Assembly (NCBI GenBank): GCA_964395845.1
Contig: CAYNCG010000015.1
Span: forward strand, 356-64,355
DNA length: 64,000 bases
Source of the DNA: an uncultured Isosphaeraceae bacterium
GTDB taxonomy: Bacteria > Planctomycetota > Phycisphaerae > Phycisphaerales > SM1A02
Direction of reading: 5' to 3'
Each line of letters opens with the position of its first letter. Within the stretch, counting starts at the first letter, position 1. Positions 1 through 64,000 of the stretch are shown piece by piece. The notes beneath the pieces were generated by a model, which saw only the letters and a program-made list of their open reading frames with translations, was not told where the DNA came from and ran no database searches. A program made the translations under genes and the position numbers.

Positions 1-2
1 GG

Positions 3-347
3 CGCATGCAGTCGGCCTTCTTCGATGCGATGGCCCAGCATGCCGAGCAGACGATGCGAAGCCCGCAGTTCCTCGAGGCGATGAAGCGCTCGATGGATCA
101 GGCCCTCCAGCACAAGCGGCAGATGGACGACTTCCTCAAGTCGAACATGGCGAGCGCCTTCGAGACCGCGACGGGCGGCGCGAACGGCGAGATCCTCAAC
201 GCCATCCGGCAGTCGCACGCCGAAGTGCTCGGCGAGCTCAAGAAGCTCGAGGCTCGCGTGGCGAATCTCGAGCAGTCTGGCGGCGCGGCGAAGCCGGCGG
301 CGACGGCCGAGCGGCCCGCGGACAAGTCAGCCAAGCGCGGCAAGTGA
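3..347 (+). CDS. PHA synthase subunit PhaE-like, C-terminal fragment (open at window start)
   Basis: The frame is open to the window edge. The C-terminus is helical and Ala/Lys-rich. It lies directly upstream of a class III-size phaC, as phaE does in phaEC operons. The assignment is by context only. Confidence 0.45.
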   Translation, partial: RMQSAFFDAMAQHAEQTMRSPQFLEAMKRSMDQALQHKRQMDDFLKSNMASAFETATGGANGEILNAIRQSHAEVLGELKKLEARVANLEQSGGAAKPAATAERPADKSAKRGK

Positions 348-384
348 TTGCAACTTCATTCCTCATCATCGAAGGCAGCAGCAG

Positions 385-1557
385 ATGGGCACACAGAACA
401 CCGGCCAATCGGGCGCGTCGCAGACCAACACCACGGCCAACGCGGGCGGAGCCAACCCCTTCGACCCGACCGGCGCGTTCGCCGCGATGGCCCAGGCCTG
501 GCAAGGCGAGTTTGCCGCGATGTCGCGCAAGGTCGCGGCCATGCCGAAGGTGATGGAAGCGGCGCTGAAGGCGACGAAGGGATCGACGCCCCACGAGGTC
601 GTGCTGAACGAGGAGCCGGTGCGGCTCCTTCGCTTCACGGGCAAGGCCGACAAGCGTCACGCGACGCCGGTCCTCTTCGTCTTCGCCCTCGTCAACCGCC
701 CCTATGTGCTCGATCTCCTCCCGCACAAGAGCGTCGTCCGGCAGTATCTCAACGCCGGCTTCGATGTCTACATGATGGACTGGGGCGTGCCGTCGCCCGC
801 CGACGCGTCGAAGACGCTGCATGACTATGTCGAGGGGCACCTCCATCGCGCGGTCGAGCGGATCAAGTCCGACACCGGCAGCGATCAGGTGAACCTCGTC
901 GGCTACTGCATGGGCGGCACGATGTCGGCGATGTATGCGTCGCTCCATCAGGAGTCGGTGCGCAACCTCGTGCTCATGGCGGCGCCGATCGACTGGTCGA
1001 GCCGCGAGTCGCTCCTGCTCTCCTGGACCGATCCGCAGTACTTCGATGTCGACGGTCTCGTCGACACCTTCGGGCTCATTCCCCCGTCGTTCCTCGGCAA
1101 CTCCTTCGGCATGCTGAAGCCGGTCGCCAACTACTTCCAGAAGTGGCAGGGCTTCTACGACAAGATGGAGGACGAGAAGTTCCTCGAGGACTTCTTCGCG
1201 ATGGAGGTCTGGAGCAACGACAACATCCCGATCTCCGGCGAGGTCTACCGCGATTTCGTGAAGTATGGATTTCAGCAGAATCGCCTCGTGCAGGGCACCT
1301 TCCCGCTCGGCTCGAAGAAGATCAACCTGGGCAACATCACCTGCCCGATCCTCAACCTCACCGCCGATGCGGATCACCTCGTCCTCCCCTGCCAGAGCAC
1401 GAAGCTCAAGGAGTGCGTGTCGAGCACCGATTACACCCACTGGTCGGTGAAGGCCGGCCACATCGGCTTGAGCGTCGGCTCGAAGGCCCACAAGGAAGTC
1501 TGGCCGAAGGCCACGGCGTGGATGGCCGAGCGATCGGAGCCGATCGCGTCGGCGTGA
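385..1557 (+). CDS. phaC: Class III-type poly(3-hydroxyalkanoate) synthase PhaC
   Basis: 390 aa alpha/beta-hydrolase with the lipase-box-like motif GYCMGGT (catalytic Cys). Its size fits class III/IV rather than class I PhaC. Reductase genes follow it. Confidence 0.85.
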   Translation: MGTQNTGQSGASQTNTTANAGGANPFDPTGAFAAMAQAWQGEFAAMSRKVAAMPKVMEAALKATKGSTPHEVVLNEEPVRLLRFTGKADKRHATPVLFVFALVNRPYVLDLLPHKSVVRQYLNAGFDVYMMDWGVPSPADASKTLHDYVEGHLHRAVERIKSDTGSDQVNLVGYCMGGTMSAMYASLHQESVRNLVLMAAPIDWSSRESLLLSWTDPQYFDVDGLVDTFGLIPPSFLGNSFGMLKPVANYFQKWQGFYDKMEDEKFLEDFFAMEVWSNDNIPISGEVYRDFVKYGFQQNRLVQGTFPLGSKKINLGNITCPILNLTADADHLVLPCQSTKLKECVSSTDYTHWSVKAGHIGLSVGSKAHKEVWPKATAWMAERSEPIASA

Positions 1558-1650
1558 GTCGCCTGCCCATCGGGCGTCTGGCGTGGATGGAGTCACGACG
1601 AGGGACGAAGCGTCCCTCACAGCAGCGCGGAAGCGCACCGGAGGTTTGCC

Positions 1651-2469
1651 ATGATCGATCTGTCGAAGCGAGTCGCCGTCATCACCGGGGGCGCCAGCGG
1701 CATCGCCCGCGCCGTCGCCCGTCAGCTCGGGCGCGAGGGCATCCGGGCCATCGCCCTCGTTGACTTCGCCGAGGCCGTCCACGGCGTCGCCGCCGAGATC
1801 GACAAGGAACTCGGCCGAAGCTGCTGCGTCGCGTTCTGCGGCGATGTCACGAACCGCGGCTTTCGAAGCTCGGTCTTCAGCACGATGAAGGAACGCTTCG
1901 GCGGCGTCCAGATCTGCGTGCCCGCCGCCGGCATCGTCCGCGACGGTCTCGCCGTCCGCGTCGACAAGACCACGAAGACCGCGAAGCTCTACGACCAGGA
2001 CCTCATGGAGAAGACCATCGCGGTCAACCTCATCGCCGCCAGCTACTGGGCGATGGAGACGATCGCGAGCGTCGCGGAGAGCCGCGCGGCCGCCGGACTC
2101 GGCGGCTGGAAGGGCGGCGAGGAGGTCCAGGGCGAGATCGTCTTCATCGGATCGATCTCCTCCGCCGGCAACAAGGGCCAGGTCGCCTATGCCGCGACGA
2201 AGGCGGGGCTCGAGGGCGTGCAGGCGACGCTCGCCAAGGAAGCGATTTTCTATGGTGTCCGCGTCGCCATCGTGCATCCCGGCTTCACTGATACGCCGAT
2301 GGTGCGGGCGATGGATCAGAAGATCATCAGCGAAGCCGTCCTTCCCAGGACCCAGCTCGGTCGGCTGCTCGCCCCCGAGGAGATCGCCGACGCGATTTGC
2401 TTCATGATCCGCAACTCGGCGGTGAGCGGCGCCCTCTGGGCCGACGCAGGCTGGCACCCGCCCGCGTGA
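1651..2469 (+). CDS. Short-chain dehydrogenase/reductase (SDR) family oxidoreductase
   Basis: N-terminal TGGASGIA Rossmann motif and an SDR Y-x3-K catalytic segment (YAATKAG). 272 aa. Confidence 0.8.
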   Translation: MIDLSKRVAVITGGASGIARAVARQLGREGIRAIALVDFAEAVHGVAAEIDKELGRSCCVAFCGDVTNRGFRSSVFSTMKERFGGVQICVPAAGIVRDGLAVRVDKTTKTAKLYDQDLMEKTIAVNLIAASYWAMETIASVAESRAAAGLGGWKGGEEVQGEIVFIGSISSAGNKGQVAYAATKAGLEGVQATLAKEAIFYGVRVAIVHPGFTDTPMVRAMDQKIISEAVLPRTQLGRLLAPEEIADAICFMIRNSAVSGALWADAGWHPPA

Positions 2470-2610
2470 CCGACGCCGACGGGAGTGGGAGTTGGCCTGA
2501 TCGTCCGTTCCCGCCCCGCGCCATCGTCCAGTAGACTCCGAGGTCCGCACCGTCGTGGGTGCGTTTCCTGAACTGCCGCGCGCCATGAGCGCGTTCGAGG
2601 AGTCGCTCCG

Positions 2611-3357
2611 ATGCTTCCCCTGCAAGGTCGTGTTGCTCTCGTCACCGGTGCCGGTCGCGGCATTGGCCGCGCCATCGCTCTCGCCCTCGCCCGTCAGGGA
2701 GCCGATCTCGCGATCAACTACGCGAGCAACGACAAGGCGGCCGAAGAGGTGCAGAACGAGATCCGGGCGATGGGTCGCCGCGCCGAGCTCTTCAAGTGCA
2801 ACATCGCCGACGACAACGCCGTCCACGCGATGGGCGAAGCGATCAAGCGCGTCCTCGGCGGCATTGATATTCTCGTGAACAACGCGGGCATCACCCGCGA
2901 CAAGACCTTCATGAAGATGACCCATGTCGAATGGGACGAGGTCCTCAATGTGAATCTGAAGGGGCCGGTGCAGATGACGCACCTCTTCCTTCCGCAGATG
3001 GTCGAGAAGGGCTGGGGCCGGGTCATCAACATCACGAGCGTCATCGGCCAGATGGGCAACTTCGGGCAGGCCAACTACGCCGCGGCGAAGGGTGGCCTCG
3101 ACGCCTTCACGAAGAGCGTCGCCCGCGAGGTCGCACGCAAGGGCGTCACCGTCAACTGCGTCGCTCCGGGCTTCATCCGCACCGACATGACCGCCGCGGT
3201 GCCGGACAAGGCCCTCGAGCACATCAAGACGATCACGCCGATGGGACGCATGGGTGAGGCCGACGAGGTCGCCAATGTCGTCGCGTTCCTCGCCTCACCC
3301 GAAGCCTCGTTCGTGACCGGTCAGGAGATCGGCGTGAACGGCGGCCTGTACATGTGA
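2611..3357 (+). CDS. phaB: Acetoacetyl-CoA reductase / 3-oxoacyl reductase
   Basis: Motifs TGAGRGIG, NNAGITRD, NYAAAKGG and a VNxVAPGFIxTDM segment closely resemble PhaB/FabG. It sits in the PHA cluster. Confidence 0.75.
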   Translation: MLPLQGRVALVTGAGRGIGRAIALALARQGADLAINYASNDKAAEEVQNEIRAMGRRAELFKCNIADDNAVHAMGEAIKRVLGGIDILVNNAGITRDKTFMKMTHVEWDEVLNVNLKGPVQMTHLFLPQMVEKGWGRVINITSVIGQMGNFGQANYAAAKGGLDAFTKSVAREVARKGVTVNCVAPGFIRTDMTAAVPDKALEHIKTITPMGRMGEADEVANVVAFLASPEASFVTGQEIGVNGGLYM

Positions 3358-3390
3358 CGGATCGCCCGAGGCGAGCGATCGCCTGCCCCA

Positions 3391-4860
3391 TCACGGCACC
3401 GGCCAGCGCGGAGCCCGCAACTCCTCGACATCGAGGGTGAGGGCGTCGCGCGCGGAGAGCGTGAGGCGGGCGAGCGGATAGCGGTGCTGGAGGGTGACGA
3501 CGGAGAACGTCGTCCGCCGCCGGTCGCGGATGTAGCCAAGCGCCTGCCGCGCCTGCTCGTCGAGACCGCCGCCGGCGAGGGCTGCGTCGATCGCCGGCAA
3601 CGCCGCGTCGCCGAAGCCCCAGAGCGCCCGCGCCGCGACGATGCCGTCACCGGTGATCGCGTTGTCGGCGAGATGGGCGATGAGGATCGGCGCGGCCCTC
3701 CCCACCGCGTCCGCTCGCCCGGCGCATCCCAGGATCGCCGCCGCCAGCAGGCGTGTCCGGCCGTCGGCGTCGTCGAGCGCGGCCTCGACCAGCGCCGTCG
3801 CTTCGTTCGCATGCGCAACGAGCCGCTGGAAGGCTTCGGTCGCCTCGCCGGAGCGGCGCGACGACGCGAGATCGGCGACGGCTGCCTGAAGCAAACGGTG
3901 ACGCGTCGCGGGATCGAGGACCTCGCGTCGGTCGGATGCCCAGAGCAGATCGTGCACCGAGCGTCGCTCCTGCTCGTCGGCGCTCTCCATGCGGGCGAGG
4001 AGGTCGCCGCGGATCGCGACCGCGTGTTCGAAGAGAAACGAAAGGCCGCGCTGATGGTTCCATTTCCGCTCGTCCGAACGGAGATCCTCAAGGCAGCGGC
4101 GGACGAGTTCCGCCGGCGGGCGGCCCTCCCAGACGAGTTCGCAGAGCACCTCGGCGGCCAGATCGCCCTGCTGCTCGTCGCCCGAGGCGAGCGCCGCGAG
4201 GAGCGGCGCAGGGTCGTAGGTCGCGAAAATCGCGAGCTGATCGAGCGCTCGTCGGGCGTTGTCGAGAAGCCCGTCGTCGCGCAGGTCCGCGACGAGGATT
4301 TCGACATAGCGCCGCGTTTCGCCTTCGTCGAACTGGAGATCGAGCGCCCGCCGATGCAGTTCCTCGCGCACCTCGATCGGACTCACGGTGCCGAGGGCTG
4401 CGCCGCTCGAGAGCAGGATATCGGTCGGCGCCATCGCGACGAGCGCCCGACCGTCGAGCGGTGGGCGCATGCTGCAGTAGAGCGCGAGCAGCAGGAAGAG
4501 GCACGCGAAGCCGAGCGGCCGCAGCCCGCCGCGACCGCGGACGAGTTCGCTGCGCCGTGCGATCGCCCGTCCGCACTCCGGGCAGGTCACCGCCGCCGTG
4601 AGCGGAGCTCGCTTGGGGCCCGCCTCGACATGTCCACCGAGGTCATAGGCGCAATGCCGACGAACGAGGATCGCGAGCGGCGTCCAGCGCCGCGCAGGAC
4701 CGGGACAGCATCGTGCCCGCGGCATGCGCGATCGCGCTCGGGCTGCGCCGATGAGCGCAACGCCGACCAGACCGACGGCACTCCACGCGAGGAGCATCGG
4801 GACGAGACCGTCCACGCTCGGTGACACACTCGACGCCAGACTCAAGCCAACTGACGACAT
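3391..4860 (-). CDS. Hypothetical membrane protein with N-terminal zinc-ribbon-like motif (C-x-Y-D-L-x-G ... CPECG) and helical-repeat C-terminal domain
   Basis: 489 aa ORF with coding-like composition, hydrophobic segments around the CPECG motif, and a long Ala/Leu-rich HEAT-like region. The N-terminal motif is shared with ORFs 53827..54876 and 20685..21068. Confidence 0.6.
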   Translation of the reverse strand: MSSVGLSLASSVSPSVDGLVPMLLAWSAVGLVGVALIGAARARSRMPRARCCPGPARRWTPLAILVRRHCAYDLGGHVEAGPKRAPLTAAVTCPECGRAIARRSELVRGRGGLRPLGFACLFLLLALYCSMRPPLDGRALVAMAPTDILLSSGAALGTVSPIEVREELHRRALDLQFDEGETRRYVEILVADLRDDGLLDNARRALDQLAIFATYDPAPLLAALASGDEQQGDLAAEVLCELVWEGRPPAELVRRCLEDLRSDERKWNHQRGLSFLFEHAVAIRGDLLARMESADEQERRSVHDLLWASDRREVLDPATRHRLLQAAVADLASSRRSGEATEAFQRLVAHANEATALVEAALDDADGRTRLLAAAILGCAGRADAVGRAAPILIAHLADNAITGDGIVAARALWGFGDAALPAIDAALAGGGLDEQARQALGYIRDRRRTTFSVVTLQHRYPLARLTLSARDALTLDVEELRAPRWPVP

Positions 4861-4942
4861 GGCCGCGACTCCCTGCGCTGCGAGCGCCGCCCGTCCGTGG
4901 CGGCGACTGCGGCAAATCGTACATGGCCGCGCGGCTCATCCG

Positions 4943-6271
4943 TCACAACAATTCGACCAACACCTCATCCGCTAACAATTGTCCCGCGCGGGTGAACCGC
5001 ACGCGTCCCTGGACCCGCTCGAGCAGTCCGCGGCCGATCGCCCGGTCGATCGCCTCCCGCCGGGCCGGCCCTCGGCCGGAGCGTGTGGCCGCTTCGATCA
5101 CCGCGTCGGGCACGCCCTCGCGCAGGCGGAGTCCGACCAGCAGGATCTCACCGGCGCGGGTGTCCGGATCGACCTCCTCGCAGTCCACGATCGGCGCCAT
5201 CCGATCCTCGGTCTCCGCGAGCCAGCGGGTCAGGTTCGGGACATTCTTCCAGCGGATCCCGGCGACATGGCCGCTCGCGCTCGGCCCAAGCGCCCACCAG
5301 GACTCGTTTCGCCAGTAGAGGAGATTGTGGCGGCATTCCTGACCGGGCTGGGCGAAGTTCGAGATCTCGTACTGCTCGAAGCCAGCCCGTTCGGTGGCGG
5401 CGAGCGTCGCCTCGTACATCGCCGCCTCGAGATCCTCGTCGCAGGGCTCGAACTGACCGAGCTCAAGGCGCTTGGTCATCGCCGTGTTCGGCTCGTAGGT
5501 GAGCCCGTAGCAGGAGAGGTGATCGGGTCCGCAGGCCATCGCCTGGGCGAGATCGCTTTCCCATTCGGCGAGCGTCGATCCGGGCACGCCAAAGATGAGG
5601 TCGAGGTTCAGACGCCGCAACCCAGCCCTGCGGAGCCGTTCGACCGCCCGGGGCACGCTCGCCGGGTCGTGCCAGCGCTCCAGCGTCTTCAGGTGGTGCG
5701 GGTGAAAGCTCTGGGCTCCGAGACTCACCCGGTTCACCCCCGACTCGACGAGGATCGCGGCGACCTCGTCCGTGACGGTCTCAGGGTTCGCCTCGACGGT
5801 CCATTCGATCGACGGGGAAAAGGCGAACCGCTCGGCGACGCGGGCGAGCGCCCGCCGCAGGAGATCCGGTCGGAGGAGCGTGGGCGTCCCGCCGCCGATG
5901 AAGATCGTCTCGAGCACACCCCCCCGCTCCGGCTGACCGATGCCTGCGTTGGCGGCCGCGTCGACCTCCGCCTCAAGCCGACTCAGGTACGCCGGCTGCT
6001 GGTCGGCGCGGTCGACGAAGGAGTAGAAGTCGCAGTAGTGGCACTTGTGGAAGCAGAAGGGCACATGGAGATAGAGCCCGCGGATCCGTGGGAACGGCTG
6101 CCCGGGTGCGACGCGCTGGCGAAGGACGAACCCGGCGCTGGTCGCCGCATGTGGATCGCCCCCATCGGCTCTGCCTCCGAGGCTCACGGCGGAGCCGAGC
6201 TGCGGAAGCGGATGGGAGAACGCCGCCCCGTCGGCGGTCGGTGAAGTCGGATCGGGTCGCTCGGTGCCCAC
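4943..6271 (-). CDS. hemW: Radical SAM heme chaperone HemW / oxygen-independent coproporphyrinogen oxidase-like
   Basis: Has the CxxxCxxC radical-SAM cluster motif (HVPFCFHKCHYCDF) and HemN-like downstream domains. Confidence 0.85.
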   Translation of the reverse strand: MGTERPDPTSPTADGAAFSHPLPQLGSAVSLGGRADGGDPHAATSAGFVLRQRVAPGQPFPRIRGLYLHVPFCFHKCHYCDFYSFVDRADQQPAYLSRLEAEVDAAANAGIGQPERGGVLETIFIGGGTPTLLRPDLLRRALARVAERFAFSPSIEWTVEANPETVTDEVAAILVESGVNRVSLGAQSFHPHHLKTLERWHDPASVPRAVERLRRAGLRRLNLDLIFGVPGSTLAEWESDLAQAMACGPDHLSCYGLTYEPNTAMTKRLELGQFEPCDEDLEAAMYEATLAATERAGFEQYEISNFAQPGQECRHNLLYWRNESWWALGPSASGHVAGIRWKNVPNLTRWLAETEDRMAPIVDCEEVDPDTRAGEILLVGLRLREGVPDAVIEAATRSGRGPARREAIDRAIGRGLLERVQGRVRFTRAGQLLADEVLVELL

Positions 6272-6319
6272 TGCGAGGGAGAGCGTAGCCGCCCGCGCGC
6301 CGCTGTCCCGGCGCGCTCG

Positions 6320-6556
6320 TTACGCGGCGTCCTTGTCGCGTTCCTTGTCCCGGTCCGGCTTGGCCGGGGCGGCCCGCGGCGCGGAGGCCGGAATCTTGAT
6401 GTTCGTCCCGCAGTTTCGGCAGCGGACGAGCTTCCCGCGGGCGTTGATCGGCACGGCGAGAATGCGCTGGCAATCAAGCTTTGGGCACTTGATGCGAACG
6501 ACATCATCACGGCCGCCATGGCCGGAGTTCGGTACGGATGATCCAGTCGTACTCAC
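6320..6556 (-). CDS. Small zinc-ribbon protein
   Basis: 78 aa with a CPKLDC ... CRNCG pair and a Lys/Asp/Arg-rich tail. It occupies an otherwise empty intergenic slot. Confidence 0.5.
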   Translation of the reverse strand: MSTTGSSVPNSGHGGRDDVVRIKCPKLDCQRILAVPINARGKLVRCRNCGTNIKIPASAPRAAPAKPDRDKERDKDAA

Positions 6557-6825
6557 GGGTATGCCCTGTCATCGGCCTACCGCTCGGGTCGCTTGAGGCC
6601 GGGTCGGACGCAAGCCCGCAATCCTCCGAAGCCGCGTGCGACCGCCCCAGAGCGTGGCGGCGCTTCCCGTACAATCGCCGCTTGGCCTCCGGCTCGACCA
6701 CGCCCACCAACCGCCCCCCCGGGGACGGGTGAGCGGGCGAGGGGAGCCACGCGTCCGCTCTGGCAGGCCCTCCCACGGTCCCTTTCCGGACGCTTCGCCC
6801 CGTCGACGATCCGCGCCACCGCCAC

Positions 6826-8232
6826 ATGACTCCTCCCGCCGCCGTCTCTCCCATCCGTCCGACCGCGCACTCCGCTGGGGAGCGCCGAGCCCCGCTCAAC
6901 GCCGCCGTCGTGGGCCTCCAGTGGGGCGATGAGGGCAAGGGCAAGATCGTTGACCTGCTCACCGCCCGCTACGACACGATCGTCCGCTACAACGGCGGCG
7001 CGAACGCCGGTCACACCGTCGTCGTGGGGGACCAGAAGTACGCACTCCACCTGATTCCCTCGGGCATCCTCTACCCCGAGAAGCTCAATGTCATCGGGAA
7101 CGGGACGGTCATCGATCCGGAGAAGCTGCTCGACGAAATCGACAAGCTCCGCGCTCGCGGCATCGCCGTGAACCACAATCTGCGGGTGAGCGACCGGGCC
7201 CATGTCGTCATGCCCTATCACAAGGAGCAGGACGCGGCCCTCGAAGACTTCCTGGCCTCGAAGTCCGGGAAGGACAACGGCGGCCTCTCGATCGGCACCA
7301 CCCGCCGCGGCATCGGCCCGGCGTACGCCGACAAGATCTCCCGCTCGACGGCGATCCGGGTCGGCGACCTCCTCGAACCGACCATTCTCCGCCGCAAGCT
7401 CGATGTCGTCTGCGGCATCCGCACGGCGGAACTCGAAGCCCTTGGCGTCCGCACCCGGCCGCTCCGCGCCGACGAGCTCGCCGAGCACTTCAGCGCGGTC
7501 GGCGAGCGGATCCGACCGCTCGTCACCGACACCGTCTACCTCCTGCATGATCGGCTCGCCCAGGGCAAGTCGCTTCTCTTCGAGGGGGCGAACGCGTGCC
7601 TCCTCGACATCGATCACGGCACCTATCCCTATGTGACGAGTTCGAACTGCTCGACCTTGGGCATCCCCGCCGGAACGGGCGTCCCCGGCAGTCGGATCGA
7701 CATCGTCTACGGGATCATGAAGGCCTACTCGACGCGGGTCGGCGCCGGTCCCTTCCCCACCGAGCAGCTCAACCCGATCGGCGACCGGATTCGGGAACGC
7801 GGTCGCGAGTACGGCACGACCACCGGCCGCCCGCGGCGCTGCGGCTGGCTCGATCTCGTCGCGGTGCGGTACTCGGCGATGATCGGCGGCGCCACCGCCA
7901 TCGCCTGCACCCTCTTCGATGTCCTGACCGGCTTCGACGAACTCAAGCTCTGCGTCGGCTACCGTCTCCCCGACGGCTCGACGACCGATCGCTTCCGGCC
8001 CGACGCCGACCGCCTCGGCCTCGTCGAGCCGATCTATGAGACCTTGCCCGGTTGGCAGGAAGAAATCCGCGATTGTGCGTCGCGATCCGCACTTCCGGCG
8101 AACGCCCGCCGCTACCTCGAGCGTATCGAGGAGCTCGTCGGGGTTCCGATCGACATCGTGAGCGTGGGGCCCGAGCGCACCCAGACCATCGCCGACCCGG
8201 CACGGATTGGCGAACTCGTCGACGCGCCGTGA
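6826..8232 (+). CDS. purA: Adenylosuccinate synthetase
   Basis: GLQWGDEGKGKIVD P-loop and full-length PurA-like sequence. A short N-terminal extension makes the start uncertain. Confidence 0.9.
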   Translation: MTPPAAVSPIRPTAHSAGERRAPLNAAVVGLQWGDEGKGKIVDLLTARYDTIVRYNGGANAGHTVVVGDQKYALHLIPSGILYPEKLNVIGNGTVIDPEKLLDEIDKLRARGIAVNHNLRVSDRAHVVMPYHKEQDAALEDFLASKSGKDNGGLSIGTTRRGIGPAYADKISRSTAIRVGDLLEPTILRRKLDVVCGIRTAELEALGVRTRPLRADELAEHFSAVGERIRPLVTDTVYLLHDRLAQGKSLLFEGANACLLDIDHGTYPYVTSSNCSTLGIPAGTGVPGSRIDIVYGIMKAYSTRVGAGPFPTEQLNPIGDRIRERGREYGTTTGRPRRCGWLDLVAVRYSAMIGGATAIACTLFDVLTGFDELKLCVGYRLPDGSTTDRFRPDADRLGLVEPIYETLPGWQEEIRDCASRSALPANARRYLERIEELVGVPIDIVSVGPERTQTIADPARIGELVDAP

Positions 8233-8288
8233 CGATCGCGTCAGCGCCACCGACTCCGCTTCCACCTGACGCTCCTCTCCCACCGCTC

Positions 8289-9086
8289 ATGACCCCTCCC
8301 GCGTCCGCAGCCTCTCCCTCGATCGCTCCGGGCGTCGCCACGGCCGCGTCGATCGCCGAGCCACCGCTCGATCCGGCCCGCATGCCGCGGCACATCGCCA
8401 TCATCATGGACGGCAATGGTCGGTGGGCGCAGCGCCGCGATCTGCCCAGGGCCTTGGGTCATCGGGCCGGGGCGAAGGCGGTGCTCGAGATCGTCGAGGC
8501 GTGCAAGCAGCTTGGGGTCGGGGCTCTGACGCTCTACTCCTTCTCGAGCGAGAACTGGAAGCGCCCGGCGGATGAGGTCGCGGCGCTCATGGAACTCTGC
8601 CAGGAGTTCATCCGCGCCCAGTGCGCGACGATGATCACCAACAACATCCGATTCCGCCGGATCGGACGACGCGAAGGGATGCCCGCGGAGGTCCTCGCGG
8701 CCCTCGACGAGGCGGAGCGTGCGACCGCCCACTGCACCGCACTGACCCTCTGTCTCGCCCTCAACTACGGTTCGCGGACCGAACTCGTGGACGCGGCGAG
8801 AGCGATCGCAGCCCGGGTCGCCCGGGGCGAACTGACGGTGGACGCGATCGACGAATCGACGATCGAGCGGCACCTCTACACCGCCGGCCTCCCGGACCCG
8901 GATCTCCTCATCCGGACCGCGGGCGAACGACGGATCTCCAACTACCTCCTCTGGCAGATCAGTTACGCCGAACTCCATGTCGCCGAGTGCCTCTGGCCCG
9001 ACTTCGGGCCGGAGCAACTCCGAGAGGCGATCCGAGACTTCGCCAGCCGCGAACGGCGATTCGGGGATATCCGGGCGAAGGCCTGA
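8289..9086 (+). CDS. uppS: Undecaprenyl (isoprenyl) diphosphate synthase
   Basis: Carries HIAIIMDGNGRWA and RTAGERRISNYLLWQ motifs. The ORF-track start at 8052 overlaps purA, so the in-frame ATG at 8289 was chosen. Confidence 0.85.
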   Translation: MTPPASAASPSIAPGVATAASIAEPPLDPARMPRHIAIIMDGNGRWAQRRDLPRALGHRAGAKAVLEIVEACKQLGVGALTLYSFSSENWKRPADEVAALMELCQEFIRAQCATMITNNIRFRRIGRREGMPAEVLAALDEAERATAHCTALTLCLALNYGSRTELVDAARAIAARVARGELTVDAIDESTIERHLYTAGLPDPDLLIRTAGERRISNYLLWQISYAELHVAECLWPDFGPEQLREAIRDFASRERRFGDIRAKA

Positions 9087-9671
9087 CCGCCGCCGGGAGG
9101 CTTCTCCCCAAGTCGGCCGCTGCCATTCATTTGTGGCCATTCTCGCGACTCGTCCATAGCAGATCGATGCGGCGACGAGTATTCTGCGGACAGCTCGGTC
9201 TGACGGCCGAGCGAGGTCCTTCACCGACCATCGGCCGCGTCGGCTTTGCCGGCGGATGGCCCGTACGGGTAGGCCTGGCGGCCGGAAGCACGCCAGTTCG
9301 GCCCGCGTCGGCGGTCGCACCGCGGCGTTCTCGCGCCGCGGGCGACGCCGCCGACCGCGCCCGCAGACTCCGGCACGGCCCATCCTGTCCCCATCCTCCC
9401 TCCCCACCCGTGGCGCAAGTCATTCGGGCTGCGGACGAGCAGAAAGGAACGCGCGGCCCGCGTCCGAGCGTCGCGAGACGACCGGACCGCGGCGAGCGGT
9501 GGCTGCGCGACGGTGTGTCCCCCGTCTCGTCTGTCCCCCGTCCGGCCCCGTCCGGCCCCGTCCGGCCCCCGTCCGGCCAGATTTCCAGACCCACCCGACA
9601 TGAGCATCGCCCCACCCGAGCTGGGTCCGACCCAGACGCCGTGGCAGGCGACACAGACTCAGGAGCCCCGC

Positions 9672-12623
9672 ATGCGGCAGCACTCGTCCGGCCTTTCGAC
9701 AGACCAGACGCCCTCGGCGAACCAGACCCCACCGCACTCGGAACCCTCCCACGCAGCGTCGCGCGGCGGCGCCGCGCTCCGTCGGCCCGCTCGCCGCCTC
9801 CCGCTGTTCTGCTGCGCGCCCGCGTTGGCGTTGAGCATCGCGATGATGCCGGCGTCGACGCTCGTCGGCGCCGATCTGCCCGGCTCGCCGAAGCTCACGC
9901 CGCTCACCGCCCCGAAGGCACTCGCGCCCAAGACGGGAAGCGCCCCGCTCGCCGGCGGCGCCGCCGCACAGGGCGCCGCGGCGCTCTCGCCCCTCGCCGA
10001 CGATCCCGCGAACGCCCTCGATCCGTTCGTCCCGATCGATGAGTCGCGACTCTCCGCGGCCACCCTCTCGATGATGACCGTGGGCTCGGTGATCGAACTG
10101 CCGACCGCCCAAGGCCCGCTTCGCATGCGGCTCATCGAGCGCGGTCGGACGAGCCTTGGCAGTGCGTCCTATGTCTTCCGCGGCGGACCCGACACCGATG
10201 CTCCCTTCGGCTCGAACGCCACGCTCGTCGTGCGCGACGGTCTCGTCGGCGGCTTCGTCCGTGGCATCGACGGCTTCGATGTGATCGTCACGCCGATCGA
10301 CGAGTGGCGTCAGTCGCTCGTCTTCCGGCCGAGCGCGATCGGCGACTGCGGCAACACGCCGGCGATGGGCAAGCCCTTCGATCCGAATGATCCGGCGAAC
10401 GATGATGCGGGTGACGGCGGCGTCGCCGGCGCCTGCAACGATCCGGCCTCGATCCAGGATGTCCTTGTCGTCTACACGCCGGCCGCGGCCGCCGCGAACG
10501 GCGGCTCGGTGGCCATCACGGCGCTCATCGAGGCCAGCATCCTCGATGCCAACATCGCCCTCAAGAACAGCGAAGCGCCGAACCGCCTCCGGCTCGTCTC
10601 GATCTACGGCTTCGACTTCCCCGAGTCGGGCGACATCTTCACCGACCTCGACACGCTCACCGATCCGGACGACGGCGTCGGTGACTTCGTGCACACGCTC
10701 CGCGACCTCTTCGCGGCCGACCTCGTTCAGCTCGTCGCCGACGCGCCCGGCGCCTGCGGCCTCGCGTGGCTCTTCGAGAATGACCCGAGCCGAGGCTTCA
10801 GCGTCGTCGATGCCGCGTGCCTCGCGAACTACACCCCGGCCCACGAGATCGGTCACAACTTCGGCGCCTGCCATGCGGTCGGCGACGGCGGTGGCTGCGA
10901 GTCGGGCGGCTACTTCCCCTTCTCGAACGGCTACCGCTTCATCGGCGACTCGAGCACCCTCTGGCGGACGGTCATGGCCTACGCCCCGGGAACGCGCATC
11001 CCCTACTTCTCGAATCCCGGGGTCGTGTACGACGGCGAGTCGGTCGGCATCGGCGGCTCGAGCCCGACCTCGACCGACAACGCGCGCACGATCGAGCTGA
11101 CCGCCGAAGCGGTCTCGAACTTCCGCTGCGACGGCGAACCGCCGAAGGACTGCAACGCGAACGGCCTGCCGGATCTCATCGATGTGCTCGACGGCTCGAG
11201 CGAGGACTGCAACGGCAACGGCATCCCGGACGAGTGCGACATCGGCGGCGGCTTCAGCCTCGACGAGAACAACGACGGCGTGCCCGACGAGTGCGCTGCC
11301 CTCCCGGCGAAGTTCTATCCGGAGGACGATGGCGATCCGCGGGTCCTCGACGCAGCAGGATTCGCCGTCGCGATCGGCCGCGGACTCGCTCCGGTCGGTA
11401 CCACCGTTCCGCTCAACGCCGTCGTCGGCGCCTTCGGTGACGACGAGGCGGGAGCCAATGTCGGAGCCGCCTATGTCTTCACGCCGCTCGGCGTGCAGCA
11501 GGCGAAGCTCCTCCCCGACGATCCCGATCCGCAGTCGAACTTCGGCCGCGCGGTCGACACCTGGTCCTTCATTCCCTCCGCGCTGACCCCGAAGCGCGAG
11601 TTCGCCGTAGCGGGCGCGTATCGCGCCGACGCCCTCGGCCTGAACGAGCGCGGGGCGGTCTATGTCTTCAGCTCGGACAACGACGGCGCATGGACGCAGC
11701 GGCTGAAGCAGATCGCCAGCGACGGCAAGGCCGGCGACTGGTTCGGCTTCTCCGTGAACATGACCCGCTCGCCCGCCGACAGCCAGCACACGCTCGTCGT
11801 CGGGGCCCCGAACGGGAACTCCGGCAAGGGCGCGGTCTACATCTACCGGTACCAGGACGCCAACACCACCACGCTCGCGAAGAAGCTGATCCTGCCGCTC
11901 TCCGATGTCGGCGCGGACTTCGGCTGGTCCCTTGCGACCGACAACTTCGTCACGCTCATCACGCCGAATCCGATCGCGATCACCCAACGGGCCATTCTCG
12001 TCGCCGGAGCTCCCGGCTTCAGCGATGACGCTGGCCGCGTGCGCGTCTTCGAACGGGCCACCACGCCGAACGCGAGCTATCCGAGCGCCGGCGTGACCAT
12101 CTCGCTCGGACCGGATCAGACCCAGGCCGGCGACCGCTTCGGCGAGGCCGTGGCGATCGCCGACAACTACCTCGTGATCGGCGCCCCGGGGCGCAACGAG
12201 GGGCGCGGCGCAGCGTATGTCTACGAGCGCACGAACCTCGGCGTTTGGGCGCCGCGGGTCGAGCTGACCTTCACCGACGGCAAGCCGAACGATCGGCTCG
12301 GCGCGGCGGTCTCGATCACGACCGCAACCGACGGCGCCCTCTGGGTCACCGTCGGTGCGCCGCGTTTCGACCGGCCGACCGCGAGCGGCACGCTCACCGA
12401 TGCCGGCACGGTCGTGGTGCTCCGCAAGCCGGCGAACTCGCCGACCTGGAGCATCATGAACGCGAACCTGCCGGGCGACATCGCCGCCGGCGACCAGTTC
12501 GGACAGTCGGCCTCGATCTACTCGAGCGGCGCGACCATCCGAGCCCTCATCGGCTCCCCCTTCGACGACGACTCCGGCATCAACTCCGGTTCGCTCTACA
12601 ACCTCGTGCCGACCCTTCCCTGA
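9672..12623 (+). CDS. Secreted metzincin (reprolysin/M12B-like) metalloprotease fused to FG-GAP (integrin-alpha-like) repeats
   Basis: HEIGHNFGACH zinc motif followed by a TVMAY Met-turn-like segment. Asp/Cys-rich DCNGNGIPDECD-type segments come next. These are followed by at least 6 FG-GAP-like repeats (GDWFGFSV, GADFGWSL, GDRFGEAV, NDRLGAAV, GDQFGQSA). The ATG at 9672 is preceded by AGGAG. A hydrophobic signal-like segment is present. Alternative starts exist at 9513 and 9600. Confidence 0.8.
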   Translation: MRQHSSGLSTDQTPSANQTPPHSEPSHAASRGGAALRRPARRLPLFCCAPALALSIAMMPASTLVGADLPGSPKLTPLTAPKALAPKTGSAPLAGGAAAQGAAALSPLADDPANALDPFVPIDESRLSAATLSMMTVGSVIELPTAQGPLRMRLIERGRTSLGSASYVFRGGPDTDAPFGSNATLVVRDGLVGGFVRGIDGFDVIVTPIDEWRQSLVFRPSAIGDCGNTPAMGKPFDPNDPANDDAGDGGVAGACNDPASIQDVLVVYTPAAAAANGGSVAITALIEASILDANIALKNSEAPNRLRLVSIYGFDFPESGDIFTDLDTLTDPDDGVGDFVHTLRDLFAADLVQLVADAPGACGLAWLFENDPSRGFSVVDAACLANYTPAHEIGHNFGACHAVGDGGGCESGGYFPFSNGYRFIGDSSTLWRTVMAYAPGTRIPYFSNPGVVYDGESVGIGGSSPTSTDNARTIELTAEAVSNFRCDGEPPKDCNANGLPDLIDVLDGSSEDCNGNGIPDECDIGGGFSLDENNDGVPDECAALPAKFYPEDDGDPRVLDAAGFAVAIGRGLAPVGTTVPLNAVVGAFGDDEAGANVGAAYVFTPLGVQQAKLLPDDPDPQSNFGRAVDTWSFIPSALTPKREFAVAGAYRADALGLNERGAVYVFSSDNDGAWTQRLKQIASDGKAGDWFGFSVNMTRSPADSQHTLVVGAPNGNSGKGAVYIYRYQDANTTTLAKKLILPLSDVGADFGWSLATDNFVTLITPNPIAITQRAILVAGAPGFSDDAGRVRVFERATTPNASYPSAGVTISLGPDQTQAGDRFGEAVAIADNYLVIGAPGRNEGRGAAYVYERTNLGVWAPRVELTFTDGKPNDRLGAAVSITTATDGALWVTVGAPRFDRPTASGTLTDAGTVVVLRKPANSPTWSIMNANLPGDIAAGDQFGQSASIYSSGATIRALIGSPFDDDSGINSGSLYNLVPTLP

Positions 12624-12676
12624 CGATCACCTGCCCGGTGTCCGATCCGATTCGCCGCATTCCTCACCTCCCCACC

Positions 12677-15673
12677 ATGCGACTCCCCGCCACTTTCGGC
12701 ACGCTTCTCTCGACCTTCGCGAGCCTCAGCTCCATCGCGATCGGGGCGTCGACGGCAAGCCTCCTTGCCCTGAGCCCCTCGGCGTACGCCGGCGACACTC
12801 CGGCCTCCTGCAACAGCGCCGAGCAGAGTTGCCTCGTGGTGAACCTGAAGGCCGGCGGCTGCAACGACGAGATCTGCTGCACGACCGTCTGCACGATCGA
12901 GCCGGCCTGCTGTTCGACCGCCTGGGACGAACTCTGCGTCGCCCTCGCGGTCAAGTTCTGCAGCTCCTGCGGCATCTCGGAGAACTCCTGCTTCGGCAAG
13001 AACATCACCGAGGGGTGCAATGAGCCGAACTGCTGCAACTATGTCTGCTCGCTGCCCGGCTTCGAGGACTGCTGCACCGTCCAGTGGGACGCCAACTGCG
13101 TGAAGATGGCGACGAAGGTCTGCGTCGGCTGCGGTCAGCCCGGCGCCGGAGACTGCAACAAGGTCCATGAGGGCGCCGGCTGCAACAACGCCGAGTGCTG
13201 CGACCAGGTCTGCACCGTCGACGCGACCTGCTGTCAGGTCTCGTGGGACGAACTCTGCGTGCAGTGGGCCGCGTTCTTCTGCCCGGGCTGCGGCGATCCA
13301 GTCGCGGGCAACTGCTGCGTCGCCCACACCACCCCCTTCTGTGACGATGTCGATTGCTGCGAGGCGGTCTGCGAGGTCGACGATTTCTGCTGCACCGTCC
13401 GCTGGGATGTGAACTGCGTCGAGCTCGCCAGCAGCGTCTGCACGCTCGCGAACTGCCTCTGCGGCGATCCGAACGCCGGAAGCTGCAAGAGCGTCCATCC
13501 GACCCCGGGCTGCAACGATCTCGAGTGCTGCACGGAAGTCTGCCTCTTCGACGACTTCTGCTGCATCGTCGCGTGGGACCAGGCGTGCAAGAACGCCGCG
13601 GAGGCCCTCTGTGCGACGAACCCGAACTGCGGCGATGTCGGCAAGGGCTCCTGCTTCGTCCGCCACGACACCCCAGGCTGCGATGACGCCGGCTGCTGCG
13701 AGGCGGTCTGCGCGGTCGATCCGAACTGCTGCCTCTTCAAGTGGGACCAGCAGTGCGCGGATCTCGCCCCGCTCATCTGCACCGACTGCGGCGACATCGA
13801 CGCCGGCTCCTGCTTCGAACCGCACGGCTCGCCCTCCTGCGCGAACGAGGAGTGCTGCGAGGCGGTCTGCAAGATCGATCCCTTCTGCTGCTCGGACCTG
13901 TGGGACACCGTCTGCGTGAGCCTCGCGGTGGCGGGCTGCGATGATCCGATCGGCAACTGCGGCGCGAATCTCGCCCGCTCCTGCTTCGTGCCCTCCGCCT
14001 ACCTGCCCGGCTGCGAAGACGCCGGCTGCTGCGTCGATGTCTGCACGACGCTCGATCCCTATTGCTGCGATGTCCGCTGGGACGCGGCCTGCGTCGAGCA
14101 CGCCTTCAGCCTCTGCGACACCGCCGTCGGCTGCCCCAAGCGCGGCGCCTGCCTCATCCCCCATGTGAACCCCGGCTGCAACGATCCGATCTGCTGCACC
14201 GCGGTCTGCCAGATCGATCCGATCTGCTGCCTGAACACCTGGGACGACAACTGCGTCAGCATCGCCGTCGGCGTCTGCTTCGGTCAGTCCGCCTGCCCGG
14301 GCGTCGACACCTGCTGGGATTCGCACGGCACCCCGGGCTGCGAAGATCCGGCGTGCTGCAATGTCGTCTGTGCCGTCGATCCGGTCTGCTGCATCGAGGC
14401 GTGGGACCAGAACTGCGTCGCGGTCGCCCAGGCCCGCTGCGTGCCGGAGGGTGACTGGAACTGCCCCTGCATCGGCAGTTGCTTCGAGCAGCACGGAAAC
14501 CCCGGCTGCGACGACACCGCCTGCTGCTCGGGCGTCTGCTCGATCGATCCGCTCTGCTGCACGGTGGCGTGGGACGCCGACTGCGCCCTCATCGCCCGCG
14601 TGGTCTGCTGCGGCGACATCGGTTGCGGAAACTACTGCGCCGGCACCTGCTTCGACAGCCACGATCAGCCCTTCTGCAACGACGCCGCCTGCTGCGACGC
14701 CGTCTGCATGATCGATCCCTTCTGCTGCAGCAACCGCTGGGACGGCGTCTGCGCCGAGTTCGCCTTCGAGCGTTGCAGCTCGCTCTGCGGCCTGCCGGAC
14801 GGCGGAAGCTGCTTCGTCCCGAAGATCGCTCCGGGCTGCTCGGATCGAAGCTGCTGCGATGCGGTCTGCGCCGCCGACCCCATCTGCTGCACGACGACCT
14901 GGGATGAGGCCTGCGTCGAGCTTGCCCAGGGCAAGCGCGGACGCCGCGGCCTCTGCGAGCCGCCGGAATGCGGTTCCTTCGCCGCCGGCGACTGCTGCGA
15001 GGCCAAGGATGTCCCGGCCTGCAACGACGAGCAGTGCTGCGAGGCGGTCTGCCGTCAGGATCCCTTCTGCTGCGACAGCCAGTGGGATGAGACCTGCGCC
15101 GGTCTCGCCCGCAAGACCGCAGCCTGCGACTGCGTCTCGGAGTGCGGCGATGCCTGCGCCGGTTCCTGCTGCGAGGCGAAGGACACGCCGCTCTGCGACG
15201 ACGAGGCCTGCTGCGAAGCCGTGTGTGCGCTCGATCCCTTCTGCTGCGAGCTCGAGGGCGGAGCGTGGGACGCGGTCTGCGCCTCCCTCGCCGCGTCGAC
15301 CGACGCATGCGGCGATGTCTGCCCGCAGCCGGAGTGCGGTGACATCACCGCAGGCGACTGCTGCACGCCGCACGCCGGTCCGGCCTGCAACGACCTGAGC
15401 TGCTGCGATGCGGTCTGTGCGATCGACAGCTTCTGCTGCGAGTCGCAGTGGGACATCGCGTGTGCGATCCTGGCCGGCGAGGAGTGCCCGGAGTGCCAGT
15501 CGAAGCTCTTCTGCGGCTCGGCGTCGGCGGGCGACTGCTTCACCACGCACCCGACACCCTACTGCGACAACTTCGGCTGCTGCTCCTTCGTCTGCACCAT
15601 CGATCCGAGCTGCTGCTCGGTCGATTGGGACACGACCTGCGTTGATCTCGCCGCGGCGTTCTGCGGCGGGTGA
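12677..15673 (+). CDS. Secreted cysteine-rich protein made of 17 tandem ~50-58 aa repeats (CC-x2-VC-x2-D-x2-CC-x3-WD-x2-C core)
   Basis: The ATG at 12677 opens a signal-peptide-like N-terminus (MRLPATFGTLLSTFASLSSIAIGAS...AYAG). I counted 17 occurrences of the CC-x3-WD-x2-C core, with about ten Cys per repeat. The upstream part of track ORF 12245.. overlaps the previous gene and was discarded. Confidence 0.8.
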   Translation: MRLPATFGTLLSTFASLSSIAIGASTASLLALSPSAYAGDTPASCNSAEQSCLVVNLKAGGCNDEICCTTVCTIEPACCSTAWDELCVALAVKFCSSCGISENSCFGKNITEGCNEPNCCNYVCSLPGFEDCCTVQWDANCVKMATKVCVGCGQPGAGDCNKVHEGAGCNNAECCDQVCTVDATCCQVSWDELCVQWAAFFCPGCGDPVAGNCCVAHTTPFCDDVDCCEAVCEVDDFCCTVRWDVNCVELASSVCTLANCLCGDPNAGSCKSVHPTPGCNDLECCTEVCLFDDFCCIVAWDQACKNAAEALCATNPNCGDVGKGSCFVRHDTPGCDDAGCCEAVCAVDPNCCLFKWDQQCADLAPLICTDCGDIDAGSCFEPHGSPSCANEECCEAVCKIDPFCCSDLWDTVCVSLAVAGCDDPIGNCGANLARSCFVPSAYLPGCEDAGCCVDVCTTLDPYCCDVRWDAACVEHAFSLCDTAVGCPKRGACLIPHVNPGCNDPICCTAVCQIDPICCLNTWDDNCVSIAVGVCFGQSACPGVDTCWDSHGTPGCEDPACCNVVCAVDPVCCIEAWDQNCVAVAQARCVPEGDWNCPCIGSCFEQHGNPGCDDTACCSGVCSIDPLCCTVAWDADCALIARVVCCGDIGCGNYCAGTCFDSHDQPFCNDAACCDAVCMIDPFCCSNRWDGVCAEFAFERCSSLCGLPDGGSCFVPKIAPGCSDRSCCDAVCAADPICCTTTWDEACVELAQGKRGRRGLCEPPECGSFAAGDCCEAKDVPACNDEQCCEAVCRQDPFCCDSQWDETCAGLARKTAACDCVSECGDACAGSCCEAKDTPLCDDEACCEAVCALDPFCCELEGGAWDAVCASLAASTDACGDVCPQPECGDITAGDCCTPHAGPACNDLSCCDAVCAIDSFCCESQWDIACAILAGEECPECQSKLFCGSASAGDCFTTHPTPYCDNFGCCSFVCTIDPSCCSVDWDTTCVDLAAAFCGG

Positions 15674-15676
15674 TCG

Positions 15677-16999
15677 TCAGCGGTCGGCAAGGGTGTCAGG
15701 GAGCGGCTGGGCGATGAGCGCCAGCCGCTCGACGCCCACGCGCAGAAGGAAGCAGTCGAGTTCCCGCTCGCCGGTTGGCGCGGATCCCCCTCCACCTGAG
15801 AGGGTCCGGGCGATCCGCTGCGTCCAACGATCCGCATCCGCCACGCCGCCGCGGGTGCGCACGCGGGCCCGCTGCGCGCCGCGACGCTTGAGCTCCGCGA
15901 CGACCGCATCCTCGTCGAAGGGCACGACGGCGAGAATCCGCGCCCGTTCGAGCCACGGCGACGGAGCGATCGCCTCCGCGGTGAGAATCCCAAGCCCCGC
16001 CGCAGGCTCGGCGAGTTGGGCCAAGCGGGCGAAGTGTCCGAGCAGCCGGCTTCGCTCGAGCGCAGGATCGGGCACGGCGAGCATCGCGGCGAAGCGATCG
16101 ACGCACGGGACGCCCTCGATCGGGCCTCGGATCGTGACGACATCGTCGGGGTCGCTGCCAACGCGCGTCGCCTGACGGCCGCCATCGGCCTCGCGGAGTC
16201 GACCCCACCACGCGACGAGCTGCACCAGCGTTCCCTCATCGCTGATCCACTCGAGTTCCGCATCGTCGGGGAGGAGCGCGGGATCGAGCCCCGGACCGAG
16301 CTTCAACGCCGCTCCCGTCGCGCGGCGGGCGACCGCGATACACACCTCAAGCGACGGCTCATGGATCGGCGTCAGGGTACGGGCGCCGCGGGCCTCGTCC
16401 CGTCGGGCCGGATCGCAGTGGACGAAGGCACCGTCAAGCGCTCCGTCGTGCAGGAGGTCACGAACATCCGCGATCCGCGCGTCGCAGCGGGCGTTCGTCG
16501 CCGCCATCCACGCCCGAACGGGTGAACGATCGACGGCGATCACCCGCACGCGGGGTGCGGGCCGCTCGGTCCCGCGGGCGAGTTCGGCGAGCGCCATCGC
16601 GTCGCCTCCCATGCCGGAGCAGAGATCCCAGACCCTGATCTCCTCCGCGGTCCGCTCGATGCGCGCGATCGCTCGAGCGAACCGCCGGGCCTTCCAGAGC
16701 GCGACCCGTTCACCGCTCGCCTGCTCGACCGCCTGGCGGTCGCAGACGAGCCCGTCGGCAGCGGCGAATTTCGCCCGGGCCCGCAGGCGTGCCTCCGCGA
16801 GTTGGAGGGCCATCGTGACGGAGGTCGGATCCCACCCGCGACGAAGCCGCTCGATGGCCGCGGCGCTGACCCCGGTCCGGACGACCTCGGCGGCCGCGGC
16901 GAGCAGTTCGGTCTGGGCGAGGAGCTCGCGCCAACGCGCAACCTCCGGGTCGCCCGCTGATCCCTCCGCCATCGAGCTGCCCGGGCCATCCGCTGACAT
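15677..16999 (-). CDS. Class I SAM-dependent methyltransferase (THUMP-like C-terminal region)
   Basis: VWDLCSGMGGDAMALA SAM-binding motif I and a CDPARR-type motif. 440 aa. Confidence 0.7.
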   Translation of the reverse strand: MSADGPGSSMAEGSAGDPEVARWRELLAQTELLAAAAEVVRTGVSAAAIERLRRGWDPTSVTMALQLAEARLRARAKFAAADGLVCDRQAVEQASGERVALWKARRFARAIARIERTAEEIRVWDLCSGMGGDAMALAELARGTERPAPRVRVIAVDRSPVRAWMAATNARCDARIADVRDLLHDGALDGAFVHCDPARRDEARGARTLTPIHEPSLEVCIAVARRATGAALKLGPGLDPALLPDDAELEWISDEGTLVQLVAWWGRLREADGGRQATRVGSDPDDVVTIRGPIEGVPCVDRFAAMLAVPDPALERSRLLGHFARLAQLAEPAAGLGILTAEAIAPSPWLERARILAVVPFDEDAVVAELKRRGAQRARVRTRGGVADADRWTQRIARTLSGGGGSAPTGERELDCFLLRVGVERLALIAQPLPDTLADR

Positions 17000-17234
17000 C
17001 CGCGCGGCATCCTACGGGAGGGCCCTCCGCTCGGGAGGACCGAGAAGGAACCGGGACAGGCGAGCACCCCCCGCAACCGGGAATCGCACCTGAACCGTCG
17101 GAGATCCGGAGCTCGGAGTCAAGCATGTCCGTGAATGACCCGATGGACGCATGTGGGTGTTTGTACGGAGGTCCGCCTGCGCGCGTCGCGGGAGGGTCCG
17201 AGGACAAGCCGCACAGCTCCCACCGCTTCGCGCG

Positions 17235-19568
17235 ATGACGCTCTCCCGACGAACCATGTTCCTCACCGGCGGTGCCCTGCTTGCGCTCATGGCAGGCCTG
17301 TGGGTCGTCGTCGCTGCGGTCATGCTGAGCGGCTTCTGGAAGGTCGAACAGCGCGGCACGAGTCTCCATGTCGAACGGGTGGTCGAAGCGATCGACCTCG
17401 CCGCGGATACCCTCGCGACGAAGCTCTCCGACTGGTCGATGTGGGACGACACCTATGCCTTCGTCGCCGATCGAAACGAGACCTACGCCGCATCGAATCT
17501 GACCGCCAAGGGACTGGACACCCTGGGCCTGCACGCGATGGCGTTTTTCGGCCCCGACGGAACGCTCGTCCATGCCATCACGCTCATGCCAGCCGATGGG
17601 GATGGCGAAGGCGAACCGACCCTCGCGCACGGCGCACCCGAGGGACTCCTCCGACAACTCGCCGCCCATCCGGATCTCCTCGTCAGCGGAACGGGCGAAG
17701 AGGATGTCCGCGCCGGCGTTACGAGTTGGTCAGACAGGATCTACCTCATCGCCTCGCGTCCCATCCTGACCAGCGAGGCGCTCGGCCCGAGTCGCGGGGC
17801 GCTTCTCTTCGTCTCGGAACTCACCGACGAGCGGATCGCGGCGATGGGCGAGCGCTTGCGCATGGCCCTCGCGATCAAGCCGCTCGCCGCAGACGATCCG
17901 CGCCGCTCCGAGGCGCTCCCCGAACGCCCGACGATCGAGCCCATCGATGTGAGCTCGATCCGGGGCAAGACGATCATGGCCGACATCCGCGGCGAGCCGG
18001 CCTTCGCGATCGATGTCGCCGTCCCGCGCTTCGTCCATGCCCAGGCCCTCGCGACCAGCAAGCTCATGGGGATCACGCTCGCGATCGCGGCCTGCGTCGC
18101 GGTGGCGGTCACGATTCTCGTCCTCCGTTTCACCGTCCTCGGACGCCTCGCCCAGCTTCACCGCGAGGTCGGATCGATCGGCGGGACGACGCCTTCGGAC
18201 CGGTCCGGCGACCTGAGCGGCACGCTCATGGCAAACATCACCGCGGACAGTCGGGTGACGGTCGAGGGTCAGGATGAGCTCAGCCATCTCGCCGCGACGC
18301 TGAACGGACTCTTTTCGCGCATTGCGGACGCCCACAGCGACCTCGCCAGCGCGCGGGCCGCGGCCGAGCGGGCGAACCGCGCGAAGAGCGAGTTTCTCGC
18401 CAACATGTCGCACGAGGTGCGCACGCCGCTCACCGCGATCCTCGGATTCGCGGATCTGCTCGCGGAGGCCGGTCATGTGGACCATGCCACGCGCGAGGGG
18501 CTCGACACGGTTCGTCGCAACGGCCGACACCTGCTCGCCGTCATCAATGACATCCTCGACCTCTCGAAGATTGAGGCGGGCCGCATGGATGTCGAGACGC
18601 TCCCCTGCTCGCCGATCCTGCTCGCCCGCGAGGTCATCGATCTCCTCCGCGACCGGGCGACGCAGAAGGGACTGACCCTCGATCTCACGATCGACGGACG
18701 CGTCCCGAGCGTGGTGACGACGGATCCGCTTCGCTTCCGTCAGATTCTCCTCAACCTCACCGGCAACGCCCTCAAGTTCACGCCGAGCGGCGGCGTCACG
18801 CTGCGGATGTCCTACTCCGAGAGTGGTCCCACCGACGCGCCGCGACTGCTCGTTGACATCTGCGACACCGGCATCGGCGTCACCAAGGAGCAGGAGGAAC
18901 GCCTCTTCCGCGCCTACGGACAGGCCGAGACCTCGACCGCGCGGCAGTTCGGCGGCACCGGCCTCGGATTGACGATCAGCCGCAAGCTCGCCACCCTGCT
19001 CGGCGGGGATCTGACCCTTCATGCGACCGGCCCGAATGGCTCGACCTTCCGCCTCAGCGTGGCCGCCGGCCCGATCGCCGAGGACATCGAGTTCGTCACC
19101 CAGACCACCGCAGAGGCCGCCGCGGCCTGCTCGACGAAGGCCCCGCCGCCGGCAGCGCTCTCGATCGACCTGACCGGCCTGACCATCCTGCTCGCCGAAG
19201 ATGGCCCCGACAACCAGCGGCTCCTCGGATTCGTCCTCCGCAAGGCCGGAGCGACGGTCGAGATCGTCGGCGATGGGCGACGGGCCGTCGACGCGGTGCT
19301 CGCCGCACGCCAGGCGCAGCGGCCCTTCGACCTCGTCCTGATGGACATTCAGATGCCGCTCATGGACGGCTTTTCGGCCACCCGCGCCCTCCGTGCGGCT
19401 CGCATCACGACGCCCATCGTGGCCCTCACCGCTCACGCCATGGAAGGCGACCGCGCAGCGTGTCTCGCGGCGGGCTGCGATGACTACGCGTCCAAGCCGA
19501 TCGATCGGACCTCGCTGCTGCAGACATGCCGCCGCGTCGCCCTCGGGGAGCGCCGCGCCGCCGCATAG
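17235..19568 (+). CDS. Hybrid sensor histidine kinase/response regulator with CHASE4-like sensor domain
   Basis: N-terminal TM followed by the DWSMWDDTYAFV sensor motif. H-box MSHEVRTPL, G-box GGTGLGLTIS, and a C-terminal receiver domain (DLVLMDIQMPLMDG). Confidence 0.85.
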   Translation: MTLSRRTMFLTGGALLALMAGLWVVVAAVMLSGFWKVEQRGTSLHVERVVEAIDLAADTLATKLSDWSMWDDTYAFVADRNETYAASNLTAKGLDTLGLHAMAFFGPDGTLVHAITLMPADGDGEGEPTLAHGAPEGLLRQLAAHPDLLVSGTGEEDVRAGVTSWSDRIYLIASRPILTSEALGPSRGALLFVSELTDERIAAMGERLRMALAIKPLAADDPRRSEALPERPTIEPIDVSSIRGKTIMADIRGEPAFAIDVAVPRFVHAQALATSKLMGITLAIAACVAVAVTILVLRFTVLGRLAQLHREVGSIGGTTPSDRSGDLSGTLMANITADSRVTVEGQDELSHLAATLNGLFSRIADAHSDLASARAAAERANRAKSEFLANMSHEVRTPLTAILGFADLLAEAGHVDHATREGLDTVRRNGRHLLAVINDILDLSKIEAGRMDVETLPCSPILLAREVIDLLRDRATQKGLTLDLTIDGRVPSVVTTDPLRFRQILLNLTGNALKFTPSGGVTLRMSYSESGPTDAPRLLVDICDTGIGVTKEQEERLFRAYGQAETSTARQFGGTGLGLTISRKLATLLGGDLTLHATGPNGSTFRLSVAAGPIAEDIEFVTQTTAEAAAACSTKAPPPAALSIDLTGLTILLAEDGPDNQRLLGFVLRKAGATVEIVGDGRRAVDAVLAARQAQRPFDLVLMDIQMPLMDGFSATRALRAARITTPIVALTAHAMEGDRAACLAAGCDDYASKPIDRTSLLQTCRRVALGERRAAA

Positions 19569-19621
19569 GGCGTGTCGTGGCTTGCGGTTTCGGCGCGGAA
19601 GCCCTACCTTCCCGCGCTCCT

Positions 19622-20684
<1,063 letters not shown>

Positions 20685-20713
<29 letters not shown>

Positions 20714-21068
20714 TGGGCGTATGTGATGGGTCAGTGACGGCCTCGTGTCGTGCAAGCGACCGCCAGTGGCTCACGATGTCCGGCGAGACTCCGGCGGCTC
20801 CGCACTCAGGACACACCGAGATGCCGTCCTCCGGCTGACCGAGCTGGTGGAGACAGAGCGGGCAGAGGTGATACCCAGCCTCGGCAGCACGGCGATGAAG
20901 CCTGCGCATCCGTATGCGCGTCACGCTTGACGAGAGAGGCCGCAGGACGAGCACGAGTGCCAGCACGACCACGATCGACGCGGTTGGCCACACCAGAAAC
21001 GCAACGATCGATGCGATGACCAACGCTGCGAACCAGACGAGGAATCCGAAAAACAACGGCGAGGCCAT
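20685..21068 (-). CDS. Small membrane protein with C-terminal zinc-ribbon (CPLC ... CPECG)
   Basis: A hydrophobic N-terminus (two TM-like segments) followed by CPLCLHQL...CPECG. The start was set at an internal ATG (MASPLFF). The 3' end overlaps the convergent DHS gene and runs through a 24-bp tandem duplication. Confidence 0.45.
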
Positions 21069-21245
21069 CGTGCGCGGCTCGTTGTACACGACCGGGCGGC
21101 CGCGCTCCGCCGCCGAGTCGCGCCGCTCTGCGACCGCTTGCCGCGCGGGCGTGCGGCAGCCGCCGCACACCGCGGGGAGGACGAGTCGATTGTCCCACAC
21201 GCCGCAGCAGGGACGGGCTGCATTTCGTTTCGTTTCCACGGGCAG

Positions 21246-21602
21246 TCACCCAAAGAAGCAGCAGAGCTGGTCATCAGCAACAACCATCAGCGCCTCGAGC
21301 AGACCGCTGTGGAGCGGCGCCGGCTCGTAGAGATACCACTTGAGATCGCCGCGCATCCAGTACAGATTCCACTGGTCCTGCGTGCGAACATACCGGATCC
21401 TCGCGATTGGATGCTGGCGAAGGATCGTCTTTTCCTTCCAGTGCGGCCGGATCTCAAAGAGCTCGACTGTGTGACCGTCGGTCGTGAACCCGAAGTCGAG
21501 CTGACTGCGGATGTGCTCCGGCGGCCGACGCTTCGAGAAAAACCAATCCATCGCCGTCTGATTGACTGCCAGCTCGTGCTCGGTGAAGGCCATGGCGTTC
21601 AT
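21246..21602 (-). CDS. DUF3024 family protein
   Basis: 118 aa with the typical pattern RRPPEHIRSQLD...VELFEIRPHW...WNLYWMRGDLKWYLYEP...CFFG. It overlaps the upstream ORF by ATGA (translational coupling). Confidence 0.7.
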   Translation of the reverse strand: MNAMAFTEHELAVNQTAMDWFFSKRRPPEHIRSQLDFGFTTDGHTVELFEIRPHWKEKTILRQHPIARIRYVRTQDQWNLYWMRGDLKWYLYEPAPLHSGLLEALMVVADDQLCCFFG

Positions 21603-22036
21603 CGTATCGACGGCGATGGAAAGTGCCGCGCAGCGTTTGGCTGCGACACGAGAGAGAGGTCGAAGCCGACCGACATGTCGAACGTGACGGTGTGCCGCCC
21701 TCCGCTCGCGCCCGTCGCTGGCTCTACCTCAATGTCGAAGATGACGTTCTGGGTTCCGAATTCTCGGAGGTTCACATCTGCGACGTCGTTGAAGCGGAGC
21801 CCCACGAGTGGGCAGGAAAGTGCGGACAAGGGGTCGGAGGGCGTCCCCGGATAGGACCAAGGAATCTGACCTTCAAGCGTCAGTGTCACATGTCGTCCAG
21901 GCAGACACTCAGCGGTGACGGCAACGATCTCCGCGTCATGAAGGGAGGGCCACTCGCCGTAGCGAAGGCGAATCGCATCGGCATTGTCGGTGATCGCTTC
22001 CAATGGGTGTCGCATCGGATCTGCCTGAGTTGTCAT
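21599..22036 (-). CDS. Imm50-like immunity protein (polymorphic-toxin immunity family)
   Basis: The YGEWPSLHDAEIVAV motif and the later LRFNDVADVNLREFGTQNVIFDIEVE segment resemble Immunity protein 50. Confidence 0.55.
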   Translation of the reverse strand: MTTQADPMRHPLEAITDNADAIRLRYGEWPSLHDAEIVAVTAECLPGRHVTLTLEGQIPWSYPGTPSDPLSALSCPLVGLRFNDVADVNLREFGTQNVIFDIEVEPATGASGGRHTVTFDMSVGFDLSLVSQPNAARHFPSPSIR

Positions 22037-22184
22037 GAGCGAAAGAGCACCCCATGTCGTGACGAAGAGGAACGGGGGTGTGGGCTCGTCGCGATCGGGA
22101 TATGGGGTGGGGTATGGGTCTTTGCAGGCCGGTCACGACTTGCGGCGCAGGGGCCCCTGTGCGCGGAACGCCCGAGGACTCCTG

Positions 22185-22418
22185 CTACTGCGCGGCGAAA
22201 TGGTGGCCGGCATACTGCTCAAGGAATCCGCAGGACGAGCAGCGAAACACTCCGATCGGAATAGTGTGCGAGGTGGAAGACCTCGTACCAATCCAGAATG
22301 ACTTCTGGGGAACACCAGGAACCCAGTGCGAAATCAGTCGACCGCCGTGGGAGTGGTCAAGAACGAATCCCTGCTCCATCTGACCGTTGCACTTGGGGCA
22401 TGTGAGCTGCGTAGACAT
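22185..22418 (-). CDS. Small zinc-ribbon protein
   Basis: 77 aa with CPKCNG ... CSSCG pairs at both ends. Coding-like composition within the island. Confidence 0.6.
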   Translation of the reverse strand: MSTQLTCPKCNGQMEQGFVLDHSHGGRLISHWVPGVPQKSFWIGTRSSTSHTIPIGVFRCSSCGFLEQYAGHHFAAQ

Positions 22419-22460
22419 CGATGCGGATCCTCCTCGAACCGGCCTGGTGGTCGGAGATGC

Positions 22461-22563
22461 GTGTCACGGCTCGAACTGTGCCGCACGCACCCGCGGCCGA
22501 GGCCGTGGGCCGCTCGCCAATGGTAACGCCGAAGATGCGGTCGGCATGAACGATGCGTTCGAC
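22461..22563 (-). repeat. attC-like imperfect palindrome, family copy I
   Basis: About 103 bp, alignable to the copies at 25536, 28013, 28533 and 29622 (shared core TGCCGCACGCAC..GCGGCCGAGGCCGT.GGCC...GTCGGCATGA.CGATGCGTT). On the coding strand the ends are GTCGAAC ... GTGACAC. It lies between the stop of ORF 22579..22968 and the start of ORF 22185..22418. Confidence 0.55.
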
Positions 22564-22578
22564 CGGGCCGGTCGAACG

Positions 22579-22968
22579 CTACTGCGCGCTGGACTCGGGG
22601 ATCCGAAGGCGAGGCAACCAGAAGGCCCCAGCCAGGATGACCACGAATCCGAGCCACTCCCAGATCGTGGCAAGCCTTTCTGGGAGTGTGACATAAGCAA
22701 TTCCCTTGATGATGAGTCCGATGCCAAGAGCGATCGCAACGACGATGGTGACGAACACGGCATGGCGAACTGGAATGGCTGATGGCGACCGCTGCAGGAG
22801 CAGGCAGGTCAAGCCGACGATCAGGATTGCCATCGCAAGCGCAGTGCAGAACCACGGGACGGTGGAGTTGCCCAAGCGGCTCCAGAGCGAGAAATGGCCG
22901 ATCGATGTCGCCGCGAGGACGAGCACAAGCGAGATCAAAAAGAACCCGGCGATCTGGCGCGGCGTCAT
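22579..22968 (-). CDS. Small integral membrane protein (about 4 TM)
   Basis: 129 aa and strongly hydrophobic. The ATG at 22968 is preceded by AAGGAG. Confidence 0.6.
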   Translation of the reverse strand: MTPRQIAGFFLISLVLVLAATSIGHFSLWSRLGNSTVPWFCTALAMAILIVGLTCLLLQRSPSAIPVRHAVFVTIVVAIALGIGLIIKGIAYVTLPERLATIWEWLGFVVILAGAFWLPRLRIPESSAQ

Positions 22969-23208
22969 CGATATCTCCTTGGCGGCAGAACCTGTCACGA
23001 TAGAAGCCCCCGCCTCGATAAGTGTAACGACGGCGTTGGCTGGTCGCAATCACGGTTCGGGCGCTGGCAGGTTGGTCACCGCCTACTGCATATGTGTTGT
23101 TGCGGGCTTACCGGCGGCTTCGGCAAATGGTTCCTACAGGCCGAACGCCGCCCGCGGCCTACTCGCTTCTGCACGAAGGGTCCGGGGCTTCCGGTCTGTA
23201 GGAATCCC

Positions 23209-23700
23209 TCAGTATCGCGCACGCAGGACCGGGGGTCCTCCTCGTGTGCGGCGTCGGATCTTCCAGCCCGGCGGCGTGCTCCTCCGCGCATCGGGCGGTA
23301 CACCCATCAATGATGCCGCCAGGCGTGTCGGCATCACCGCCGGTTGAGGCACGGGGGCAGGTGCTGGATCCGCCGAGCTTCTCTCCGGACGGCTGCGTTC
23401 CTTCATCGTCATGACCTCAGCGAGGATGCGAATGAGTACATCATCGCCTCGATCGGCCGCGCAGTGTTCAAATGTCGTTGTGCTTGATCGGGTGGCGGTA
23501 AGCCACGCGTTGACGCAGTCGCCCACTTCGTGCACGCAGCCCACGATGCGATTGTCGACGACTCCGACGCGCGGGGAGCTTTCCTGCGCCACGCAGTGGC
23601 GGAGGTCGGAGTGAGCGATTCGACGGTTCCGAAGGATCCGATCGCACGGGCGCTGGAATGAGATCGGCGACGGGCGATTCGATCGGAAGACGGAGAACAA
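23209..23700 (-). CDS. Hypothetical protein (weakly supported)
   Basis: This is the only sizeable same-strand ORF between the CPBP gene and the TM gene. No recognisable domain. Its composition is partly non-coding-like. Confidence 0.25.
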   Translation of the reverse strand: MFSVFRSNRPSPISFQRPCDRILRNRRIAHSDLRHCVAQESSPRVGVVDNRIVGCVHEVGDCVNAWLTATRSSTTTFEHCAADRGDDVLIRILAEVMTMKERSRPERSSADPAPAPVPQPAVMPTRLAASLMGVPPDARRSTPPGWKIRRRTRGGPPVLRARY

Positions 23701-23715
23701 GGCTCTACCGACCGT

Positions 23716-24627
23716 TCATGATGGCTCGGTCGAGCAGGCCGCCGGCACGACGAAGGCCCCGCGTCGCCGTGCCGCGCGCAGCAGCAACACAACCGCGACC
23801 GTGGTCGATGCCATCACCAGCCACGAACTCTCTGGACCGAACATCCCGCCAGTCAGCCAGTCGGGCCCGGCGAGGCGGCTCTCGAGCGGCGCCACGCTGC
23901 GCCACTCCTCGATACCGGAAAGCGGCAGGCCGCTCAGCAGAATGGTGAAGTTCCATGCCGCGTGATTGGCGGCCACCACCCACAGGTTCCGCGCCAGGAC
24001 GAAGACCGCGGCCCAGAGCATCCCCACCAGCGTCACTGACATCAGCATGGTCACCACATCGCTGATCCCACCCTCCTCGACATTCTCCAAGTGCGCGACG
24101 GCGAACACCACCGCCTGTATCACCAACGCCCAGATCGTTCCCCACGCCCGTTCCACCAGCCGGAACAGCAGGCAGCGGTAGACCAGTTCCTCCAAAAGCG
24201 ATGCGATGCCGATCAGGGCCGCTACGCCGAAGAGCGCCGGCGAGAAGCCTCGAAACAGCACCCGTTCATAGGCACCGAGAACGAAGAGCGCAGCCATCGG
24301 GAGCGCCACCAAGACAGCACCGCTTGCGCCGCCGAGCATCAGGGGAATCGGCCGCAGATGCAGCTCGGTCGCTTCGCGTCTTTCGTACCAGTGCACGAAT
24401 GCCCAGTAGCCCCCCACCGCCGTCAGAAGGATGCCAACGCGCCGCACGACGCTGAGAGCGTCCGGCCCGGGATGGAACACCGCTTCGATCAGCGGTAGCA
24501 GACCTTGGCGAAGGATCAGAATCGAGCCAAGAACCGCTACGCCACCCAGCAGCAGCGATCCGAGCATCCGCCCGGCGACACGCAGTTGCCGTCGCGCGGT
24601 GCTTCCAGTTGAGATCGGTGCGGTCAT
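23716..24627 (-). CDS. CPBP family intramembrane glutamic endopeptidase (CAAX protease-like)
   Basis: Multi-TM protein with EELVYRCLLF (EExxxR) and FAVAHL (FxxxH) motifs. Confidence 0.8.
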   Translation of the reverse strand: MTAPISTGSTARRQLRVAGRMLGSLLLGGVAVLGSILILRQGLLPLIEAVFHPGPDALSVVRRVGILLTAVGGYWAFVHWYERREATELHLRPIPLMLGGASGAVLVALPMAALFVLGAYERVLFRGFSPALFGVAALIGIASLLEELVYRCLLFRLVERAWGTIWALVIQAVVFAVAHLENVEEGGISDVVTMLMSVTLVGMLWAAVFVLARNLWVVAANHAAWNFTILLSGLPLSGIEEWRSVAPLESRLAGPDWLTGGMFGPESSWLVMASTTVAVVLLLRAARRRGAFVVPAACSTEPS

Positions 24628-24979
24628 GGGGGTGGAGCAAAAGGTCAGGCTGCACCGTCAAGCGCACCGGTGGTGTGATTGGGACGGGAGGCCAGCACCT
24701 TGCGGAGAAACGGCGCATGTGCCCGGATGTCGACAACTTTGTTGCCCACGAGCTCCATGGCAAGGCTCCGCTCAAGATCCGAGTCCGCCTCGCGACACTG
24801 AGCGCCGCCGATCGGCTGGTCTCGGCAACAGCACGGCCTAGAGGTACACCCGCAGGGCTCGACTGCGCGTGACTCCGCTGGCGCTCTCGTCCTCAGTGCT
24901 GGAGACTAGCCGGCGGCGGCGAGGGCGGGATAGCCCATCAGGCTTCGCCGCAGCCCGAATGGAGTGTCTGAGCGGCCTG

Positions 24980-25143
24980 CTAGTGTGGTGTTTCAGAAAT
25001 TCGCGAACAGTGCGGCGCGGCATGTTTGCGTCTGGCAAGCAGCCGCGACGAGGCGTATGGAGTCATACGGCGAGGAGCGGCGACGCCGCCAGACGCGAAC
25101 AGGGCCGCCGCAATGGAAGCGAATTTCTGAAACACCACACTAG
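24980..25143. repeat. 164-bp hairpin element with perfect 25-bp terminal inverted repeats
   Basis: CTAGTGTGGTGTTTCAGAAATTCGC at 24980-25004 is the exact reverse complement of 25119-25143. The interior is itself an imperfect palindrome centred near 25060 (CGTATGGAGTCATACG). The right arm contains the stop codon of ORF 25140..25529. Confidence 0.85.
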
Positions 25144-25529
25144 GTCGCCCAAACAGCGAACATCACAGCCGCCACGGCAAACGCGAGAGCGACGACAGTC
25201 CGCCGGCGCAGGTCGGCGGCCATGGCAGTTGCTGCGAACACGACCCCAATGAGTGCCGCGGCTGGAAGGCCGTAGCGGAGAGCACCCGCCGAGAGGGAGC
25301 TCGGAGGGGGAGGCCGGAGCCATGCGACAGTCGAGACGGCCGCAGTCACGGCGGAGTAGGCGAGTGAGCCGAGCCAGTAGGTGACCGCGAGTCGTCGAAG
25401 CGTGAGTCGTGAAGCGGTCTGCCGGCGAGTTGAACCGCACTCAGCGCACGGCGAGTTCGACGGTTGGGTCCGGCGATCGAAACCGCAGTCAGGACAGACC
25501 TTCGAAAGGAGTTCAGACGGCTCCTGCAT
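25140..25529 (-). CDS. Zinc-ribbon membrane protein
   Basis: 129 aa with CPDCG ... CAECG followed by three hydrophobic segments. Confidence 0.55.
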   Translation of the reverse strand: MQEPSELLSKVCPDCGFDRRTQPSNSPCAECGSTRRQTASRLTLRRLAVTYWLGSLAYSAVTAAVSTVAWLRPPPPSSLSAGALRYGLPAAALIGVVFAATAMAADLRRRTVVALAFAVAAVMFAVWAT

Positions 25530-25535
25530 GAATCT

Positions 25536-25637
25536 GCCTGACGACCTGAGCTATGCCGCACACATACGGCCGAGGATAAAAACCCCATACTTGAGTGTAC
25601 TCCGCGCGTGCGTCTCGGCATGAGCGATTCGTTCGTC
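25536..25637 (-). repeat. attC-like imperfect palindrome, family copy A
   Basis: 102 bp member of the ~103 bp family. On the coding strand the ends are GACGAAC ... GTCAGGC. It ends 6 nt before the next ATG. Confidence 0.6.
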
Positions 25638-25765
25638 CGCGAAGTGTCGAGGCACAGTTACTCGAACATAGGTGGTCGCCCTCGTTCGAGCGAAAGGCCG
25701 AAGATGTCCACCAGACGAGCGGATCAGGATTGTCGCCGTTCTCTGTGGAGATGCGATGGGAACGA

Positions 25766-26023
25766 TTACCTGCCAGCCGGACTCTGGGGCGCAGAGTCCG
25801 GGCTCCGTCCAGTGAGTCGTTCCCGCGCGTGCTGTAACGCCGCAACGGCGTCATCCAGCGCGAACTCCCACGGCGTTCCGTCCTCGCGCGGGTAGAGCTC
25901 CAATGTGAGGCTACCCGCCTCTTGGTGGATCTCAGCCCACTGCTCCTGATCACACGAGATCATCGCCACGAGTCGCTCGCGGTCTGGCGGACTGGCAAGG
26001 ATCACGGTCATCTTCGTGGGCAT
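25766..26023 (-). CDS. Hypothetical small protein
   Basis: 85 aa, acidic, with coding-like composition. It is bracketed by attC-like elements. Confidence 0.5.
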   Translation of the reverse strand: MPTKMTVILASPPDRERLVAMISCDQEQWAEIHQEAGSLTLELYPREDGTPWEFALDDAVAALQHARERLTGRSPDSAPQSPAGR

Positions 26024-26034
26024 GTGATCGAACA

Positions 26035-26094
26035 GCCGAACGACCTCGCGCTGAGCAGCGGCCGAAGGCCGCCTATTCCAGCTCGCAGTTCGGT
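26035..26094 (-). repeat. attC-like imperfect palindrome (short, 60 bp)
   Basis: On the coding strand it reads ACCGAAC-N46-GTTCGGC with a central GCGGCCTTCGGCCGC hairpin. It lies between the stop of ORF 26114..26806 and the start of ORF 25766..26023. Confidence 0.45.
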
Positions 26095-26113
26095 AGTCTA
26101 CCGGTACAACCGC

Positions 26114-26806
26114 TCATGAGGCAGTCCCATTTCGCCATCCGGCGCCTGCGAGCGAAGGAGCCGGTAGGCCAGCGGCTTGCGGATACCAAGTGACGTTACT
26201 CCACGACGAGGGATCCGCCCGAAGGGCCTCAAGGCAGCGCTCGGCCAACCCCTCAGGTGAGAGGGTCTCCGATTGGAGGTGAACGAGCACCTGGTACGGC
26301 CCCGGGGAAAGCACCATCGCAATGGTCATGCTGCCCGGGCCGATGCGACCCGAGGACCAAAGGTACTCGAACCCTCGACTGGCGAGGGCTGCGCGATCGA
26401 TGCCGGACGAAATCAGGCGAGCGGCTGTTCGATCGGGAGTTTCCCATGAAAAGTCACCGAGCGCTCGGCCGATCTCGCGTTCGTATTGCTCCGCCAAAAA
26501 GCGGACTGTCGTCATTCCAGTTGGAGCGCGCCAGATAACGACATCGTGGTTCCGCTCGATCACGACCTCAACGCTTCCGCATCCCGTCACGCCGCAACCG
26601 CAACGTCCGATGGTCGCCGTGTGGGGACCATCTCGTGGCAGAAGGGGACAAGATGAAGTCAGCAAATCCTCGGGGTCCAGGCCCATCATCGTGTTGTCGA
26701 AACGCGAGATGATGTCGTCATCGCCATCGAGGAGACGCACCTCGTGATCGTTCGTCTCTGGGGAGGGCACAACGGCGATTCGGAGCGTCGACACAGGGTC
26801 TGCCAT
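26114..26806 (-). CDS. Hypothetical protein
   Basis: 230 aa with coding-like composition and a Cys cluster (GRCGCGVTGCG). No domain recognised. Confidence 0.6.
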   Translation of the reverse strand: MADPVSTLRIAVVPSPETNDHEVRLLDGDDDIISRFDNTMMGLDPEDLLTSSCPLLPRDGPHTATIGRCGCGVTGCGSVEVVIERNHDVVIWRAPTGMTTVRFLAEQYEREIGRALGDFSWETPDRTAARLISSGIDRAALASRGFEYLWSSGRIGPGSMTIAMVLSPGPYQVLVHLQSETLSPEGLAERCLEALRADPSSWSNVTWYPQAAGLPAPSLAGAGWRNGTAS

Positions 26807-26828
26807 CAGTAAGCGCCTCTCTGGATCT

Positions 26829-26957
26829 GCCTATCGTTCGAGCGAAGCTGCCGGCGAAGGCTGGCGGTGTACGCCTGGTTCGCGATGATCGACCAAGCGC
26901 CGCGGACCAGTCTTCCAGCGCCTGCCGGAGCAGGTCAGCTTGATCGAGGAGTTCGGC
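26829..26957 (-). repeat. attC-like imperfect palindrome (129 bp, divergent)
   Basis: On the coding strand it reads GCCGAAC ... GATAGGC. It has internal inverted arms (CTGCTCCGGCAGGCGCTGG / CCAGCCTTCGCCGGCAG). The 3' end AGGCAGAT matches copy A. Confidence 0.35.
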
Positions 26958-26965
26958 CGCATTGC

Positions 26966-27448
26966 TCAACCGTCTCGTTTGGATGCAAAGGCGTGGAGCG
27001 CCGCCAAAGCCCCGACGGCGTGCTTGCCCCAGTGCATGCGATGCGTCAACGACCATCTCCAGATGGCTTCGTCGATGCGACCTTCGTCCGCAAGCAAGCA
27101 GCCAGTCTTGATGTCCTTGTATGTATCCAGCAGGTCGTCCCCAATGTCCCCCATGACCGGCTCTTCAGCGAGACTGGGTGATGGATCGAACACACTCCTG
27201 TAGAACCAACCGTTGAACGCAGCGAGGTTGCGCGTTGCCAACTGAAGCTGTAGTGCCGGAACCTCTGCTATCTCGTCTCCATCGTCGCCGTCGATCGCCG
27301 GTAGCTCCATCACCGCTGCATGCAGCTTGGATAGCCACACTGCGGCCTGTCTCTCCTTGTCCTGACCAAGTGAATCGCCCTCGCACCATGCGCAGAAGCC
27401 CTGTGCGAGTTTGGTGAAGGCGTGGATAGCCATTGCCGGTTGGTTCAT
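26966..27448 (-). CDS. DUF5063-like protein
   Basis: 160 aa. The pattern YRSVFDP...EPVMGDIGDDLLDTYKDIKTG...WRWS...HWGKHAVGALAALH resembles DUF5063. The start was set at the internal ATG (MNQPAMA). Confidence 0.6.
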   Translation of the reverse strand: MNQPAMAIHAFTKLAQGFCAWCEGDSLGQDKERQAAVWLSKLHAAVMELPAIDGDDGDEIAEVPALQLQLATRNLAAFNGWFYRSVFDPSPSLAEEPVMGDIGDDLLDTYKDIKTGCLLADEGRIDEAIWRWSLTHRMHWGKHAVGALAALHAFASKRDG

Positions 27449-27451
27449 TCG

Positions 27452-27553
27452 GCCAAACGCGGAGTGGACCGGGCGACGACGGCGTAGCGCCCGGCCCGCG
27501 CGGCGGATGACAGACAGCGAGCGCTGCGCGGGCCAGGTGCCATGCCGTTGGCG
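27452..27553 (-). repeat. attC-like imperfect palindrome (102 bp, divergent)
   Basis: On the coding strand it reads CGCCAAC ... GTTTGGC, with internal GGCCCGCGC / GCGCGGGCC arms. It ends 3 nt before the ATG of the DUF5063-like ORF. Confidence 0.4.
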
Positions 27554-27581
27554 CTCGGGTTGAACGACAGGTGAGGCGGCA

Positions 27582-27941
27582 CTACTCGGCGTCCCACTGG
27601 CGAAACACAACGCAGACAGAGGTGGAGTCCAGTAGGGCGAACTCCTTCGCCCCCCAAGGCTTCATTTGGACCGTGCTGGAGTTCGGATGAAGCAGATCCG
27701 GGGCTCTGCTTCGGACTTCCTCGTACGCACCGTCGATGTCATCTGTCTCGATTGCGAGTTCGGGCCGATCCAGTGCCGCCAACCCGGCGTTCTGCATGAG
27801 GTAGACCTTGACGTTGTCGCGCCCAAGGACCGAGATCGTGGGGTCCTGATGAAGCAAGGTAAACCCGAGGCCGCGAACGAAGAGATCCAGTCCGATCTGG
27901 ATGTCCGCGTAGAAGACCTTTGGAATCAGCGACAGGTACAT
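27582..27941 (-). CDS. VOC family (glyoxalase/bleomycin-resistance-like) protein
   Basis: 119 aa whose size and pattern (FYADIQIGLDLFV..LGF...VYL...IETDDIDGAYEEV...WGAKEFALLD) are typical of small VOC proteins. The start was set at the internal ATG downstream of the repeat. Confidence 0.7.
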   Translation of the reverse strand: MYLSLIPKVFYADIQIGLDLFVRGLGFTLLHQDPTISVLGRDNVKVYLMQNAGLAALDRPELAIETDDIDGAYEEVRSRAPDLLHPNSSTVQMKPWGAKEFALLDSTSVCVVFRQWDAE

Positions 27942-28012
27942 GTGAGCCGTCCTTCCCGAGCCGTCCGTGAACTGCGTCGATTGATTGGCCGTGGCTCGCG
28001 CGGGTGGGTGCC

Positions 28013-28115
28013 GCCTCACGACCGTGAGCGATGCCGCACGCTCATGCGGCCGAGTCCGTAGGCCTCGCACAAGAGTCTAACGCACGCGTGTGTCGGCACA
28101 AGTGATTCGTTCGGC
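28013..28115 (-). repeat. attC-like imperfect palindrome, family copy B
   Basis: 103 bp family member. On the coding strand the ends are GCCGAAC ... GTGAGGC. Confidence 0.6.
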
Positions 28116-28131
28116 GGGCTCGCACCTTGGC

Positions 28132-28431
28132 TCAATCCGAGAGGAGGGCGTCGAGCAAGATGCGGCCGACTGTGGGTAGCAGGATTCCGGCGGCGACGAT
28201 GAACCACCAGATACCGCCCGAACCTATTCGAACGAGCAGCCAGAACCAGCCAAAGCAGTAGGCGAACGAGATCGCCGTTCCGACCAGGACTGCCAAAAGG
28301 GGGTTGCCGGCGAAGAGTGTGAGCAGCCCCGTGACTCCGGTGAAGATGCCGGCGCAGACTGCGGGGCGCTCGGTCTCGACCAGCAGCTTGAGGCATCCGA
28401 CGAGGAGCGCGAGTTGAATTGCGATGAGCAT
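28132..28431 (-). CDS. Small integral membrane protein (3 TM)
   Basis: 99 aa and hydrophobic throughout. The start was set at the ATG downstream of repeat copy C. Confidence 0.55.
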   Translation of the reverse strand: MLIAIQLALLVGCLKLLVETERPAVCAGIFTGVTGLLTLFAGNPLLAVLVGTAISFAYCFGWFWLLVRIGSGGIWWFIVAAGILLPTVGRILLDALLSD

Positions 28432-28532
28432 AGGAGTGTCGGAGCTAGGTCGACGGGTCTTCCGTGCGTGAGCGATGTGACTGTCCGCATCGTCGCCGAA
28501 GCAGCGGTGGGCTCGGCGCTCGCCACGGCTCC

Positions 28533-28636
28533 GCCAAACGACTTGAGCTATGCCGCACGCACGTGCGGCAGAGGCTAAAGGCCTCGCGAAGAGTGTACAG
28601 CCGCACGTGCGTGTCGGCATGAGCGATGCGCTAGGC
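28533..28636 (-). repeat. attC-like imperfect palindrome, family copy C
   Basis: 104 bp and nearly identical to copy D. On the coding strand the ends are GCCTAGC ... GTTTGGC. The stop codon of the RES gene lies inside the first heptamer. Confidence 0.65.
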
Positions 28637-29605
28637 CGCACCGCAGCGGTAGTACAGAGGATTCTCAGCGAACCGTTCCAGGCTGAGCTCGGGATTTAGC
28701 ACAACCAAGTTGAAGTTGGCTCCAGTTCGCCGGGTGGATGGATAGCGAATGGCGTCGACGGAGCAGGCTCGGGCGCAGTCCGCTACGAATCGGGAGACAA
28801 CGTAGTGTGGACGCTGCCATCCGTTGCTCTCTTGCCTCGCACTAACGAGCGAAGAGTACACGAGGCAGTTGAGCAAGTCGACGTCGCGGACGGACGCCTG
28901 ATGATCCCTGTACGGATTGATGAGATCAAGAACACGGAGCTCTGCGCGGAGTTCAAACCCAACAACTAAGCTTGGCGCGAGGCGAAGTTCTGCATGACAT
29001 GTACTGACGTCGCTTGCAAGGTACAGGACTGGCTGGCCCGCGTGGTTGTAGCGGCCCTCTTGGATCAGATGCGGAGGCGGAAAGTCGAAGGACCGAAGTT
29101 CCTCTTCAATCGACCCATGTGCCAAGCTGCGTCCACGAAAGAGACGCTGCTCGAGCCGCTTGATGGGCAAGCTGGCGGCGAGTCTGCGCACTGCCGAAAG
29201 CACGTTCCTGCAGAAGTCGTGTTCAAGTAGCAGGAAGGGCGTCGTGTTTGCCAGCATTGAGACTTCGCGAAGGGTACGCTCTATGCTCCGCGGCACTCTG
29301 AATGGGAATTCGTACGGCCAGATATTCCCTGCAAGAGGACTGTAACAACGAGGGCAGTAGAGCTGACGGACTAGGAGATCGAAGTCTTCCTTCGAGTACT
29401 CGTCACGCAGGAAGCTGCCTTCATAAAACGTATCCAGATCAATGCTCGTTTTCTGGAAGTGACAGTCATCCGCGCTGTCGGCGTATGGCCATACCGCAAG
29501 AAAGTCGTCGTGACAGGCATCGCAGCATGCGATGTCCGCGGAGAACCACTTTTCAAGATCTCGATAGAACCACTCTTCGAAGGTTCCAACGTCGTAGTTA
29601 GTCAT
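28631..29605 (-). CDS. RES domain-containing protein (toxin-like) with Cys-rich N-terminal domain
   Basis: C-terminal GRYNHAGQPVLYLASD...HAE...DAIRYPSTRR motifs give the R-E-S signature. The N-terminal domain has CCDAC and CPRC pairs. Start at the ATG (MTNYDVG) downstream of repeat copy D. Confidence 0.8.
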   Translation of the reverse strand: MTNYDVGTFEEWFYRDLEKWFSADIACCDACHDDFLAVWPYADSADDCHFQKTSIDLDTFYEGSFLRDEYSKEDFDLLVRQLYCPRCYSPLAGNIWPYEFPFRVPRSIERTLREVSMLANTTPFLLLEHDFCRNVLSAVRRLAASLPIKRLEQRLFRGRSLAHGSIEEELRSFDFPPPHLIQEGRYNHAGQPVLYLASDVSTCHAELRLAPSLVVGFELRAELRVLDLINPYRDHQASVRDVDLLNCLVYSSLVSARQESNGWQRPHYVVSRFVADCARACSVDAIRYPSTRRTGANFNLVVLNPELSLERFAENPLYYRCGAA

Positions 29606-29621
29606 GGCGGATGATTGTGCG

Positions 29622-29725
29622 GCCTGACGACTTGAGCTATGCCGCACGCACGTGCGGCCGAGGCCGTAGGCCTCGCGACCATGGTACAGCCGCACGGGCG
29701 TGTCGGCATGAGCGATGCGTTAGGG
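29622..29725 (-). repeat. attC-like imperfect palindrome, family copy D
   Basis: 104 bp. On the coding strand the ends are CCCTAAC ... GTCAGGC. It begins 4 nt after the stop of ORF 29730..30740 and ends 16 nt before the RES gene ATG. Confidence 0.65.
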
Positions 29726-29729
29726 CCCC

Positions 29730-30740
29730 TCAGATGCCAATCAGGCGTGTGCACACGATTGCTGCAAGAATGTTGAGCAGAATGTTCCACGCCGCGTGCA
29801 GTACGAACTTGCGGCCGAGCTGGCGATTGGTGTCCTCCAGCCTTGCAAGACGTTTCTTGTCGCCGCTCGTGAACTCGAAGACGACGCGCGCGCCCTCCAA
29901 GGCTGCCAGCGACTTGAAGACCAATCCAGCACACACCTGCGAGCCCTTCTGGGCCAACCTGAGCAGCGCGACGCCCAAGAGCACTGCAGCTCCGACTAGG
30001 TGCGCGGGGGCCCCCTCGGGGTACCAGTAGTTGGATGCCCACAGAAGTGCCGAGATCAGCAGGAGCGTGCACGAAACGAAGAGCCAGTAGTCGAGGATCG
30101 TCGCGACAAGCTGCCGCTTTGACTTGAACCAGAACCAAGGGTCCGCAATCAGCTTCGGCGATTTGCGGCCGTCGTACCACTCTGAAACGACGTTAATGAG
30201 CTCCTTGCTGAGGGTGGCGTTGATGAAGTCGACGCGACAGAACGCTGGCGCTGAGAAGAGGTCCACCTGATCAAACTCGTCAGGGTTGCCCGAAGCGATC
30301 ATCTGCAGGACACGGCCCGGCTTGAGATCCCGGGATACGCGGAAGATCAGCGTGTGGCGCTGCGGGGCTTTGTAACCGGGAATATCGACCATGAAGTCCC
30401 ACTTGACAACGACTTCCTCGATGCACTCCTGTTGCTGCCAGTGGTGGCTCTCGAACTCGAGCCAAGTTCCGAACTCGTTGAAGTGCGAGCTCTCGAAGGA
30501 AACTTTCACGGTGGTGGCGGATGCATCAATCTGGTGCGTATCGAGCTTCCGCTCAACACATTGATTCAGCTCGAGAAAGTCATGAGGGGAGAGATGTGCC
30601 GCCTCGGTATAGACCTTTATCCGCGAGTCAGGACGGCCTGCGTAGAGGTAGAAAAGAGAGCGAAGGCGGTCCTTCGGGATAGCGGCAACGAGCTCAGTAC
30701 CGGCGTCACCTGGGTGTTCAAGATTATTTGCATTCGGCAT
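29730..30740 (-). CDS. Hypothetical membrane protein (soluble N-terminal ~190 aa domain plus C-terminal multi-TM region)
   Basis: 336 aa and markedly AT-richer than the flanks. The C-terminus has several hydrophobic helices. No domain recognised. Confidence 0.7.
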   Translation of the reverse strand: MPNANNLEHPGDAGTELVAAIPKDRLRSLFYLYAGRPDSRIKVYTEAAHLSPHDFLELNQCVERKLDTHQIDASATTVKVSFESSHFNEFGTWLEFESHHWQQQECIEEVVVKWDFMVDIPGYKAPQRHTLIFRVSRDLKPGRVLQMIASGNPDEFDQVDLFSAPAFCRVDFINATLSKELINVVSEWYDGRKSPKLIADPWFWFKSKRQLVATILDYWLFVSCTLLLISALLWASNYWYPEGAPAHLVGAAVLLGVALLRLAQKGSQVCAGLVFKSLAALEGARVVFEFTSGDKKRLARLEDTNRQLGRKFVLHAAWNILLNILAAIVCTRLIGI

Positions 30741-30830
30741 CTGCTTCTCGATTGACTGGTGGCCCTAACTTGCAATGGTCGAGAGAACGCCCCTCGTCGT
30801 CATTGAGAGTATCGACGGCGTAGGCTGATC

Positions 30831-31107
30831 GCAATCGCGTTATGGGTTTTTGCGGGCTGGCTGTCGCACGCGGGATATGGGTTTTCGCGGGATGCTCTCC
30901 GCCCATGGCATCGGAGTTCGTGCAGCCTCATCGCCGCTCACGGCACATGCGGGCTTGCAGGATGGCCGCCGCTTGCGGCATACGGGTTTTTGCAGGCTGA
31001 CCGCGGCTTGCGGCATATGGCGGTTTGCATGCTGGACGCCCTGTGCGGCATATGGGCTTTTGCGGGCCGACCGCGAGTTGCGGCATATGGGTTTTTGCAC
31101 GCTGGGG
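30831..31107. repeat. Non-coding tandem array, 35-bp unit x8
   Basis: Head-to-tail units start at 30831, 30866, 30901, 30933, 30968, 31003, 31038 and 31073. The core is GCGGCATATGGGTTTTTGC(R)GGCTG(R)CC. The period is not a multiple of 3 and no spacers are present. Confidence 0.85.
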
Positions 31108-31176
31108 GCGGACGCTCTGGGATCCGAGGGTGCGCGAGCAGCGGTTGCGTGTGAGGCTGCTGGTGGTCCCCGCAAG

Positions 31177-31292
31177 CTGCCGCTTGTCGTCCGCGCGGGC
31201 TGCTGCTGGTCGGCCGCGTGGGCTGCCCGCTTGTCGTCCGCCCATACTGCCGCTTTTGGTCCGCGCGTGCTCCGGCTGGTCGTCTGCGTATG
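31177..31292. repeat. Non-coding tandem array, 23-bp unit x5 (degenerate copies on both sides)
   Basis: Units CTGCCGCTTGTCGTCCGCGCGGG / CTGCTGCTGGTCGGCCGCGTGGG / CTGCCCGCTTGTCGTCCGCCCATA / CTGCCGCTTTTGGTCCGCGCGTG / CTCCGGCTGGTCGTCTGCGTATG. Confidence 0.6.
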
Positions 31293-31346
31293 CGGTACGG
31301 GGTCGTGCTTGCGTTCCGCTTCGGGTTGCGCAGCCTGGCTTCGGTG

Positions 31347-32666
31347 TCATCCGCGCATCGGGCCGTAGAGCGTGACGGCGGCGAAGATCGCCTGCTGGAT
31401 GGCGAGCGCGAGGAGGCACCATCGGGTCAGTCCGCGCTTTGGAAGCGTCGTCGCGAGCCAGACGAGCGTCAGGAGCACCATCGGGTCGTAGTAGCGCTGG
31501 AAGATCTGGGCGTTCGCGACATGCGCGGCGATGAAGCCGGCGAGCGCTGCGAGGATCACGAGCGCTGCGTGCTTCCCCCCTGCCGGTTCGAGCTCGAGGA
31601 ACAGGGCTGTGATGACGAGCAGTCCCGCCGAGCCGCCGAAGAGGAGGACCACCGAGCGGTCGCCGATGAGGGGCATCCGTTCGACGAGCGTCCAGAGCCA
31701 CCCGCCGTTGCGGCCCGCTTCGAGACTCGCGTCGCTCGGTCCGAGCGCCGCAAGGCCCGCACCGGCGATGGCGATGGCGATCAGCGTGCCGCGTCGGGCG
31801 GCAAGCCGCCGGGTGCCGTCGACGACCGCCGGCAGCAAACAGATGCCGTAGGCCGCAATGAGGGTGAGCGTGTAGCCGATCGCCGCTGGGTTCGCGCCGC
31901 TCGCGTGGAGCGTCCGGAAGCGCGGCGGGACGAGCCCCTGCCAGAGCAGCACGAAGCCGATGAGGACCGCGCAGGGCAGGATCGCCGCGCCGGCGACGGC
32001 GAGCGTGTTTCGGCGCCCGCCCAGCCACCAACTCGCCGCGAGCGGGGCGAGGAGCCAAAGATTGATCTGCCGGGTCGCGACGGCGAGCGCTCCGGCCGCG
32101 CCGGTCAGGAGTCGCGAGCCGGTCTGCACGCTGCCGAACGCGCTCAGACCGATCGCGATCGCGACGAGGGTGAGCGACAGGTTGTCGGTCATCATCCAGA
32201 TCGCGTTGCCGAGCACATAGGGCGAGAGCAGCACCGGCACCGCGCAGGCGACCGCGAAGAGCGGATCGGCGCGGCGCCGAGCGCCGAGATAGACGACAAC
32301 GGCGAGCGTCCACGCGAACAGGGCGCTCGTCGCCTGCAGCGGAATCGATGTCTCGTCGCCCGACCCCACGCCGACGAGTCGCGCCGCCCCGGCCATGAGC
32401 CAGTGGTAGAGCGGCCCCGTCGCCGAGTTGTAGTCGCTCAGGTTGACCAGCGGCCAGGACTGGGCCCACTCGCGAACGAGCGGCAGGTGGAAGAAGCGGT
32501 GGTCGTACGCCTTGGGACCGAGCACGCCACCGAGGATCGGCGGCAGCGTGAGCGCGAGCGTCGCGGCGAGCAGGGCAACGATCGCGAGGACATCGCGCGG
32601 GCCGAGGGCCGCCGCGCCCGTCGATCGCGCCGCAGCGGGCGGTCGTGACTCCGGCGCCGCGCTCAT
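31347..32666 (-). CDS. Multi-pass membrane protein, GT-C-type glycosyltransferase-like
   Basis: 439 aa with about 11 hydrophobic helices and an early loop (DHRFFHLPLVREW). It overlaps the upstream UbiA-family gene by 4 nt. Family assignment is tentative. Confidence 0.6.
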   Translation of the reverse strand: MSAAPESRPPAAARSTGAAALGPRDVLAIVALLAATLALTLPPILGGVLGPKAYDHRFFHLPLVREWAQSWPLVNLSDYNSATGPLYHWLMAGAARLVGVGSGDETSIPLQATSALFAWTLAVVVYLGARRRADPLFAVACAVPVLLSPYVLGNAIWMMTDNLSLTLVAIAIGLSAFGSVQTGSRLLTGAAGALAVATRQINLWLLAPLAASWWLGGRRNTLAVAGAAILPCAVLIGFVLLWQGLVPPRFRTLHASGANPAAIGYTLTLIAAYGICLLPAVVDGTRRLAARRGTLIAIAIAGAGLAALGPSDASLEAGRNGGWLWTLVERMPLIGDRSVVLLFGGSAGLLVITALFLELEPAGGKHAALVILAALAGFIAAHVANAQIFQRYYDPMVLLTLVWLATTLPKRGLTRWCLLALAIQQAIFAAVTLYGPMRG

Positions 32667-33667
32667 CCGGCGCGTCCCGTGATCGGCGGGCCGCCGCGCA
32701 CCGAGCCGACATCGGTGAGGAAGAGATCCCCAAGCAGTCCGGCGACCTGCGGGACATAGAGCGTCACCACGACGCCGATGATGAAGAGGCCGAGCGCGAC
32801 GGCCACCGAGCGGTCCTCGGTCAGCGCCGCGAGCGGACTGTCGGAGAGGGCCTCGTTCGCCCGGCGGAAGAACCGATGGACGACGATGAGGACGAGCGGC
32901 GTCAGCATCGCGAAGCCGACCGCCCGCACGCCGAAGAGCTGCTGGGCGTGGAAGCTCAAGGCGTACATGAGGTACATCAGGACGGTGAGCGTGCCGCTGA
33001 TGCCGAGAAGCCAGTTCAATTCAAATGGATTGTCGTAGCCGGCCCGGCTCTTCCACTCGGTCGCCCCGGCCTTGCGGGCGCTCGTCAGGTCGCAGAGCCG
33101 CTTGATGAACCCGAGGTAGAGCGTCAACGAGAAGACGCAGGCGATGAGCCAGGGCGAGATCTGCGTCTCGATCGCGAGCGCTCCGCACGCCGCCCGAAGG
33201 GAGAAACCGAGCGCGAGCGTCGTGACATCGACGAAGATCACCCGCTTGAGCTTCAGGTTGTAGAGCGCCTGCAGGATCGCATAGACGACCAGACAGGTCC
33301 CCGCCCCTTCGTTCGCGATGAACCCGAGGAGGATGCCGGCCGCGAGGAGCGAGAGGCCCACCGTCGCCGCCGCCCGCGGTGCGATCGCCCCGGAGGCGAC
33401 GGGCCTGAGCCGCTTGACCGGGTGGAGCCGATCGCTCGCCGCGTCGAGGGCGTCGTTCAGCATGTAGAAGCCGCTCGCCGCGAGACAAAAGGCCGCGAAG
33501 GCCAGCGCCGTATCGAGGAGCTTCCCGAGTATCGAGGCCACTTCCTCCGGACCCTCGATCGGGAGCTGGCTCGGTGCCCAGAACAGGATCGCGATCAGGA
33601 CGAAGGTGTTCTTCGTCCAGTCACCCGGCCGGGCGAGGCGGATCCAGTGGCGGAGGGAACTCGGCAT
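32663..33667 (-). CDS. UbiA-family prenyltransferase, decaprenyl-phosphate phosphoribosyltransferase-like
   Basis: NDALDAASDRLHP (NDxxDxxxD) motif in a multi-TM protein. The start was set at the internal ATG (MPSSLRHW), which leaves a divergent intergenic region to sdhB. Confidence 0.8.
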   Translation of the reverse strand: MPSSLRHWIRLARPGDWTKNTFVLIAILFWAPSQLPIEGPEEVASILGKLLDTALAFAAFCLAASGFYMLNDALDAASDRLHPVKRLRPVASGAIAPRAAATVGLSLLAAGILLGFIANEGAGTCLVVYAILQALYNLKLKRVIFVDVTTLALGFSLRAACGALAIETQISPWLIACVFSLTLYLGFIKRLCDLTSARKAGATEWKSRAGYDNPFELNWLLGISGTLTVLMYLMYALSFHAQQLFGVRAVGFAMLTPLVLIVVHRFFRRANEALSDSPLAALTEDRSVAVALGLFIIGVVVTLYVPQVAGLLGDLFLTDVGSVRGGPPITGRAG

Positions 33668-33875
33668 GCGGAAGGGTGTGGCGTGGCCGTCGGGATCCAC
33701 CAGAAGCCGACAGGCGGACGCGAGACCGGGAGTGTCCCTTATCGGCGCTGCTCTGGGGGGATGTCCAGTCGCCGGCCGAGACCCCGACGACCCCCAGACA
33801 CCACCAGACACCGCGACGACCGTCCGCCACAGCCAAGTCCCCTCTACAATCCGCCTCCCTTTCGGTTCGACACCC

Positions 33876-34697
33876 ATGGTTGCCCCCACCACCGCCTCCG
33901 GCTCATCCTCCTCGGCCCGCACGGTCCGCTTCCGCATCCTGCGGCGGGACAACCCCACCGCCGCGACCCGCTGGGAGGAGTTCGATGTGCCGGTCGAACC
34001 GGGAGCGAACATCATCTCCTGCCTCCAGTGGATCGCCGCCAACCCGCGGACCGTCGACGGTCGCGAATCGAGCCCGGTCGTCTACGACAGCGGCTGCCTG
34101 GAGGAGGTCTGCGGCTCCTGCACCATGGTCATCAACGGCCGCGTCCGCCAGAGCTGCTCGGCCCTGATCGACACGCTGCTCGCCGAGTCCGGCACGAATG
34201 TCGTCACCCTCGAGCCGATGTCGAAGTTCCCGACGCTCCGCGACCTCTCGGTCGATCGCTCGCGCTTCTTCGACGCCCTCAAGCGGGCGAAGGCCTGGGT
34301 TCCCGTCGACGGCACCTACCACCTCGGCGGCGGCCCGAAGGAGTCGCCGAAGGAGCAGGAGACGCGCTATGTCCTCTCGACCTGCATGAGCTGCGGCTGT
34401 TGCCTCGAGGCGTGCCCGCAGTACAACCTCGAGGAGGAGAAGGAGAAGTGGCCCTCCTCCTTCGTCGGCGCCGCGGTCATCAGCCAGATCCGACTCTTCA
34501 ACATGCACCAGACCGGCAAGGAGCACGCCGGCGAGCGCCTCGATCTCCTCATGGGTCCGGGCGGCATCAACGACTGCGGCAACTCGCAGAACTGCGTGAA
34601 GGTCTGCCCGAAGGAAATCCCGCTCACCGAGTCGATCGCCGCCATCGGCCGGGCGACGACGGTCCACGCGATCAAGCGCTTCTTCACCGGTCGGTGA
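33876..34697 (+). CDS. sdhB: Succinate dehydrogenase/fumarate reductase iron-sulfur subunit
   Basis: 2Fe-2S segment (CLEEVCGSCTMVINGRVRQSC) and 4Fe-4S/3Fe-4S motifs (CMSCGCCLEACP, CGNSQNCVKVCP). Confidence 0.8.
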   Translation: MVAPTTASGSSSSARTVRFRILRRDNPTAATRWEEFDVPVEPGANIISCLQWIAANPRTVDGRESSPVVYDSGCLEEVCGSCTMVINGRVRQSCSALIDTLLAESGTNVVTLEPMSKFPTLRDLSVDRSRFFDALKRAKAWVPVDGTYHLGGGPKESPKEQETRYVLSTCMSCGCCLEACPQYNLEEEKEKWPSSFVGAAVISQIRLFNMHQTGKEHAGERLDLLMGPGGINDCGNSQNCVKVCPKEIPLTESIAAIGRATTVHAIKRFFTGR

Positions 34698-34727
34698 CGA
34701 ACACTCGATGTTGCTCGACGCGTCCAG

Positions 34728-34974
34728 ATTCACCACAGAGGACACAGAGAGCACAGAGGGGGCACAGAGGAAGAGGTGGCGGGGTCTCGCGGTCGTGGGC
34801 AGCGACACGCGGTCGAGCGGCGCTCGCGATCGCGCATGCAGCAACGAGGCCGTGGACCGAGGAGCGAGGGTGACTGTGCAACCAGCTCAAGATCGCCGCA
34901 GGCTACCTCCAACGCATGGGCACGGAGTTTCCTCTCTGTGCCTCCTCTGTGCCCTCTGTGTCCTCTGTGGTGAA
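34728..34974. repeat. CACAGAGG-repeat inverted pair (about 45-bp arms, about 156-bp core)
   Basis: The arm at 34728-34774 (TTCACCACAGAGGACACAGAGAGCACAGAGGGGGCACAGAGG...) is a near-perfect reverse complement of 34931-34974. A partial third copy lies at 35004-35023. The element sits between the convergent sdhB and ABC permease genes. Confidence 0.8.
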
Positions 34975-35033
34975 TGAACCGCGCGAAGAGTGCAGAAGGC
35001 GATGTGCCTCTGTGGTTCTCTGGATCACCGCAC

Positions 35034-36824
35034 TCACGCGCGGAACATCTGGCCCATCTTCTTGCCGAGCACGATGCTGGCCCCGACGAGGCAGACGGCG
35101 AGGAGCGCCATGCCCCACACGCCGAGGGCGCTTGCGACATAGGGGCCGTCGCCCAGGCGATCCGCGAAGGTGTAGATCGCCTTCGTGATCGGGAAGTGCA
35201 TCTCGCGCTGGGCGAGGATGAGCGAGTCGCTCACCTCGAGCATCGCGAACGCGAAGGCCAGGAGGCCGCCGGCGACGAGGTTCGCGACGATGAGCGGCAG
35301 CACGATCCGGCGGGTCATCGTGAAGCGACTCGCTCCGAGGTTGAGTGCAGCCTCCTCGAGTTCGACTGAGGTCTGCTCGAGTCCCGCGACGGCGGAGCGG
35401 ACGACATAGGGCAGCCGGCGAATCGCGTAGGCAAGCACGAGGAGCGGCAGCGGATTCGGCTCCGCCCCAAGGACATCGCCGAGCGGCTTCAGGGGTGCAC
35501 TGTTCAGCCACTCGACCGCCCCTGCCGGGAGCCACGAAAGAAGCGGTGCGAGCCACGCGGGCATCGCCCCGTGGAATGGCCACTCGAGGCTCATCGCGAC
35601 ATAGCCGAAGGCCATGACGAGGCCGGGCACGGCCAGCGGAAGCATCACCAGCGCGTCGAGCAGCCAGCGGCCGGCGATCTTGGTGCGGACGAGGAGCCGG
35701 GCGACGAGCACGCCCACGAAGAGGTCGAGGAGGACCGCGGTGCCGGCGAGGAGCAGGCTGTTCCGGATCGCGCCCGCGGCGAGCGGATGGGTCAGTGCCG
35801 TCTCGAAGTGGCCGAGCGTCCAGGTCGAGGGCAGCGCGGTGCGATACCACTGCCCGCTGGCGGTGAAGCTCGTCAGGATCACCCCGATGTGCGGGAGGAC
35901 CGCGAGGCCGCCGACGCAGAGGAAGACGAGATTCGCCCCAAAGGCCCGGCTGCCGGTGAGCTTCGCTTCGCGATTCCCGACCGACGCCTTCGAGTACATC
36001 GCATAGCTCTGCCGGCCGAGCAGCGTCTTCCCGAGCAGGTAGAACGCGACGGCGCAGGCCAGCATCACCGCGGTCAGCGCGTAGGGCTGCCGCGAGGTCT
36101 CCATTTCCTTGATGCCGTTGAAGATCTGGACCGGCGTGACATCGTAAAACTCGAGCAGGAGCGGCGTCCCGAGTTCGGTGAAGCTCCAGATGAAGACGAT
36201 CGTCGCCCCGGCGAAGAGCCCCGGACGCACGAGCGGCAGCACGATGCGGCGCAGTCGCGTCCAGCGATTCGCCCCGAGATTGGTGGCCGCGTCCTCGAGC
36301 GCCGGATCGAGATTCGCGAGTGCCGCCGCGAGATTCAGGTAGAGGATCGGATAGAGGGCGAAGGCTTCGAGCAGGACGATGAGGACGAATCCGCCCTTGC
36401 CGAGAAAGTCGACCGGCGTCTCGACGATGCCGAGGCCCATGAGGATCGCGTTGATCGACCCGCCCTGTCCGAGGAGCTGCCGCAGGCCGATCGCCCCGAC
36501 GAAGGGCGGGAGGATGAGCGGAGCGAGGAGAAGCGTCGAGACCGCGGTCTTCCCGCGCCAAGTCGCCCGGCTCGAGAGGAGCGCCAGCGGGAAGGCGATG
36601 AGCGTCGCGACGATCGTGACGCAGATCGCGATGCTCGCGGCGTTCAGAAGGCCGTTCCGCCAGACCGGATTCCGCAGCGTCTCGACGAGGGCGTGGGTGA
36701 CGAATCGCCCCTGCTCGTCGATCACCGCGCCGCGCAGCGTCAGCCAGATCGGATAGACGAGGAACGCCCCGAGAAACGCGAGCAGCGCCGCAAGCAGAAG
36801 ATAGGACGACCAGCGCCCACGCAT
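35034..36824 (-). CDS. ABC transporter permease, duplicated (two BPD-type domains; iron(III)/thiamine-type)
   Basis: 596 aa with about 12 TM helices and two EAA-like loops (LEDAATNLGANRWTRLRRIVLP and LEEAALNLGASRFTMTRRIVLP). Confidence 0.8.
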   Translation of the reverse strand: MRGRWSSYLLLAALLAFLGAFLVYPIWLTLRGAVIDEQGRFVTHALVETLRNPVWRNGLLNAASIAICVTIVATLIAFPLALLSSRATWRGKTAVSTLLLAPLILPPFVGAIGLRQLLGQGGSINAILMGLGIVETPVDFLGKGGFVLIVLLEAFALYPILYLNLAAALANLDPALEDAATNLGANRWTRLRRIVLPLVRPGLFAGATIVFIWSFTELGTPLLLEFYDVTPVQIFNGIKEMETSRQPYALTAVMLACAVAFYLLGKTLLGRQSYAMYSKASVGNREAKLTGSRAFGANLVFLCVGGLAVLPHIGVILTSFTASGQWYRTALPSTWTLGHFETALTHPLAAGAIRNSLLLAGTAVLLDLFVGVLVARLLVRTKIAGRWLLDALVMLPLAVPGLVMAFGYVAMSLEWPFHGAMPAWLAPLLSWLPAGAVEWLNSAPLKPLGDVLGAEPNPLPLLVLAYAIRRLPYVVRSAVAGLEQTSVELEEAALNLGASRFTMTRRIVLPLIVANLVAGGLLAFAFAMLEVSDSLILAQREMHFPITKAIYTFADRLGDGPYVASALGVWGMALLAVCLVGASIVLGKKMGQMFRA

Positions 36825-36879
36825 GAGGGGCGGCAGTCTACCCGACCGGCTCCGGCAGGCCGCCGAGATTCAGTTCCCG

Positions 36880-38481
36880 TCAGCTCGTCCACGCGCCAAG
36901 GAGAATCGCGAGATCGGCGGCACTGACGACGCCATCGTCATCGAGGTCCGCCGTGCCGTCGCCTCCCCACTGCCCGAGCAGGATCGCGATGTCGGCGGCG
37001 TCGATGCGGTCGTCGCCGTTCAGGTCGCCGAAGGGTCCGGTGTCGGTCATGAACCAGGCGATCGCAACCGGCTGGGCGCTCTGGGCCCCCGCCTTCCGGC
37101 GAAGCTCGATCGCGTAGTCACCCGGCTCGAGGTCGGTCAGGTAGAGGTGCTCGATGTTGTCGATCGTCGAGACGCTCGCGACATTGCCGCCGCCGTAGAC
37201 GCCCGGCTCGCCCACCAGCGAGATGAGCGAACTGCCGCTCACCTTCCAGAGGATCAGGTCGATGTCCATCAGGTTGAAGCTCGCGAAGTTCGTCGCGACC
37301 GTGCGGTTCCAGGTCGCCGTGACGGAGAGCTCGTCGATCGGGCCGAACGCGGTGAAGCGATAGAACTGACTCGCGTTCGAGGCGATCGTCGGCACCCAAT
37401 CCCAGCCGCGGTCGTCGGCGTTCGCGGTCGAGGGCAGCGTCGCGCTGCCGTTGCTTTCCTGACCGGTGAGGATGAGATGGCTGCGGTCGATGTTGAGGAG
37501 ATCCGCGCCGTAGAGCGGATCGAGCGGCGTCGCGGTCTGGCCGCGCAGCGACCCGCTGGTCGGTGCCCCGTTCGTCCAGCCCGCGCGGTGGGTGGTCCCG
37601 GCGAGGAGGACGGCGCGGATGACCTGGGCGCGATCGGCGTTGGCGTTGGCGGCAAGCGCAGGATCGAGATCGGTCGTCTGGTAGAGCACCGCCGCGGCGG
37701 CGCCGACGATCGGCGTCGCGAAGCTCGTGAAGCCGCTGGGGGCCACGATGTCCGGCTTGCGGCGTCCCTGACCGTCGAGACCCGCGGGCGTCACCGCGTT
37801 CGCATGCTGACCGTTGGCGAGTCCGACGGTCAGGCTGTGGTAGCCGTAGGCGACGAGGGCGCTCGGCGCGCTGCCCGCGCCGTTGTTGGTTCCGACCACC
37901 GACAACACATTGTCACGGTTGAGCTGAAAATCGAATCGCCGCAGGGCATCGTTATCGAGGAAGGTGCTGCCGAAAGAGCCGATCCAACTGTGGTTGAAGA
38001 TCCGCATCCCGGCCGGCGGCGTGAGTGGCGGCGTGGCCCCCTGGTTCGTGCGCAAGAATCCCGTCGTCGCCCATGCTCCCGCCTCCCACACGAACACGCT
38101 GGTGATGCCCGGAGCGATGCTCCCGGCGTTGCCATAGAGGGCGAGTCCGACCGTCGTCGCGTGGCCGCTCGAGCCGAAGGGACCGCTCTGCGGCGTGAAG
38201 GTCTTGCCGGCAAAGTCGGCGTTGGCCGTGTTCGGCCCGAAGTTGCCCGGGCTCTCCGCCGCCTCGACCTGACCGACCGCGTACCCGGCGCCGGTCGGGA
38301 CATTCGCCGCGCCAAGCCGGTTCTTCAGGGCGGTGAAGCCGATGTCGTCAAAGACATCGGCCTGGGCCGCGGCACCGCACGCGAGGACCGCCAGGGCGAG
38401 GAGCGCTCCGCCGCGGAATCGCGATCGGGAGCGGTCGAAGCGAGTGCGCGGCGAGCGGCGCTCGGGGTTCTCGGGCGTCAT
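36880..38481 (-). CDS. Secreted subtilisin-like (S8-like) peptidase-domain protein with C-terminal dockerin-like tandem module
   Basis: Signal peptide (GGALLALAVLACGAAAQA). His-motif-like SGHATTVG, NHSW, and Ser-motif-like TSFATPIVGAAAA. The Asp motif is not obvious, so catalytic status is uncertain. C-terminus: DLNGDDRIDAADIAILLGQWG...DLDDDGVVSAADLAILLGAW. Confidence 0.6.
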   Translation of the reverse strand: MTPENPERRSPRTRFDRSRSRFRGGALLALAVLACGAAAQADVFDDIGFTALKNRLGAANVPTGAGYAVGQVEAAESPGNFGPNTANADFAGKTFTPQSGPFGSSGHATTVGLALYGNAGSIAPGITSVFVWEAGAWATTGFLRTNQGATPPLTPPAGMRIFNHSWIGSFGSTFLDNDALRRFDFQLNRDNVLSVVGTNNGAGSAPSALVAYGYHSLTVGLANGQHANAVTPAGLDGQGRRKPDIVAPSGFTSFATPIVGAAAAVLYQTTDLDPALAANANADRAQVIRAVLLAGTTHRAGWTNGAPTSGSLRGQTATPLDPLYGADLLNIDRSHLILTGQESNGSATLPSTANADDRGWDWVPTIASNASQFYRFTAFGPIDELSVTATWNRTVATNFASFNLMDIDLILWKVSGSSLISLVGEPGVYGGGNVASVSTIDNIEHLYLTDLEPGDYAIELRRKAGAQSAQPVAIAWFMTDTGPFGDLNGDDRIDAADIAILLGQWGGDGTADLDDDGVVSAADLAILLGAWTS

Positions 38482-38652
38482 GGCGAAGCTCTCTGGGGTG
38501 AATCGATGCGGGGGCGGACACGCGGGCGGGTGACCGCAACGGCGACCCGCTCACATGCTGCCCCTCACCGTATCACCGCTTCGCCAAAGCACCAACGGGG
38601 ATCGCGAGGATCGCCGAAAGCCGCGCAGACGCCCCCGGCACCGCCGGCAACG

Positions 38653-38665
38653 CCCCCCCCCCCCC
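38653..38665. repeat. Homopolymeric C13 (G13 on the minus strand) tract
   Basis: cgCCCCCCCCCCCCCgg read directly from the sequence. It lies in the intergenic region about 170-185 nt upstream of the start of gene 36880..38481. Confidence 0.95.
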
Positions 38666-38816
38666 GGCTCGAATCCAGTTGGGATCCACTTCGGATCCAG
38701 TTGCGCGCCAATGGGCCCCATCGGCATCCGCCGAAGGGTCGATTCCCGCCCGGTCATGCAAACGGCCGCACCGGGACCGGCGCGGCCGTCTGCGAGGGAC
38801 CAGGTCCGCTCCTCGC

Positions 38817-39725
38817 TCAGGGCTTCTCGCTCGCCGCCGGATCGGCCTCCGGAGCCGGCTTCGCCCCCGAAGTCGCCCCTTCGATCGGCATCGCGAGCCC
38901 CGACGCCGGCTTGGTCGGCACGCGCGGTTCGGCCATGTCGTCGGTGACGAGGATCTCGACGCGGGCGTTCCTGGCGTCCTTCGTGGACTCGCGCGGATCG
39001 GACTCCGCACGCTCGTTGTCGCCCGCCGCCTTCACCCGCAGGCGATGCCACTCGATGCCATGGGCCACCATCGCCTCGGCGACGGCGAGAGCCCGGTCGT
39101 AGCTCAGGTCGAACGCCTCGCGCGGCTGGCGGAAGGCCTCGCTCACGCCGGTATGGCCGCGAATCTCGATGACCGCGTTGCGGCCGCGCTGCTTGCGGGC
39201 GAACTCGGCGATGGTCGCGGCGGCGGCCTCGTCGATCTGGGTCGAGAGAAGCGCGAAGTTCACGAGCGTGCCCTTGGCGTGGAACTTCGTGTCGCGAACG
39301 CTCTTCACGTTCTTGTCCTTGCCGCGGGCGCCGTCGTCGCGACTCTCGCCCGCGCCGGCGGCCTGCTCCATCATGCGCTCAAGAAGCGCCTTCTCCGCCG
39401 GATTGTTCGGATCGAGGTTGTCGTCGGTGTGGAACGCCTTGCGGACGGAGATCGCGAAGTCGACGAAGTCGGGCTCGTTGGCGACGCCCTCCTCCTGCTC
39501 CCCGCCGCCGCCGGCGTTGCCGCCCTTGGGCTGCACATTCAGGGCGAAGAGAATGACGAAGAAGCCCATCATGAGCATGACCATGTCGGCGAAGGAAATG
39601 AGCCATTCCGGCGCGCCGGCCTCTTCCTCGCCATGACCGCCGCCGTGGCCACCGCCGTGACCGCCGTGACCGTGGCCCTTCTTCTTCTTGTGTTCGCCGT
39701 CGCCGTGTTCGCCGTGCTCAGCCAT
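38817..39725 (-). CDS. motB: MotB-like stator protein (OmpA-family C-terminal domain) with His/Gly-rich N-terminal extension
   Basis: TM helix with a conserved Asp (WLISFADMVMLMMGFF) and an OmpA-like C-terminus. The N-terminus is MAEHGEHGDGEHKKKKGHGHGGHGGGHGGGHG. Confidence 0.8.
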   Translation of the reverse strand: MAEHGEHGDGEHKKKKGHGHGGHGGGHGGGHGEEEAGAPEWLISFADMVMLMMGFFVILFALNVQPKGGNAGGGGEQEEGVANEPDFVDFAISVRKAFHTDDNLDPNNPAEKALLERMMEQAAGAGESRDDGARGKDKNVKSVRDTKFHAKGTLVNFALLSTQIDEAAAATIAEFARKQRGRNAVIEIRGHTGVSEAFRQPREAFDLSYDRALAVAEAMVAHGIEWHRLRVKAAGDNERAESDPRESTKDARNARVEILVTDDMAEPRVPTKPASGLAMPIEGATSGAKPAPEADPAASEKP

Positions 39726-39787
39726 AGGTACAGCTCACGAAAGAAGCGTGTGAAACAATCGTGCGGAGCGCACGCCGTCGCCGCCGG

Positions 39788-40564
39788 TCACGCGGCCCGC
39801 AGCGTGTGGCGATAGGTCTGCGGAATGAAGGCCAGCATCTTCTCCTGCGTCGCTCGCGGGTTGTCGCCCGCCTGGATCGAGAGAATGCCCTGCAGCATCA
39901 TTTCCTTCGAGAGGATCTCCTCGCTCGAGCGGAGGGCGAGCTTGTCACCCATCGGACCGGCGATCGCGTTCGCGATGACCGTTCCGTACATCGTCGCGAC
40001 GACGGCGACCGCGAGCATGTGACCGAGCACGTTGATGTCACCGCCGAGGTTGCCGAACATGCCGATTTGGCCGATCAGCGTCGCGACGAGACCGTAGCCG
40101 GGACCGTAGAGCTTGATGAGATCGAAGAACTTCTTGCCCGCCTTGTGGCGGTCCTGCATCGCCATGACCTCGAAGCGGAGCGTCTGCTCGATCGTCGCCT
40201 CGTCGGTGCCGTCCACGGCCATCTTCAGGCCGGCGACGAGAAACGGGTCCTTGATCTTCTCGACCTCGGCCTCGAGGGCGAGGATGCCGTCGCGGCGAGC
40301 CTTGTCGGAGAGCATGCTCATGAGCTTCACGGTCTCGGAGGGACTCATCCCCCGCTCGAACATGAAGCGCTTGATGTAGCCCGGCACGCTCTTCAGCTTG
40401 TCCATGGGCATCGCCATGAAGAGGACGCTCGCCGTGCCTCCGAAGACCATGACGAGTCCCTTCTCCGAGATGAAGATCTCGAAGTGACCGTGGGACGCCC
40501 GATAGGCGACCCAGCCACACGCGAGCAGGCCGAGGATGCATCCGATCAGACTGGCCTTGTCCAT
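39788..40564 (-). CDS. motA: MotA/PomA-like stator protein (MotA/TolQ/ExbB proton-channel family)
   Basis: 258 aa with typical MotA topology and a C-terminal channel segment (GPGYGLVATLIGQIGMF...ATMYGTVIANAIAGP). The start was set at the internal ATG (MDKASLIG). Confidence 0.85.
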   Translation of the reverse strand: MDKASLIGCILGLLACGWVAYRASHGHFEIFISEKGLVMVFGGTASVLFMAMPMDKLKSVPGYIKRFMFERGMSPSETVKLMSMLSDKARRDGILALEAEVEKIKDPFLVAGLKMAVDGTDEATIEQTLRFEVMAMQDRHKAGKKFFDLIKLYGPGYGLVATLIGQIGMFGNLGGDINVLGHMLAVAVVATMYGTVIANAIAGPMGDKLALRSSEEILSKEMMLQGILSIQAGDNPRATQEKMLAFIPQTYRHTLRAA

Positions 40565-40867
40565 GACTCCGCCTCCGGTTCGGCCGCGCCCTGCCGGTCC
40601 GCGGGCGGTGCGCCGACCCGGGCCCGACGCCCAGGGGATCGCTTCCGCAGCGCGGCCGGACCTCGAGGCCCGAACCTTGCAGGGTGCATCGACCGCAGGC
40701 GGCAGCGGCTGAAGCGGTCCTGCCGGTCCGGATGGCGCTACGGGCCATGTGAGGGATCGCTTCTGTTCGGTTTGGTCGGTCTGTGCGGGTGGGATCACCT
40801 GCGCGTCCGATCGTGCGGGCAGGTCCCGATGCGGCTATCGTTCGACAGACCCTCCGCAGCCTTCCGC

Positions 40868-41815
40868 ATGACCCGCCGCCCGATCGTTGCCGTGACCGAA
40901 CTCCTCGCCGATAACGCGGCGCGCTGGCTCGAGGAGCGGTGCGAGGTCGTCCGGGCCCGTCCCTGCGAGTCGGCCTTCACCGAAGCGGCCGATCGGATCG
41001 AGGGGCTCGTCGTCCGCACCTACACGACCGTGGACGAGTCGCTTCTCCGCTGCCTGCCGAATCTGAAGGTCGTCGGCCGCGGCGGCGTCGGCCTCGACAA
41101 CATCGATGTCGAGGCCTGCCGGGCCCGCGGCGTCACCGTCGTCTCAACGCCCGACGCGAACACCCAAGCGGTCGTCGAGTTCGTCCTCTGCTGCCTCTGC
41201 GACGCCCTGCGGCCGCGGGCCCCGCTCGAACGGGCCCTCTCCAAGGAGGAATGGCACGAGGCCCGCGACGAGGAGCTCGTCGGCCTCTGGCAGATGAACG
41301 AACTCACCCTCGGCATCCTCGGGCTCGGGCGCATCGGCCGCCGGGTCGCCGAGGTCGCCCGGGCGATCGGCTTCGAAGTCCTCTTCCACGACATTCGCGG
41401 CATTCCCGACGACGAGCGCAACGGCGCAGAGCCCGTCGATCTCGACACGCTCTTTCGCACCAGTGACATCGTCACCGTCCATGTGGACGGTCGGGCGTCG
41501 AATCGCCATCTGGTGAGCGAGGAACTCCTCGGTCGGCTGAAGCCCGACGCGATCCTCATCAACACGAGCCGCGGCTTTGTGGTCGACCATCAGGCTCTCG
41601 CCCTCTGGCTCCGCGGACATCCGGCGGCGATCGCCCTGCTCGATGTGCACGAGCCCGAGCCGGTCCCGCCGACGAATCCGCTCCTCGGCCTCGACAACGC
41701 CTTTCTGACGCCGCATCTCGCGTCGCGCACCCTGACCGCGATGGAGAACATGAGCTGGGTGGTCCGCGATGTGGTCGCGGTGCTCGAAGGTCGCTCGCCG
41801 AAGTGGCCGGCGTAA
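40868..41815 (+). CDS. D-isomer-specific 2-hydroxyacid dehydrogenase (PGDH-like)
   Basis: GILGLGRIGRRVA NAD-binding motif and a catalytic region ending in TPHLAS. This is only the C-terminal third of track ORF 39761..41815. An alternative ATG lies at 40829. Confidence 0.8.
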   Translation: MTRRPIVAVTELLADNAARWLEERCEVVRARPCESAFTEAADRIEGLVVRTYTTVDESLLRCLPNLKVVGRGGVGLDNIDVEACRARGVTVVSTPDANTQAVVEFVLCCLCDALRPRAPLERALSKEEWHEARDEELVGLWQMNELTLGILGLGRIGRRVAEVARAIGFEVLFHDIRGIPDDERNGAEPVDLDTLFRTSDIVTVHVDGRASNRHLVSEELLGRLKPDAILINTSRGFVVDHQALALWLRGHPAAIALLDVHEPEPVPPTNPLLGLDNAFLTPHLASRTLTAMENMSWVVRDVVAVLEGRSPKWPA

Positions 41816-41860
41816 CGCGGGGACGGGCTGCGGCATGTCCCGTCGGTATCATCGCTGCCC

Positions 41861-43420
41861 GTGTCGCAGCTTCCCTCCCAGCCCTCCTCCGCGCCCTTCC
41901 CATCGCTGCCCGTCGCCCAGCATGTGCAGTCGGCGATAGACGCCCTCAACCGCGGGCAATTCGCCATCGCCGAGCGGCACTGCCGGGCGGTGCTTGAGAA
42001 GAACACGAAGCAGAGCGAGGCCCTCATCCTCATGGCCCGTTCCGCGCTCGAGCAATCGCGCTTCGACGAGGTCGAGAGCTGGCTGACCCGCGCCGCGGCC
42101 GCGAGCGCGCCGGAGCGGGACATCCTGCTCGTCCGCTCCGCGCTCCGCTATCGCGAGGGGCGCGACGACGAGGCCTTGGCGATGTGCGAGGCGATTCTCG
42201 CCGCATCGCCCGACGCCTTCGAGGCCACGATGCGGGCGGCGAACGCGGAGCGTCGCCTGAAGCGACCCGCTGCCGCCATCAGCCGTCTCGCGCCGTATCA
42301 GAGTCAGCCGGCCGCCGCGACGGTCAGCGCCTGGTCGTGGATCGACCTGAAGGAGCCGGCGAAGGCCGTCGCTGCGCTCATGCCGCATATCGGCACCGTC
42401 GCCAGCCAGCGCATCGGACCGCAGCAGCGCTCGAATCTCTATCACGCCCTCGGTTTTGCGTACGAATCACAGCTTGAGTTTCAAAAGGCGATCGACGCCT
42501 ACACGCTGTCGAACGAGGCGATTCCGATCACCGTCGACGAGCGGGCGATTCGTCGGGACATCGACGCGATCCGTCGCGTCTTCACCGCCGAGCGCATCGC
42601 CCGCGCCCCGCGGCCGACGGTCCGCTCCGCCCGTCCGGTCTTCGTTGCAGCGATGCCGCGCTCCGGCACCACGCTGATCGACCGCATCATCGCCGCCCAT
42701 CCGCTCTGCGGCGGCGCCGGCGAGACACCGGCCCTCCGTGCCCAACTGCAAGGCATCGCCAACTGGCCACAGGGAGTCGACGCCCTGACCTCGGCGGACT
42801 TCGATCGCATCGCGCAGCGCTATCTCGCCGAGACCGATCGCTACGGCCCGCAGGCGGAGCGCATCGCCGACAAGCATCTGCTCAACTGGACGATGGTGGG
42901 CCTCATCGCGATGGCCATGCCCGAAGCGCGCATCATTCATTTGAAGCGGGACACGCTCGACACGGGCATTTCCTGTTTCGAGCGGCTGCGACCGGGCCAG
43001 GTGGCGTGGTCGCGTTCGCTCCGCCTCATCGGCATCGCCCTGCGGGCCTGCGATGTGCTGATGGAACACTGGCATGCGACGCTCGAGGAAGTGCGCGATC
43101 TCCGGCGACAGAGCGGCACGGGCGGCGAGGAGCACACCCCCGCCATCCTCCGCGTCGAATACGAAACGCTCGTGCGCGAGCCCGAGCGCGAGACGCGGCG
43201 CCTCGTCGAGTTCCTCGGCTTGCCATGGGATGACGCGTGCCTCGCGTATCACACCTCGGGATCGCGCAAGGTGACGCCAGCCGGCGGCATCGCTCCCCCG
43301 CCGACGCTCTCGAGCGAGCAGGCCTCGAAGCCGATCTACGACTCCTCGATCGGCCGCGGCCTCCGCTTCGGCGCGGCCCTCGACCCGCTCCGCGCCGCCT
43401 ACGACGAGGCGTGGAGCTGA
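41861..43420 (+). CDS. TPR-repeat sulfotransferase
   Basis: N-terminal TPR-like helical repeats. MPRSGTTL (5'-PSB loop) and HLKRDTLDTGIS (3'-PB) sulfotransferase motifs. Confidence 0.75.
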   Translation: MSQLPSQPSSAPFPSLPVAQHVQSAIDALNRGQFAIAERHCRAVLEKNTKQSEALILMARSALEQSRFDEVESWLTRAAAASAPERDILLVRSALRYREGRDDEALAMCEAILAASPDAFEATMRAANAERRLKRPAAAISRLAPYQSQPAAATVSAWSWIDLKEPAKAVAALMPHIGTVASQRIGPQQRSNLYHALGFAYESQLEFQKAIDAYTLSNEAIPITVDERAIRRDIDAIRRVFTAERIARAPRPTVRSARPVFVAAMPRSGTTLIDRIIAAHPLCGGAGETPALRAQLQGIANWPQGVDALTSADFDRIAQRYLAETDRYGPQAERIADKHLLNWTMVGLIAMAMPEARIIHLKRDTLDTGISCFERLRPGQVAWSRSLRLIGIALRACDVLMEHWHATLEEVRDLRRQSGTGGEEHTPAILRVEYETLVREPERETRRLVEFLGLPWDDACLAYHTSGSRKVTPAGGIAPPPTLSSEQASKPIYDSSIGRGLRFGAALDPLRAAYDEAWS

Positions 43421-43504
43421 GCGACCTCCCTCCCCGGGATTTGCCCCCGGGATTTTGCTCAACGGCGTGACCGTGCACACGAACGGTCGGACACGCGACG
43501 GCTA

Positions 43505-43600
43505 TCAAGTCCGGTCAGCCTCGAACCGCTCGGGGCTGACATATCCCAGCGGACTGTGCTGGCGGATGTGGCCCCTGCACCTTCGTGCCCTCCCTGCCTC
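43505..43600 (-). pseudogene. C-terminal remnant of a DDE (rve/IS3-like) transposase
   Basis: The reading frame ends ...HIRQHSPLGYVSPERFEADRT*, matching the conserved R-x-H-S-x-LGY-x-SP-x-x-FE tail of rve integrase-core transposases. No upstream catalytic domain is present. Confidence 0.35.
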
Positions 43601-43756
43601 TCTGGCTCTTTCGCGATCCACAGTCGTATTGCCTTGATGGGGAGCTGAAAACGCACTCCGGGGATGTCGCGTGCGCGACATCCCCGGAGTGCACTCAATG
43701 GTTGCGTTCGCGGACTCACCCATCTGGCTCCATGGGTGACGGCTTCTCCGACGCAA

Positions 43757-44361
43757 TCAACGCGAGCGTCGGCCTCGAGCCCGGCGCGATGCGCCCGAAC
43801 AGCCCAGCATCACCGCCAGCATCGTGATGATCGGCGGGGCTGGAATGGTCGAAGAGAAGTAAATGTTGTCGAAGTCGACAGGAAAATCCGCTGCTTCAAG
43901 AATGCGAATTCGATCGAAGCCTTGAGTCGAGGTGATCCCGGCGAAGGAATTAGGTCCCGGCGCCCCGAACATATCGGTCTGGTGGAAGACTTGGTTGCCA
44001 GAGAAGAGCTGGAAGCGGAACAGGCCCGGACCATGAGCCGCGAAAGAGTGCATCGGCTCGTCAAACGCGATCTCGACGAGCGTACCCCCGCTGAATCCGA
44101 AACCGTCCTGCAAGAAGACCGAGGGTATAAATGGCAACATCACATCCCACCCGCCGAACCCGGTGAAGGTCGCTCCGAGCGAGCTGAATTGCGTGGTGAG
44201 GACCTCGTTCGTCGGCAAGCCGATGAAGTCAAGCGTCGTGTAGGTCACGACATCGGACTTCCAGCCCGCAAAGTTGCCGTCGTACGCGACGACGCTCGCG
44301 TGACCGGCCGCGGTCATTGCAAGGCTGACGCTCATGACAGACAAGAAGTGTTTCGGCAACA

Positions 44362-44365
<4 letters not shown>
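43757..44365 (-). CDS. Secreted protein with PEP-CTERM-like C-terminal anchor
   Basis: Signal peptide, and a C-terminus IPAPP-IITMLAVMLGC-SGASRRARGRRSR (P-x-P, hydrophobic helix, basic tail). It overlaps the upstream gene by ATGA. Confidence 0.6.
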
Positions 44366-46152
<1,787 letters not shown>

Positions 46153-46499
46153 GCGTCTTTTCCCTGTAGAAGGATGCCTCACTGATACCGCATTCGCGGA
46201 ACGCGGTGACACTCGGATCAGAATACGCCAGCGAGGGGCGTCCTACGCGGAAAATCTCTGCACTTTGCGAGTTCCTTGCATTGGAACTGGGCTGAAGGTG
46301 CAAATCGCTCGCCTCTCGCGATCTGCATTCACCACGAAAATCAGAATGACCTTGCCCTCTCCCTGTGCCCTCTTGCCTCTGCACTCTTACCTCTGGCCCA
46401 TGCGAGCCAAAAGGGCAAACGACACAAATCCGAGCTGCGGTGATCCCGGGGCGAGCGAGACGGCGCGTGACAGCGCTGAACCCCCACCAGGATCATCCC

Positions 46500-48555
<2,056 letters not shown>

Positions 48556-48573
48556 CGCTGTGGGCGAAGGCTA

Positions 48574-49040
48574 GAGAACCAGAGAACCACAGAGGCACAG
48601 AGGGCACAGAGGGTGCACAGAGAAGGCAAGTGAGGAGACCGGTTGCGCGCGCGTTGATTGAGACGGCCGGTGCCAGAGGCACCCGCGGTTCGCAATCGCT
48701 GGGTAAGGTCAACGACTCGACCCAACTCGATTACATCCTGCGCCGACGACTTTGTGCGACGAACTGCCTCCTTCCGTTGACTTCTCTGTGCTACCTCTGT
48801 GCCCTCTGCGCCTCTGTGGTTCTCTGGCGGAATAGTGCAGAAAGCTGGGTGCACAGAGGAGAGAAGAAGGGCGAGCGCGGTCGGCTTCAAGAGCGCGGAT
48901 GATCAGCGCTTCGCGTCGACGCATTCCGTCCCGAGAACCCAATATCGGCATGGCCCCACTCGCACAAAATCATCCTTGACCAGCCCTCTTCCTGTCTCCT
49001 CTGTGCATCCTCTGTGCCCTCTGTGCCTCTGTGGTTCTCA
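48574..49040. repeat. Cluster of CACAGAGG-repeat elements (one full forward, one partial forward, two reverse copies)
   Basis: The forward copy is at 48574-48626 and the reverse copy at 48781-48827, separated by about 154 bp. A partial forward copy lies near 48848-48870. A second reverse copy is at 48989-49040. The cluster sits between the convergent eno and TPR-membrane genes. Confidence 0.75.
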
Positions 49041-51245
49041 CGGCCGCACGAACTCGGGCGAGCGACGCGTGAACTCGCGATCGAGTTCGCGGAGCGCTTC
49101 GCTGTGCTGTGGGTTGCGGAGCGCCTCGTCGAGGGCGGCGCGTCCCTGAGCGAAGGTGACTGACGCCGATGCGAGGCCGTTCGCCTGTTCGGCTCGGGCG
49201 AGGAGCAGCAGCGCGAGCGGGTCGCTGCCGCCGGTCGCTTCGCTGAGGAATCGGGTGACCGAGAGTGCGTCGTCGCGGTCTTCGGCTGTCGATGGCTCGC
49301 TGAGGAGCGCCGTGGCGAAGCGCGGCAGCGTCGCGAGGAGCGTGGCCCGGTCCTGCGGCAGCCGCGGATCCAAGCGTGCGACGGCTTCTTTGTACGCGGC
49401 GATGGCCGCCGATCGATCGCCGAGGCGCTCATGGGCCATCGCGATGTTCACATGCGGACGAGCGTCGTCGGGGGCGAGTCGGGCGACCTCGCTCCACGCG
49501 GCGATCGCACCCTGATCGCGGCCGAGGAGCGTGAGCATCCGCGCCCAGTCGGCGGTGCGCACGAGGGCCTGTCGCGGGTCGCGGACATCGGCGCGGAGCG
49601 ACTCCGGCATCGTGGCGCCGGCGTGGTATTCGACCAATGCAGCCTCGCGATCACCGAGGAGCTCATGCAGTCGTCCGAGCATCCAACGCGTGTCGGGCAA
49701 CGATGCGTTCCGCGCCAGCGACTCCCGCGCAGCGGCGAGCGCGTCGGCGTAGCGCCCCTGAAGCCGCAGGGCCTCGGAGAGCGCCGTCCAGGCTTCGAAG
49801 GGCGCGGGATCGATCGCAATCGCATGCCGCGCCCAGGACTCCGCCTCTGCGGCGACTTCGACGGTGCGGGCTGCATCGCCGCGCTCGCTGAGCTCCCCCG
49901 CCTCACGGTTGAGCAGTCCGGCGAGATTGCTCGCCGGCAACCAACTCTGCGGTTCGGCCGCGAGTGAACGACGCCAGAGCGTCTCCTCATCGCGATAGGC
50001 GGTCGTCTGGATCGCGCTGAGAAGCGCGAGCGTTCCGAGCGGGAGTGCAGCGGCGATGCCGCGCGCGTTCATCGGCAGGGAACGCGCGAGCCTCGCGCCG
50101 AGCCCGGCAAGCGTCGCGAGCGTCCAGCCGGTCCCGATCGCGAGCGCGACCGAACCGACATACGCGAAGTGGTCGGCGACGAAGGCGAATCGGAAGGGAT
50201 AGACATCGAAGAAGCCGAGCGCCGGGAAGATCCCGCCGAGGAAGAGGAGCGCGATGGTCGGTGCCCCGCGCCGTCCGCGGCGCCAGAGGATCGCACCGCC
50301 GACCGCCGTGAGCATCGCAATCACCAGCGGAATCCACGCCGTCCAGCTCGATGCGTCGATCGTCCAGCGGGCGTAGATGAACGCGAGATCGATCGGCGCG
50401 ATCCAAGTCCACAGGTACCAGAGCGCGACCCGCGGGGCGAGCAACAGTCGCTCGAGCGCCGCAAGGCCAACGACTTCGCCGGTCGCGCCGACATGGCTTC
50501 GCTCCATCCACACCGTCACGAGGCCGAGGGGAATGCCGACGAGGAAGAATGACGCGATCCAGGCGATGCGCTGCCCATCGAATCGCCGTCGGCGCCAGAG
50601 TGCGAGGAGGACGAGCGCCGGCGCGACCACCGCGACCATGGTCTTCGCGAGCATCGCAGCGACAAACAGAACGAGGCTGAGCCCCTGCCAGCCGGCGCGG
50701 CTCGTGGTCTCTTCCTCCGCCGGCTCGTCCGCACGCATCCACGCCGAGACCGACGCCAGGGCGAGCAAGACCGAGAGCGTGTTCTTCCGTTCGCTGACCC
50801 ACGCCACGCTTTCGACCTGCATCGGATGGACGAGGAAGATCGCGGCGGCAAGCCACGCTCCGCGCACGCCGAGGCGCTCAAGCAATCGCCAGAGGAGGAA
50901 CGACGAGCCGAGATGCAACAGCAGGTTCGTCGCGTGGAAAAGAAAGGGCATCGACTCGGGAATCGCGCCGGCGACCGCTTCCCGCTCCGCTCCGCCAGAC
51001 ACGAGAAGCAGGAGCTGCGTCTCGATCCAGAAGCTTGTGAAGACGAGCGGGTAATACTGCGGCGTCGCGCCGGGAATCCAGATCGCAAGAATGCCCGCCG
51101 GATCGGTGAGCAGCGGATTGCGGGTCACATAGGAATCGTCGTCCCAGACCCATCCAGCCTGCGTGATGGGCCAGTAGGCAACAAGGGCGAGCAGGATGAG
51201 CGCCAGGGCGCGGAACGCTCGAGGATGCTCGCGCAGGAGACTCAT
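49038..51245 (-). CDS. Multi-TM membrane protein with C-terminal TPR repeats (PMT/TMTC-like glycosyltransferase-like)
   Basis: 735 aa. The N-terminal half has about 10-11 TM helices with an early WVWDDDSYVTRNPLL loop. The C-terminal half is TPR-like. Confidence 0.75.
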   Translation of the reverse strand: MSLLREHPRAFRALALILLALVAYWPITQAGWVWDDDSYVTRNPLLTDPAGILAIWIPGATPQYYPLVFTSFWIETQLLLLVSGGAEREAVAGAIPESMPFLFHATNLLLHLGSSFLLWRLLERLGVRGAWLAAAIFLVHPMQVESVAWVSERKNTLSVLLALASVSAWMRADEPAEEETTSRAGWQGLSLVLFVAAMLAKTMVAVVAPALVLLALWRRRRFDGQRIAWIASFFLVGIPLGLVTVWMERSHVGATGEVVGLAALERLLLAPRVALWYLWTWIAPIDLAFIYARWTIDASSWTAWIPLVIAMLTAVGGAILWRRGRRGAPTIALLFLGGIFPALGFFDVYPFRFAFVADHFAYVGSVALAIGTGWTLATLAGLGARLARSLPMNARGIAAALPLGTLALLSAIQTTAYRDEETLWRRSLAAEPQSWLPASNLAGLLNREAGELSERGDAARTVEVAAEAESWARHAIAIDPAPFEAWTALSEALRLQGRYADALAAARESLARNASLPDTRWMLGRLHELLGDREAALVEYHAGATMPESLRADVRDPRQALVRTADWARMLTLLGRDQGAIAAWSEVARLAPDDARPHVNIAMAHERLGDRSAAIAAYKEAVARLDPRLPQDRATLLATLPRFATALLSEPSTAEDRDDALSVTRFLSEATGGSDPLALLLLARAEQANGLASASVTFAQGRAALDEALRNPQHSEALRELDREFTRRSPEFVRP

Positions 51246-52933
51246 GGCGGGGAGGACTCGCCGCCGGGCTTCGGCTCACGCGGGTTGGGCGACTCTGGCT
51301 GGTCCGTATCGCCCTGCTTCGTCGGCCCGCGACTCGGCTTGGCCCGCTTCTTCGCGTGCCCCTTCGGCGCGGGCGTGGCGCCCCCTTCCTCGAGCACGCG
51401 CTTCGAGCGCAGCAGATGGTGATAGTGCTGGGCGAAGCGATGGGCCTCATCGCGGATCGCCTGGCAGAGCTTGAGGCCAAGATGCTCACGCCCGAGGCGG
51501 ATCGGCTCGCTCGCCCGCTGCACATAGATGAGTTCCTCGCGCTTCGCGAGCGAAATCACCATCGGCGGCCGCACATCGAGCTGATCGAAGGCCTCGAGCG
51601 CGGCGTGCAACTGGCCGAGGCCGCCGTCGATCAGGATGACATCGGGGTAGAGCTCATGGCCGGCGCCGGCCTCGCGATAGCGGCGGCTGACCACCTCGCG
51701 GATCGCCATGTAGTCGTCGTTGGCGACGCTCGCGATGCGGAAGCGACGATAGCCGTCCTTGAAGGGACGACCGTCGATGAAGCAGACCTTGCTGCCGACG
51801 GTTTCGCCGCCGACGAGATGGGCGATGTCAATCGCCTCGATGCAGCGGACCTCGGTCTCGAGCCCGAGGACGCGCTGCAGACTCCGCATGCCGGCGCTTG
51901 GGTCGCCGGAGAAGATCGTGACCTCGGGTTGCCAGTCGTAGGCTGCGCCGCTCCGCCGCTCCCGATCGTCGAGTCGTTGGATCGCCTTGATCTGGTCGCG
52001 GAGCGCGGCAGCCCGCTCGAACTGCAGCGCATCGGCCGCGGCCTGCATTTCCTCGGTCAGCTCGCCCAGCATCGCGCTTCGCTTGCCGCCGAGGAAGCGG
52101 AGGAAGCGATCGATGTCCGCGCGATAGGCCTCGGGGGTGATCCGATTCGCGCACGGCGCCGTGCACTGACGGATCGCGTGGAGGAGACAGGGGCGGAAGA
52201 AGCGGTTCTTCGGATCGTCGCTCGCGATCGGCATCTCGCAGGTGCGGAACTGGAAGACCTGTTGGAGGAGTTGCACGGCGTGCCGCAGCGACGCGACCGA
52301 GGTGAAGGGGCCGTATATGCGAGCCCCGCGAAAGCGCTCGTCGGTCGGGTTGCGGGTGACGAAAACGCCCGGGAACTCCTCGCGGGTGGTCACCGCCAGG
52401 TAGGGAAAGGTCTTGTCGTCGGTGAGCTTCGCGTTGAAGCGGGGCCGGGTGTCCTTGACCAGGCGGCTCTCGAGGAGAAGGGCTTCCCATTCGCCGTCGC
52501 AGGGGATGGTGTCGAAGTCCTGGACGAGGTCGAGCATCGGCTGCTTTTTGAAGCCGAGCTTGTTCCCGACCCGGGTCGAGGGAATGAAGTAGCTGGCCAC
52601 CCGGTTTGGGAGGCAGCGGGCCTTGCCCACATAGAGGACGCGCCCCTCCCCGTCCTTCATGAGGTAGACCCCGGGGACCTTCGGAAGCTCTCGGGCCTTG
52701 CGCAGGAGCCGGGCAAGCCGCGGAAGGCTGTCAGCCTCCCGGGCGTCTCCGCTCGTCGCGGAGGCGAGTTCCTCCAGGGACTGGTCAAGGATGTGATCGA
52801 GGGTCTGGTCGTCGACTTCGGTCGCGTCGACCTCCCCCTCCCGCTCGCCCCCGCCCCATTCGGGGGACTCGGGGGACTCGGGGGACTCTCCCTGCGGCTC
52901 GCCGTGGGGAAGGTCGGGTCGCGAGGGGGCCAT
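51242..52933 (-). CDS. uvrC: Excinuclease ABC subunit C
   Basis: GIY-YIG motif (PGVYLMKDGEGRVLYVGKA), a UVR-like segment, the endonuclease domain and a C-terminal HhH-like region. Confidence 0.9.
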   Translation of the reverse strand: MAPSRPDLPHGEPQGESPESPESPEWGGGEREGEVDATEVDDQTLDHILDQSLEELASATSGDAREADSLPRLARLLRKARELPKVPGVYLMKDGEGRVLYVGKARCLPNRVASYFIPSTRVGNKLGFKKQPMLDLVQDFDTIPCDGEWEALLLESRLVKDTRPRFNAKLTDDKTFPYLAVTTREEFPGVFVTRNPTDERFRGARIYGPFTSVASLRHAVQLLQQVFQFRTCEMPIASDDPKNRFFRPCLLHAIRQCTAPCANRITPEAYRADIDRFLRFLGGKRSAMLGELTEEMQAAADALQFERAAALRDQIKAIQRLDDRERRSGAAYDWQPEVTIFSGDPSAGMRSLQRVLGLETEVRCIEAIDIAHLVGGETVGSKVCFIDGRPFKDGYRRFRIASVANDDYMAIREVVSRRYREAGAGHELYPDVILIDGGLGQLHAALEAFDQLDVRPPMVISLAKREELIYVQRASEPIRLGREHLGLKLCQAIRDEAHRFAQHYHHLLRSKRVLEEGGATPAPKGHAKKRAKPSRGPTKQGDTDQPESPNPREPKPGGESSPP

Positions 52934-53339
52934 GCGGCCACTCTAGCAGCCCAACTGGCAGCACATCTGGCAGCCCATCTTGTTCTCACCCACGGGCCCT
53001 TCTCGCCGAACCGGTCGCATCGGATCGGGCCTCTCCGCCGAAGCGACCCGGTCAGCGGACTCAAAAAGGACGGTCTTCTTCAGATCACCGTTGCAACCGG
53101 AGTACACTGACGGCGTTTCACGGACGGCAGGAGGAATCTCGAACCATTTTCGTTCGGGGTTCCGAGAGCCGTTCAGGCCCAAGGCTCGTCCAGTCGACGA
53201 GTCCTCGGGCCAAGGCAGGCGTTTACCGGAGGCTCATGCGCATGACGCCTCGCGAACGGATCCGCCTGCCACACCCCCTCCCCGCGTGTGGGTTGGGGGA
53301 AGTCTGGTACCAGTTTGGTTCGAACCATTGGAGTTTGTC

Positions 53340-53690
53340 ATGAAGTTCACCGCTACCCTCGCTTCGCTCGCCGCCTGCTGCTTCCTCGCTGGCTGCGCCA
53401 CCACCACCGCGACCAGCGCTGCCCCCGGCGCCGTCCAGGGCTCCTGCTGCAAGGACGGCGACAAGGCCGCTTGCACCAAGGGCTGCGACAAGGCTGCTCC
53501 GGGCGCCGTCAGCGGCTCGAGCTGCTCGAAGAGCTGCTCGTCCTCCTGCTCGGACGCGAAGGCTGCCCCCGGCGCCGTGAGCGGCTCGGGCTGCGCCAAG
53601 AGCTGCTCTGAGGCCAAGACCGCTGCTCCGGGCGCCGTCAGCGGCAAGTCCGGCTGCTGCGCTGGCAAGTCCGGCTGCGGCGCGAAGTAA
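53340..53690 (+). CDS. Small Cys-rich repeat lipoprotein
   Basis: The ATG is preceded by GGAG. Lipobox-like LAGC. Four AAPGAV(Q/S)GS-x-C...C repeats and about 15 Cys in 116 aa. A strong terminator follows. Confidence 0.65.
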   Translation: MKFTATLASLAACCFLAGCATTTATSAAPGAVQGSCCKDGDKAACTKGCDKAAPGAVSGSSCSKSCSSSCSDAKAAPGAVSGSGCAKSCSEAKTAAPGAVSGKSGCCAGKSGCGAK

Positions 53691-53743
53691 GTCGATTGGA
53701 GCCGCCTCACCGCGGTTCCCCTCGCCTTCCGCTTGAATCAGAC

Positions 53744-53779
53744 AACGCCCGCCGATCTCGGCGGGCGTTGTCCTTTCTC
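53744..53779 (+). terminator. Rho-independent terminator
   Basis: Perfect 12-bp stem AACGCCCGCCGA / TCGGCGGGCGTT followed by a pyrimidine/T-rich tail (GTCCTTTCTC), about 55 nt after the lipoprotein stop. Confidence 0.65.
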
Positions 53780-53826
53780 GCCCCAACTCCCTGCTGCGGT
53801 TGGGCCTTCACGCTGCGGCTGGGCCT

Positions 53827-54876
53827 TCACGCTGCGCGGGAAGGTCGCCGCCCTTCGTCATCGCCCTCGAGGGCGTTCCGCGCTGCGGGCGCGACGAATC
53901 GCTCGGAGAGGATCACGCTCTGGACGACGAGGCCGATCACGACCAGCGCGATCGCATCAGTGAGGAGAAAGGCCCCGAGGACCAACTCGGCCGGTCCCCG
54001 CACCAGCGACTGCTGAAGCGAGGGGATCGCGAGGGCGACGAGGAACGCCGACCATGCCAGCGGATAGCCTCGGAGGAAGATCATGCCGATCGCGCGACGG
54101 GCGTTGACGGCAAGCGTGCTCTGTTGAACGCCGAGCATGATCCAGTAGAAGCCCAGCGAGATCCCTGCGGTGCGCACCAGACCGCTCGCGATGAAGCCCC
54201 AGTCTTCAAACGCCCGCTGAAGCGGACGCGAACCGCCGATCGCCGCGGCGAAGCAGCCTGCGGCGATCACGAGGACCAAGCTCAAGCCAAGCGAGATCGC
54301 CATCCGTCGGTGGTATCCCTGCCGCGACGAGGCGAAGGTCCCGCCGATGGCCGCGAAAGCGACCATGCCGGCGTGGATCAGGACGGCGATCGCCGCACAG
54401 CTCTGGGCCACCTGCGGATCCACGGCGTTGAGGAGTCGCCCTCGGGCGAGAATCTGCCCCGAGATGAGGAGCGCCAGCGGCAGCCACGCGAAGCTTCCGA
54501 CGACGAACGCGATCGTGACCATGCGGAGGCGACGGAGGCGGGCCGCCGTCCACAGTCCACGGGCGCGGATCGAGTCATCGATGCGGTGACCGCACTCCGG
54601 GCAGAGCCCCTCCGGCGGCAGCCCTGCGAGGTTGTACTCGCAGTTCATGCAGCGCAGCTCCGCCGACGGGTCCGACGGGAGGTCCCTCGCCGCCGCTGCG
54701 AGAGAGCCGCCGCGCTCCCCGCGGCTGGCATCATCGGGCTGGTCCTGCTGCCCCGCGCTTCGCATGGTGCGACGGATTGTCACCGCCCCGGGTGCAGGGG
54801 CAAGCAGAATCGCCGGTAACGCCGGTTCTGCCCCGCTCCCTCCCCGCCAACGGCCACTCACCACCTCACAACGCAC
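53827..54876 (-). CDS. Membrane protein with N-terminal zinc-ribbon (C-x2-C-x-Y-N-L-x-G ... CPECG)
   Basis: 349 aa with RCMNCEYNLAGLPPEGLCPECGHRI followed by about 7 hydrophobic helices. Confidence 0.6.
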   Translation of the reverse strand: MRCEVVSGRWRGGSGAEPALPAILLAPAPGAVTIRRTMRSAGQQDQPDDASRGERGGSLAAAARDLPSDPSAELRCMNCEYNLAGLPPEGLCPECGHRIDDSIRARGLWTAARLRRLRMVTIAFVVGSFAWLPLALLISGQILARGRLLNAVDPQVAQSCAAIAVLIHAGMVAFAAIGGTFASSRQGYHRRMAISLGLSLVLVIAAGCFAAAIGGSRPLQRAFEDWGFIASGLVRTAGISLGFYWIMLGVQQSTLAVNARRAIGMIFLRGYPLAWSAFLVALAIPSLQQSLVRGPAELVLGAFLLTDAIALVVIGLVVQSVILSERFVAPAARNALEGDDEGRRPSRAA

Positions 54877-54964
54877 CCCTCATAACGCACCCCCTCATAA
54901 CGCACAACGGGCCGCCCTGATCAAGCCTGGTGGAGCTTGGTCGGGGCGACCCGTTGGCGTTCAG

Positions 54965-55052
54965 CGGAGAGAGTGAGATTCGAACTCACGGTGAGGATAA
55001 ACCCCACACTAGTTTTCGAGACTAGCCCTTTCAACCGCTCAGGCATCTCTCC
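54965..55052 (-). tRNA. tRNA-Ser (anticodon CGA)
   Basis: The reverse complement folds as a class II tRNA. Acceptor stem GGAGAGA/TCTCTCC. Anticodon stem CTAGT/ACTAG with loop CTCGAAA. Long variable arm. T-arm GTGAG-TTCGAAT-CTCAC. No CCA is encoded. Confidence 0.85.
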
Positions 55053-55122
55053 GGCGGTCTGGTTCGCGGCCCCGGTGACGAGGTCAACGAACGCAGGATT
55101 GTTGCTTCCCGCGCGGGAAAGG

Positions 55123-55656
55123 TCAACCCCCTGCGGGGGGCGGAACGGATGGGGGCGCCGACGGCGGAACGGTCTGTGCCGTTGGCGCGGACGCAGTGCC
55201 CCCGCCGGTGAGGAGGACGACGCCGGTCAGGATGAGGAGGACGGCGAAGAGCTTGCGAAGATCGAAGGGCTCGCCGAGGAGCGTCCAGCCGAGGACCACT
55301 GCGACCGCCGGAGCCACGCAGAAGGCGATCGGCTTCACCTGCGAGACCGGACCGAACTTGAGCGAGAGGTAGAAGCAGACCATCGCCGCAGCACCGGCGA
55401 GAAGCCCCGAGCCGAGGACGAGCTTGAGCAGGATCCCGCGGTCCGCCTGCAGCCAGCCGCGCGGCTCAGCGGCCGCCCCGAAGAGACCGTCCTTGGCGAT
55501 GAGCCAGACGAGCCAAATGACCGGAAGCCCGACGAGCGAGCGGACCGCGATCGCCGTCAGCGGACCGACCTTGCCCGAATGCAGCACGCTCTTCGTGCAG
55601 ACCTCGCCGATCCCCCAACACACCCCCGCTCCAAGCGCCAACAGCACTGCCTTCAT
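55123..55656 (-). CDS. EamA/DMT-family small membrane transporter
   Basis: 177 aa with about 5 TM helices and an EamA-like pattern (CWGIGEV...). The start was set at the internal ATG (MKAVLLA). Confidence 0.65.
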   Translation of the reverse strand: MKAVLLALGAGVCWGIGEVCTKSVLHSGKVGPLTAIAVRSLVGLPVIWLVWLIAKDGLFGAAAEPRGWLQADRGILLKLVLGSGLLAGAAAMVCFYLSLKFGPVSQVKPIAFCVAPAVAVVLGWTLLGEPFDLRKLFAVLLILTGVVLLTGGGTASAPTAQTVPPSAPPSVPPPAGG

Positions 55657-55776
55657 GGGACACCTCCGACCCACATCAGCGTACCGCCCGTCCGAGAACG
55701 GGGAGATGCTGGCGGACCGCGGAGTTTGGAACGAGCGACGCCCGCTGCGAGCCGACGGTCCACACAAGGAGGTCCC

Positions 55777-56211
55777 ATGCTCGTTCGCGAGATCATGTCC
55801 AAGCATGTCGTCACCGTCGGGATGGACGACTCGCTTGAGAGCGTCAGCGCCCTGCTCTCGACGCGCCGGATCCACCATGTCGTGGTCCTCGATGGCCGCG
55901 CCGTCGTCGGCATCGTGAGCGACCGTGATGTCCTTCGGGCGAGCTCACCCTTCATGGGCACGAACGCCGAGCGCACGCTCGACCTCGCCACGCTGAAGAA
56001 GCGCGTGCATCAGTTCATGACCCGTCATCCGATCACGGTCGATCCCGAGCTGCCTGCCCAAGACGCGGCGAAAGTGCTCCTCGAACGGGGTATCTCGTGC
56101 GTGCCGGTCATCGACGGCGAGGGCTCGCTGCAGGGCATCGTGACCACCCGCGATCTGCTGCGCGCGGCCATTCGATTCGACTGCTTCGGCAGCGGCCGCT
56201 GCGCGGCGTAG
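55777..56211 (+). CDS. CBS domain pair protein
   Basis: The ATG is preceded by AAGGAGG. Two CBS motifs (IMSKHVVTV...IHHVVVLD...GIVSDRDV and FMTRHPITV...CVPVID...GIVTTRDL). Confidence 0.8.
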   Translation: MLVREIMSKHVVTVGMDDSLESVSALLSTRRIHHVVVLDGRAVVGIVSDRDVLRASSPFMGTNAERTLDLATLKKRVHQFMTRHPITVDPELPAQDAAKVLLERGISCVPVIDGEGSLQGIVTTRDLLRAAIRFDCFGSGRCAA

Positions 56212-56251
56212 CAGTCCGCAGCGACTCGACGAGGACGCAACGACTCCGCTC

Positions 56252-58009
56252 TCAGCCCCACGAGCCGAGCAGGATGCTGAGGTCGCTCGCGTTGACCGTG
56301 CCGTCATCGTTGATGTCGGCGGGTCCGCCTGCGGAGCCCCACGCGCCAAGCAGGATCGCGAGATCGCCGGCGTCGACGAACCCGTCGTTGTTCAGATCCG
56401 CAGGGTTCGACTGCTCGCACGCGTCAGCGACGCCGTTGCCGTTGCCGTCGGCGCAGGTCGTCCCCTGCCCCTGCCAGCTCGCGCCGGCCAAGGCGCAATC
56501 CGCTTCCTTGAGCTGCAGGCAGAAACCGGTCGAGAAACAGCATGCGCCGACCGGCTGCGGGCAGTTGGCCGACGCGCAGTTCGTGTTGTTGCCCTGGAAG
56601 ACGCCACCCTGGGCGGCGCAGGTCTCCGGGCTCACCGGACCGATGCAGGAGCCGTTCGGCAGGCAGCACGCGCCGGTCGGGAAGCAGATGAAGCCCGTGC
56701 AGTTCGAACCCTGCGGGCCCGGCACGCCGCCGGCCGCGACGCAGGTCGCGGGGAGCAGGTTCAGACAGCCGCCGGTCGCCTGGAAGCAGCATGCGACGGT
56801 CGCACTGTTGCACGCCCCGATGCCGCAGGGCACATCATCGCCGAGATAGGTTCCGCCCTGCGTCTGACACTCTTGCGCGGTGAGGAAGTCACAGTTGCCG
56901 CTCGGCAGGCAGCAGGCCCCTTGGGTCGGGCAGGTGAAGCTCGACCAGGTCACGCGCATCACCCAGTCGCCGCTCGGCTGGCAGAGCCCAAGCTGGCTGA
57001 AGCGCCGCCAGCCCGCGGGGCAGCCGAAGGGGCCGCAGTTCACCGCGAAGAGCCAGTTGTTGGCGGCCGACTGGAGTCCGCCGACATCGGTTGTCGGGAA
57101 GGCATTCGACGCGCTCGGCGGTTCGAAGAGGCAGGGATTCTGCGTCTGATTGTTGTGATCGTCGATGCGGTACGCGACGGTGAAGGTCTGCGTGCCGTTG
57201 TCCTGGATGACGATCTGCTCGGGATCGCTCGGGTCGATCATGAACTGGATGTTCGTGCCGTTCGTCCCCGGGGGCATCACGAGGTGCGGCAGGACATCGC
57301 CATCGGAGCTGAAGCTCGCGACGACCTGACCGTTGTCGGGCGTGCCCTCGAAGAAGAGAACCGACCACTTCGTCGTGGTCGTGACCGTCGCGTTGCTCGT
57401 CGCGAAGATCATCTCGGTCATGTCGATCTTGATCGGAAACGCGCTCGCCGGAATGGTGTAGCTGCACGCAGCCATTTCCTGCTCGGCGAAGCCGCCCTGC
57501 ACGATGTAGCTGCCGCCCTCGAAGCTTGCGTTCGTCCAGGTGCTCACCGTCGGCGGGCAGGCGCCGGCGACGCCACCGGGCGCTTCGGTCCCCTGGCCGT
57601 TCGAGGGGGTCATCACCGAGAGGGGCATGACCGGCGTGAAGATCACCTGCGGCTTGAAGCGAGCTTCGCCGTCGGTTGGGCCGTCGGTTGGGCCGTCGGT
57701 TCGGCCGTCGGCGCGGCGATCATTCGACTGGCGACGCTCGCCGCGACCATCGGCTCGACTGCCATCGGAAGCGCCGACGGTGAAGCCCATCGACGGCGGG
57801 ACTCGCTCGGCGCGGATCGAATCATTGCCGGCGCTCACGCGCTTCGATCCCCAGATGCCTTCGTCCTGCGTCTCGTTCGCCTCGACGAGCTTCGATCCCC
57901 AAATCCCTCCACCCAACGCGAGCGAGGTGAGCGTGGTCGCTGCACACGCGCTCAGCACAAGCACTGCGGCGCGACGGGAGGAGAGCGTCAGGGTCGGCAT
58001 GCATGACAT
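56252..58009 (-). CDS. Secreted protein with GACC-type Cys repeats and C-terminal dockerin-like tandem module
   Basis: Signal peptide. Four G-A-C-C-x-(8-12)-C...C...GG...G...C repeats. The C-terminus is DLNNDGFVDAGDLAILLGAWG...DINDDGTVNASDLSILLGSWG. Confidence 0.7.
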   Translation of the reverse strand: MSCMPTLTLSSRRAAVLVLSACAATTLTSLALGGGIWGSKLVEANETQDEGIWGSKRVSAGNDSIRAERVPPSMGFTVGASDGSRADGRGERRQSNDRRADGRTDGPTDGPTDGEARFKPQVIFTPVMPLSVMTPSNGQGTEAPGGVAGACPPTVSTWTNASFEGGSYIVQGGFAEQEMAACSYTIPASAFPIKIDMTEMIFATSNATVTTTTKWSVLFFEGTPDNGQVVASFSSDGDVLPHLVMPPGTNGTNIQFMIDPSDPEQIVIQDNGTQTFTVAYRIDDHNNQTQNPCLFEPPSASNAFPTTDVGGLQSAANNWLFAVNCGPFGCPAGWRRFSQLGLCQPSGDWVMRVTWSSFTCPTQGACCLPSGNCDFLTAQECQTQGGTYLGDDVPCGIGACNSATVACCFQATGGCLNLLPATCVAAGGVPGPQGSNCTGFICFPTGACCLPNGSCIGPVSPETCAAQGGVFQGNNTNCASANCPQPVGACCFSTGFCLQLKEADCALAGASWQGQGTTCADGNGNGVADACEQSNPADLNNDGFVDAGDLAILLGAWGSAGGPADINDDGTVNASDLSILLGSWG

Positions 58010-58461
58010 CGGGATGGGTCCTTGCGGAGGGTCCTCACACTGGCGGCGCGCGTCGGATGGGTCCCACGAACGAACCCGTTACTCCCGCGCTGGCCCCGCG
58101 TGGGCGAGGAACTGGAAGCCTGAAGAAATGATCTCGCCGCACGGCGACCCGCTCAACCGTCCTGATCAGGCACGCTGACGAGGTGGACGGATGACGAGGT
58201 GGATCGCAGATGCGGGCGAGGAGTGGGGCGCGGCTTCCGGTCGAACCCCAACTTCCCATACGAAGAATCGTTGCACGCGATGCGAGCCACCGCCGATTTC
58301 GTCGCCAATCTCCATGCATGCTCCGAGATGCACGCTCCGACATGCACGCTCCGACGCGATCGGGGCCTGTGAAGCTGGGGCAAAAACCGGGCAGGCGAGT
58401 TGCCGCTCGTGCACCCTACCCCACGCACCGACGGACGCAAGCGCGAACCGGTCCGAACGCG

Positions 58462-59049
58462 TCAGGACGGAGCGAGCGCCGCCGCCATCGCTTCAACGAG
58501 TTGATCGGGCTCGGGAAGTCGCCCCGCGCCAACCGTGCGGCACGCCTGCCAGCCGGAGCCGGGGGCGAGAACTCGGAATCCATCGGCCTCGGCCTGTCGG
58601 AGGTTCCGCTGCGTCGCGGGCTGCTGCCACATGACCTCGTTCATGCTGGGGGCGAGGAGCACCGGGGCGCGTCCCCGATCGATCGACGCCGCGAGAAGGG
58701 TCACCGGATCATCCGCGTGCCCTGCCACCAGCCGCGCGAGCAGGTCCATGGTGCACGGGGCGATGAGCAGAAGCTCGATCGAGCGCGCGAGCCGAATGTG
58801 CTGCGGATCGCTTCGGTCCGCCTGCTCCCACACGCTCGTGTGGACGGGGCGGCCGGCAAGCGCCTCAAAGGTGAGCGGGGTGATGAAGCGCTGCCCCGCC
58901 TCGGTCATGAGGACATGCGTCTCACAGCCAGCTTGGGCGAGCGTGCTGACGACCGACGCCATCTTGTACGCAGCGATGCCACCGCCGACACCGACCGCAA
59001 CGCGGCGGCCGTGCAACCGAGCAAGTGCCGCTGGATCGCCGGAGTACAT
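58462..59049 (-). CDS. coaC: Phosphopantothenoylcysteine decarboxylase-type flavoprotein
   Basis: 195 aa with GVGGGIAAYK and APSMN motifs of the flavoprotein (CoaC/Dfp N-terminal) family. The rest of the 534-aa track ORF is non-coding-like. Confidence 0.7.
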   Translation of the reverse strand: MYSGDPAALARLHGRRVAVGVGGGIAAYKMASVVSTLAQAGCETHVLMTEAGQRFITPLTFEALAGRPVHTSVWEQADRSDPQHIRLARSIELLLIAPCTMDLLARLVAGHADDPVTLLAASIDRGRAPVLLAPSMNEVMWQQPATQRNLRQAEADGFRVLAPGSGWQACRTVGAGRLPEPDQLVEAMAAALAPS

Positions 59050-59147
59050 GACCGGGGGAGAGGCGCCCGGGGGAGCAGCGCCCGAGGAGAGGCTTGCACG
59101 CGACCGCGGAGCCGCTGGGCGTGGGCCTGGACCGACTCGCTCGTCGC

Positions 59148-59393
59148 TCAGCGTCGGCTTGGGACGAGCTCTTCCGAGCCGGGGCTCGGGATCTTGCTCG
59201 CCTCGAAGTCGATCGTGATCTTGTCCTGCATGATCTCTTCGATCACGACCTCGAAGTCGCTGCGGCCGTTCCGCTCGACGAGCGGACGGGCGCCGTCGAT
59301 GATCTCGGCGAGGCGGCGCTGAATCAGGGCGGTCAGCTTGAAGCGTCCGCCGAGCTTGTTCACGATGTCGTCGCTCTTGAGATGGTCGATCAT
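59148..59393 (-). CDS. rpoZ: DNA-directed RNA polymerase subunit omega-like
   Basis: 81 aa whose N-terminal segment (NKLGGRFKLTALIQRRLAEI) resembles RpoZ. It lies next to coaC, as in many genomes. Confidence 0.6.
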   Translation of the reverse strand: MIDHLKSDDIVNKLGGRFKLTALIQRRLAEIIDGARPLVERNGRSDFEVVIEEIMQDKITIDFEASKIPSPGSEELVPSRR

Positions 59394-59467
59394 GGATGGT
59401 GGGGACTCTCCCGCCGGCACGCAGGCGATGATGCGCAGGCGAAGCGGCGTGAGCGGTCGGGTGTCGA

Positions 59468-61474
59468 GTGAGGAGATCGCGGGGACGCCGACGGCCAAGC
59501 GGCCTCGGCAAAAGGAGCGATGATACCCGGACGAGCCCCTTCCGGCCATCCTCCCATCGATTCCCCGTGCCCGACGCCCCCCCGCCATCCACTCCAGCGA
59601 ACGACCGATCCCCGCCGATCGGCTCCCTCGCCGGCTTCGGGGAGGACCGGACGGCCACGGGGCCGCACACCGCCGGCGTGGCGACCGCGTGGCCCCAGCT
59701 TCTGTTCTCGGCCCTCTTCGGGGTCTTCATGGGTGTCGCCGCCCTCGGCTTCATCCTCCCGATCCACTCGGCGGAGGGCCGCGCCGAGGGGTGGGCCCGC
59801 GACCACCCCCAGCTCCTCCTCTGGGCGACGCTGATCGTTCCCGCCCTGGGCGGGCTGGCCTGTGCGACGGTGCAGCGGCTCCTTCCGGTCGACCTCCGCG
59901 GCCACGGCGTCTCGATGGTCCTCTTCGCCGTCGCCCGGCTCCAGTCGCGGCTGCCATTCCGCCTCGCCGTACGGCAGTGGCTCACGGCGAGCGCCACGAT
60001 TCTCACCGGCGGTTCGGCCGGACCGGAGGGACCGATCGTCACCATCGGCGGGGCCCTCGGTTCCACCGCCGGGCGACTCTCCCATCAGGATCGGGCGATG
60101 ACGACGACGCTCGTCGGTGCCGGCGCGGCCGCTGGGATCGCCGCCGTCTTCAACGCCCCGATCGCCGGCGTCTTCTTCGCCCTCGAGGTCCTCCTCCGCG
60201 ACTTCTCGCTCCGCACCCTCGCTCCGATCGTCGTCGCCAGCGTGCTCGCGAGCGCCACGACGCAGACGCTCATCGGCAGCCGCCAACCGCTCTTCGGCGT
60301 GAATCCGACCGTGCTCGATTCGATGCGCGAGATCCTGACCATCAGGGCCAGCCCCGCCTTCGTCGTCCTGGGCATCGCCTGTGCGATCGTCGGGGTCCTC
60401 TTCGTCCGCGCGCTCGGCGCGACGGAACGCTTCGCGGCCTCGCTGCGCATGCCGCGCATCCTGAAGCCTGCCCTCGGCGGCCTCTGCCTGGGCGCGCTTG
60501 GGGCCGGCGCGATCGCGATCTCGATGCGCGACGGCGACGCGTCGCTTCCCGTCTTCATGGGCAACGGCTATGGGCTCGTCGATCGGCTGGTGAATCCAGC
60601 GGCGTTCGAGAGCGCGGAAGGCGGGAGCTTCGCGCTCGTGCTGCTCCTCTGGCTCATCCTCAAGATGCTCGCGACCTGCCTGACGCTCGGCTTCGGCGGA
60701 AGCGGCGGGCTCTTCGCGCCGGGACTCCTCATCGGCGCCCTGACCGGCGGCATCGTCGGCGTAGGCGTCGAGGCGACGGGGCTCCTGCCGCAGGCGACGC
60801 CCGCCCACTTCGCGCTGGTCGGCATGGCCGGCGCCGTCGCCGCGATGATGCATGCGCCGCTCTCGGGCATCCTCCTCGTCTACGAGCTGACCCAGGACTA
60901 CAGCCTCATCCTGCCGCTCATGCTGACCGCGACGATCGCGACCCTCGTCGCCCGCTCGCTCGAGCGGGAGAGCGTCTACACCGCGGAGCTCGCAGCCCAA
61001 GGGATCCGGCTCGGCCGCCGCGGCGACGCGTCGCTGCTCAAGCGGCTCACCGTGCGCGATGTCACGCTCGCCCCGGCGGTCGCGCTGCATCCGTCGGACA
61101 CGGGCGATCGCCTCGTCGCCCTGAGCGAGCGACTGCACACCGAGGAGTTCGTCGTCACCGACGAAAGCGAGCGCTACATCGGGATGATCGGCGGCGCGGA
61201 GCTGCGGGCGGCTCTCGTCTATCGCGAAGCGCTCCCGCTCATGCAGGTCAGTGAGATCATGCGGACCGACGCGCCGACCATCACCCTCGCCGAGACCCTC
61301 GATGTCGCGCTCGAGCGGATGACGGATGCCCCGAGCGGATCGGCGGGCGCGGAACGGTCACGGCCCGGCGTCGGCGCGATCGCCGTGCTCGACGCCCGCG
61401 GTCGCGTCGAGGGACTCCTCACCCGCGAGCGGCTTCTCCGCCGCTACCACGACGAGCTGGAGCGCGACGGATGA
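59468..61474 (+). CDS. ClC-family chloride channel/antiporter with C-terminal CBS pair
   Basis: Selectivity-filter motifs GSAGPEGP and GGLFAPG. Multi-TM core. C-terminal CBS-like segments. The start codon is uncertain. Confidence 0.8.
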   Translation: MRRSRGRRRPSGLGKRSDDTRTSPFRPSSHRFPVPDAPPPSTPANDRSPPIGSLAGFGEDRTATGPHTAGVATAWPQLLFSALFGVFMGVAALGFILPIHSAEGRAEGWARDHPQLLLWATLIVPALGGLACATVQRLLPVDLRGHGVSMVLFAVARLQSRLPFRLAVRQWLTASATILTGGSAGPEGPIVTIGGALGSTAGRLSHQDRAMTTTLVGAGAAAGIAAVFNAPIAGVFFALEVLLRDFSLRTLAPIVVASVLASATTQTLIGSRQPLFGVNPTVLDSMREILTIRASPAFVVLGIACAIVGVLFVRALGATERFAASLRMPRILKPALGGLCLGALGAGAIAISMRDGDASLPVFMGNGYGLVDRLVNPAAFESAEGGSFALVLLLWLILKMLATCLTLGFGGSGGLFAPGLLIGALTGGIVGVGVEATGLLPQATPAHFALVGMAGAVAAMMHAPLSGILLVYELTQDYSLILPLMLTATIATLVARSLERESVYTAELAAQGIRLGRRGDASLLKRLTVRDVTLAPAVALHPSDTGDRLVALSERLHTEEFVVTDESERYIGMIGGAELRAALVYREALPLMQVSEIMRTDAPTITLAETLDVALERMTDAPSGSAGAERSRPGVGAIAVLDARGRVEGLLTRERLLRRYHDELERDG

Positions 61475-61932
61475 CCGAGTCGCCCCTCCCCAACTCCCCG
61501 CGCTCGCGCCGTTTCGGTCAGCGCTTCCGTCTGCGCCACGCCCGCGAGTTCGACGCCGTCTACGCCGCGAAGGGTCGCATCGAGCGCTTCCCGCTCATCG
61601 TCCAGACGATGCCGTCGGCAACCGGCGACGCCCGGCTCGGTCTCGCCATCGGGCGACGCTTCGGCCCGGCGGTCCGGCGGAATCGGATGAAGCGCCTGCT
61701 GCGCGAGAGCTTCCGCCTCGCCCGCGAGCGCTTTCCGGCGGCGTACGATGTCGTCATCGGATGTCGTCCGCATCGCGAGCTGCCTTTCGCCCGCTACGGG
61801 GAGCTGCTCGAAGAGGCGATCGCAGCCGCCCATCTCCTGTGGACCAAGCGACACCGCCAGCCTCCGACCGCACCCCGGCCGCCCCAGCCGCCGTGCGATC
61901 CGCCTCACCCTCCCCCGCCGCCCGCCTCCTGA
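61471..61932 (+). CDS. rnpA: Ribonuclease P protein component
   Basis: RNR-type motif AVRRNRMKRLLRE with the typical upstream FRLR..EF segment. The C-terminal tail is Pro-rich. Confidence 0.8.
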   Translation: MTESPLPNSPRSRRFGQRFRLRHAREFDAVYAAKGRIERFPLIVQTMPSATGDARLGLAIGRRFGPAVRRNRMKRLLRESFRLARERFPAAYDVVIGCRPHRELPFARYGELLEEAIAAAHLLWTKRHRQPPTAPRPPQPPCDPPHPPPPPAS

Positions 61933-62150
61933 TCCTGGGCGTGCGCTGCTATCAGGTGATCCTCGGCCCGCTCCTCGGCGGCCACTGCCGCTTCAGCCCC
62001 TCCTGCAGCGTCTACGCGATCGAGGCCCTGCGCACGCATGGCGCGCTCCGTGGCGGACGCCTGACCCTGCGACGCCTCAGCCGCTGCCACCCGTGGGGAT
62101 CCGCCTGTGGCCATGATCCGGTACCGCCGCGTGGAGACCAAGAGCGGTAG
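61893..62150 (+). CDS. yidD: Membrane protein insertion efficiency factor YidD
   Basis: YQVILGPLLGGHCRFSPSCSVYAIEAL..HG...G..L...RLSRCHPW signature. No in-frame ATG is present, so a GTG at 61893 is proposed. It overlaps the rnpA 3' end. Confidence 0.7.
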   Translation: MRSASPSPAARLLILGVRCYQVILGPLLGGHCRFSPSCSVYAIEALRTHGALRGGRLTLRRLSRCHPWGSACGHDPVPPRGDQER

Positions 62151-62160
62151 CATCCGCCGC

Positions 62161-63486
62161 ATGTCGAGAGCCGGGCTTCAGACCACGCTCGTCGTAGTCG
62201 CACTCATCGCGGGGATCGTGACCGGCCAGGTGCTGCACGCGAGCGGCGGTCCCGTCTCGCGATGGTGGGGCGAGATCGGGGAGTTGCTCCTCCTCCGCCC
62301 CCTGCTTCTGGTGACGATCCCGATCGTCTTCGTGAGCGTCTGCCTCGGCGTGGCGTCGATCGGCGATGTCCGAAGCCTCGGCCGCCTCGGCACCGCCACG
62401 GTCGGCTTCTACGGCCTCACGATGGCGATTGCGGCGGTGCTCGGCGCGACGATGATCACGCTCGCGTCACCGGGCTCGCATGCGACCGAGGAGCAGCGGG
62501 CGGTGCTCCGCGCTGACGGCGACCGCGAGTTCGCGGCCGACGAGACCCGCCGGAGCCGCATCGAACAGGCCGAGGGACTCGGACTCGCCGGTGCGGCGAT
62601 GAACATCCTGAAGCAAGCCCTGCCGCGCAACCTGCTCAAGGAAGCGAGCGAGGGCAACACCCTTGCGGTGATCGTCGCGGCGATCGCCTTGGGTCTCGCC
62701 CTCGGACTCGGCGGCGCATCCACGCGCCCCGCGGTCGCGTGCCTCGACGCGCTCGCGCACGCCCTCCACACGATCGTTCATTGGATCCTCTGGCTCCTGC
62801 CTCCGGGCGTCTTCTTCTTCACGACCGCGAGCGTCGCGAAGATCGGTCTCGAGAACATCGCGACGCCGATCCTCGGCTACATGGCGATCGTCTTCGTCGG
62901 CCTCTGCATCCAGGGGCTCATCGTCCTCCCGGCGCTGCAGGGGCTCTTTGGCGGCGGCAATGGCTGGCGCTTCGCGTGGAGCCTGAGACGGGTCTGGCTC
63001 ACCGCGTTCGCAACCAGCAGCTCGAACGCGACGCTGCCGGTCACGATCGAGGAATGCCAGGCGAACGGCGTCTCGCGACGGGCGACGGCGTTCGTCATTC
63101 CGCTCGGCGCGACCGTGAACATGAACGGCACCGCGCTCTACGAGGCCGTCGCGGTCCTCTTCCTGTTCCAGCTCTTCGGCATCGACCTCACCTTCACCGA
63201 GATCGCGATCGTGACCGTCGCCGCCGTGCTCGCCGCGGTCGGCGCCGCTGGAATTCCCTCGGCCGGACTGGTCACGATGGTGATCGTGGTCAGTGCGGCA
63301 AATGCCTCCCTCGCGGACCGCGGCGTCGAGACGCTTCCGCTCTCGGCGGTGGGCATCATCATCGGCATCGACCGAGTGCTCGATATGTGCCGAACGGTGC
63401 TGAATGTCTGGGGTGATTGCGTCGCGGCGAAGGTGGTCACCCGCTTCGCGCCGGACACCGACGCTGCGGGCAGTCCGGTGCACTGA
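62161..63486 (+). CDS. Dicarboxylate/amino acid:cation symporter (DAACS/SDF family)
   Basis: Multi-TM protein with SSSNATLP and GATVNMNGTALYEAV motifs. The start was set at the ATG after the yidD stop. Confidence 0.8.
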   Translation: MSRAGLQTTLVVVALIAGIVTGQVLHASGGPVSRWWGEIGELLLLRPLLLVTIPIVFVSVCLGVASIGDVRSLGRLGTATVGFYGLTMAIAAVLGATMITLASPGSHATEEQRAVLRADGDREFAADETRRSRIEQAEGLGLAGAAMNILKQALPRNLLKEASEGNTLAVIVAAIALGLALGLGGASTRPAVACLDALAHALHTIVHWILWLLPPGVFFFTTASVAKIGLENIATPILGYMAIVFVGLCIQGLIVLPALQGLFGGGNGWRFAWSLRRVWLTAFATSSSNATLPVTIEECQANGVSRRATAFVIPLGATVNMNGTALYEAVAVLFLFQLFGIDLTFTEIAIVTVAAVLAAVGAAGIPSAGLVTMVIVVSAANASLADRGVETLPLSAVGIIIGIDRVLDMCRTVLNVWGDCVAAKVVTRFAPDTDAAGSPVH

Positions 63487-63680
63487 CGAGCGCCGGCCGC
63501 GTGAAACCCGCCGAAATCGCCATGTGAACGAATCGAGAATATCGGGCATTCATCGTTGACATGCCTCGCTCCGGGCGCGAGACTGACGGGGTTGGAGAGC
63601 TCGCGGGGGGGTCGCGGTTCGTGCGGGCGGACCGGACTGACGCGCAGATTCTTGACGCGATTCGTTCCTTGGAGACACAC

Positions 63681-64000
63681 ATGCCTCGACCCATGCCGGC
63701 GCTCGTGGCCGTCAGCATCGCCAGCGCTCTTACGAGCCTTGTCGCCGCTGATGGCTGGGTGAATTTCGTGAATGAGACCTCGACCCGCCTCGTTGCGGCG
63801 CCGGGCCTCGGATCAGCCGACCCCGAAGAGAAGGACTTCGCGTACAGCGATCTCGACAAGGACGGCGACATCGACCTGATCGTCGTCCGCAAGCAGCCCT
63901 TCACCGTGCCGAACGGCAAGCGGAATGTGCTCTTCATGAACGAGGGCGGCGTCCTCGTTGATCGCACCACTTCGTACGCCACTGCGGCGACCGACGGCGG
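63681..64000 (+). CDS. Secreted FG-GAP/VCBS-like repeat protein, N-terminal fragment (open at window end)
   Basis: My own translation. The ATG is preceded by GGAG. Signal peptide (MPRPMPALVAVSIASALTSLVAA), then YSDLDKDGDIDLIVV and LFMNEGG. There is no stop before the window end, and the ORF is not in the track. Confidence 0.55.
   Translation, partial: MPRPMPALVAVSIASALTSLVAADGWVNFVNETSTRLVAAPGLGSADPEEKDFAYSDLDKDGDIDLIVVRKQPFTVPNGKRNVLFMNEGGVLVDRTTSYATAATDG

Follow-up and report, generated by a model that had tools for sequence, protein, structure and literature searches.

A conserved array of seventeen cysteine-rich modules in Phycisphaerales as a putative extracellular rod beside an M12B metalloprotease

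Introduction

Short modules stabilised by disulfides build extracellular rods or cross-linked layers in the eukaryotic EGF, LDL-A and granulin arrays and in chlamydial OmcB, and OmcA and OmcB are the cysteine-rich envelope counterparts in Chlamydiae of such planctomycete proteins as YTV. Metallothioneins are characterised by CxC or CxxC thiolate clusters, the lack of disulfides, a usually cytosolic location and few aromatic residues; cohesins are cysteine-poor beta-sandwiches of about 140 aa whose binding of dockerins depends on Ca2+. A structural envelope role has been proposed for the YTV proteins of Planctomycetales, which are reported to occur only there and to be absent from early-diverging planctomycetes (PMC8567305). 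The CL500-3 clade, which is reported to dominate the planctomycetes of lakes, has been proposed to possess a complex of cohesins and dockerins that includes M12B reprolysin-like peptidases and is anchored by a lamin-tail domain (PMC6461901). Proteins with a signal peptide and two or more tandem cysteine-rich domains, known from bacteria and eukaryotes, are termed SCREPs (PMC6262176).

The gene described here lies in a window of 64,000 nt, the whole stretch of DNA that was analysed, and encodes a predicted secreted protein of 17 cysteine-rich modules. With the YTV proteins, a Cys/Pro-rich family marked by a repeated YTV motif and by its recovery from detergent-resistant cell-wall preparations, it shares secreted cysteine-rich repeats and the phylum; however, no YTV motif occurs in it and no sequence relationship to these proteins was detected, so that membership of the family was rejected. 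Its 17 modules and heuristically called signal peptide give it the SCREP architecture of the 'pure domain repeat' type, SCREP being an architectural class and not a homologous family. To our knowledge, characterised SCREPs are few-domain animal toxins or inhibitors, and none is a bacterial protein of 17 modules and ~100 kDa.

Cellulosomal scaffoldins and the 'planctosome' have in common with the array tandem non-catalytic modules, sometimes a dockerin of their own, and the proximity of dockerin-like enzymes. Identity with cohesins was rejected, since the modules are ~55 aa long with ten cysteines and are predicted to be helical, not beta-sandwiches, and cohesin (PF00963) gave no Pfam match to the protein at E <= 10. 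ADAM and snake-venom reprolysins likewise combine an M12B metalloprotease with non-catalytic cysteine-rich modules; here the protease is encoded by a neighbouring gene, and in P0137 (an M12 peptidase with 12 modules) and others it belongs to the same chain. Neither disintegrin (PF00200) nor ADAM_CR (PF08516) matched the repeat protein in Pfam. Structures of ADAMs and snake-venom metalloproteases are expected to be in the PDB, and membership of these families was rejected on the lack of any Pfam or Foldseek PDB match, the helical prediction and the different cysteine pattern. EGF, LDL-A, granulin and OmcB share the design principle with the protein, and no similarity to them in sequence or fold was detected (Pfam, PDB, Foldseek). 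The Myxococcus cysteine-rich repeat and Dicty_CTDC gave no Pfam or NCBIfam match to it at E <= 10; Dicty_CTDC is present in one distant protein only (P0127), as a separate co-resident repeat.

Results

The features of the locus are collected in Table 1. Translation agrees with the initial annotation in giving a protein of 998 aa. The ORF is a genuine gene that evolves under purifying selection: GC3 in the + frame is 0.90, a comparison with an orthologue of 91% identity (L085) gives a dN/dS of 0.11, and about 60 species carry an intact copy, with no sign of a pseudogene in relatives. An antisense ORF of 984 aa (12596-15550) was rejected as a high-GC shadow frame, the GC3 value favouring the + frame, and a longer, TTG-started ORF from 12245 is an unlikely start because it overlaps the upstream gene.

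Table 1. Features of the repeat-protein locus, in coordinates of the 64,000-nt window
Feature	Position	Strand	Basis or remark
hemN-like radical SAM gene	4943..6271	-	synteny marker
purA (adenylosuccinate synthetase)	6826..8232	+	synteny marker
uppS (undecaprenyl diphosphate synthase)	8052..9086	+	synteny marker
Upstream partner: secreted M12B (reprolysin-like) metalloprotease with FG-GAP beta-propeller	9513..12623	+	Pfam, motif scan, synteny
Spacer between partner gene and repeat gene, 53 nt	12624..12676	+	
CDS of cysteine-rich repeat protein, 998 aa, stop codon included	12677..15673	+	translation, GC3, homologues, dN/dS
Predicted Sec signal peptide, aa 1-38, cleavage after A-Y-A	12677..12790	+	hydropathy, AxA motif; heuristic
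Modules R1-R5, aa 41-312	12797..13612	+	module boundaries, alignment
Modules R6-R7, aa 313-421	13613..13939	+	fragment modelled separately, pLDDT 93.6
Modules R8-R13, aa 422-754; linkers of R11 and R12 with extra Cys	13940..14938	+	
Modules R14-R17, aa 755-998; longer units, 61 aa	14939..15670	+	
Convergent gene, 440 aa, function unknown	15677..16999	-	downstream in short-form loci, conserved

The protein contains 182 cysteines (18.2%), about one residue in 5.5 rather than the one in six first estimated. It is very acidic, with 145 Asp and Glu versus 33 Lys and Arg; this composition could reflect cation binding. The N-terminus had been called signal-peptide-like, and heuristic features agree with this: Arg2, a hydrophobic stretch of ~30 residues, the sequence A-Y-A-G at positions 36-39, and low confidence over residues 1-39 of the full-length AlphaFold model, where pLDDT stays under 50. 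Export via Sec is therefore the probable route for the protein, whose C-terminus reads ...AAFCGG. Reading the sequence revealed neither an anchor or lipobox nor a C-terminal sorting signal or membrane segment.

Exactly 17 CC-x3-WD-x2-C cores follow one another at a spacing of 53-61 aa, one of them with a 7-residue insert, CCELEGGAWDAVC. The number of repeats and their content of about ten cysteines, as initially annotated, were thus borne out, and the repeat length had been put slightly low, at about 50-58 aa. Each unit contains 9-13 cysteines, ten of them at canonical positions, in the order C..C..C..CC..C..CC..C..C. On re-alignment the earlier consensus proved essentially correct and reads C-G-x5-G-x-C-x3-H-x2-P-G-C-x-D-x2-CC-x2-VC-x2-D-P-x-CC-x3-WD-x2-C-x3-A-x3-C, each module having one invariant Trp and often a conserved His. 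Modules are separated by as few as 2 residues, and the last cysteine (C10) is shifted into the linker in R13-R15. The linkers of R11-R12 and R14-R16 hold extra cysteines beyond the canonical pairs. No second copy of the module exists elsewhere in the window.

Units are 30-60% identical in protein sequence (mean 43%) and about 60-75% identical in DNA, and Tandem Repeats Finder reported no array at the unit period in the gene. Therefore, the description of the repeats as diverged at the DNA level holds, and a recent tandem amplification is ruled out. The view of the array as old and selectively maintained also stands, given the dN/dS value, the constant count of 17 and the orthology of the modules. 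Among the best 120 of the 596 homologues found, most have 17 modules; a regular expression count gave the same number in 41 of 59 genomic loci, and in orthologues with 57% identity or more each module matches its counterpart at the same place in the array. Dozens of MAG species of Phycisphaerales share the count and the one-to-one orthology of modules. The profile scan of the genome collection was built on a 9-sequence alignment, and no cultured strain is among the genomes found with the gene.

Conservation across 60 orthologues is 97% at cysteine positions and 41% at other residues. Non-cysteine positions conserved to at least 90% are framework G, P, V, D, W and A, apart from isolated residues (e.g. 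R434 and H496), and the module thus appears passive, with no visible functional site. The pairing of cysteines was approached through their co-loss over 3,139 module copies, which are phylogenetically non-independent. In these copies phi was 0.71 for C2-C3 and 0.65 for C6-C8, and the odds ratios were 13 for C1-C5 and 7.7 for C4-C10; C7-C9 was assigned by elimination alone. These values suggest five disulfides per module (C1-C5, C2-C3, C4-C10, C6-C8 and C7-C9), and about 85 are predicted for the whole protein. We know of no domain that matches this cysteine spacing and connectivity.

The full-length AF2 model has a pLDDT of 88.2 and a pTM of 0.78, and since this pTM is high for 17 modules, the inter-module geometry was taken to be confidently predicted. 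The separate model of two modules (R6-R7) is also confident (pLDDT 93.6) and helical. In the predicted fold a loop is combined with three short helices of about 10, 4 and 10 residues, three conserved Asp stand immediately before the helix starts as N-caps, and the disulfide map is geometrically compatible with antiparallel helices 1 and 3. Foldseek gave no match in the PDB at E <= 10 with either model, the two-module query serving to avoid a possible low-complexity masking of the 17-fold repeat; against viral BFVD only matches at E >= 1.8 were returned. As modelled, the module would be structurally new, with no detectable PDB relative.

Sequence searches agree with the earlier statement that the repeat is not a known named domain. 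The whole protein, three modules and a single module each gave no match at E <= 10 in NCBIfam or in Pfam-A, the Pfam-A copy being one without the PF26780 model. A PDB sequence search with the whole protein found nothing, and a 17-module profile found only a chance 16-residue aldolase match (E 0.44) among PDB sequences. The label PF26780, named DUF8252 on looked-up orthologues, is attached to all 120 listed homologues in precomputed annotations, with matches that are faint (P0010, P0044, P0024) or weak (P0079, P0001), i.e. below or near threshold per copy. DUF8252 is a recent Pfam entry of unknown function with no attached structure or paper, and a literature search for PF26780 or DUF8252 returned no papers. 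It is probably the same as, or closely related to, the present module, and no match to a characterised family was obtained. What is new here is a predicted helical module with a defined hypothesis for its disulfide map; the DUF8252 label already exists.

The module was found in 4,222 protein cluster representatives, and the best 150 matches carry 4-33 copies each. Among 77 proteins, Dockerin_1 co-occurs with it in 19, a reprolysin-type protease in five and a trypsin-like protease in five, and M43, C-type lectin, FGE-sulfatase and P-domain are also fused to it. Module carriers further include a galactose-binding-like domain and a T9SS-sorted Flavobacteriales protein. It appears, from these architectures, that the module is a mobile extracellular part shared among many secreted proteins.

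The upstream partner carries the zinc motif HEIGHNFGACH and a dockerin-like motif, DCNGNGIPDECD, which is below Pfam Dockerin_1 at E <= 0.001; its translation probably starts at a codon downstream of 9513. The spacer before the repeat gene showed no site resembling a promoter or terminator, which is compatible with co-transcription of the two genes. On the other side, the stop codons of the repeat gene and the convergent gene are 3 nt apart, and an orthologue of the latter (L005) has a weak Methyltransf_15 match.

Synteny with the FG-GAP partner is kept in about 36 species. The partner precedes the repeat gene in 31 of the 35 loci with a short N-terminus, and five further loci that carry it were mis-binned by the ORF heuristic. 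Four short-form loci lack a detected partner, two of them on truncated contigs; L067 is a short form without it. In sister lineages a long form occurs, in which the array carries a fused N-terminal extension with a dockerin and there is no partner gene: the partner is missing from all 19 genuinely long-form loci. In the long forms P0044 and P0079 the array has a dockerin of its own. Among long forms only L012 has an FG-GAP-related protein upstream, as a separate ORF, in which one cysteine module is fused to an FG-GAP propeller. Derivation of the extension from the reprolysin/FG-GAP partner was rejected, since BLASTP of P0044 against the partner showed no similarity, and a lamin-tail-like reading of it ('SEIR...YVEIR', by eye) received no Pfam or PDB sequence support. 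In some 60 species-level genomes the repeat gene adjoins purA, uppS and hemN. Both this location and the strong conservation of exactly 17 modules might suggest a core envelope role more specific than that of a structural spacer.

Discussion

The best explanation, to which we would give an even chance of being right, is that the array is a rod or scaffold acting with the FG-GAP/M12B partner. The product would be a Sec-exported, very acidic protein of ~100 kDa, whose mature form would consist solely of 17 tightly joined ~55-aa modules. Because the modules would each hold five disulfides and are joined by linkers as short as 2 residues, they would most probably form a rod outside the cytoplasm that is stiff, chemically robust and of set length. 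Both disulfide formation and rigidity are thus likely properties of the array, and the extracellular disulfide-knotted scaffold of the initial annotation is the reading that paired cysteine loss, the predicted signal peptide and the model favour. The module itself would be passive, a structural spacer or scaffold that is neither catalytic nor metal-binding. Together with the upstream FG-GAP propeller/M12B metalloprotease, the array is probably the scaffold or stalk of a surface or extracellular proteolytic or adhesive assembly, and the gene order suggests that the two are coupled physically or functionally. Conserved adjacency of the two genes is no proof of physical interaction.

It is also conceivable, if unlikely, that the protein is a core cell-envelope component, a disulfide-cross-linked part of the wall or surface layer of Phycisphaerales comparable to YTV or OmcA/OmcB. 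The fixed locus beside purA, uppS and hemN in the species-level genomes is in line with such a role, uppS making the lipid carrier for envelope polymers, and so is the fixed module number. The extra, odd cysteines of the linkers could bridge between molecules, and the reported absence of YTV proteins from early-diverging planctomycetes leaves their role unfilled there (PMC8567305). However, intramodule pairs account for almost all cysteines, the module is also frequent in multidomain enzymes that look soluble, and, on reading, the sequence shows none of the anchors, lipoboxes, sorting signals or membrane segments listed above.

Quite unlikely is an analogue of scaffoldin, in which the modules would dock dockerin-type or propeller domains and organise up to 17 secreted enzymes, as in the 'planctosome'; the initial annotation had likewise listed a cohesin-like partner of the window's dockerin-like proteins among its candidates. 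The occasional fusion of the array to its own dockerin in the long forms, the dockerin-like motif of the neighbouring M12B protease and the L012 partner with its single module all point in this direction, as does the peptidase-organising cohesin/dockerin complex hypothesised for the related CL500-3 clade (PMC6461901), although that paper mentions neither the repeat protein nor cysteines. Homology to cohesin, in sequence or fold, is lacking, and the motif of the window protease does not reach Dockerin_1 at the threshold given above. The 41% identity outside cysteines, with no conserved patch apart from the framework, would also be unexpected for 17 specific docking sites.

An adhesin, whose modules would bind polysaccharide, a particle surface or mineral and so tether the cell or its enzymes to a substrate, appears improbable. 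The very acidic protein with one invariant Trp per module could be read in this sense, and the module co-occurs with C-type lectin and galactose-binding-like domains, with proteases and in the T9SS-sorted Flavobacteriales protein. Yet conserved surface residues were not found, the module resembles neither CBM nor hevein families, and the single Trp is probably part of the core, packed against disulfides, as judged from secondary structure alone.

A high-capacity metal-binding protein, also considered in the initial annotation, or a redox buffer, in either case of metallothionein type, is extremely improbable and membership of that family was rejected. Although 18% cysteine, a frequently conserved His per module and many Asp and Glu would suit it, the cysteines are lost in defined pairs, neither singly nor in clusters, their number per canonical module is even (ten), CxC or CxxC clusters of metallothionein type are absent from the modules, and the strongly conserved non-cysteine residues are framework. 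Moreover, AF2 gives a confident fold with no metal in it, in which a Trp and the Asp at the helix N-caps are conserved, and the predicted signal peptide would place the protein in an oxidising compartment.

The rod or scaffold acting with the FG-GAP/M12B partner may be extended to a bolder proposal, to which we attach a small chance. The array with its partner, or, in sister lineages, with a fused dockerin-containing head, would then be an undescribed surface machine found across the order in aquatic Phycisphaerales, in which a new five-disulfide helical fold serves as docking rod. Such a cohesin-independent scaffoldin or envelope strut would set metalloproteases at a fixed distance from the cell.

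Carriers of the repeat gene include Phycisphaerales clades such as CL500-3. As an order-wide conserved gene with an integrin-like propeller/ADAM-like protease partner, it may offer an entry to surface building and extracellular proteolysis in these bacteria. Should the predicted rigidity and stability hold, the rod could be used as an engineering scaffold. With the module present in over 4,000 protein clusters, a single solved structure would give an annotation to much metagenomic 'dark matter', and a DUF would become a characterised domain.

The repeat gene and its conservation

The repeat gene encodes, in one uninterrupted translation, a protein of which 182 residues (18.2%) are Cys. It has exactly 17 CC-x3-WD-x2-C cores, 53-61 residues apart, and one of the 17 has a 7-residue insert. 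By cutting after the last Cys of each unit, 17 modules (R1-R17) of 53-61 aa with 9-13 Cys apiece were delimited, and their alignment gave the consensus C-G-x5-G-x-C-x3-H-x2-PGC-x-D-x2-CC-x2-VC-x2-DP-x-CC-x3-WD-x2-C-x3-A-x3-C. Identity between modules is 30-60% at the protein level (mean 43%) and approximately 60-75% at the DNA level, and the array in the gene was not detected by Tandem Repeats Finder. Therefore, the array is old, as stated in the initial annotation. The linker from the last Cys of one module to the first Cys of the next is down to two residues. Extra Cys are present in several linkers of R11-R16, e.g. VVCCGDIGCGNYCAGTC and ACDCVSECGDAC, and the canonical last Cys is displaced in R13-R15; such Cys may pair between modules or between molecules. 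Third codon positions are 90% G+C in the forward frame; a 984-aa antisense ORF was rejected as a coding frame since it mirrors this bias.

In the N-terminus, MRLPATFGTLLSTFASLSSIAIGASTASLLALSPSAYA followed by GD, a basic residue is accompanied by an extended hydrophobic run and an AxA site, and outside this region the AlphaFold2 model has no part of low confidence. Export of the protein is likely on these features. The mature protein would have 960 aa and approximately 100 kDa, with 145 D+E versus 33 K+R.

Among about 5.8 billion proteins searched, 596 homologues were found. For the 120 matches listed, identity is 40-91% in alignments that span almost the whole protein, and the named sources among them are Phycisphaerae, Phycisphaerales, or Planctomycetota MAGs. 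The closest orthologue (locus L085) has 91% amino acid identity, with dN 0.041, dS 0.37, and dN/dS 0.11. Over 60 orthologues, conservation of the query positions is 97% for Cys and 41% for all other residues. The number of 17 cores is shared by almost all homologues; a simple regular expression counted 17 in 41 of 59 genomic loci and 14-20 in the others. In orthologues that are at least 57% identical, each module best matches the module at the same position, and the order is still largely colinear in more distant ones. Since both the number and the positions of the modules are kept, the 17-module array predates the divergence of these lineages. The repeat gene is real, constrained, and of fixed design.

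Probable disulfide pairing and predicted fold

From 264 proteins, 3,139 module copies were aligned to the module profile and compared for missing canonical Cys (C1-C10, from N- to C-terminal). C2 and C3 are lost together (phi 0.71), as are C6 and C8 (phi 0.65), while loss of C1 accompanies that of C5 (odds ratio 13) and loss of C10 that of C4 (odds ratio 7.7); the P-values are inflated because module copies are phylogenetically non-independent, and the pattern is coherent. C7 and C9 are almost never lost and were paired by elimination. The map suggested by co-loss is C1-C5, C2-C3, C4-C10, C6-C8, and C7-C9. Loss of Cys in pairs is expected of disulfides and not of thiolate metal clusters.

The full-length AlphaFold2 model, built with 60 orthologues, has a mean pLDDT of 88.2 and a pTM of 0.78, and a two-module model (aa 313-421), from an alignment of 51 module pairs, has a pLDDT of 93.6. 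In the modelled fold of each module, an N-terminal loop region is followed by helices of approximately 10, 4, and 10 residues. Helix 1 (C4 to C6) is predicted to lie antiparallel to helix 3 (C9 to C10), and helix 2, carrying C7 and C8, to bridge the two, a geometry that the co-loss pairs also fit. Three conserved Asp (C-x-D, D-P, and W-D) directly precede the three helix starts in the model; the N-cap position explains their conservation, and metal binding is not needed. Among the 60 orthologues, every non-Cys position conserved at 90% or more is a framework residue (G, P, V, D, W, or A), apart from a few single ones, e.g. R434 and H496, and no conserved functional patch is visible.

With Foldseek, neither the full-length nor the two-module model matched a PDB chain at E <= 10, and no viral model was a significant match. 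The module is a candidate new small-domain fold, as far as the models indicate.

Family assignment and distribution of the module

Local Pfam-A and NCBIfam searches with the protein, one module, or three modules gave no match at E <= 10, and a PDB sequence search gave nothing meaningful. Precomputed annotations from a newer Pfam release tag all 120 homologues listed with PF26780 (DUF8252), by matches described as 'faint' or 'weak'; neither identifier was found in the literature searched. The module thus appears to be catalogued, at best, as this domain of unknown function. By the features tested, it does not belong with cohesin, YTV, ADAM disintegrin/Cys-rich, metallothionein, or known bacterial Cys-rich repeats. 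The architecture of the whole protein is that of a bacterial secreted cysteine-rich repeat protein (SCREP), an architectural class (PMC6262176), and its putative general type, a tandem disulfide-rich extracellular scaffold, is a known one. Literature and PDB searches gave no match for the fold, for the proposed pairing (1-5, 2-3, 4-10, 6-8, 7-9), for an orthologue with 17 modules throughout the order, or for the FG-GAP/M12B coupling.

With a profile of the 17 modules, 4,222 of 1.84 billion cluster representatives were matched at E <= 1e-3, of which 512 reached E <= 1e-30; the best 150 of the 4,222 have 4-33 modules each. In a Pfam scan of 77 module proteins, Dockerin_1 is present in 19, reprolysin-type M12B domains in five, trypsin-like domains in five, and M43 in two, with FGE-sulfatase, C-type lectin, and proprotein-convertase P-domain in single proteins. 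P0137, from a Planctomycetota MAG and annotated as an M12 family metallopeptidase, has 12 modules and a dockerin-like segment, and a paralogue in a related MAG (L077) has an M43-like zincin, three modules, a C-type lectin, two modules, and a dockerin, in this order. P0127 (2359 aa) has 33 module copies and 15 Dicty_CTDC repeats. P0207, a T9SS-sorted protein of 1879 aa from a Flavobacteriales MAG, has 23 modules, many of which are 6-Cys half-modules retaining only the DPFCC-x3-WD-x2-C part. With such varied fusions and the Flavobacteriales copy, the module is a mobile extracellular building block of more than one phylum.

Locus organization and the partner gene

Features of the window, in order of position
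Feature	Position	Strand	Description
hemN-like gene		-	
purA			
uppS			
Partner gene	9513-12623	+	Maximal ORF of 1036 aa; M12B reprolysin-like protease, FG-GAP propeller
Repeat gene	12677-15673	+	998 aa
Linkers of R11-R16	14441-15487		Extra Cys in several
Adjoining gene ends	15671-15679		Repeat gene and 440-aa gene, 3 nt apart
440-aa gene			Convergent with repeat gene
Hybrid histidine kinase	17151-19568	+	CHASE4 sensor, C-terminal receiver; two genes downstream of repeat gene
Low-G+C stretch	20000-32000		G+C 0.60-0.64, flanks 0.67-0.71
RES-domain toxin-like gene	28631-29695	-	In low-G+C stretch

The partner has an intact HEIGHNFGACH zinc motif (HExxHxxGxxH) and a dockerin-like DCNGNGIPDECD. Its orthologues have 944-955 aa versus 1036 aa for the maximal ORF in the window, and the true start codon is probably downstream of 9513. 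An ADAM-type protease, the dockerin-like motif, and an integrin-alpha-like propeller are present in one predicted secreted protein. The spacer from the partner stop to the repeat gene is 53 nt, with no promoter-like or terminator-like site.

When one genome per species was scanned, 79 loci were obtained, in two configurations; every locus is from a lake, river, or marine MAG. The short form (approximately 1000 aa) is that of the window. The partner is immediately upstream in 31 of the 35 loci whose N-terminus is short, two of the other four being on truncated contigs, and the ORF-extension heuristic wrongly classed as long five more loci that have the partner. This adjacency is retained with partner identity down to approximately 30%. 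The long form (1300-1500 aa) has a dockerin at its N-terminus (Pfam E 7e-8 in P0044) and a 150-500-aa extension, directly follows uppS or purA, and lacks the partner in 19 of 19 loci. Partner gene and fused head are alternatives that exclude one another. In an estuarine MAG (L012), the partner (5461-7494, + strand) is without the protease domain and consists of a single Cys module joined to the FG-GAP propeller, and the 17-module gene follows; therefore, the propeller is the constant companion of the short array. Because partner and head exclude each other and protease-module fusions of the Rosetta-stone type are many, a functional link between the array and the FG-GAP/M12B protein is likely.

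Lamin-tail-like 'SEIR...YVEIR' motifs were seen by eye in the approximately 300-aa extension of long forms (P0044, P0079, and P0028; loci L003 and L004), a likeness unconfirmed by Pfam and PDB sequence searches, and some long forms have Pro/Lys-rich or pre-peptidase-like C-terminal tails. No terminator-like structure was found by a simple scan between the repeat gene and the 440-aa gene. The hybrid histidine kinase shows no link with the repeat gene in other loci. The low-G+C stretch may be an accessory island; besides the toxin-like gene, it contains genes for a DUF5063 protein and a CAAX-protease-like protein, together with several ORFs without a Pfam match.

Possible function of the array

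On this evidence, the protein is probably a secreted, disulfide-stapled, rigid modular rod, with each module a passive structural unit. The best explanation, with moderate confidence, is that the array is the scaffold or stalk in a proteolytic/adhesive assembly at the cell surface or outside the cell. It is unlikely that the protein is a core component of the envelope, linked by disulfides in the manner of the YTV proteins of Planctomycetales; YTV proteins are reportedly lacking in early-diverging planctomycetes (PMC8567305). Somewhat less probable is an analogue of scaffoldins, with dockerin or propeller domains docked on it, like the 'planctosome' hypothesized for the related CL500-3 clade; the protein is not mentioned in that study (PMC6461901). 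An adhesin for glycans or particles seems doubtful, at a lower probability again. High-capacity metal binding, as suggested in the initial annotation, is contradicted by the paired Cys loss and very improbable. Through this protein, the surface biology of Phycisphaerales that are abundant in fresh and marine waters, and uncultured, could be approached.

Follow-up and report, generated by a model that had tools for sequence, protein, structure and literature searches.

The region between 20.7 and 30.8 kb of the 64-kb stretch of DNA analysed here (the window) is very probably a chromosomal integron cassette array without an integrase, i.e., a CALIN (Cury et al. 2016), and its host genome belongs to the Phycisphaerales (Planctomycetota), in which it has a chromosomal location. 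This island is characterised by lower GC, short minus-strand ORFs, and eight imperfect palindromes of 60-129 bp lying between the ORFs, here named A to H. As predicted, it is AT-richer than its flanks, both at third codon positions (GC3 of 0.73-0.79 versus 0.85-0.91) and per kilobase (GC of 0.58-0.65 versus 0.68-0.71), and codon-position GC places all supported ORFs in 20685-30740 on the minus strand. A membrane glycosyltransferase-like (GT) gene and a deoxyhypusine-synthase-like gene border the island, one on each side.

The identification of the palindromes as attC sites was supported by a covariance model (R1) trained exclusively on 11 class 1 integron attC sites (plasmid-borne; aadA1, aadB, cmlA1, blaVIM-2 and others), whose top four matches in 128 kb (the 64-kb window on both strands) are A, B, G and E, all full length, on the coding strand, and with exactly the boundaries originally predicted. 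With this model, E<0.01 is reached by A and B only, while C, D, F and H went undetected at a limit of E 10, and a search of Rfam returned no attC match. The coordinates and terminal heptamers of all eight elements could be read back as predicted: R'' (RYYYAAC) is matched at 5-7 of 7 positions, with AAC in seven elements and AGC in B, while R' (GTTRRRY) has GTT in three (B, D and F) and GTC, GTG or GAT in the others. The elements start 0-128 nt past minus-strand stop codons, their lengths fall within the known attC range (~57-141 bp), as had been claimed, and start-to-start spacings are 0.5-1.1 kb, with one of 3.1 kb.

Five of the elements (A, B, C, G and H) form one attC family of ~113 bp, in which the L box is canonical and two extra bases are conserved. 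The repeat search and the five-member family alignment (A3), with 81% mean column identity, uphold this family, although the copies at 28533 and 29622, described as nearly identical, share 88% identity. Both family alignments, A3 and A6, leave columns 22 and 29 without a pairing partner, at the six-pair spacing also found in aadA1; column 29 is invariant and column 22 is unpaired in at least 90% of members. Over 33 family members, 93% of cells are paired, and helix 2 is 95% paired. Folding of the bottom strand, proposed as a check, gave a divided answer: an L box with two extrahelical bases on the R''-L'' arm is present in all five family copies, but in three of them (C, G and H) the fold does not surpass that of shuffled sequence.

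All eight elements are read on the minus strand. Two copies with very good folds are A (29622..29725; R'' CCCTAAC at 29725-29719, R' GTCAGGC), which is matched by R1 over its full length (22.1 bits, E 0.0027), has two extra bases in its L box and folds with a z-score of -6.0, and B (28533..28636; R'' GCCTAGC, R' GTTTGGC; 21.3 bits, E 0.0044; z -6.5), whose R'' at 28636-28630 contains the TAG stop codon of the preceding RES gene, so that the predicted stop codon within a first heptamer is indeed there. G (25536..25637; R'' GACGAAC, R' GTCAGGC) is the third-best R1 match (14.3 bits, E 0.38) and has a decayed inner stem; it retains the L box with its extra bases, yet folds with a z-score of +1.0. 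C (28013..28115; R'' GCCGAAC, R' GTGAGGC; z +0.9) and H (22461..22563; R'' GTCGAAC, R' GTGACAC; z -0.3) are decayed copies recovered by alignment A3 and by R2, a model of the window repeat family.

The remaining three elements had been credited with the same architecture. E (26829..26957; R'' GCCGAAC, R' GATAGGC), 129 bp long and of a different sequence type, is the fourth-best R1 match in the window, full length and with exact boundaries (11.8 bits, E 1.8). F (26035..26094; R'' ACCGAAC, R' GTTCGGC), of a short 60-bp type, forms a hairpin whose R''-L'' arm carries a larger, asymmetric loop of unpaired bases, and is a weak R2 match (26032-26100, 10.4 bits, E 1.8); folding z-scores of both are unremarkable. 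In contrast, D (27452..27553; z -3.2) is a long imperfect hairpin, atypical although attC-like, with no convincing R'' or L box and no full-length match to R1 or R2; its terminal GTTTGGC pairs, with one G-T, with the R'' GCCGAAC of the attC of the next cassette. A unique 164-nt hairpin with 38-nt arms (24980..25143, no strand assigned; dG -62.8 kcal/mol) lies at the expected attC place of cassette 8, with no R''/R' motifs and no second copy among the sequences compared.

Could these elements be ordinary intergenic palindromes (REP/BIME-like, MITEs or terminators) that resemble attC by chance? GC-rich intergenic hairpins directly past stop codons, unremarkable folding of E, F and three family copies, and an integrase that is not nearby would all be expected of such repeats. 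We nevertheless regard this explanation as extremely improbable: a model built from unrelated class 1 attC sites detects the elements, extra bases and R boxes obey attC rules, no T-run follows the hairpins, and the family is found beside integron integrases in three loci and in cassette-sized, same-strand metagenome arrays. Nor is the distribution in the window that of a dispersed REP/MITE repeat: R2 recovers just five copies, each inside the island and on the minus (coding) strand, and none in the other 53 kb.

Outside the window, the family is organised in same-strand arrays in ~20 metagenome contigs (~0.5-1.7 kb start to start) and occurs downstream of Phycisphaerales integron integrases in three loci (L008, L046 and L054), in each of which intI lies upstream of the cassettes on the same strand. 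The L008 integrase scores 443 bits against TIGR02249 (cutoff 265) and is 51% identical to IntI1, and a Gp49/HigB-like plus HTH_37 gene pair separates intI from attI in this locus. The attC family is homogeneous, clade-specific and, in relatives, probably served by an upstream, same-orientation integron integrase, with which it is associated by its position in the three loci. The consensus elsewhere is GCCTAAC...GTTAGGC, with GTT in 32 and AAC in 26 of 33 outside members, whereas GTT is kept by one in five of the window family copies. Because of this consensus, the odd GTC and GTG heptamers are local drift, and not the divergent site or different mechanism that had been considered.

The gene content is mostly as predicted. 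From the upstream end, the cassette ORFs, all on the minus strand, comprise a GC3-supported 336-aa ORF with no Pfam match and no family (cassette 1, 29730..30740); a 324-aa RES-domain protein (cassette 2, 28631..29605; Pfam E 7e-19), whose stop lies in attC B; a 99-aa hydrophobic peptide with three transmembrane segments and no Pfam match (cassette 3, 28132..28431); a 119-aa bleomycin-binding-protein-like ORF of VOC fold (cassette 4, 27582..27941); a 160-aa DUF5063 protein (cassette 5, 26966..27448; Pfam E 3e-16); a 230-aa ORF with no Pfam match (cassette 6, 26114..26806); a GC3-supported 85-aa ORF (cassette 7, 25766..26023); and a 129-aa ORF with CxxC pairs and a hydrophobic tail (cassette 8, 25140..25529), whose zinc-ribbon matches are all sub-threshold. 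Further downstream on the same strand are a 303-aa CPBP/Rce1-like membrane protease gene (23716..24627; PF02517, E 4e-15) with no clear attC after it, a 129-aa membrane-protein ORF with a weak DUF2339 match (22579..22968), and genes matched in Pfam for a DUF6487 zinc ribbon (22185..22418), Imm50 (21599..22036), DUF3024 (21246..21602) and a zinc-ribbon protein (20685..21239), a group with lower GC3. Among the predicted identities, RES, DUF5063, Rce1/CPBP and the DUF6487 zinc ribbon stand above the Pfam threshold, whereas the VOC assignment is sub-threshold there (Glyoxalase, E 0.12) and comes from a full-length phmmer alignment to zorbamycin/bleomycin-binding proteins in the PDB (E 3e-4). Cassette-like genes reach 20685, past the 22.46 kb originally given as the array's start, with no recognisable attC at 20685-22418 and no clear attC site at 22.97-25.5 kb. 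The gap of 3-45 nt claimed between element and next start codon does not hold for the VOC-like ORF (71 nt) and the three-segment peptide (101 nt), measured from their sole in-frame starts.

At the upstream end, the entry junction is GTTAGGG (30763..30769, minus strand), with the crossover between G and TT, so that cassette 1 begins at 30768. This heptamer is the exact reverse complement of the R'' of attC A, both ends deviating alike from GCCTAAC/GTTAGGC: TTAGGG opens cassette 1 and R'' CCCTAAC closes it. The same boundary rule is followed, 6/6, in two L008 cassettes (GTTAGCC/GGCTAAC and GTTACGC/GCGTAAC). The L008 and L046 attI regions are homologous to each other (z 12.6) but not to the 150 nt upstream of the junction (z 1.1-1.6); this junction could represent a secondary site or be part of another integron lineage. 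Cassette 1 is separated from the GT gene by a spacer (30741..31346, minus strand) that is 606 nt long, also in the independent assembly L001, and contains 23-nt repeats (31176-31288), 7.5 tandem copies of a 35-nt repeat (30841-31104) and a promoter-like module (30741-30905). The island has three minus-strand copies of this module, the other two being at 22969..23135 (z 13 versus shuffles in a local alignment with the first copy) and 22037-22184 (z 8.5), and it is tempting to speculate that the cassette genes are expressed from it.

The predicted lack of an integrase in the window was confirmed by tblastn with IntI1 and the L008 IntI, which gave nothing better than E 0.4 in the 64 kb and no intI remnant, over 33 kb upstream and 20 kb downstream of the array. 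The top four R1 matches, the occurrence of the family beside integrases, and the lack of an IntI in the window together indicate a CALIN or an array separated from its intI, as had been proposed; the array is chromosomal, CALIN-type and partly decayed. By analogy with known integrons, each unit would pair an ORF that has no promoter of its own with a downstream attC site; in the hairpin adopted by the bottom strand of this site, two extrahelical bases would accompany the R and L boxes. The folded strand would be cut within R' by an IntI tyrosine recombinase (between G and TT in top-strand terms), and circular cassettes would have been inserted successively after the G of the GTTAGGG junction (30769-30763). 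The integrase would since have been lost from the locus, or be encoded elsewhere. Given R boxes drifted from consensus and several decayed hairpins, most cassettes have probably lost much or all of their mobility.

It is also possible, although we consider it rather unlikely, that the array is still active, an intI elsewhere in the genome acting in trans after a rearrangement split the locus, non-GTT R' boxes being tolerated and cassettes still moving. R'' keeps AAC in 7/8 sites, complementarity between the entry junction and the first R'' remains perfect, the folds of A and B are very good, and one metagenome copy (L040) carries the compensated pair GCCTGAC/GTCAGGC. Homologues of the genes flanking intI in L008 lie at 4.9-9.1 kb of the window, which shows rearrangement between these genomes. 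IntI1 tolerates a single third-position change in the triplet at wild-type level if it is in one partner only, as shown for a GTC site with a wild-type partner, so that drift is no proof of immobility; two mutated sites, however, lower recombination 17- to 150-fold (PMC2811028). Further against continuing activity, the 64 kb contain no IntI or remnant, R boxes that are near-invariant in other arrays of the family have drifted in 5/5 window copies, hairpin stability is lost in three copies, and the array has the same neighbours in other runs of the accession series ERR34949xx wherever these cover it (GT-cassette 1 and VOC-DUF5063-next ORF).

These other assemblies also bear on whether the island is a chimera of mis-assembly or binning, with foreign cassette contigs joined to a Phycisphaerales chromosome. 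Its lower GC, and the interruption of short-read assemblies at its repeated attC sites, where Logan contigs end, would be compatible with such an artefact. This is very unlikely, as the independent assemblies L001 and L002 contain the same GT (UbiA-GT) gene followed by the cassette 1 protein, two other sequencing runs (L072 and L073) keep the VOC-DUF5063-next ORF order, in both cases with identical sequence, and both island flanks are syntenic with the closest relative, L003. The latter has the same flanking genes with ordinary unrelated genes between them; the cassette comparison proposed among relatives shows different content in L003, and conserved order in the covered parts of the other-run assemblies.

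Elements of this kind are already well described, and the array, best explained as a partly decayed CALIN, is an ordinary but solid find. To qualify as a CALIN, a locus must have two or more same-strand attC sites spaced by less than 4 kb, and no intI close by; 95% of the CALINs surveyed have no recognisable intI pseudogene, and they average 5 attC sites (Cury et al. 2016, PMC4889954). The window array agrees in all these respects except for its 8 attC-like sites, and the 64-kb window does not contain the intI adjoining attI and cassettes of a complete integron. Its cassettes, as in CALINs, have unknown functions and are not resistance genes; unlike in CALINs, its R boxes are visibly drifted, and its threefold upstream module and 35-nt tandem repeats are not described in PMC4889954. 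The 'inverted integrase group' (Boucher et al. 2007, cited in PMC3575428) is resembled by L008, L046 and L054, which share the attC family and have intI upstream on the cassette strand, while L008 differs by the Gp49/HigB-like and HTH_37 genes that separate its intI from attI; the window array, in whose 64 kb there is no intI, would belong to this group by virtue of the shared attC family.

With class 1 attC sites, the window family shares the succession of R'' (7 nt), a spacer (5 nt), L'' (12 nt, including two extra bases separated by six pairs), L', a further spacer and R', and it is alike in sequence (ATCGCTCATGCCGAC and GCGGCATAGCTCAAG versus TTCGTTCAAGCCGAC and GCGGCTTAACTCAAG in aadA1); it differs by a longer central stem, which brings the site to ~104 bp versus 60-110 bp, one additional nucleotide in the 3' spacer, and copies that depart from GTT in R'. 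Sedentary chromosomal integrons have homogeneous, clade-specific attC sites, e.g., the Vibrio VCR arrays, and in Xanthomonas intI is often inactivated. Unlike these, the window array is hosted by a planctomycete of the order Phycisphaerales and its locus is without any integrase, neither present nor pseudogenised beside attI; like them, it has one dominant attC family common to a clade, cassettes for toxin/immunity-type and unknown small proteins, and a chromosomal position between conserved genes with a content unlike that of relatives.

Every ORF with codon-position GC support in the island lies on the minus strand, in agreement with the original prediction, and the island is AT-richer than its surroundings, with a GC content of 0.58-0.65 between ~20.7 and 30.8 kb as opposed to 0.68-0.71 in the flanks, and a GC3 of 0.73-0.79 as opposed to 0.85-0.91 in the surrounding genes. 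RES, DUF5063, Rce1/CPBP protease, DUF6487, Imm50 and DUF3024 were confirmed by Pfam, while the ORF thought to encode a VOC protein remained under the Pfam threshold but gave a full-length alignment with structurally characterised bleomycin/zorbamycin-binding proteins (E 3e-4). The proposed extent has to be enlarged, as cassette-like genes run further, down to 20685, without recognisable sites there. No homologues of the window cassette proteins were found in metagenome arrays or related loci (E<1e-5), and an exact-protein look-up of the DHS-like gene flanking the island returned no match.

The predicted five-member repeat family (29622-29725, 28533-28636, 28013-28115, 25536-25637 and 22461-22563) was recovered by a repeat finder, with 81% mean column identity in the alignment, although the two copies described as nearly identical (28533-28636 and 29622-29725) share 88% identity. 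The heptamers and coordinates had been read correctly, as had the presence of a stop codon within a first heptamer, which is that of the RES ORF; the element-to-start distances had not, two of them measuring 71 and 101 nt rather than falling within 3-45 nt. With three sites of other sequence types (27452-27553, 26829-26957 and 26035-26094), eight attC-like elements had been proposed, among which 27452-27553 is an atypical long hairpin.

To compare these elements with known attC sites, a reference set was taken from ten class 1 integrons, the sites being cut out 3' of annotated cassette genes, and the IntI1 reference sequence was confirmed against plasmids (100% identity). A covariance model was built from 11 aligned class 1 attC sites, with pairing restricted to the R-box and L-box pairs and with the estX and arr-3 sites left out of the alignment (one-column misalignment), and was run, unfiltered, over both strands of the entire window. 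Its best four matches, 29622-29725 (E 0.0027), 28533-28636 (E 0.0044), 25540-25637 (E 0.38) and 26829-26957 (E 1.8), are all full-length minus-strand hits, and in three of them the boundaries are exactly those predicted. The alignment pairs the window ATCGCTCATGCCGAC...GCGGCATAGCTCAAG with the aadA-type TTCGTTCAAGCCGAC...GCGGCTTAACTCAAG, including two unpaired L'' arm bases six pairs apart. The elements at 28013-28115, 27452-27553, 26035-26094 and 22461-22563 were not detected by this class 1 model. A second model, built from the five window copies, matched these five and nothing more in 64 kb, indicating that the family is not dispersed within the window. In Rfam the elements had no attC match, their only hits being chance ones below threshold (Chlorobi-1, 22 bits where 50 are required); its sole above-threshold match in the window is a tRNA gene (54965-55052, minus), unrelated to the island. 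By eye, two short attC-like remnants are visible on the minus strand downstream of the CPBP gene, at ~23554-23624 and ~23290-23350 (GTCGAATCGCTCACTCCGAC...GTCGGAGTCGTCGAC and CCTCAACCGGCGGTGATGCCGACACGCC-TGGCGGCATCA), which neither model detected.

The same family is found beyond the window. When metagenomes were scanned with a 23-nt pattern of the family, 36 loci were returned, and the model of window copies detected the family in ~20 of these, giving at least 33 distinct copies, typically 2-4 per strand-consistent array and ~0.5-1.7 kb apart from start to start. Over 33 family members, 93% of cells are paired in the proposed structure and both extra-base columns are conserved. Outside the window, both core sites have the textbook form, with an R'' consensus GCCTAAC (AAC in 26/33) and an R' consensus GTTAGGC (GTT in 32/33). 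One copy, at 2364-2475 of locus L040, reads GCCTGAC in R'' and GTCAGGC in R': AAC and GTT are given up, but the two changes compensate each other and the R boxes still pair.

In some loci the family is linked to an integrase. Locus L008, from a related genome, encodes a tblastn match to IntI1 (51% identity) that scores 443 bits against TIGR02249 'integron integrase' (cutoff 265), followed on the same strand by a Gp49/HigB-like and HTH pair, a GTTAGCC junction, one ORF, an attC (GGCTAAC...GTTACGC) and a second attC starting GCGTAAC, which reaches 45 bits with the model of window copies despite truncation by the locus end. The pair occupies 1696-2321, after the integrase gene and before the attI junction, and comprises a Gp49/HigB-like toxin and an antitoxin-like HTH_37 gene. 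Two of the metagenome loci, L046 and L054, also carry an IntI homologue upstream of family sites and on the same strand, 72-74% identical to that of L008, with four attC sites downstream in L046 and one in L054. Both homologues (6291-7067 and 2793-3563, respectively) have an in-frame gap corresponding to ~residues 222-277 of the L008 IntI, the region that holds the IntI-specific insertion, and are probably inactive. An identity of the elements as dispersed palindromic repeats is contradicted by the matches to the class 1 model, by the confinement of the family to the island in the window, and by the same-strand arrays and integrases of the other loci. Transcription terminators are likewise contradicted by the class 1 matches and by the integrase-linked same-strand arrays of the family.

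As predicted, no IntI similarity was found anywhere in the 64 kb, and a low-stringency tblastn search for IntI remnants, with particular attention to 30.8-31.35 kb and to 9.1-9.6 kb, the counterpart by synteny of the L008 intI site, yielded noise only. A flanking membrane glycosyltransferase-like protein places the window in Phycisphaerales, Planctomycetota. The trio of genes flanking intI in L008 (4005-7916) has homologues at 4946-9083 of the window (65-78% identity); in L008 the trio also adjoins the UbiA-GT pair, whereas in the window UbiA-GT lies 23 kb from the trio, beside the array. Rearrangement around this region separates the two genomes; a simple inversion from the L008 to the window arrangement is at odds with the gene order. 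The closest relative, L003, shares these flanks (UbiA-GT ... DHS-histidine kinase); the 6.3 kb they enclose hold no attC, and the genes there are ordinary ones, for a dockerin protein, a beta-propeller protein and a PLP enzyme. Upstream of its UbiA gene, an isolated full-length match to the class 1 model (5787-5856, minus; 18 bits, E 0.046), with no integrase and no second site nearby, is probably a false positive. Mis-assembly is contradicted by short-read assemblies from four runs (ERR34949xx series), which reproduce, with identical sequence, the junction of GT with cassette 1 (29730-30740), the succession of VOC, DUF5063 and next ORF, and the RES cassette. The joins covered by these independent assemblies are real, and in those samples the order is unchanged.

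The best reading of the island is a chromosomal integron cassette array without its integrase, i.e., a CALIN (PMC4889954). Such an array would have been built via IntI-mediated insertion of cassettes bearing a Phycisphaerales-specific attC family, and would by now be partly decayed; the integrase may have been lost, may lie elsewhere in the genome, or the array may have grown at a secondary site.

Cassette 1 starts at G|TTAGGG (30769-30763), which complements its own R'' (CCCTAAC) exactly, and its two ends deviate alike from the family consensus. A circular cassette opened in R' and then inserted would be expected to leave such a signature. The two cassettes of L008 follow the same complementarity, and the count is 6/6 for these two as for cassette 1. 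As a general rule, R'/R'' complementarity across boundaries, counted by hand, was abandoned for the window, where six cassettes give 27/36 versus 23/36 within sites, and it is kept for cassette 1 only. The attI regions of L008 and L046 share homology, but the sequence upstream of the entry junction is homologous to neither. The five window copies are drifted, their R' triplets reading GTC, GTT, GTG, GTC and GTG, and only in 29622-29725 and 28533-28636 does the fold surpass shuffled sequence by a wide margin (z -6.0 and -6.5), the copies at 28013-28115, 25536-25637 and 22461-22563 folding no better (z +0.9, +1.0 and -0.3). For IntI1, the third triplet position tolerates one mutated partner, while two mutated partners cost 17- to 150-fold (PMC2811028); given this tolerance, the drift suggests reduced mobility without proving immobility.

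Two further features were noted in the island. The first involves a 35-nt unit in 7.5 tandem copies (30841-31104; minus-strand consensus about CCGCAAGCGGCGGTCAGCCTGCAAAAACCCATATG), adjoined by ~5 copies of a 23-nt unit (31176-31288), which together take up the greater part of the 606-nt spacer that separates cassette 1 from the GT gene; no further occurrence of the 35-nt motif was seen in the window. Remnants of this unit and a conserved 60-nt core, including CGCGATTGCGAyCAGCCnACGCCGTCGwTACnCT, make up a minus-strand module of ~130 nt present in three diverged copies (30741-30905, 22969-23135 and 22037-22184; alignment z 13 and 8.5), each directly upstream of an island gene, and the end of one coincides exactly with the G|TT cassette junction. 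When 70 related loci were searched by pattern and by BLAST, the module and the 35-nt unit turned up in same-genome contigs only. Inspection by eye suggests that the module could serve as a promoter (TTGCGA, 17-nt spacing, TACTCT); a consensus promoter/terminator scan of the island gave nothing above shuffles and did not flag it. We regard as very unlikely a new kind of portable attI/promoter entry unit, at which an integrase acting in trans would load and express cassettes at several points of the array, with the 35-nt repeats as accessory integrase or regulator sites. The second feature is a 164-nt hairpin (24980-25143; 38-nt arms 89% complementary, dG -62.8 kcal/mol) starting at the stop codon of a 129-aa zinc-ribbon ORF, the position expected of an attC. 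It has no R''/R' motifs and no second copy in any sequence compared, and might represent a MITE, a terminator or an aberrant site.

The clade-specific ~113 bp attC family (GCCTAAC...GTTAGGC) can serve as bait for this lineage's cassettes in metagenomes, and its conserved integrase-adjacent copies, set against the drifted copies of the window, offer a small natural example of attC decay after recombination stops. Integrons in Planctomycetes, CALINs, homogeneous chromosomal attC families and co-oriented ('inverted') integrases have already been described (PMC4889954; PMC2426708; PMC3575428), and the array leaves knowledge of the integron mechanism unchanged, adding to these known systems a well-documented integrase-less cassette array for Phycisphaerales, a poorly studied planctomycete order.
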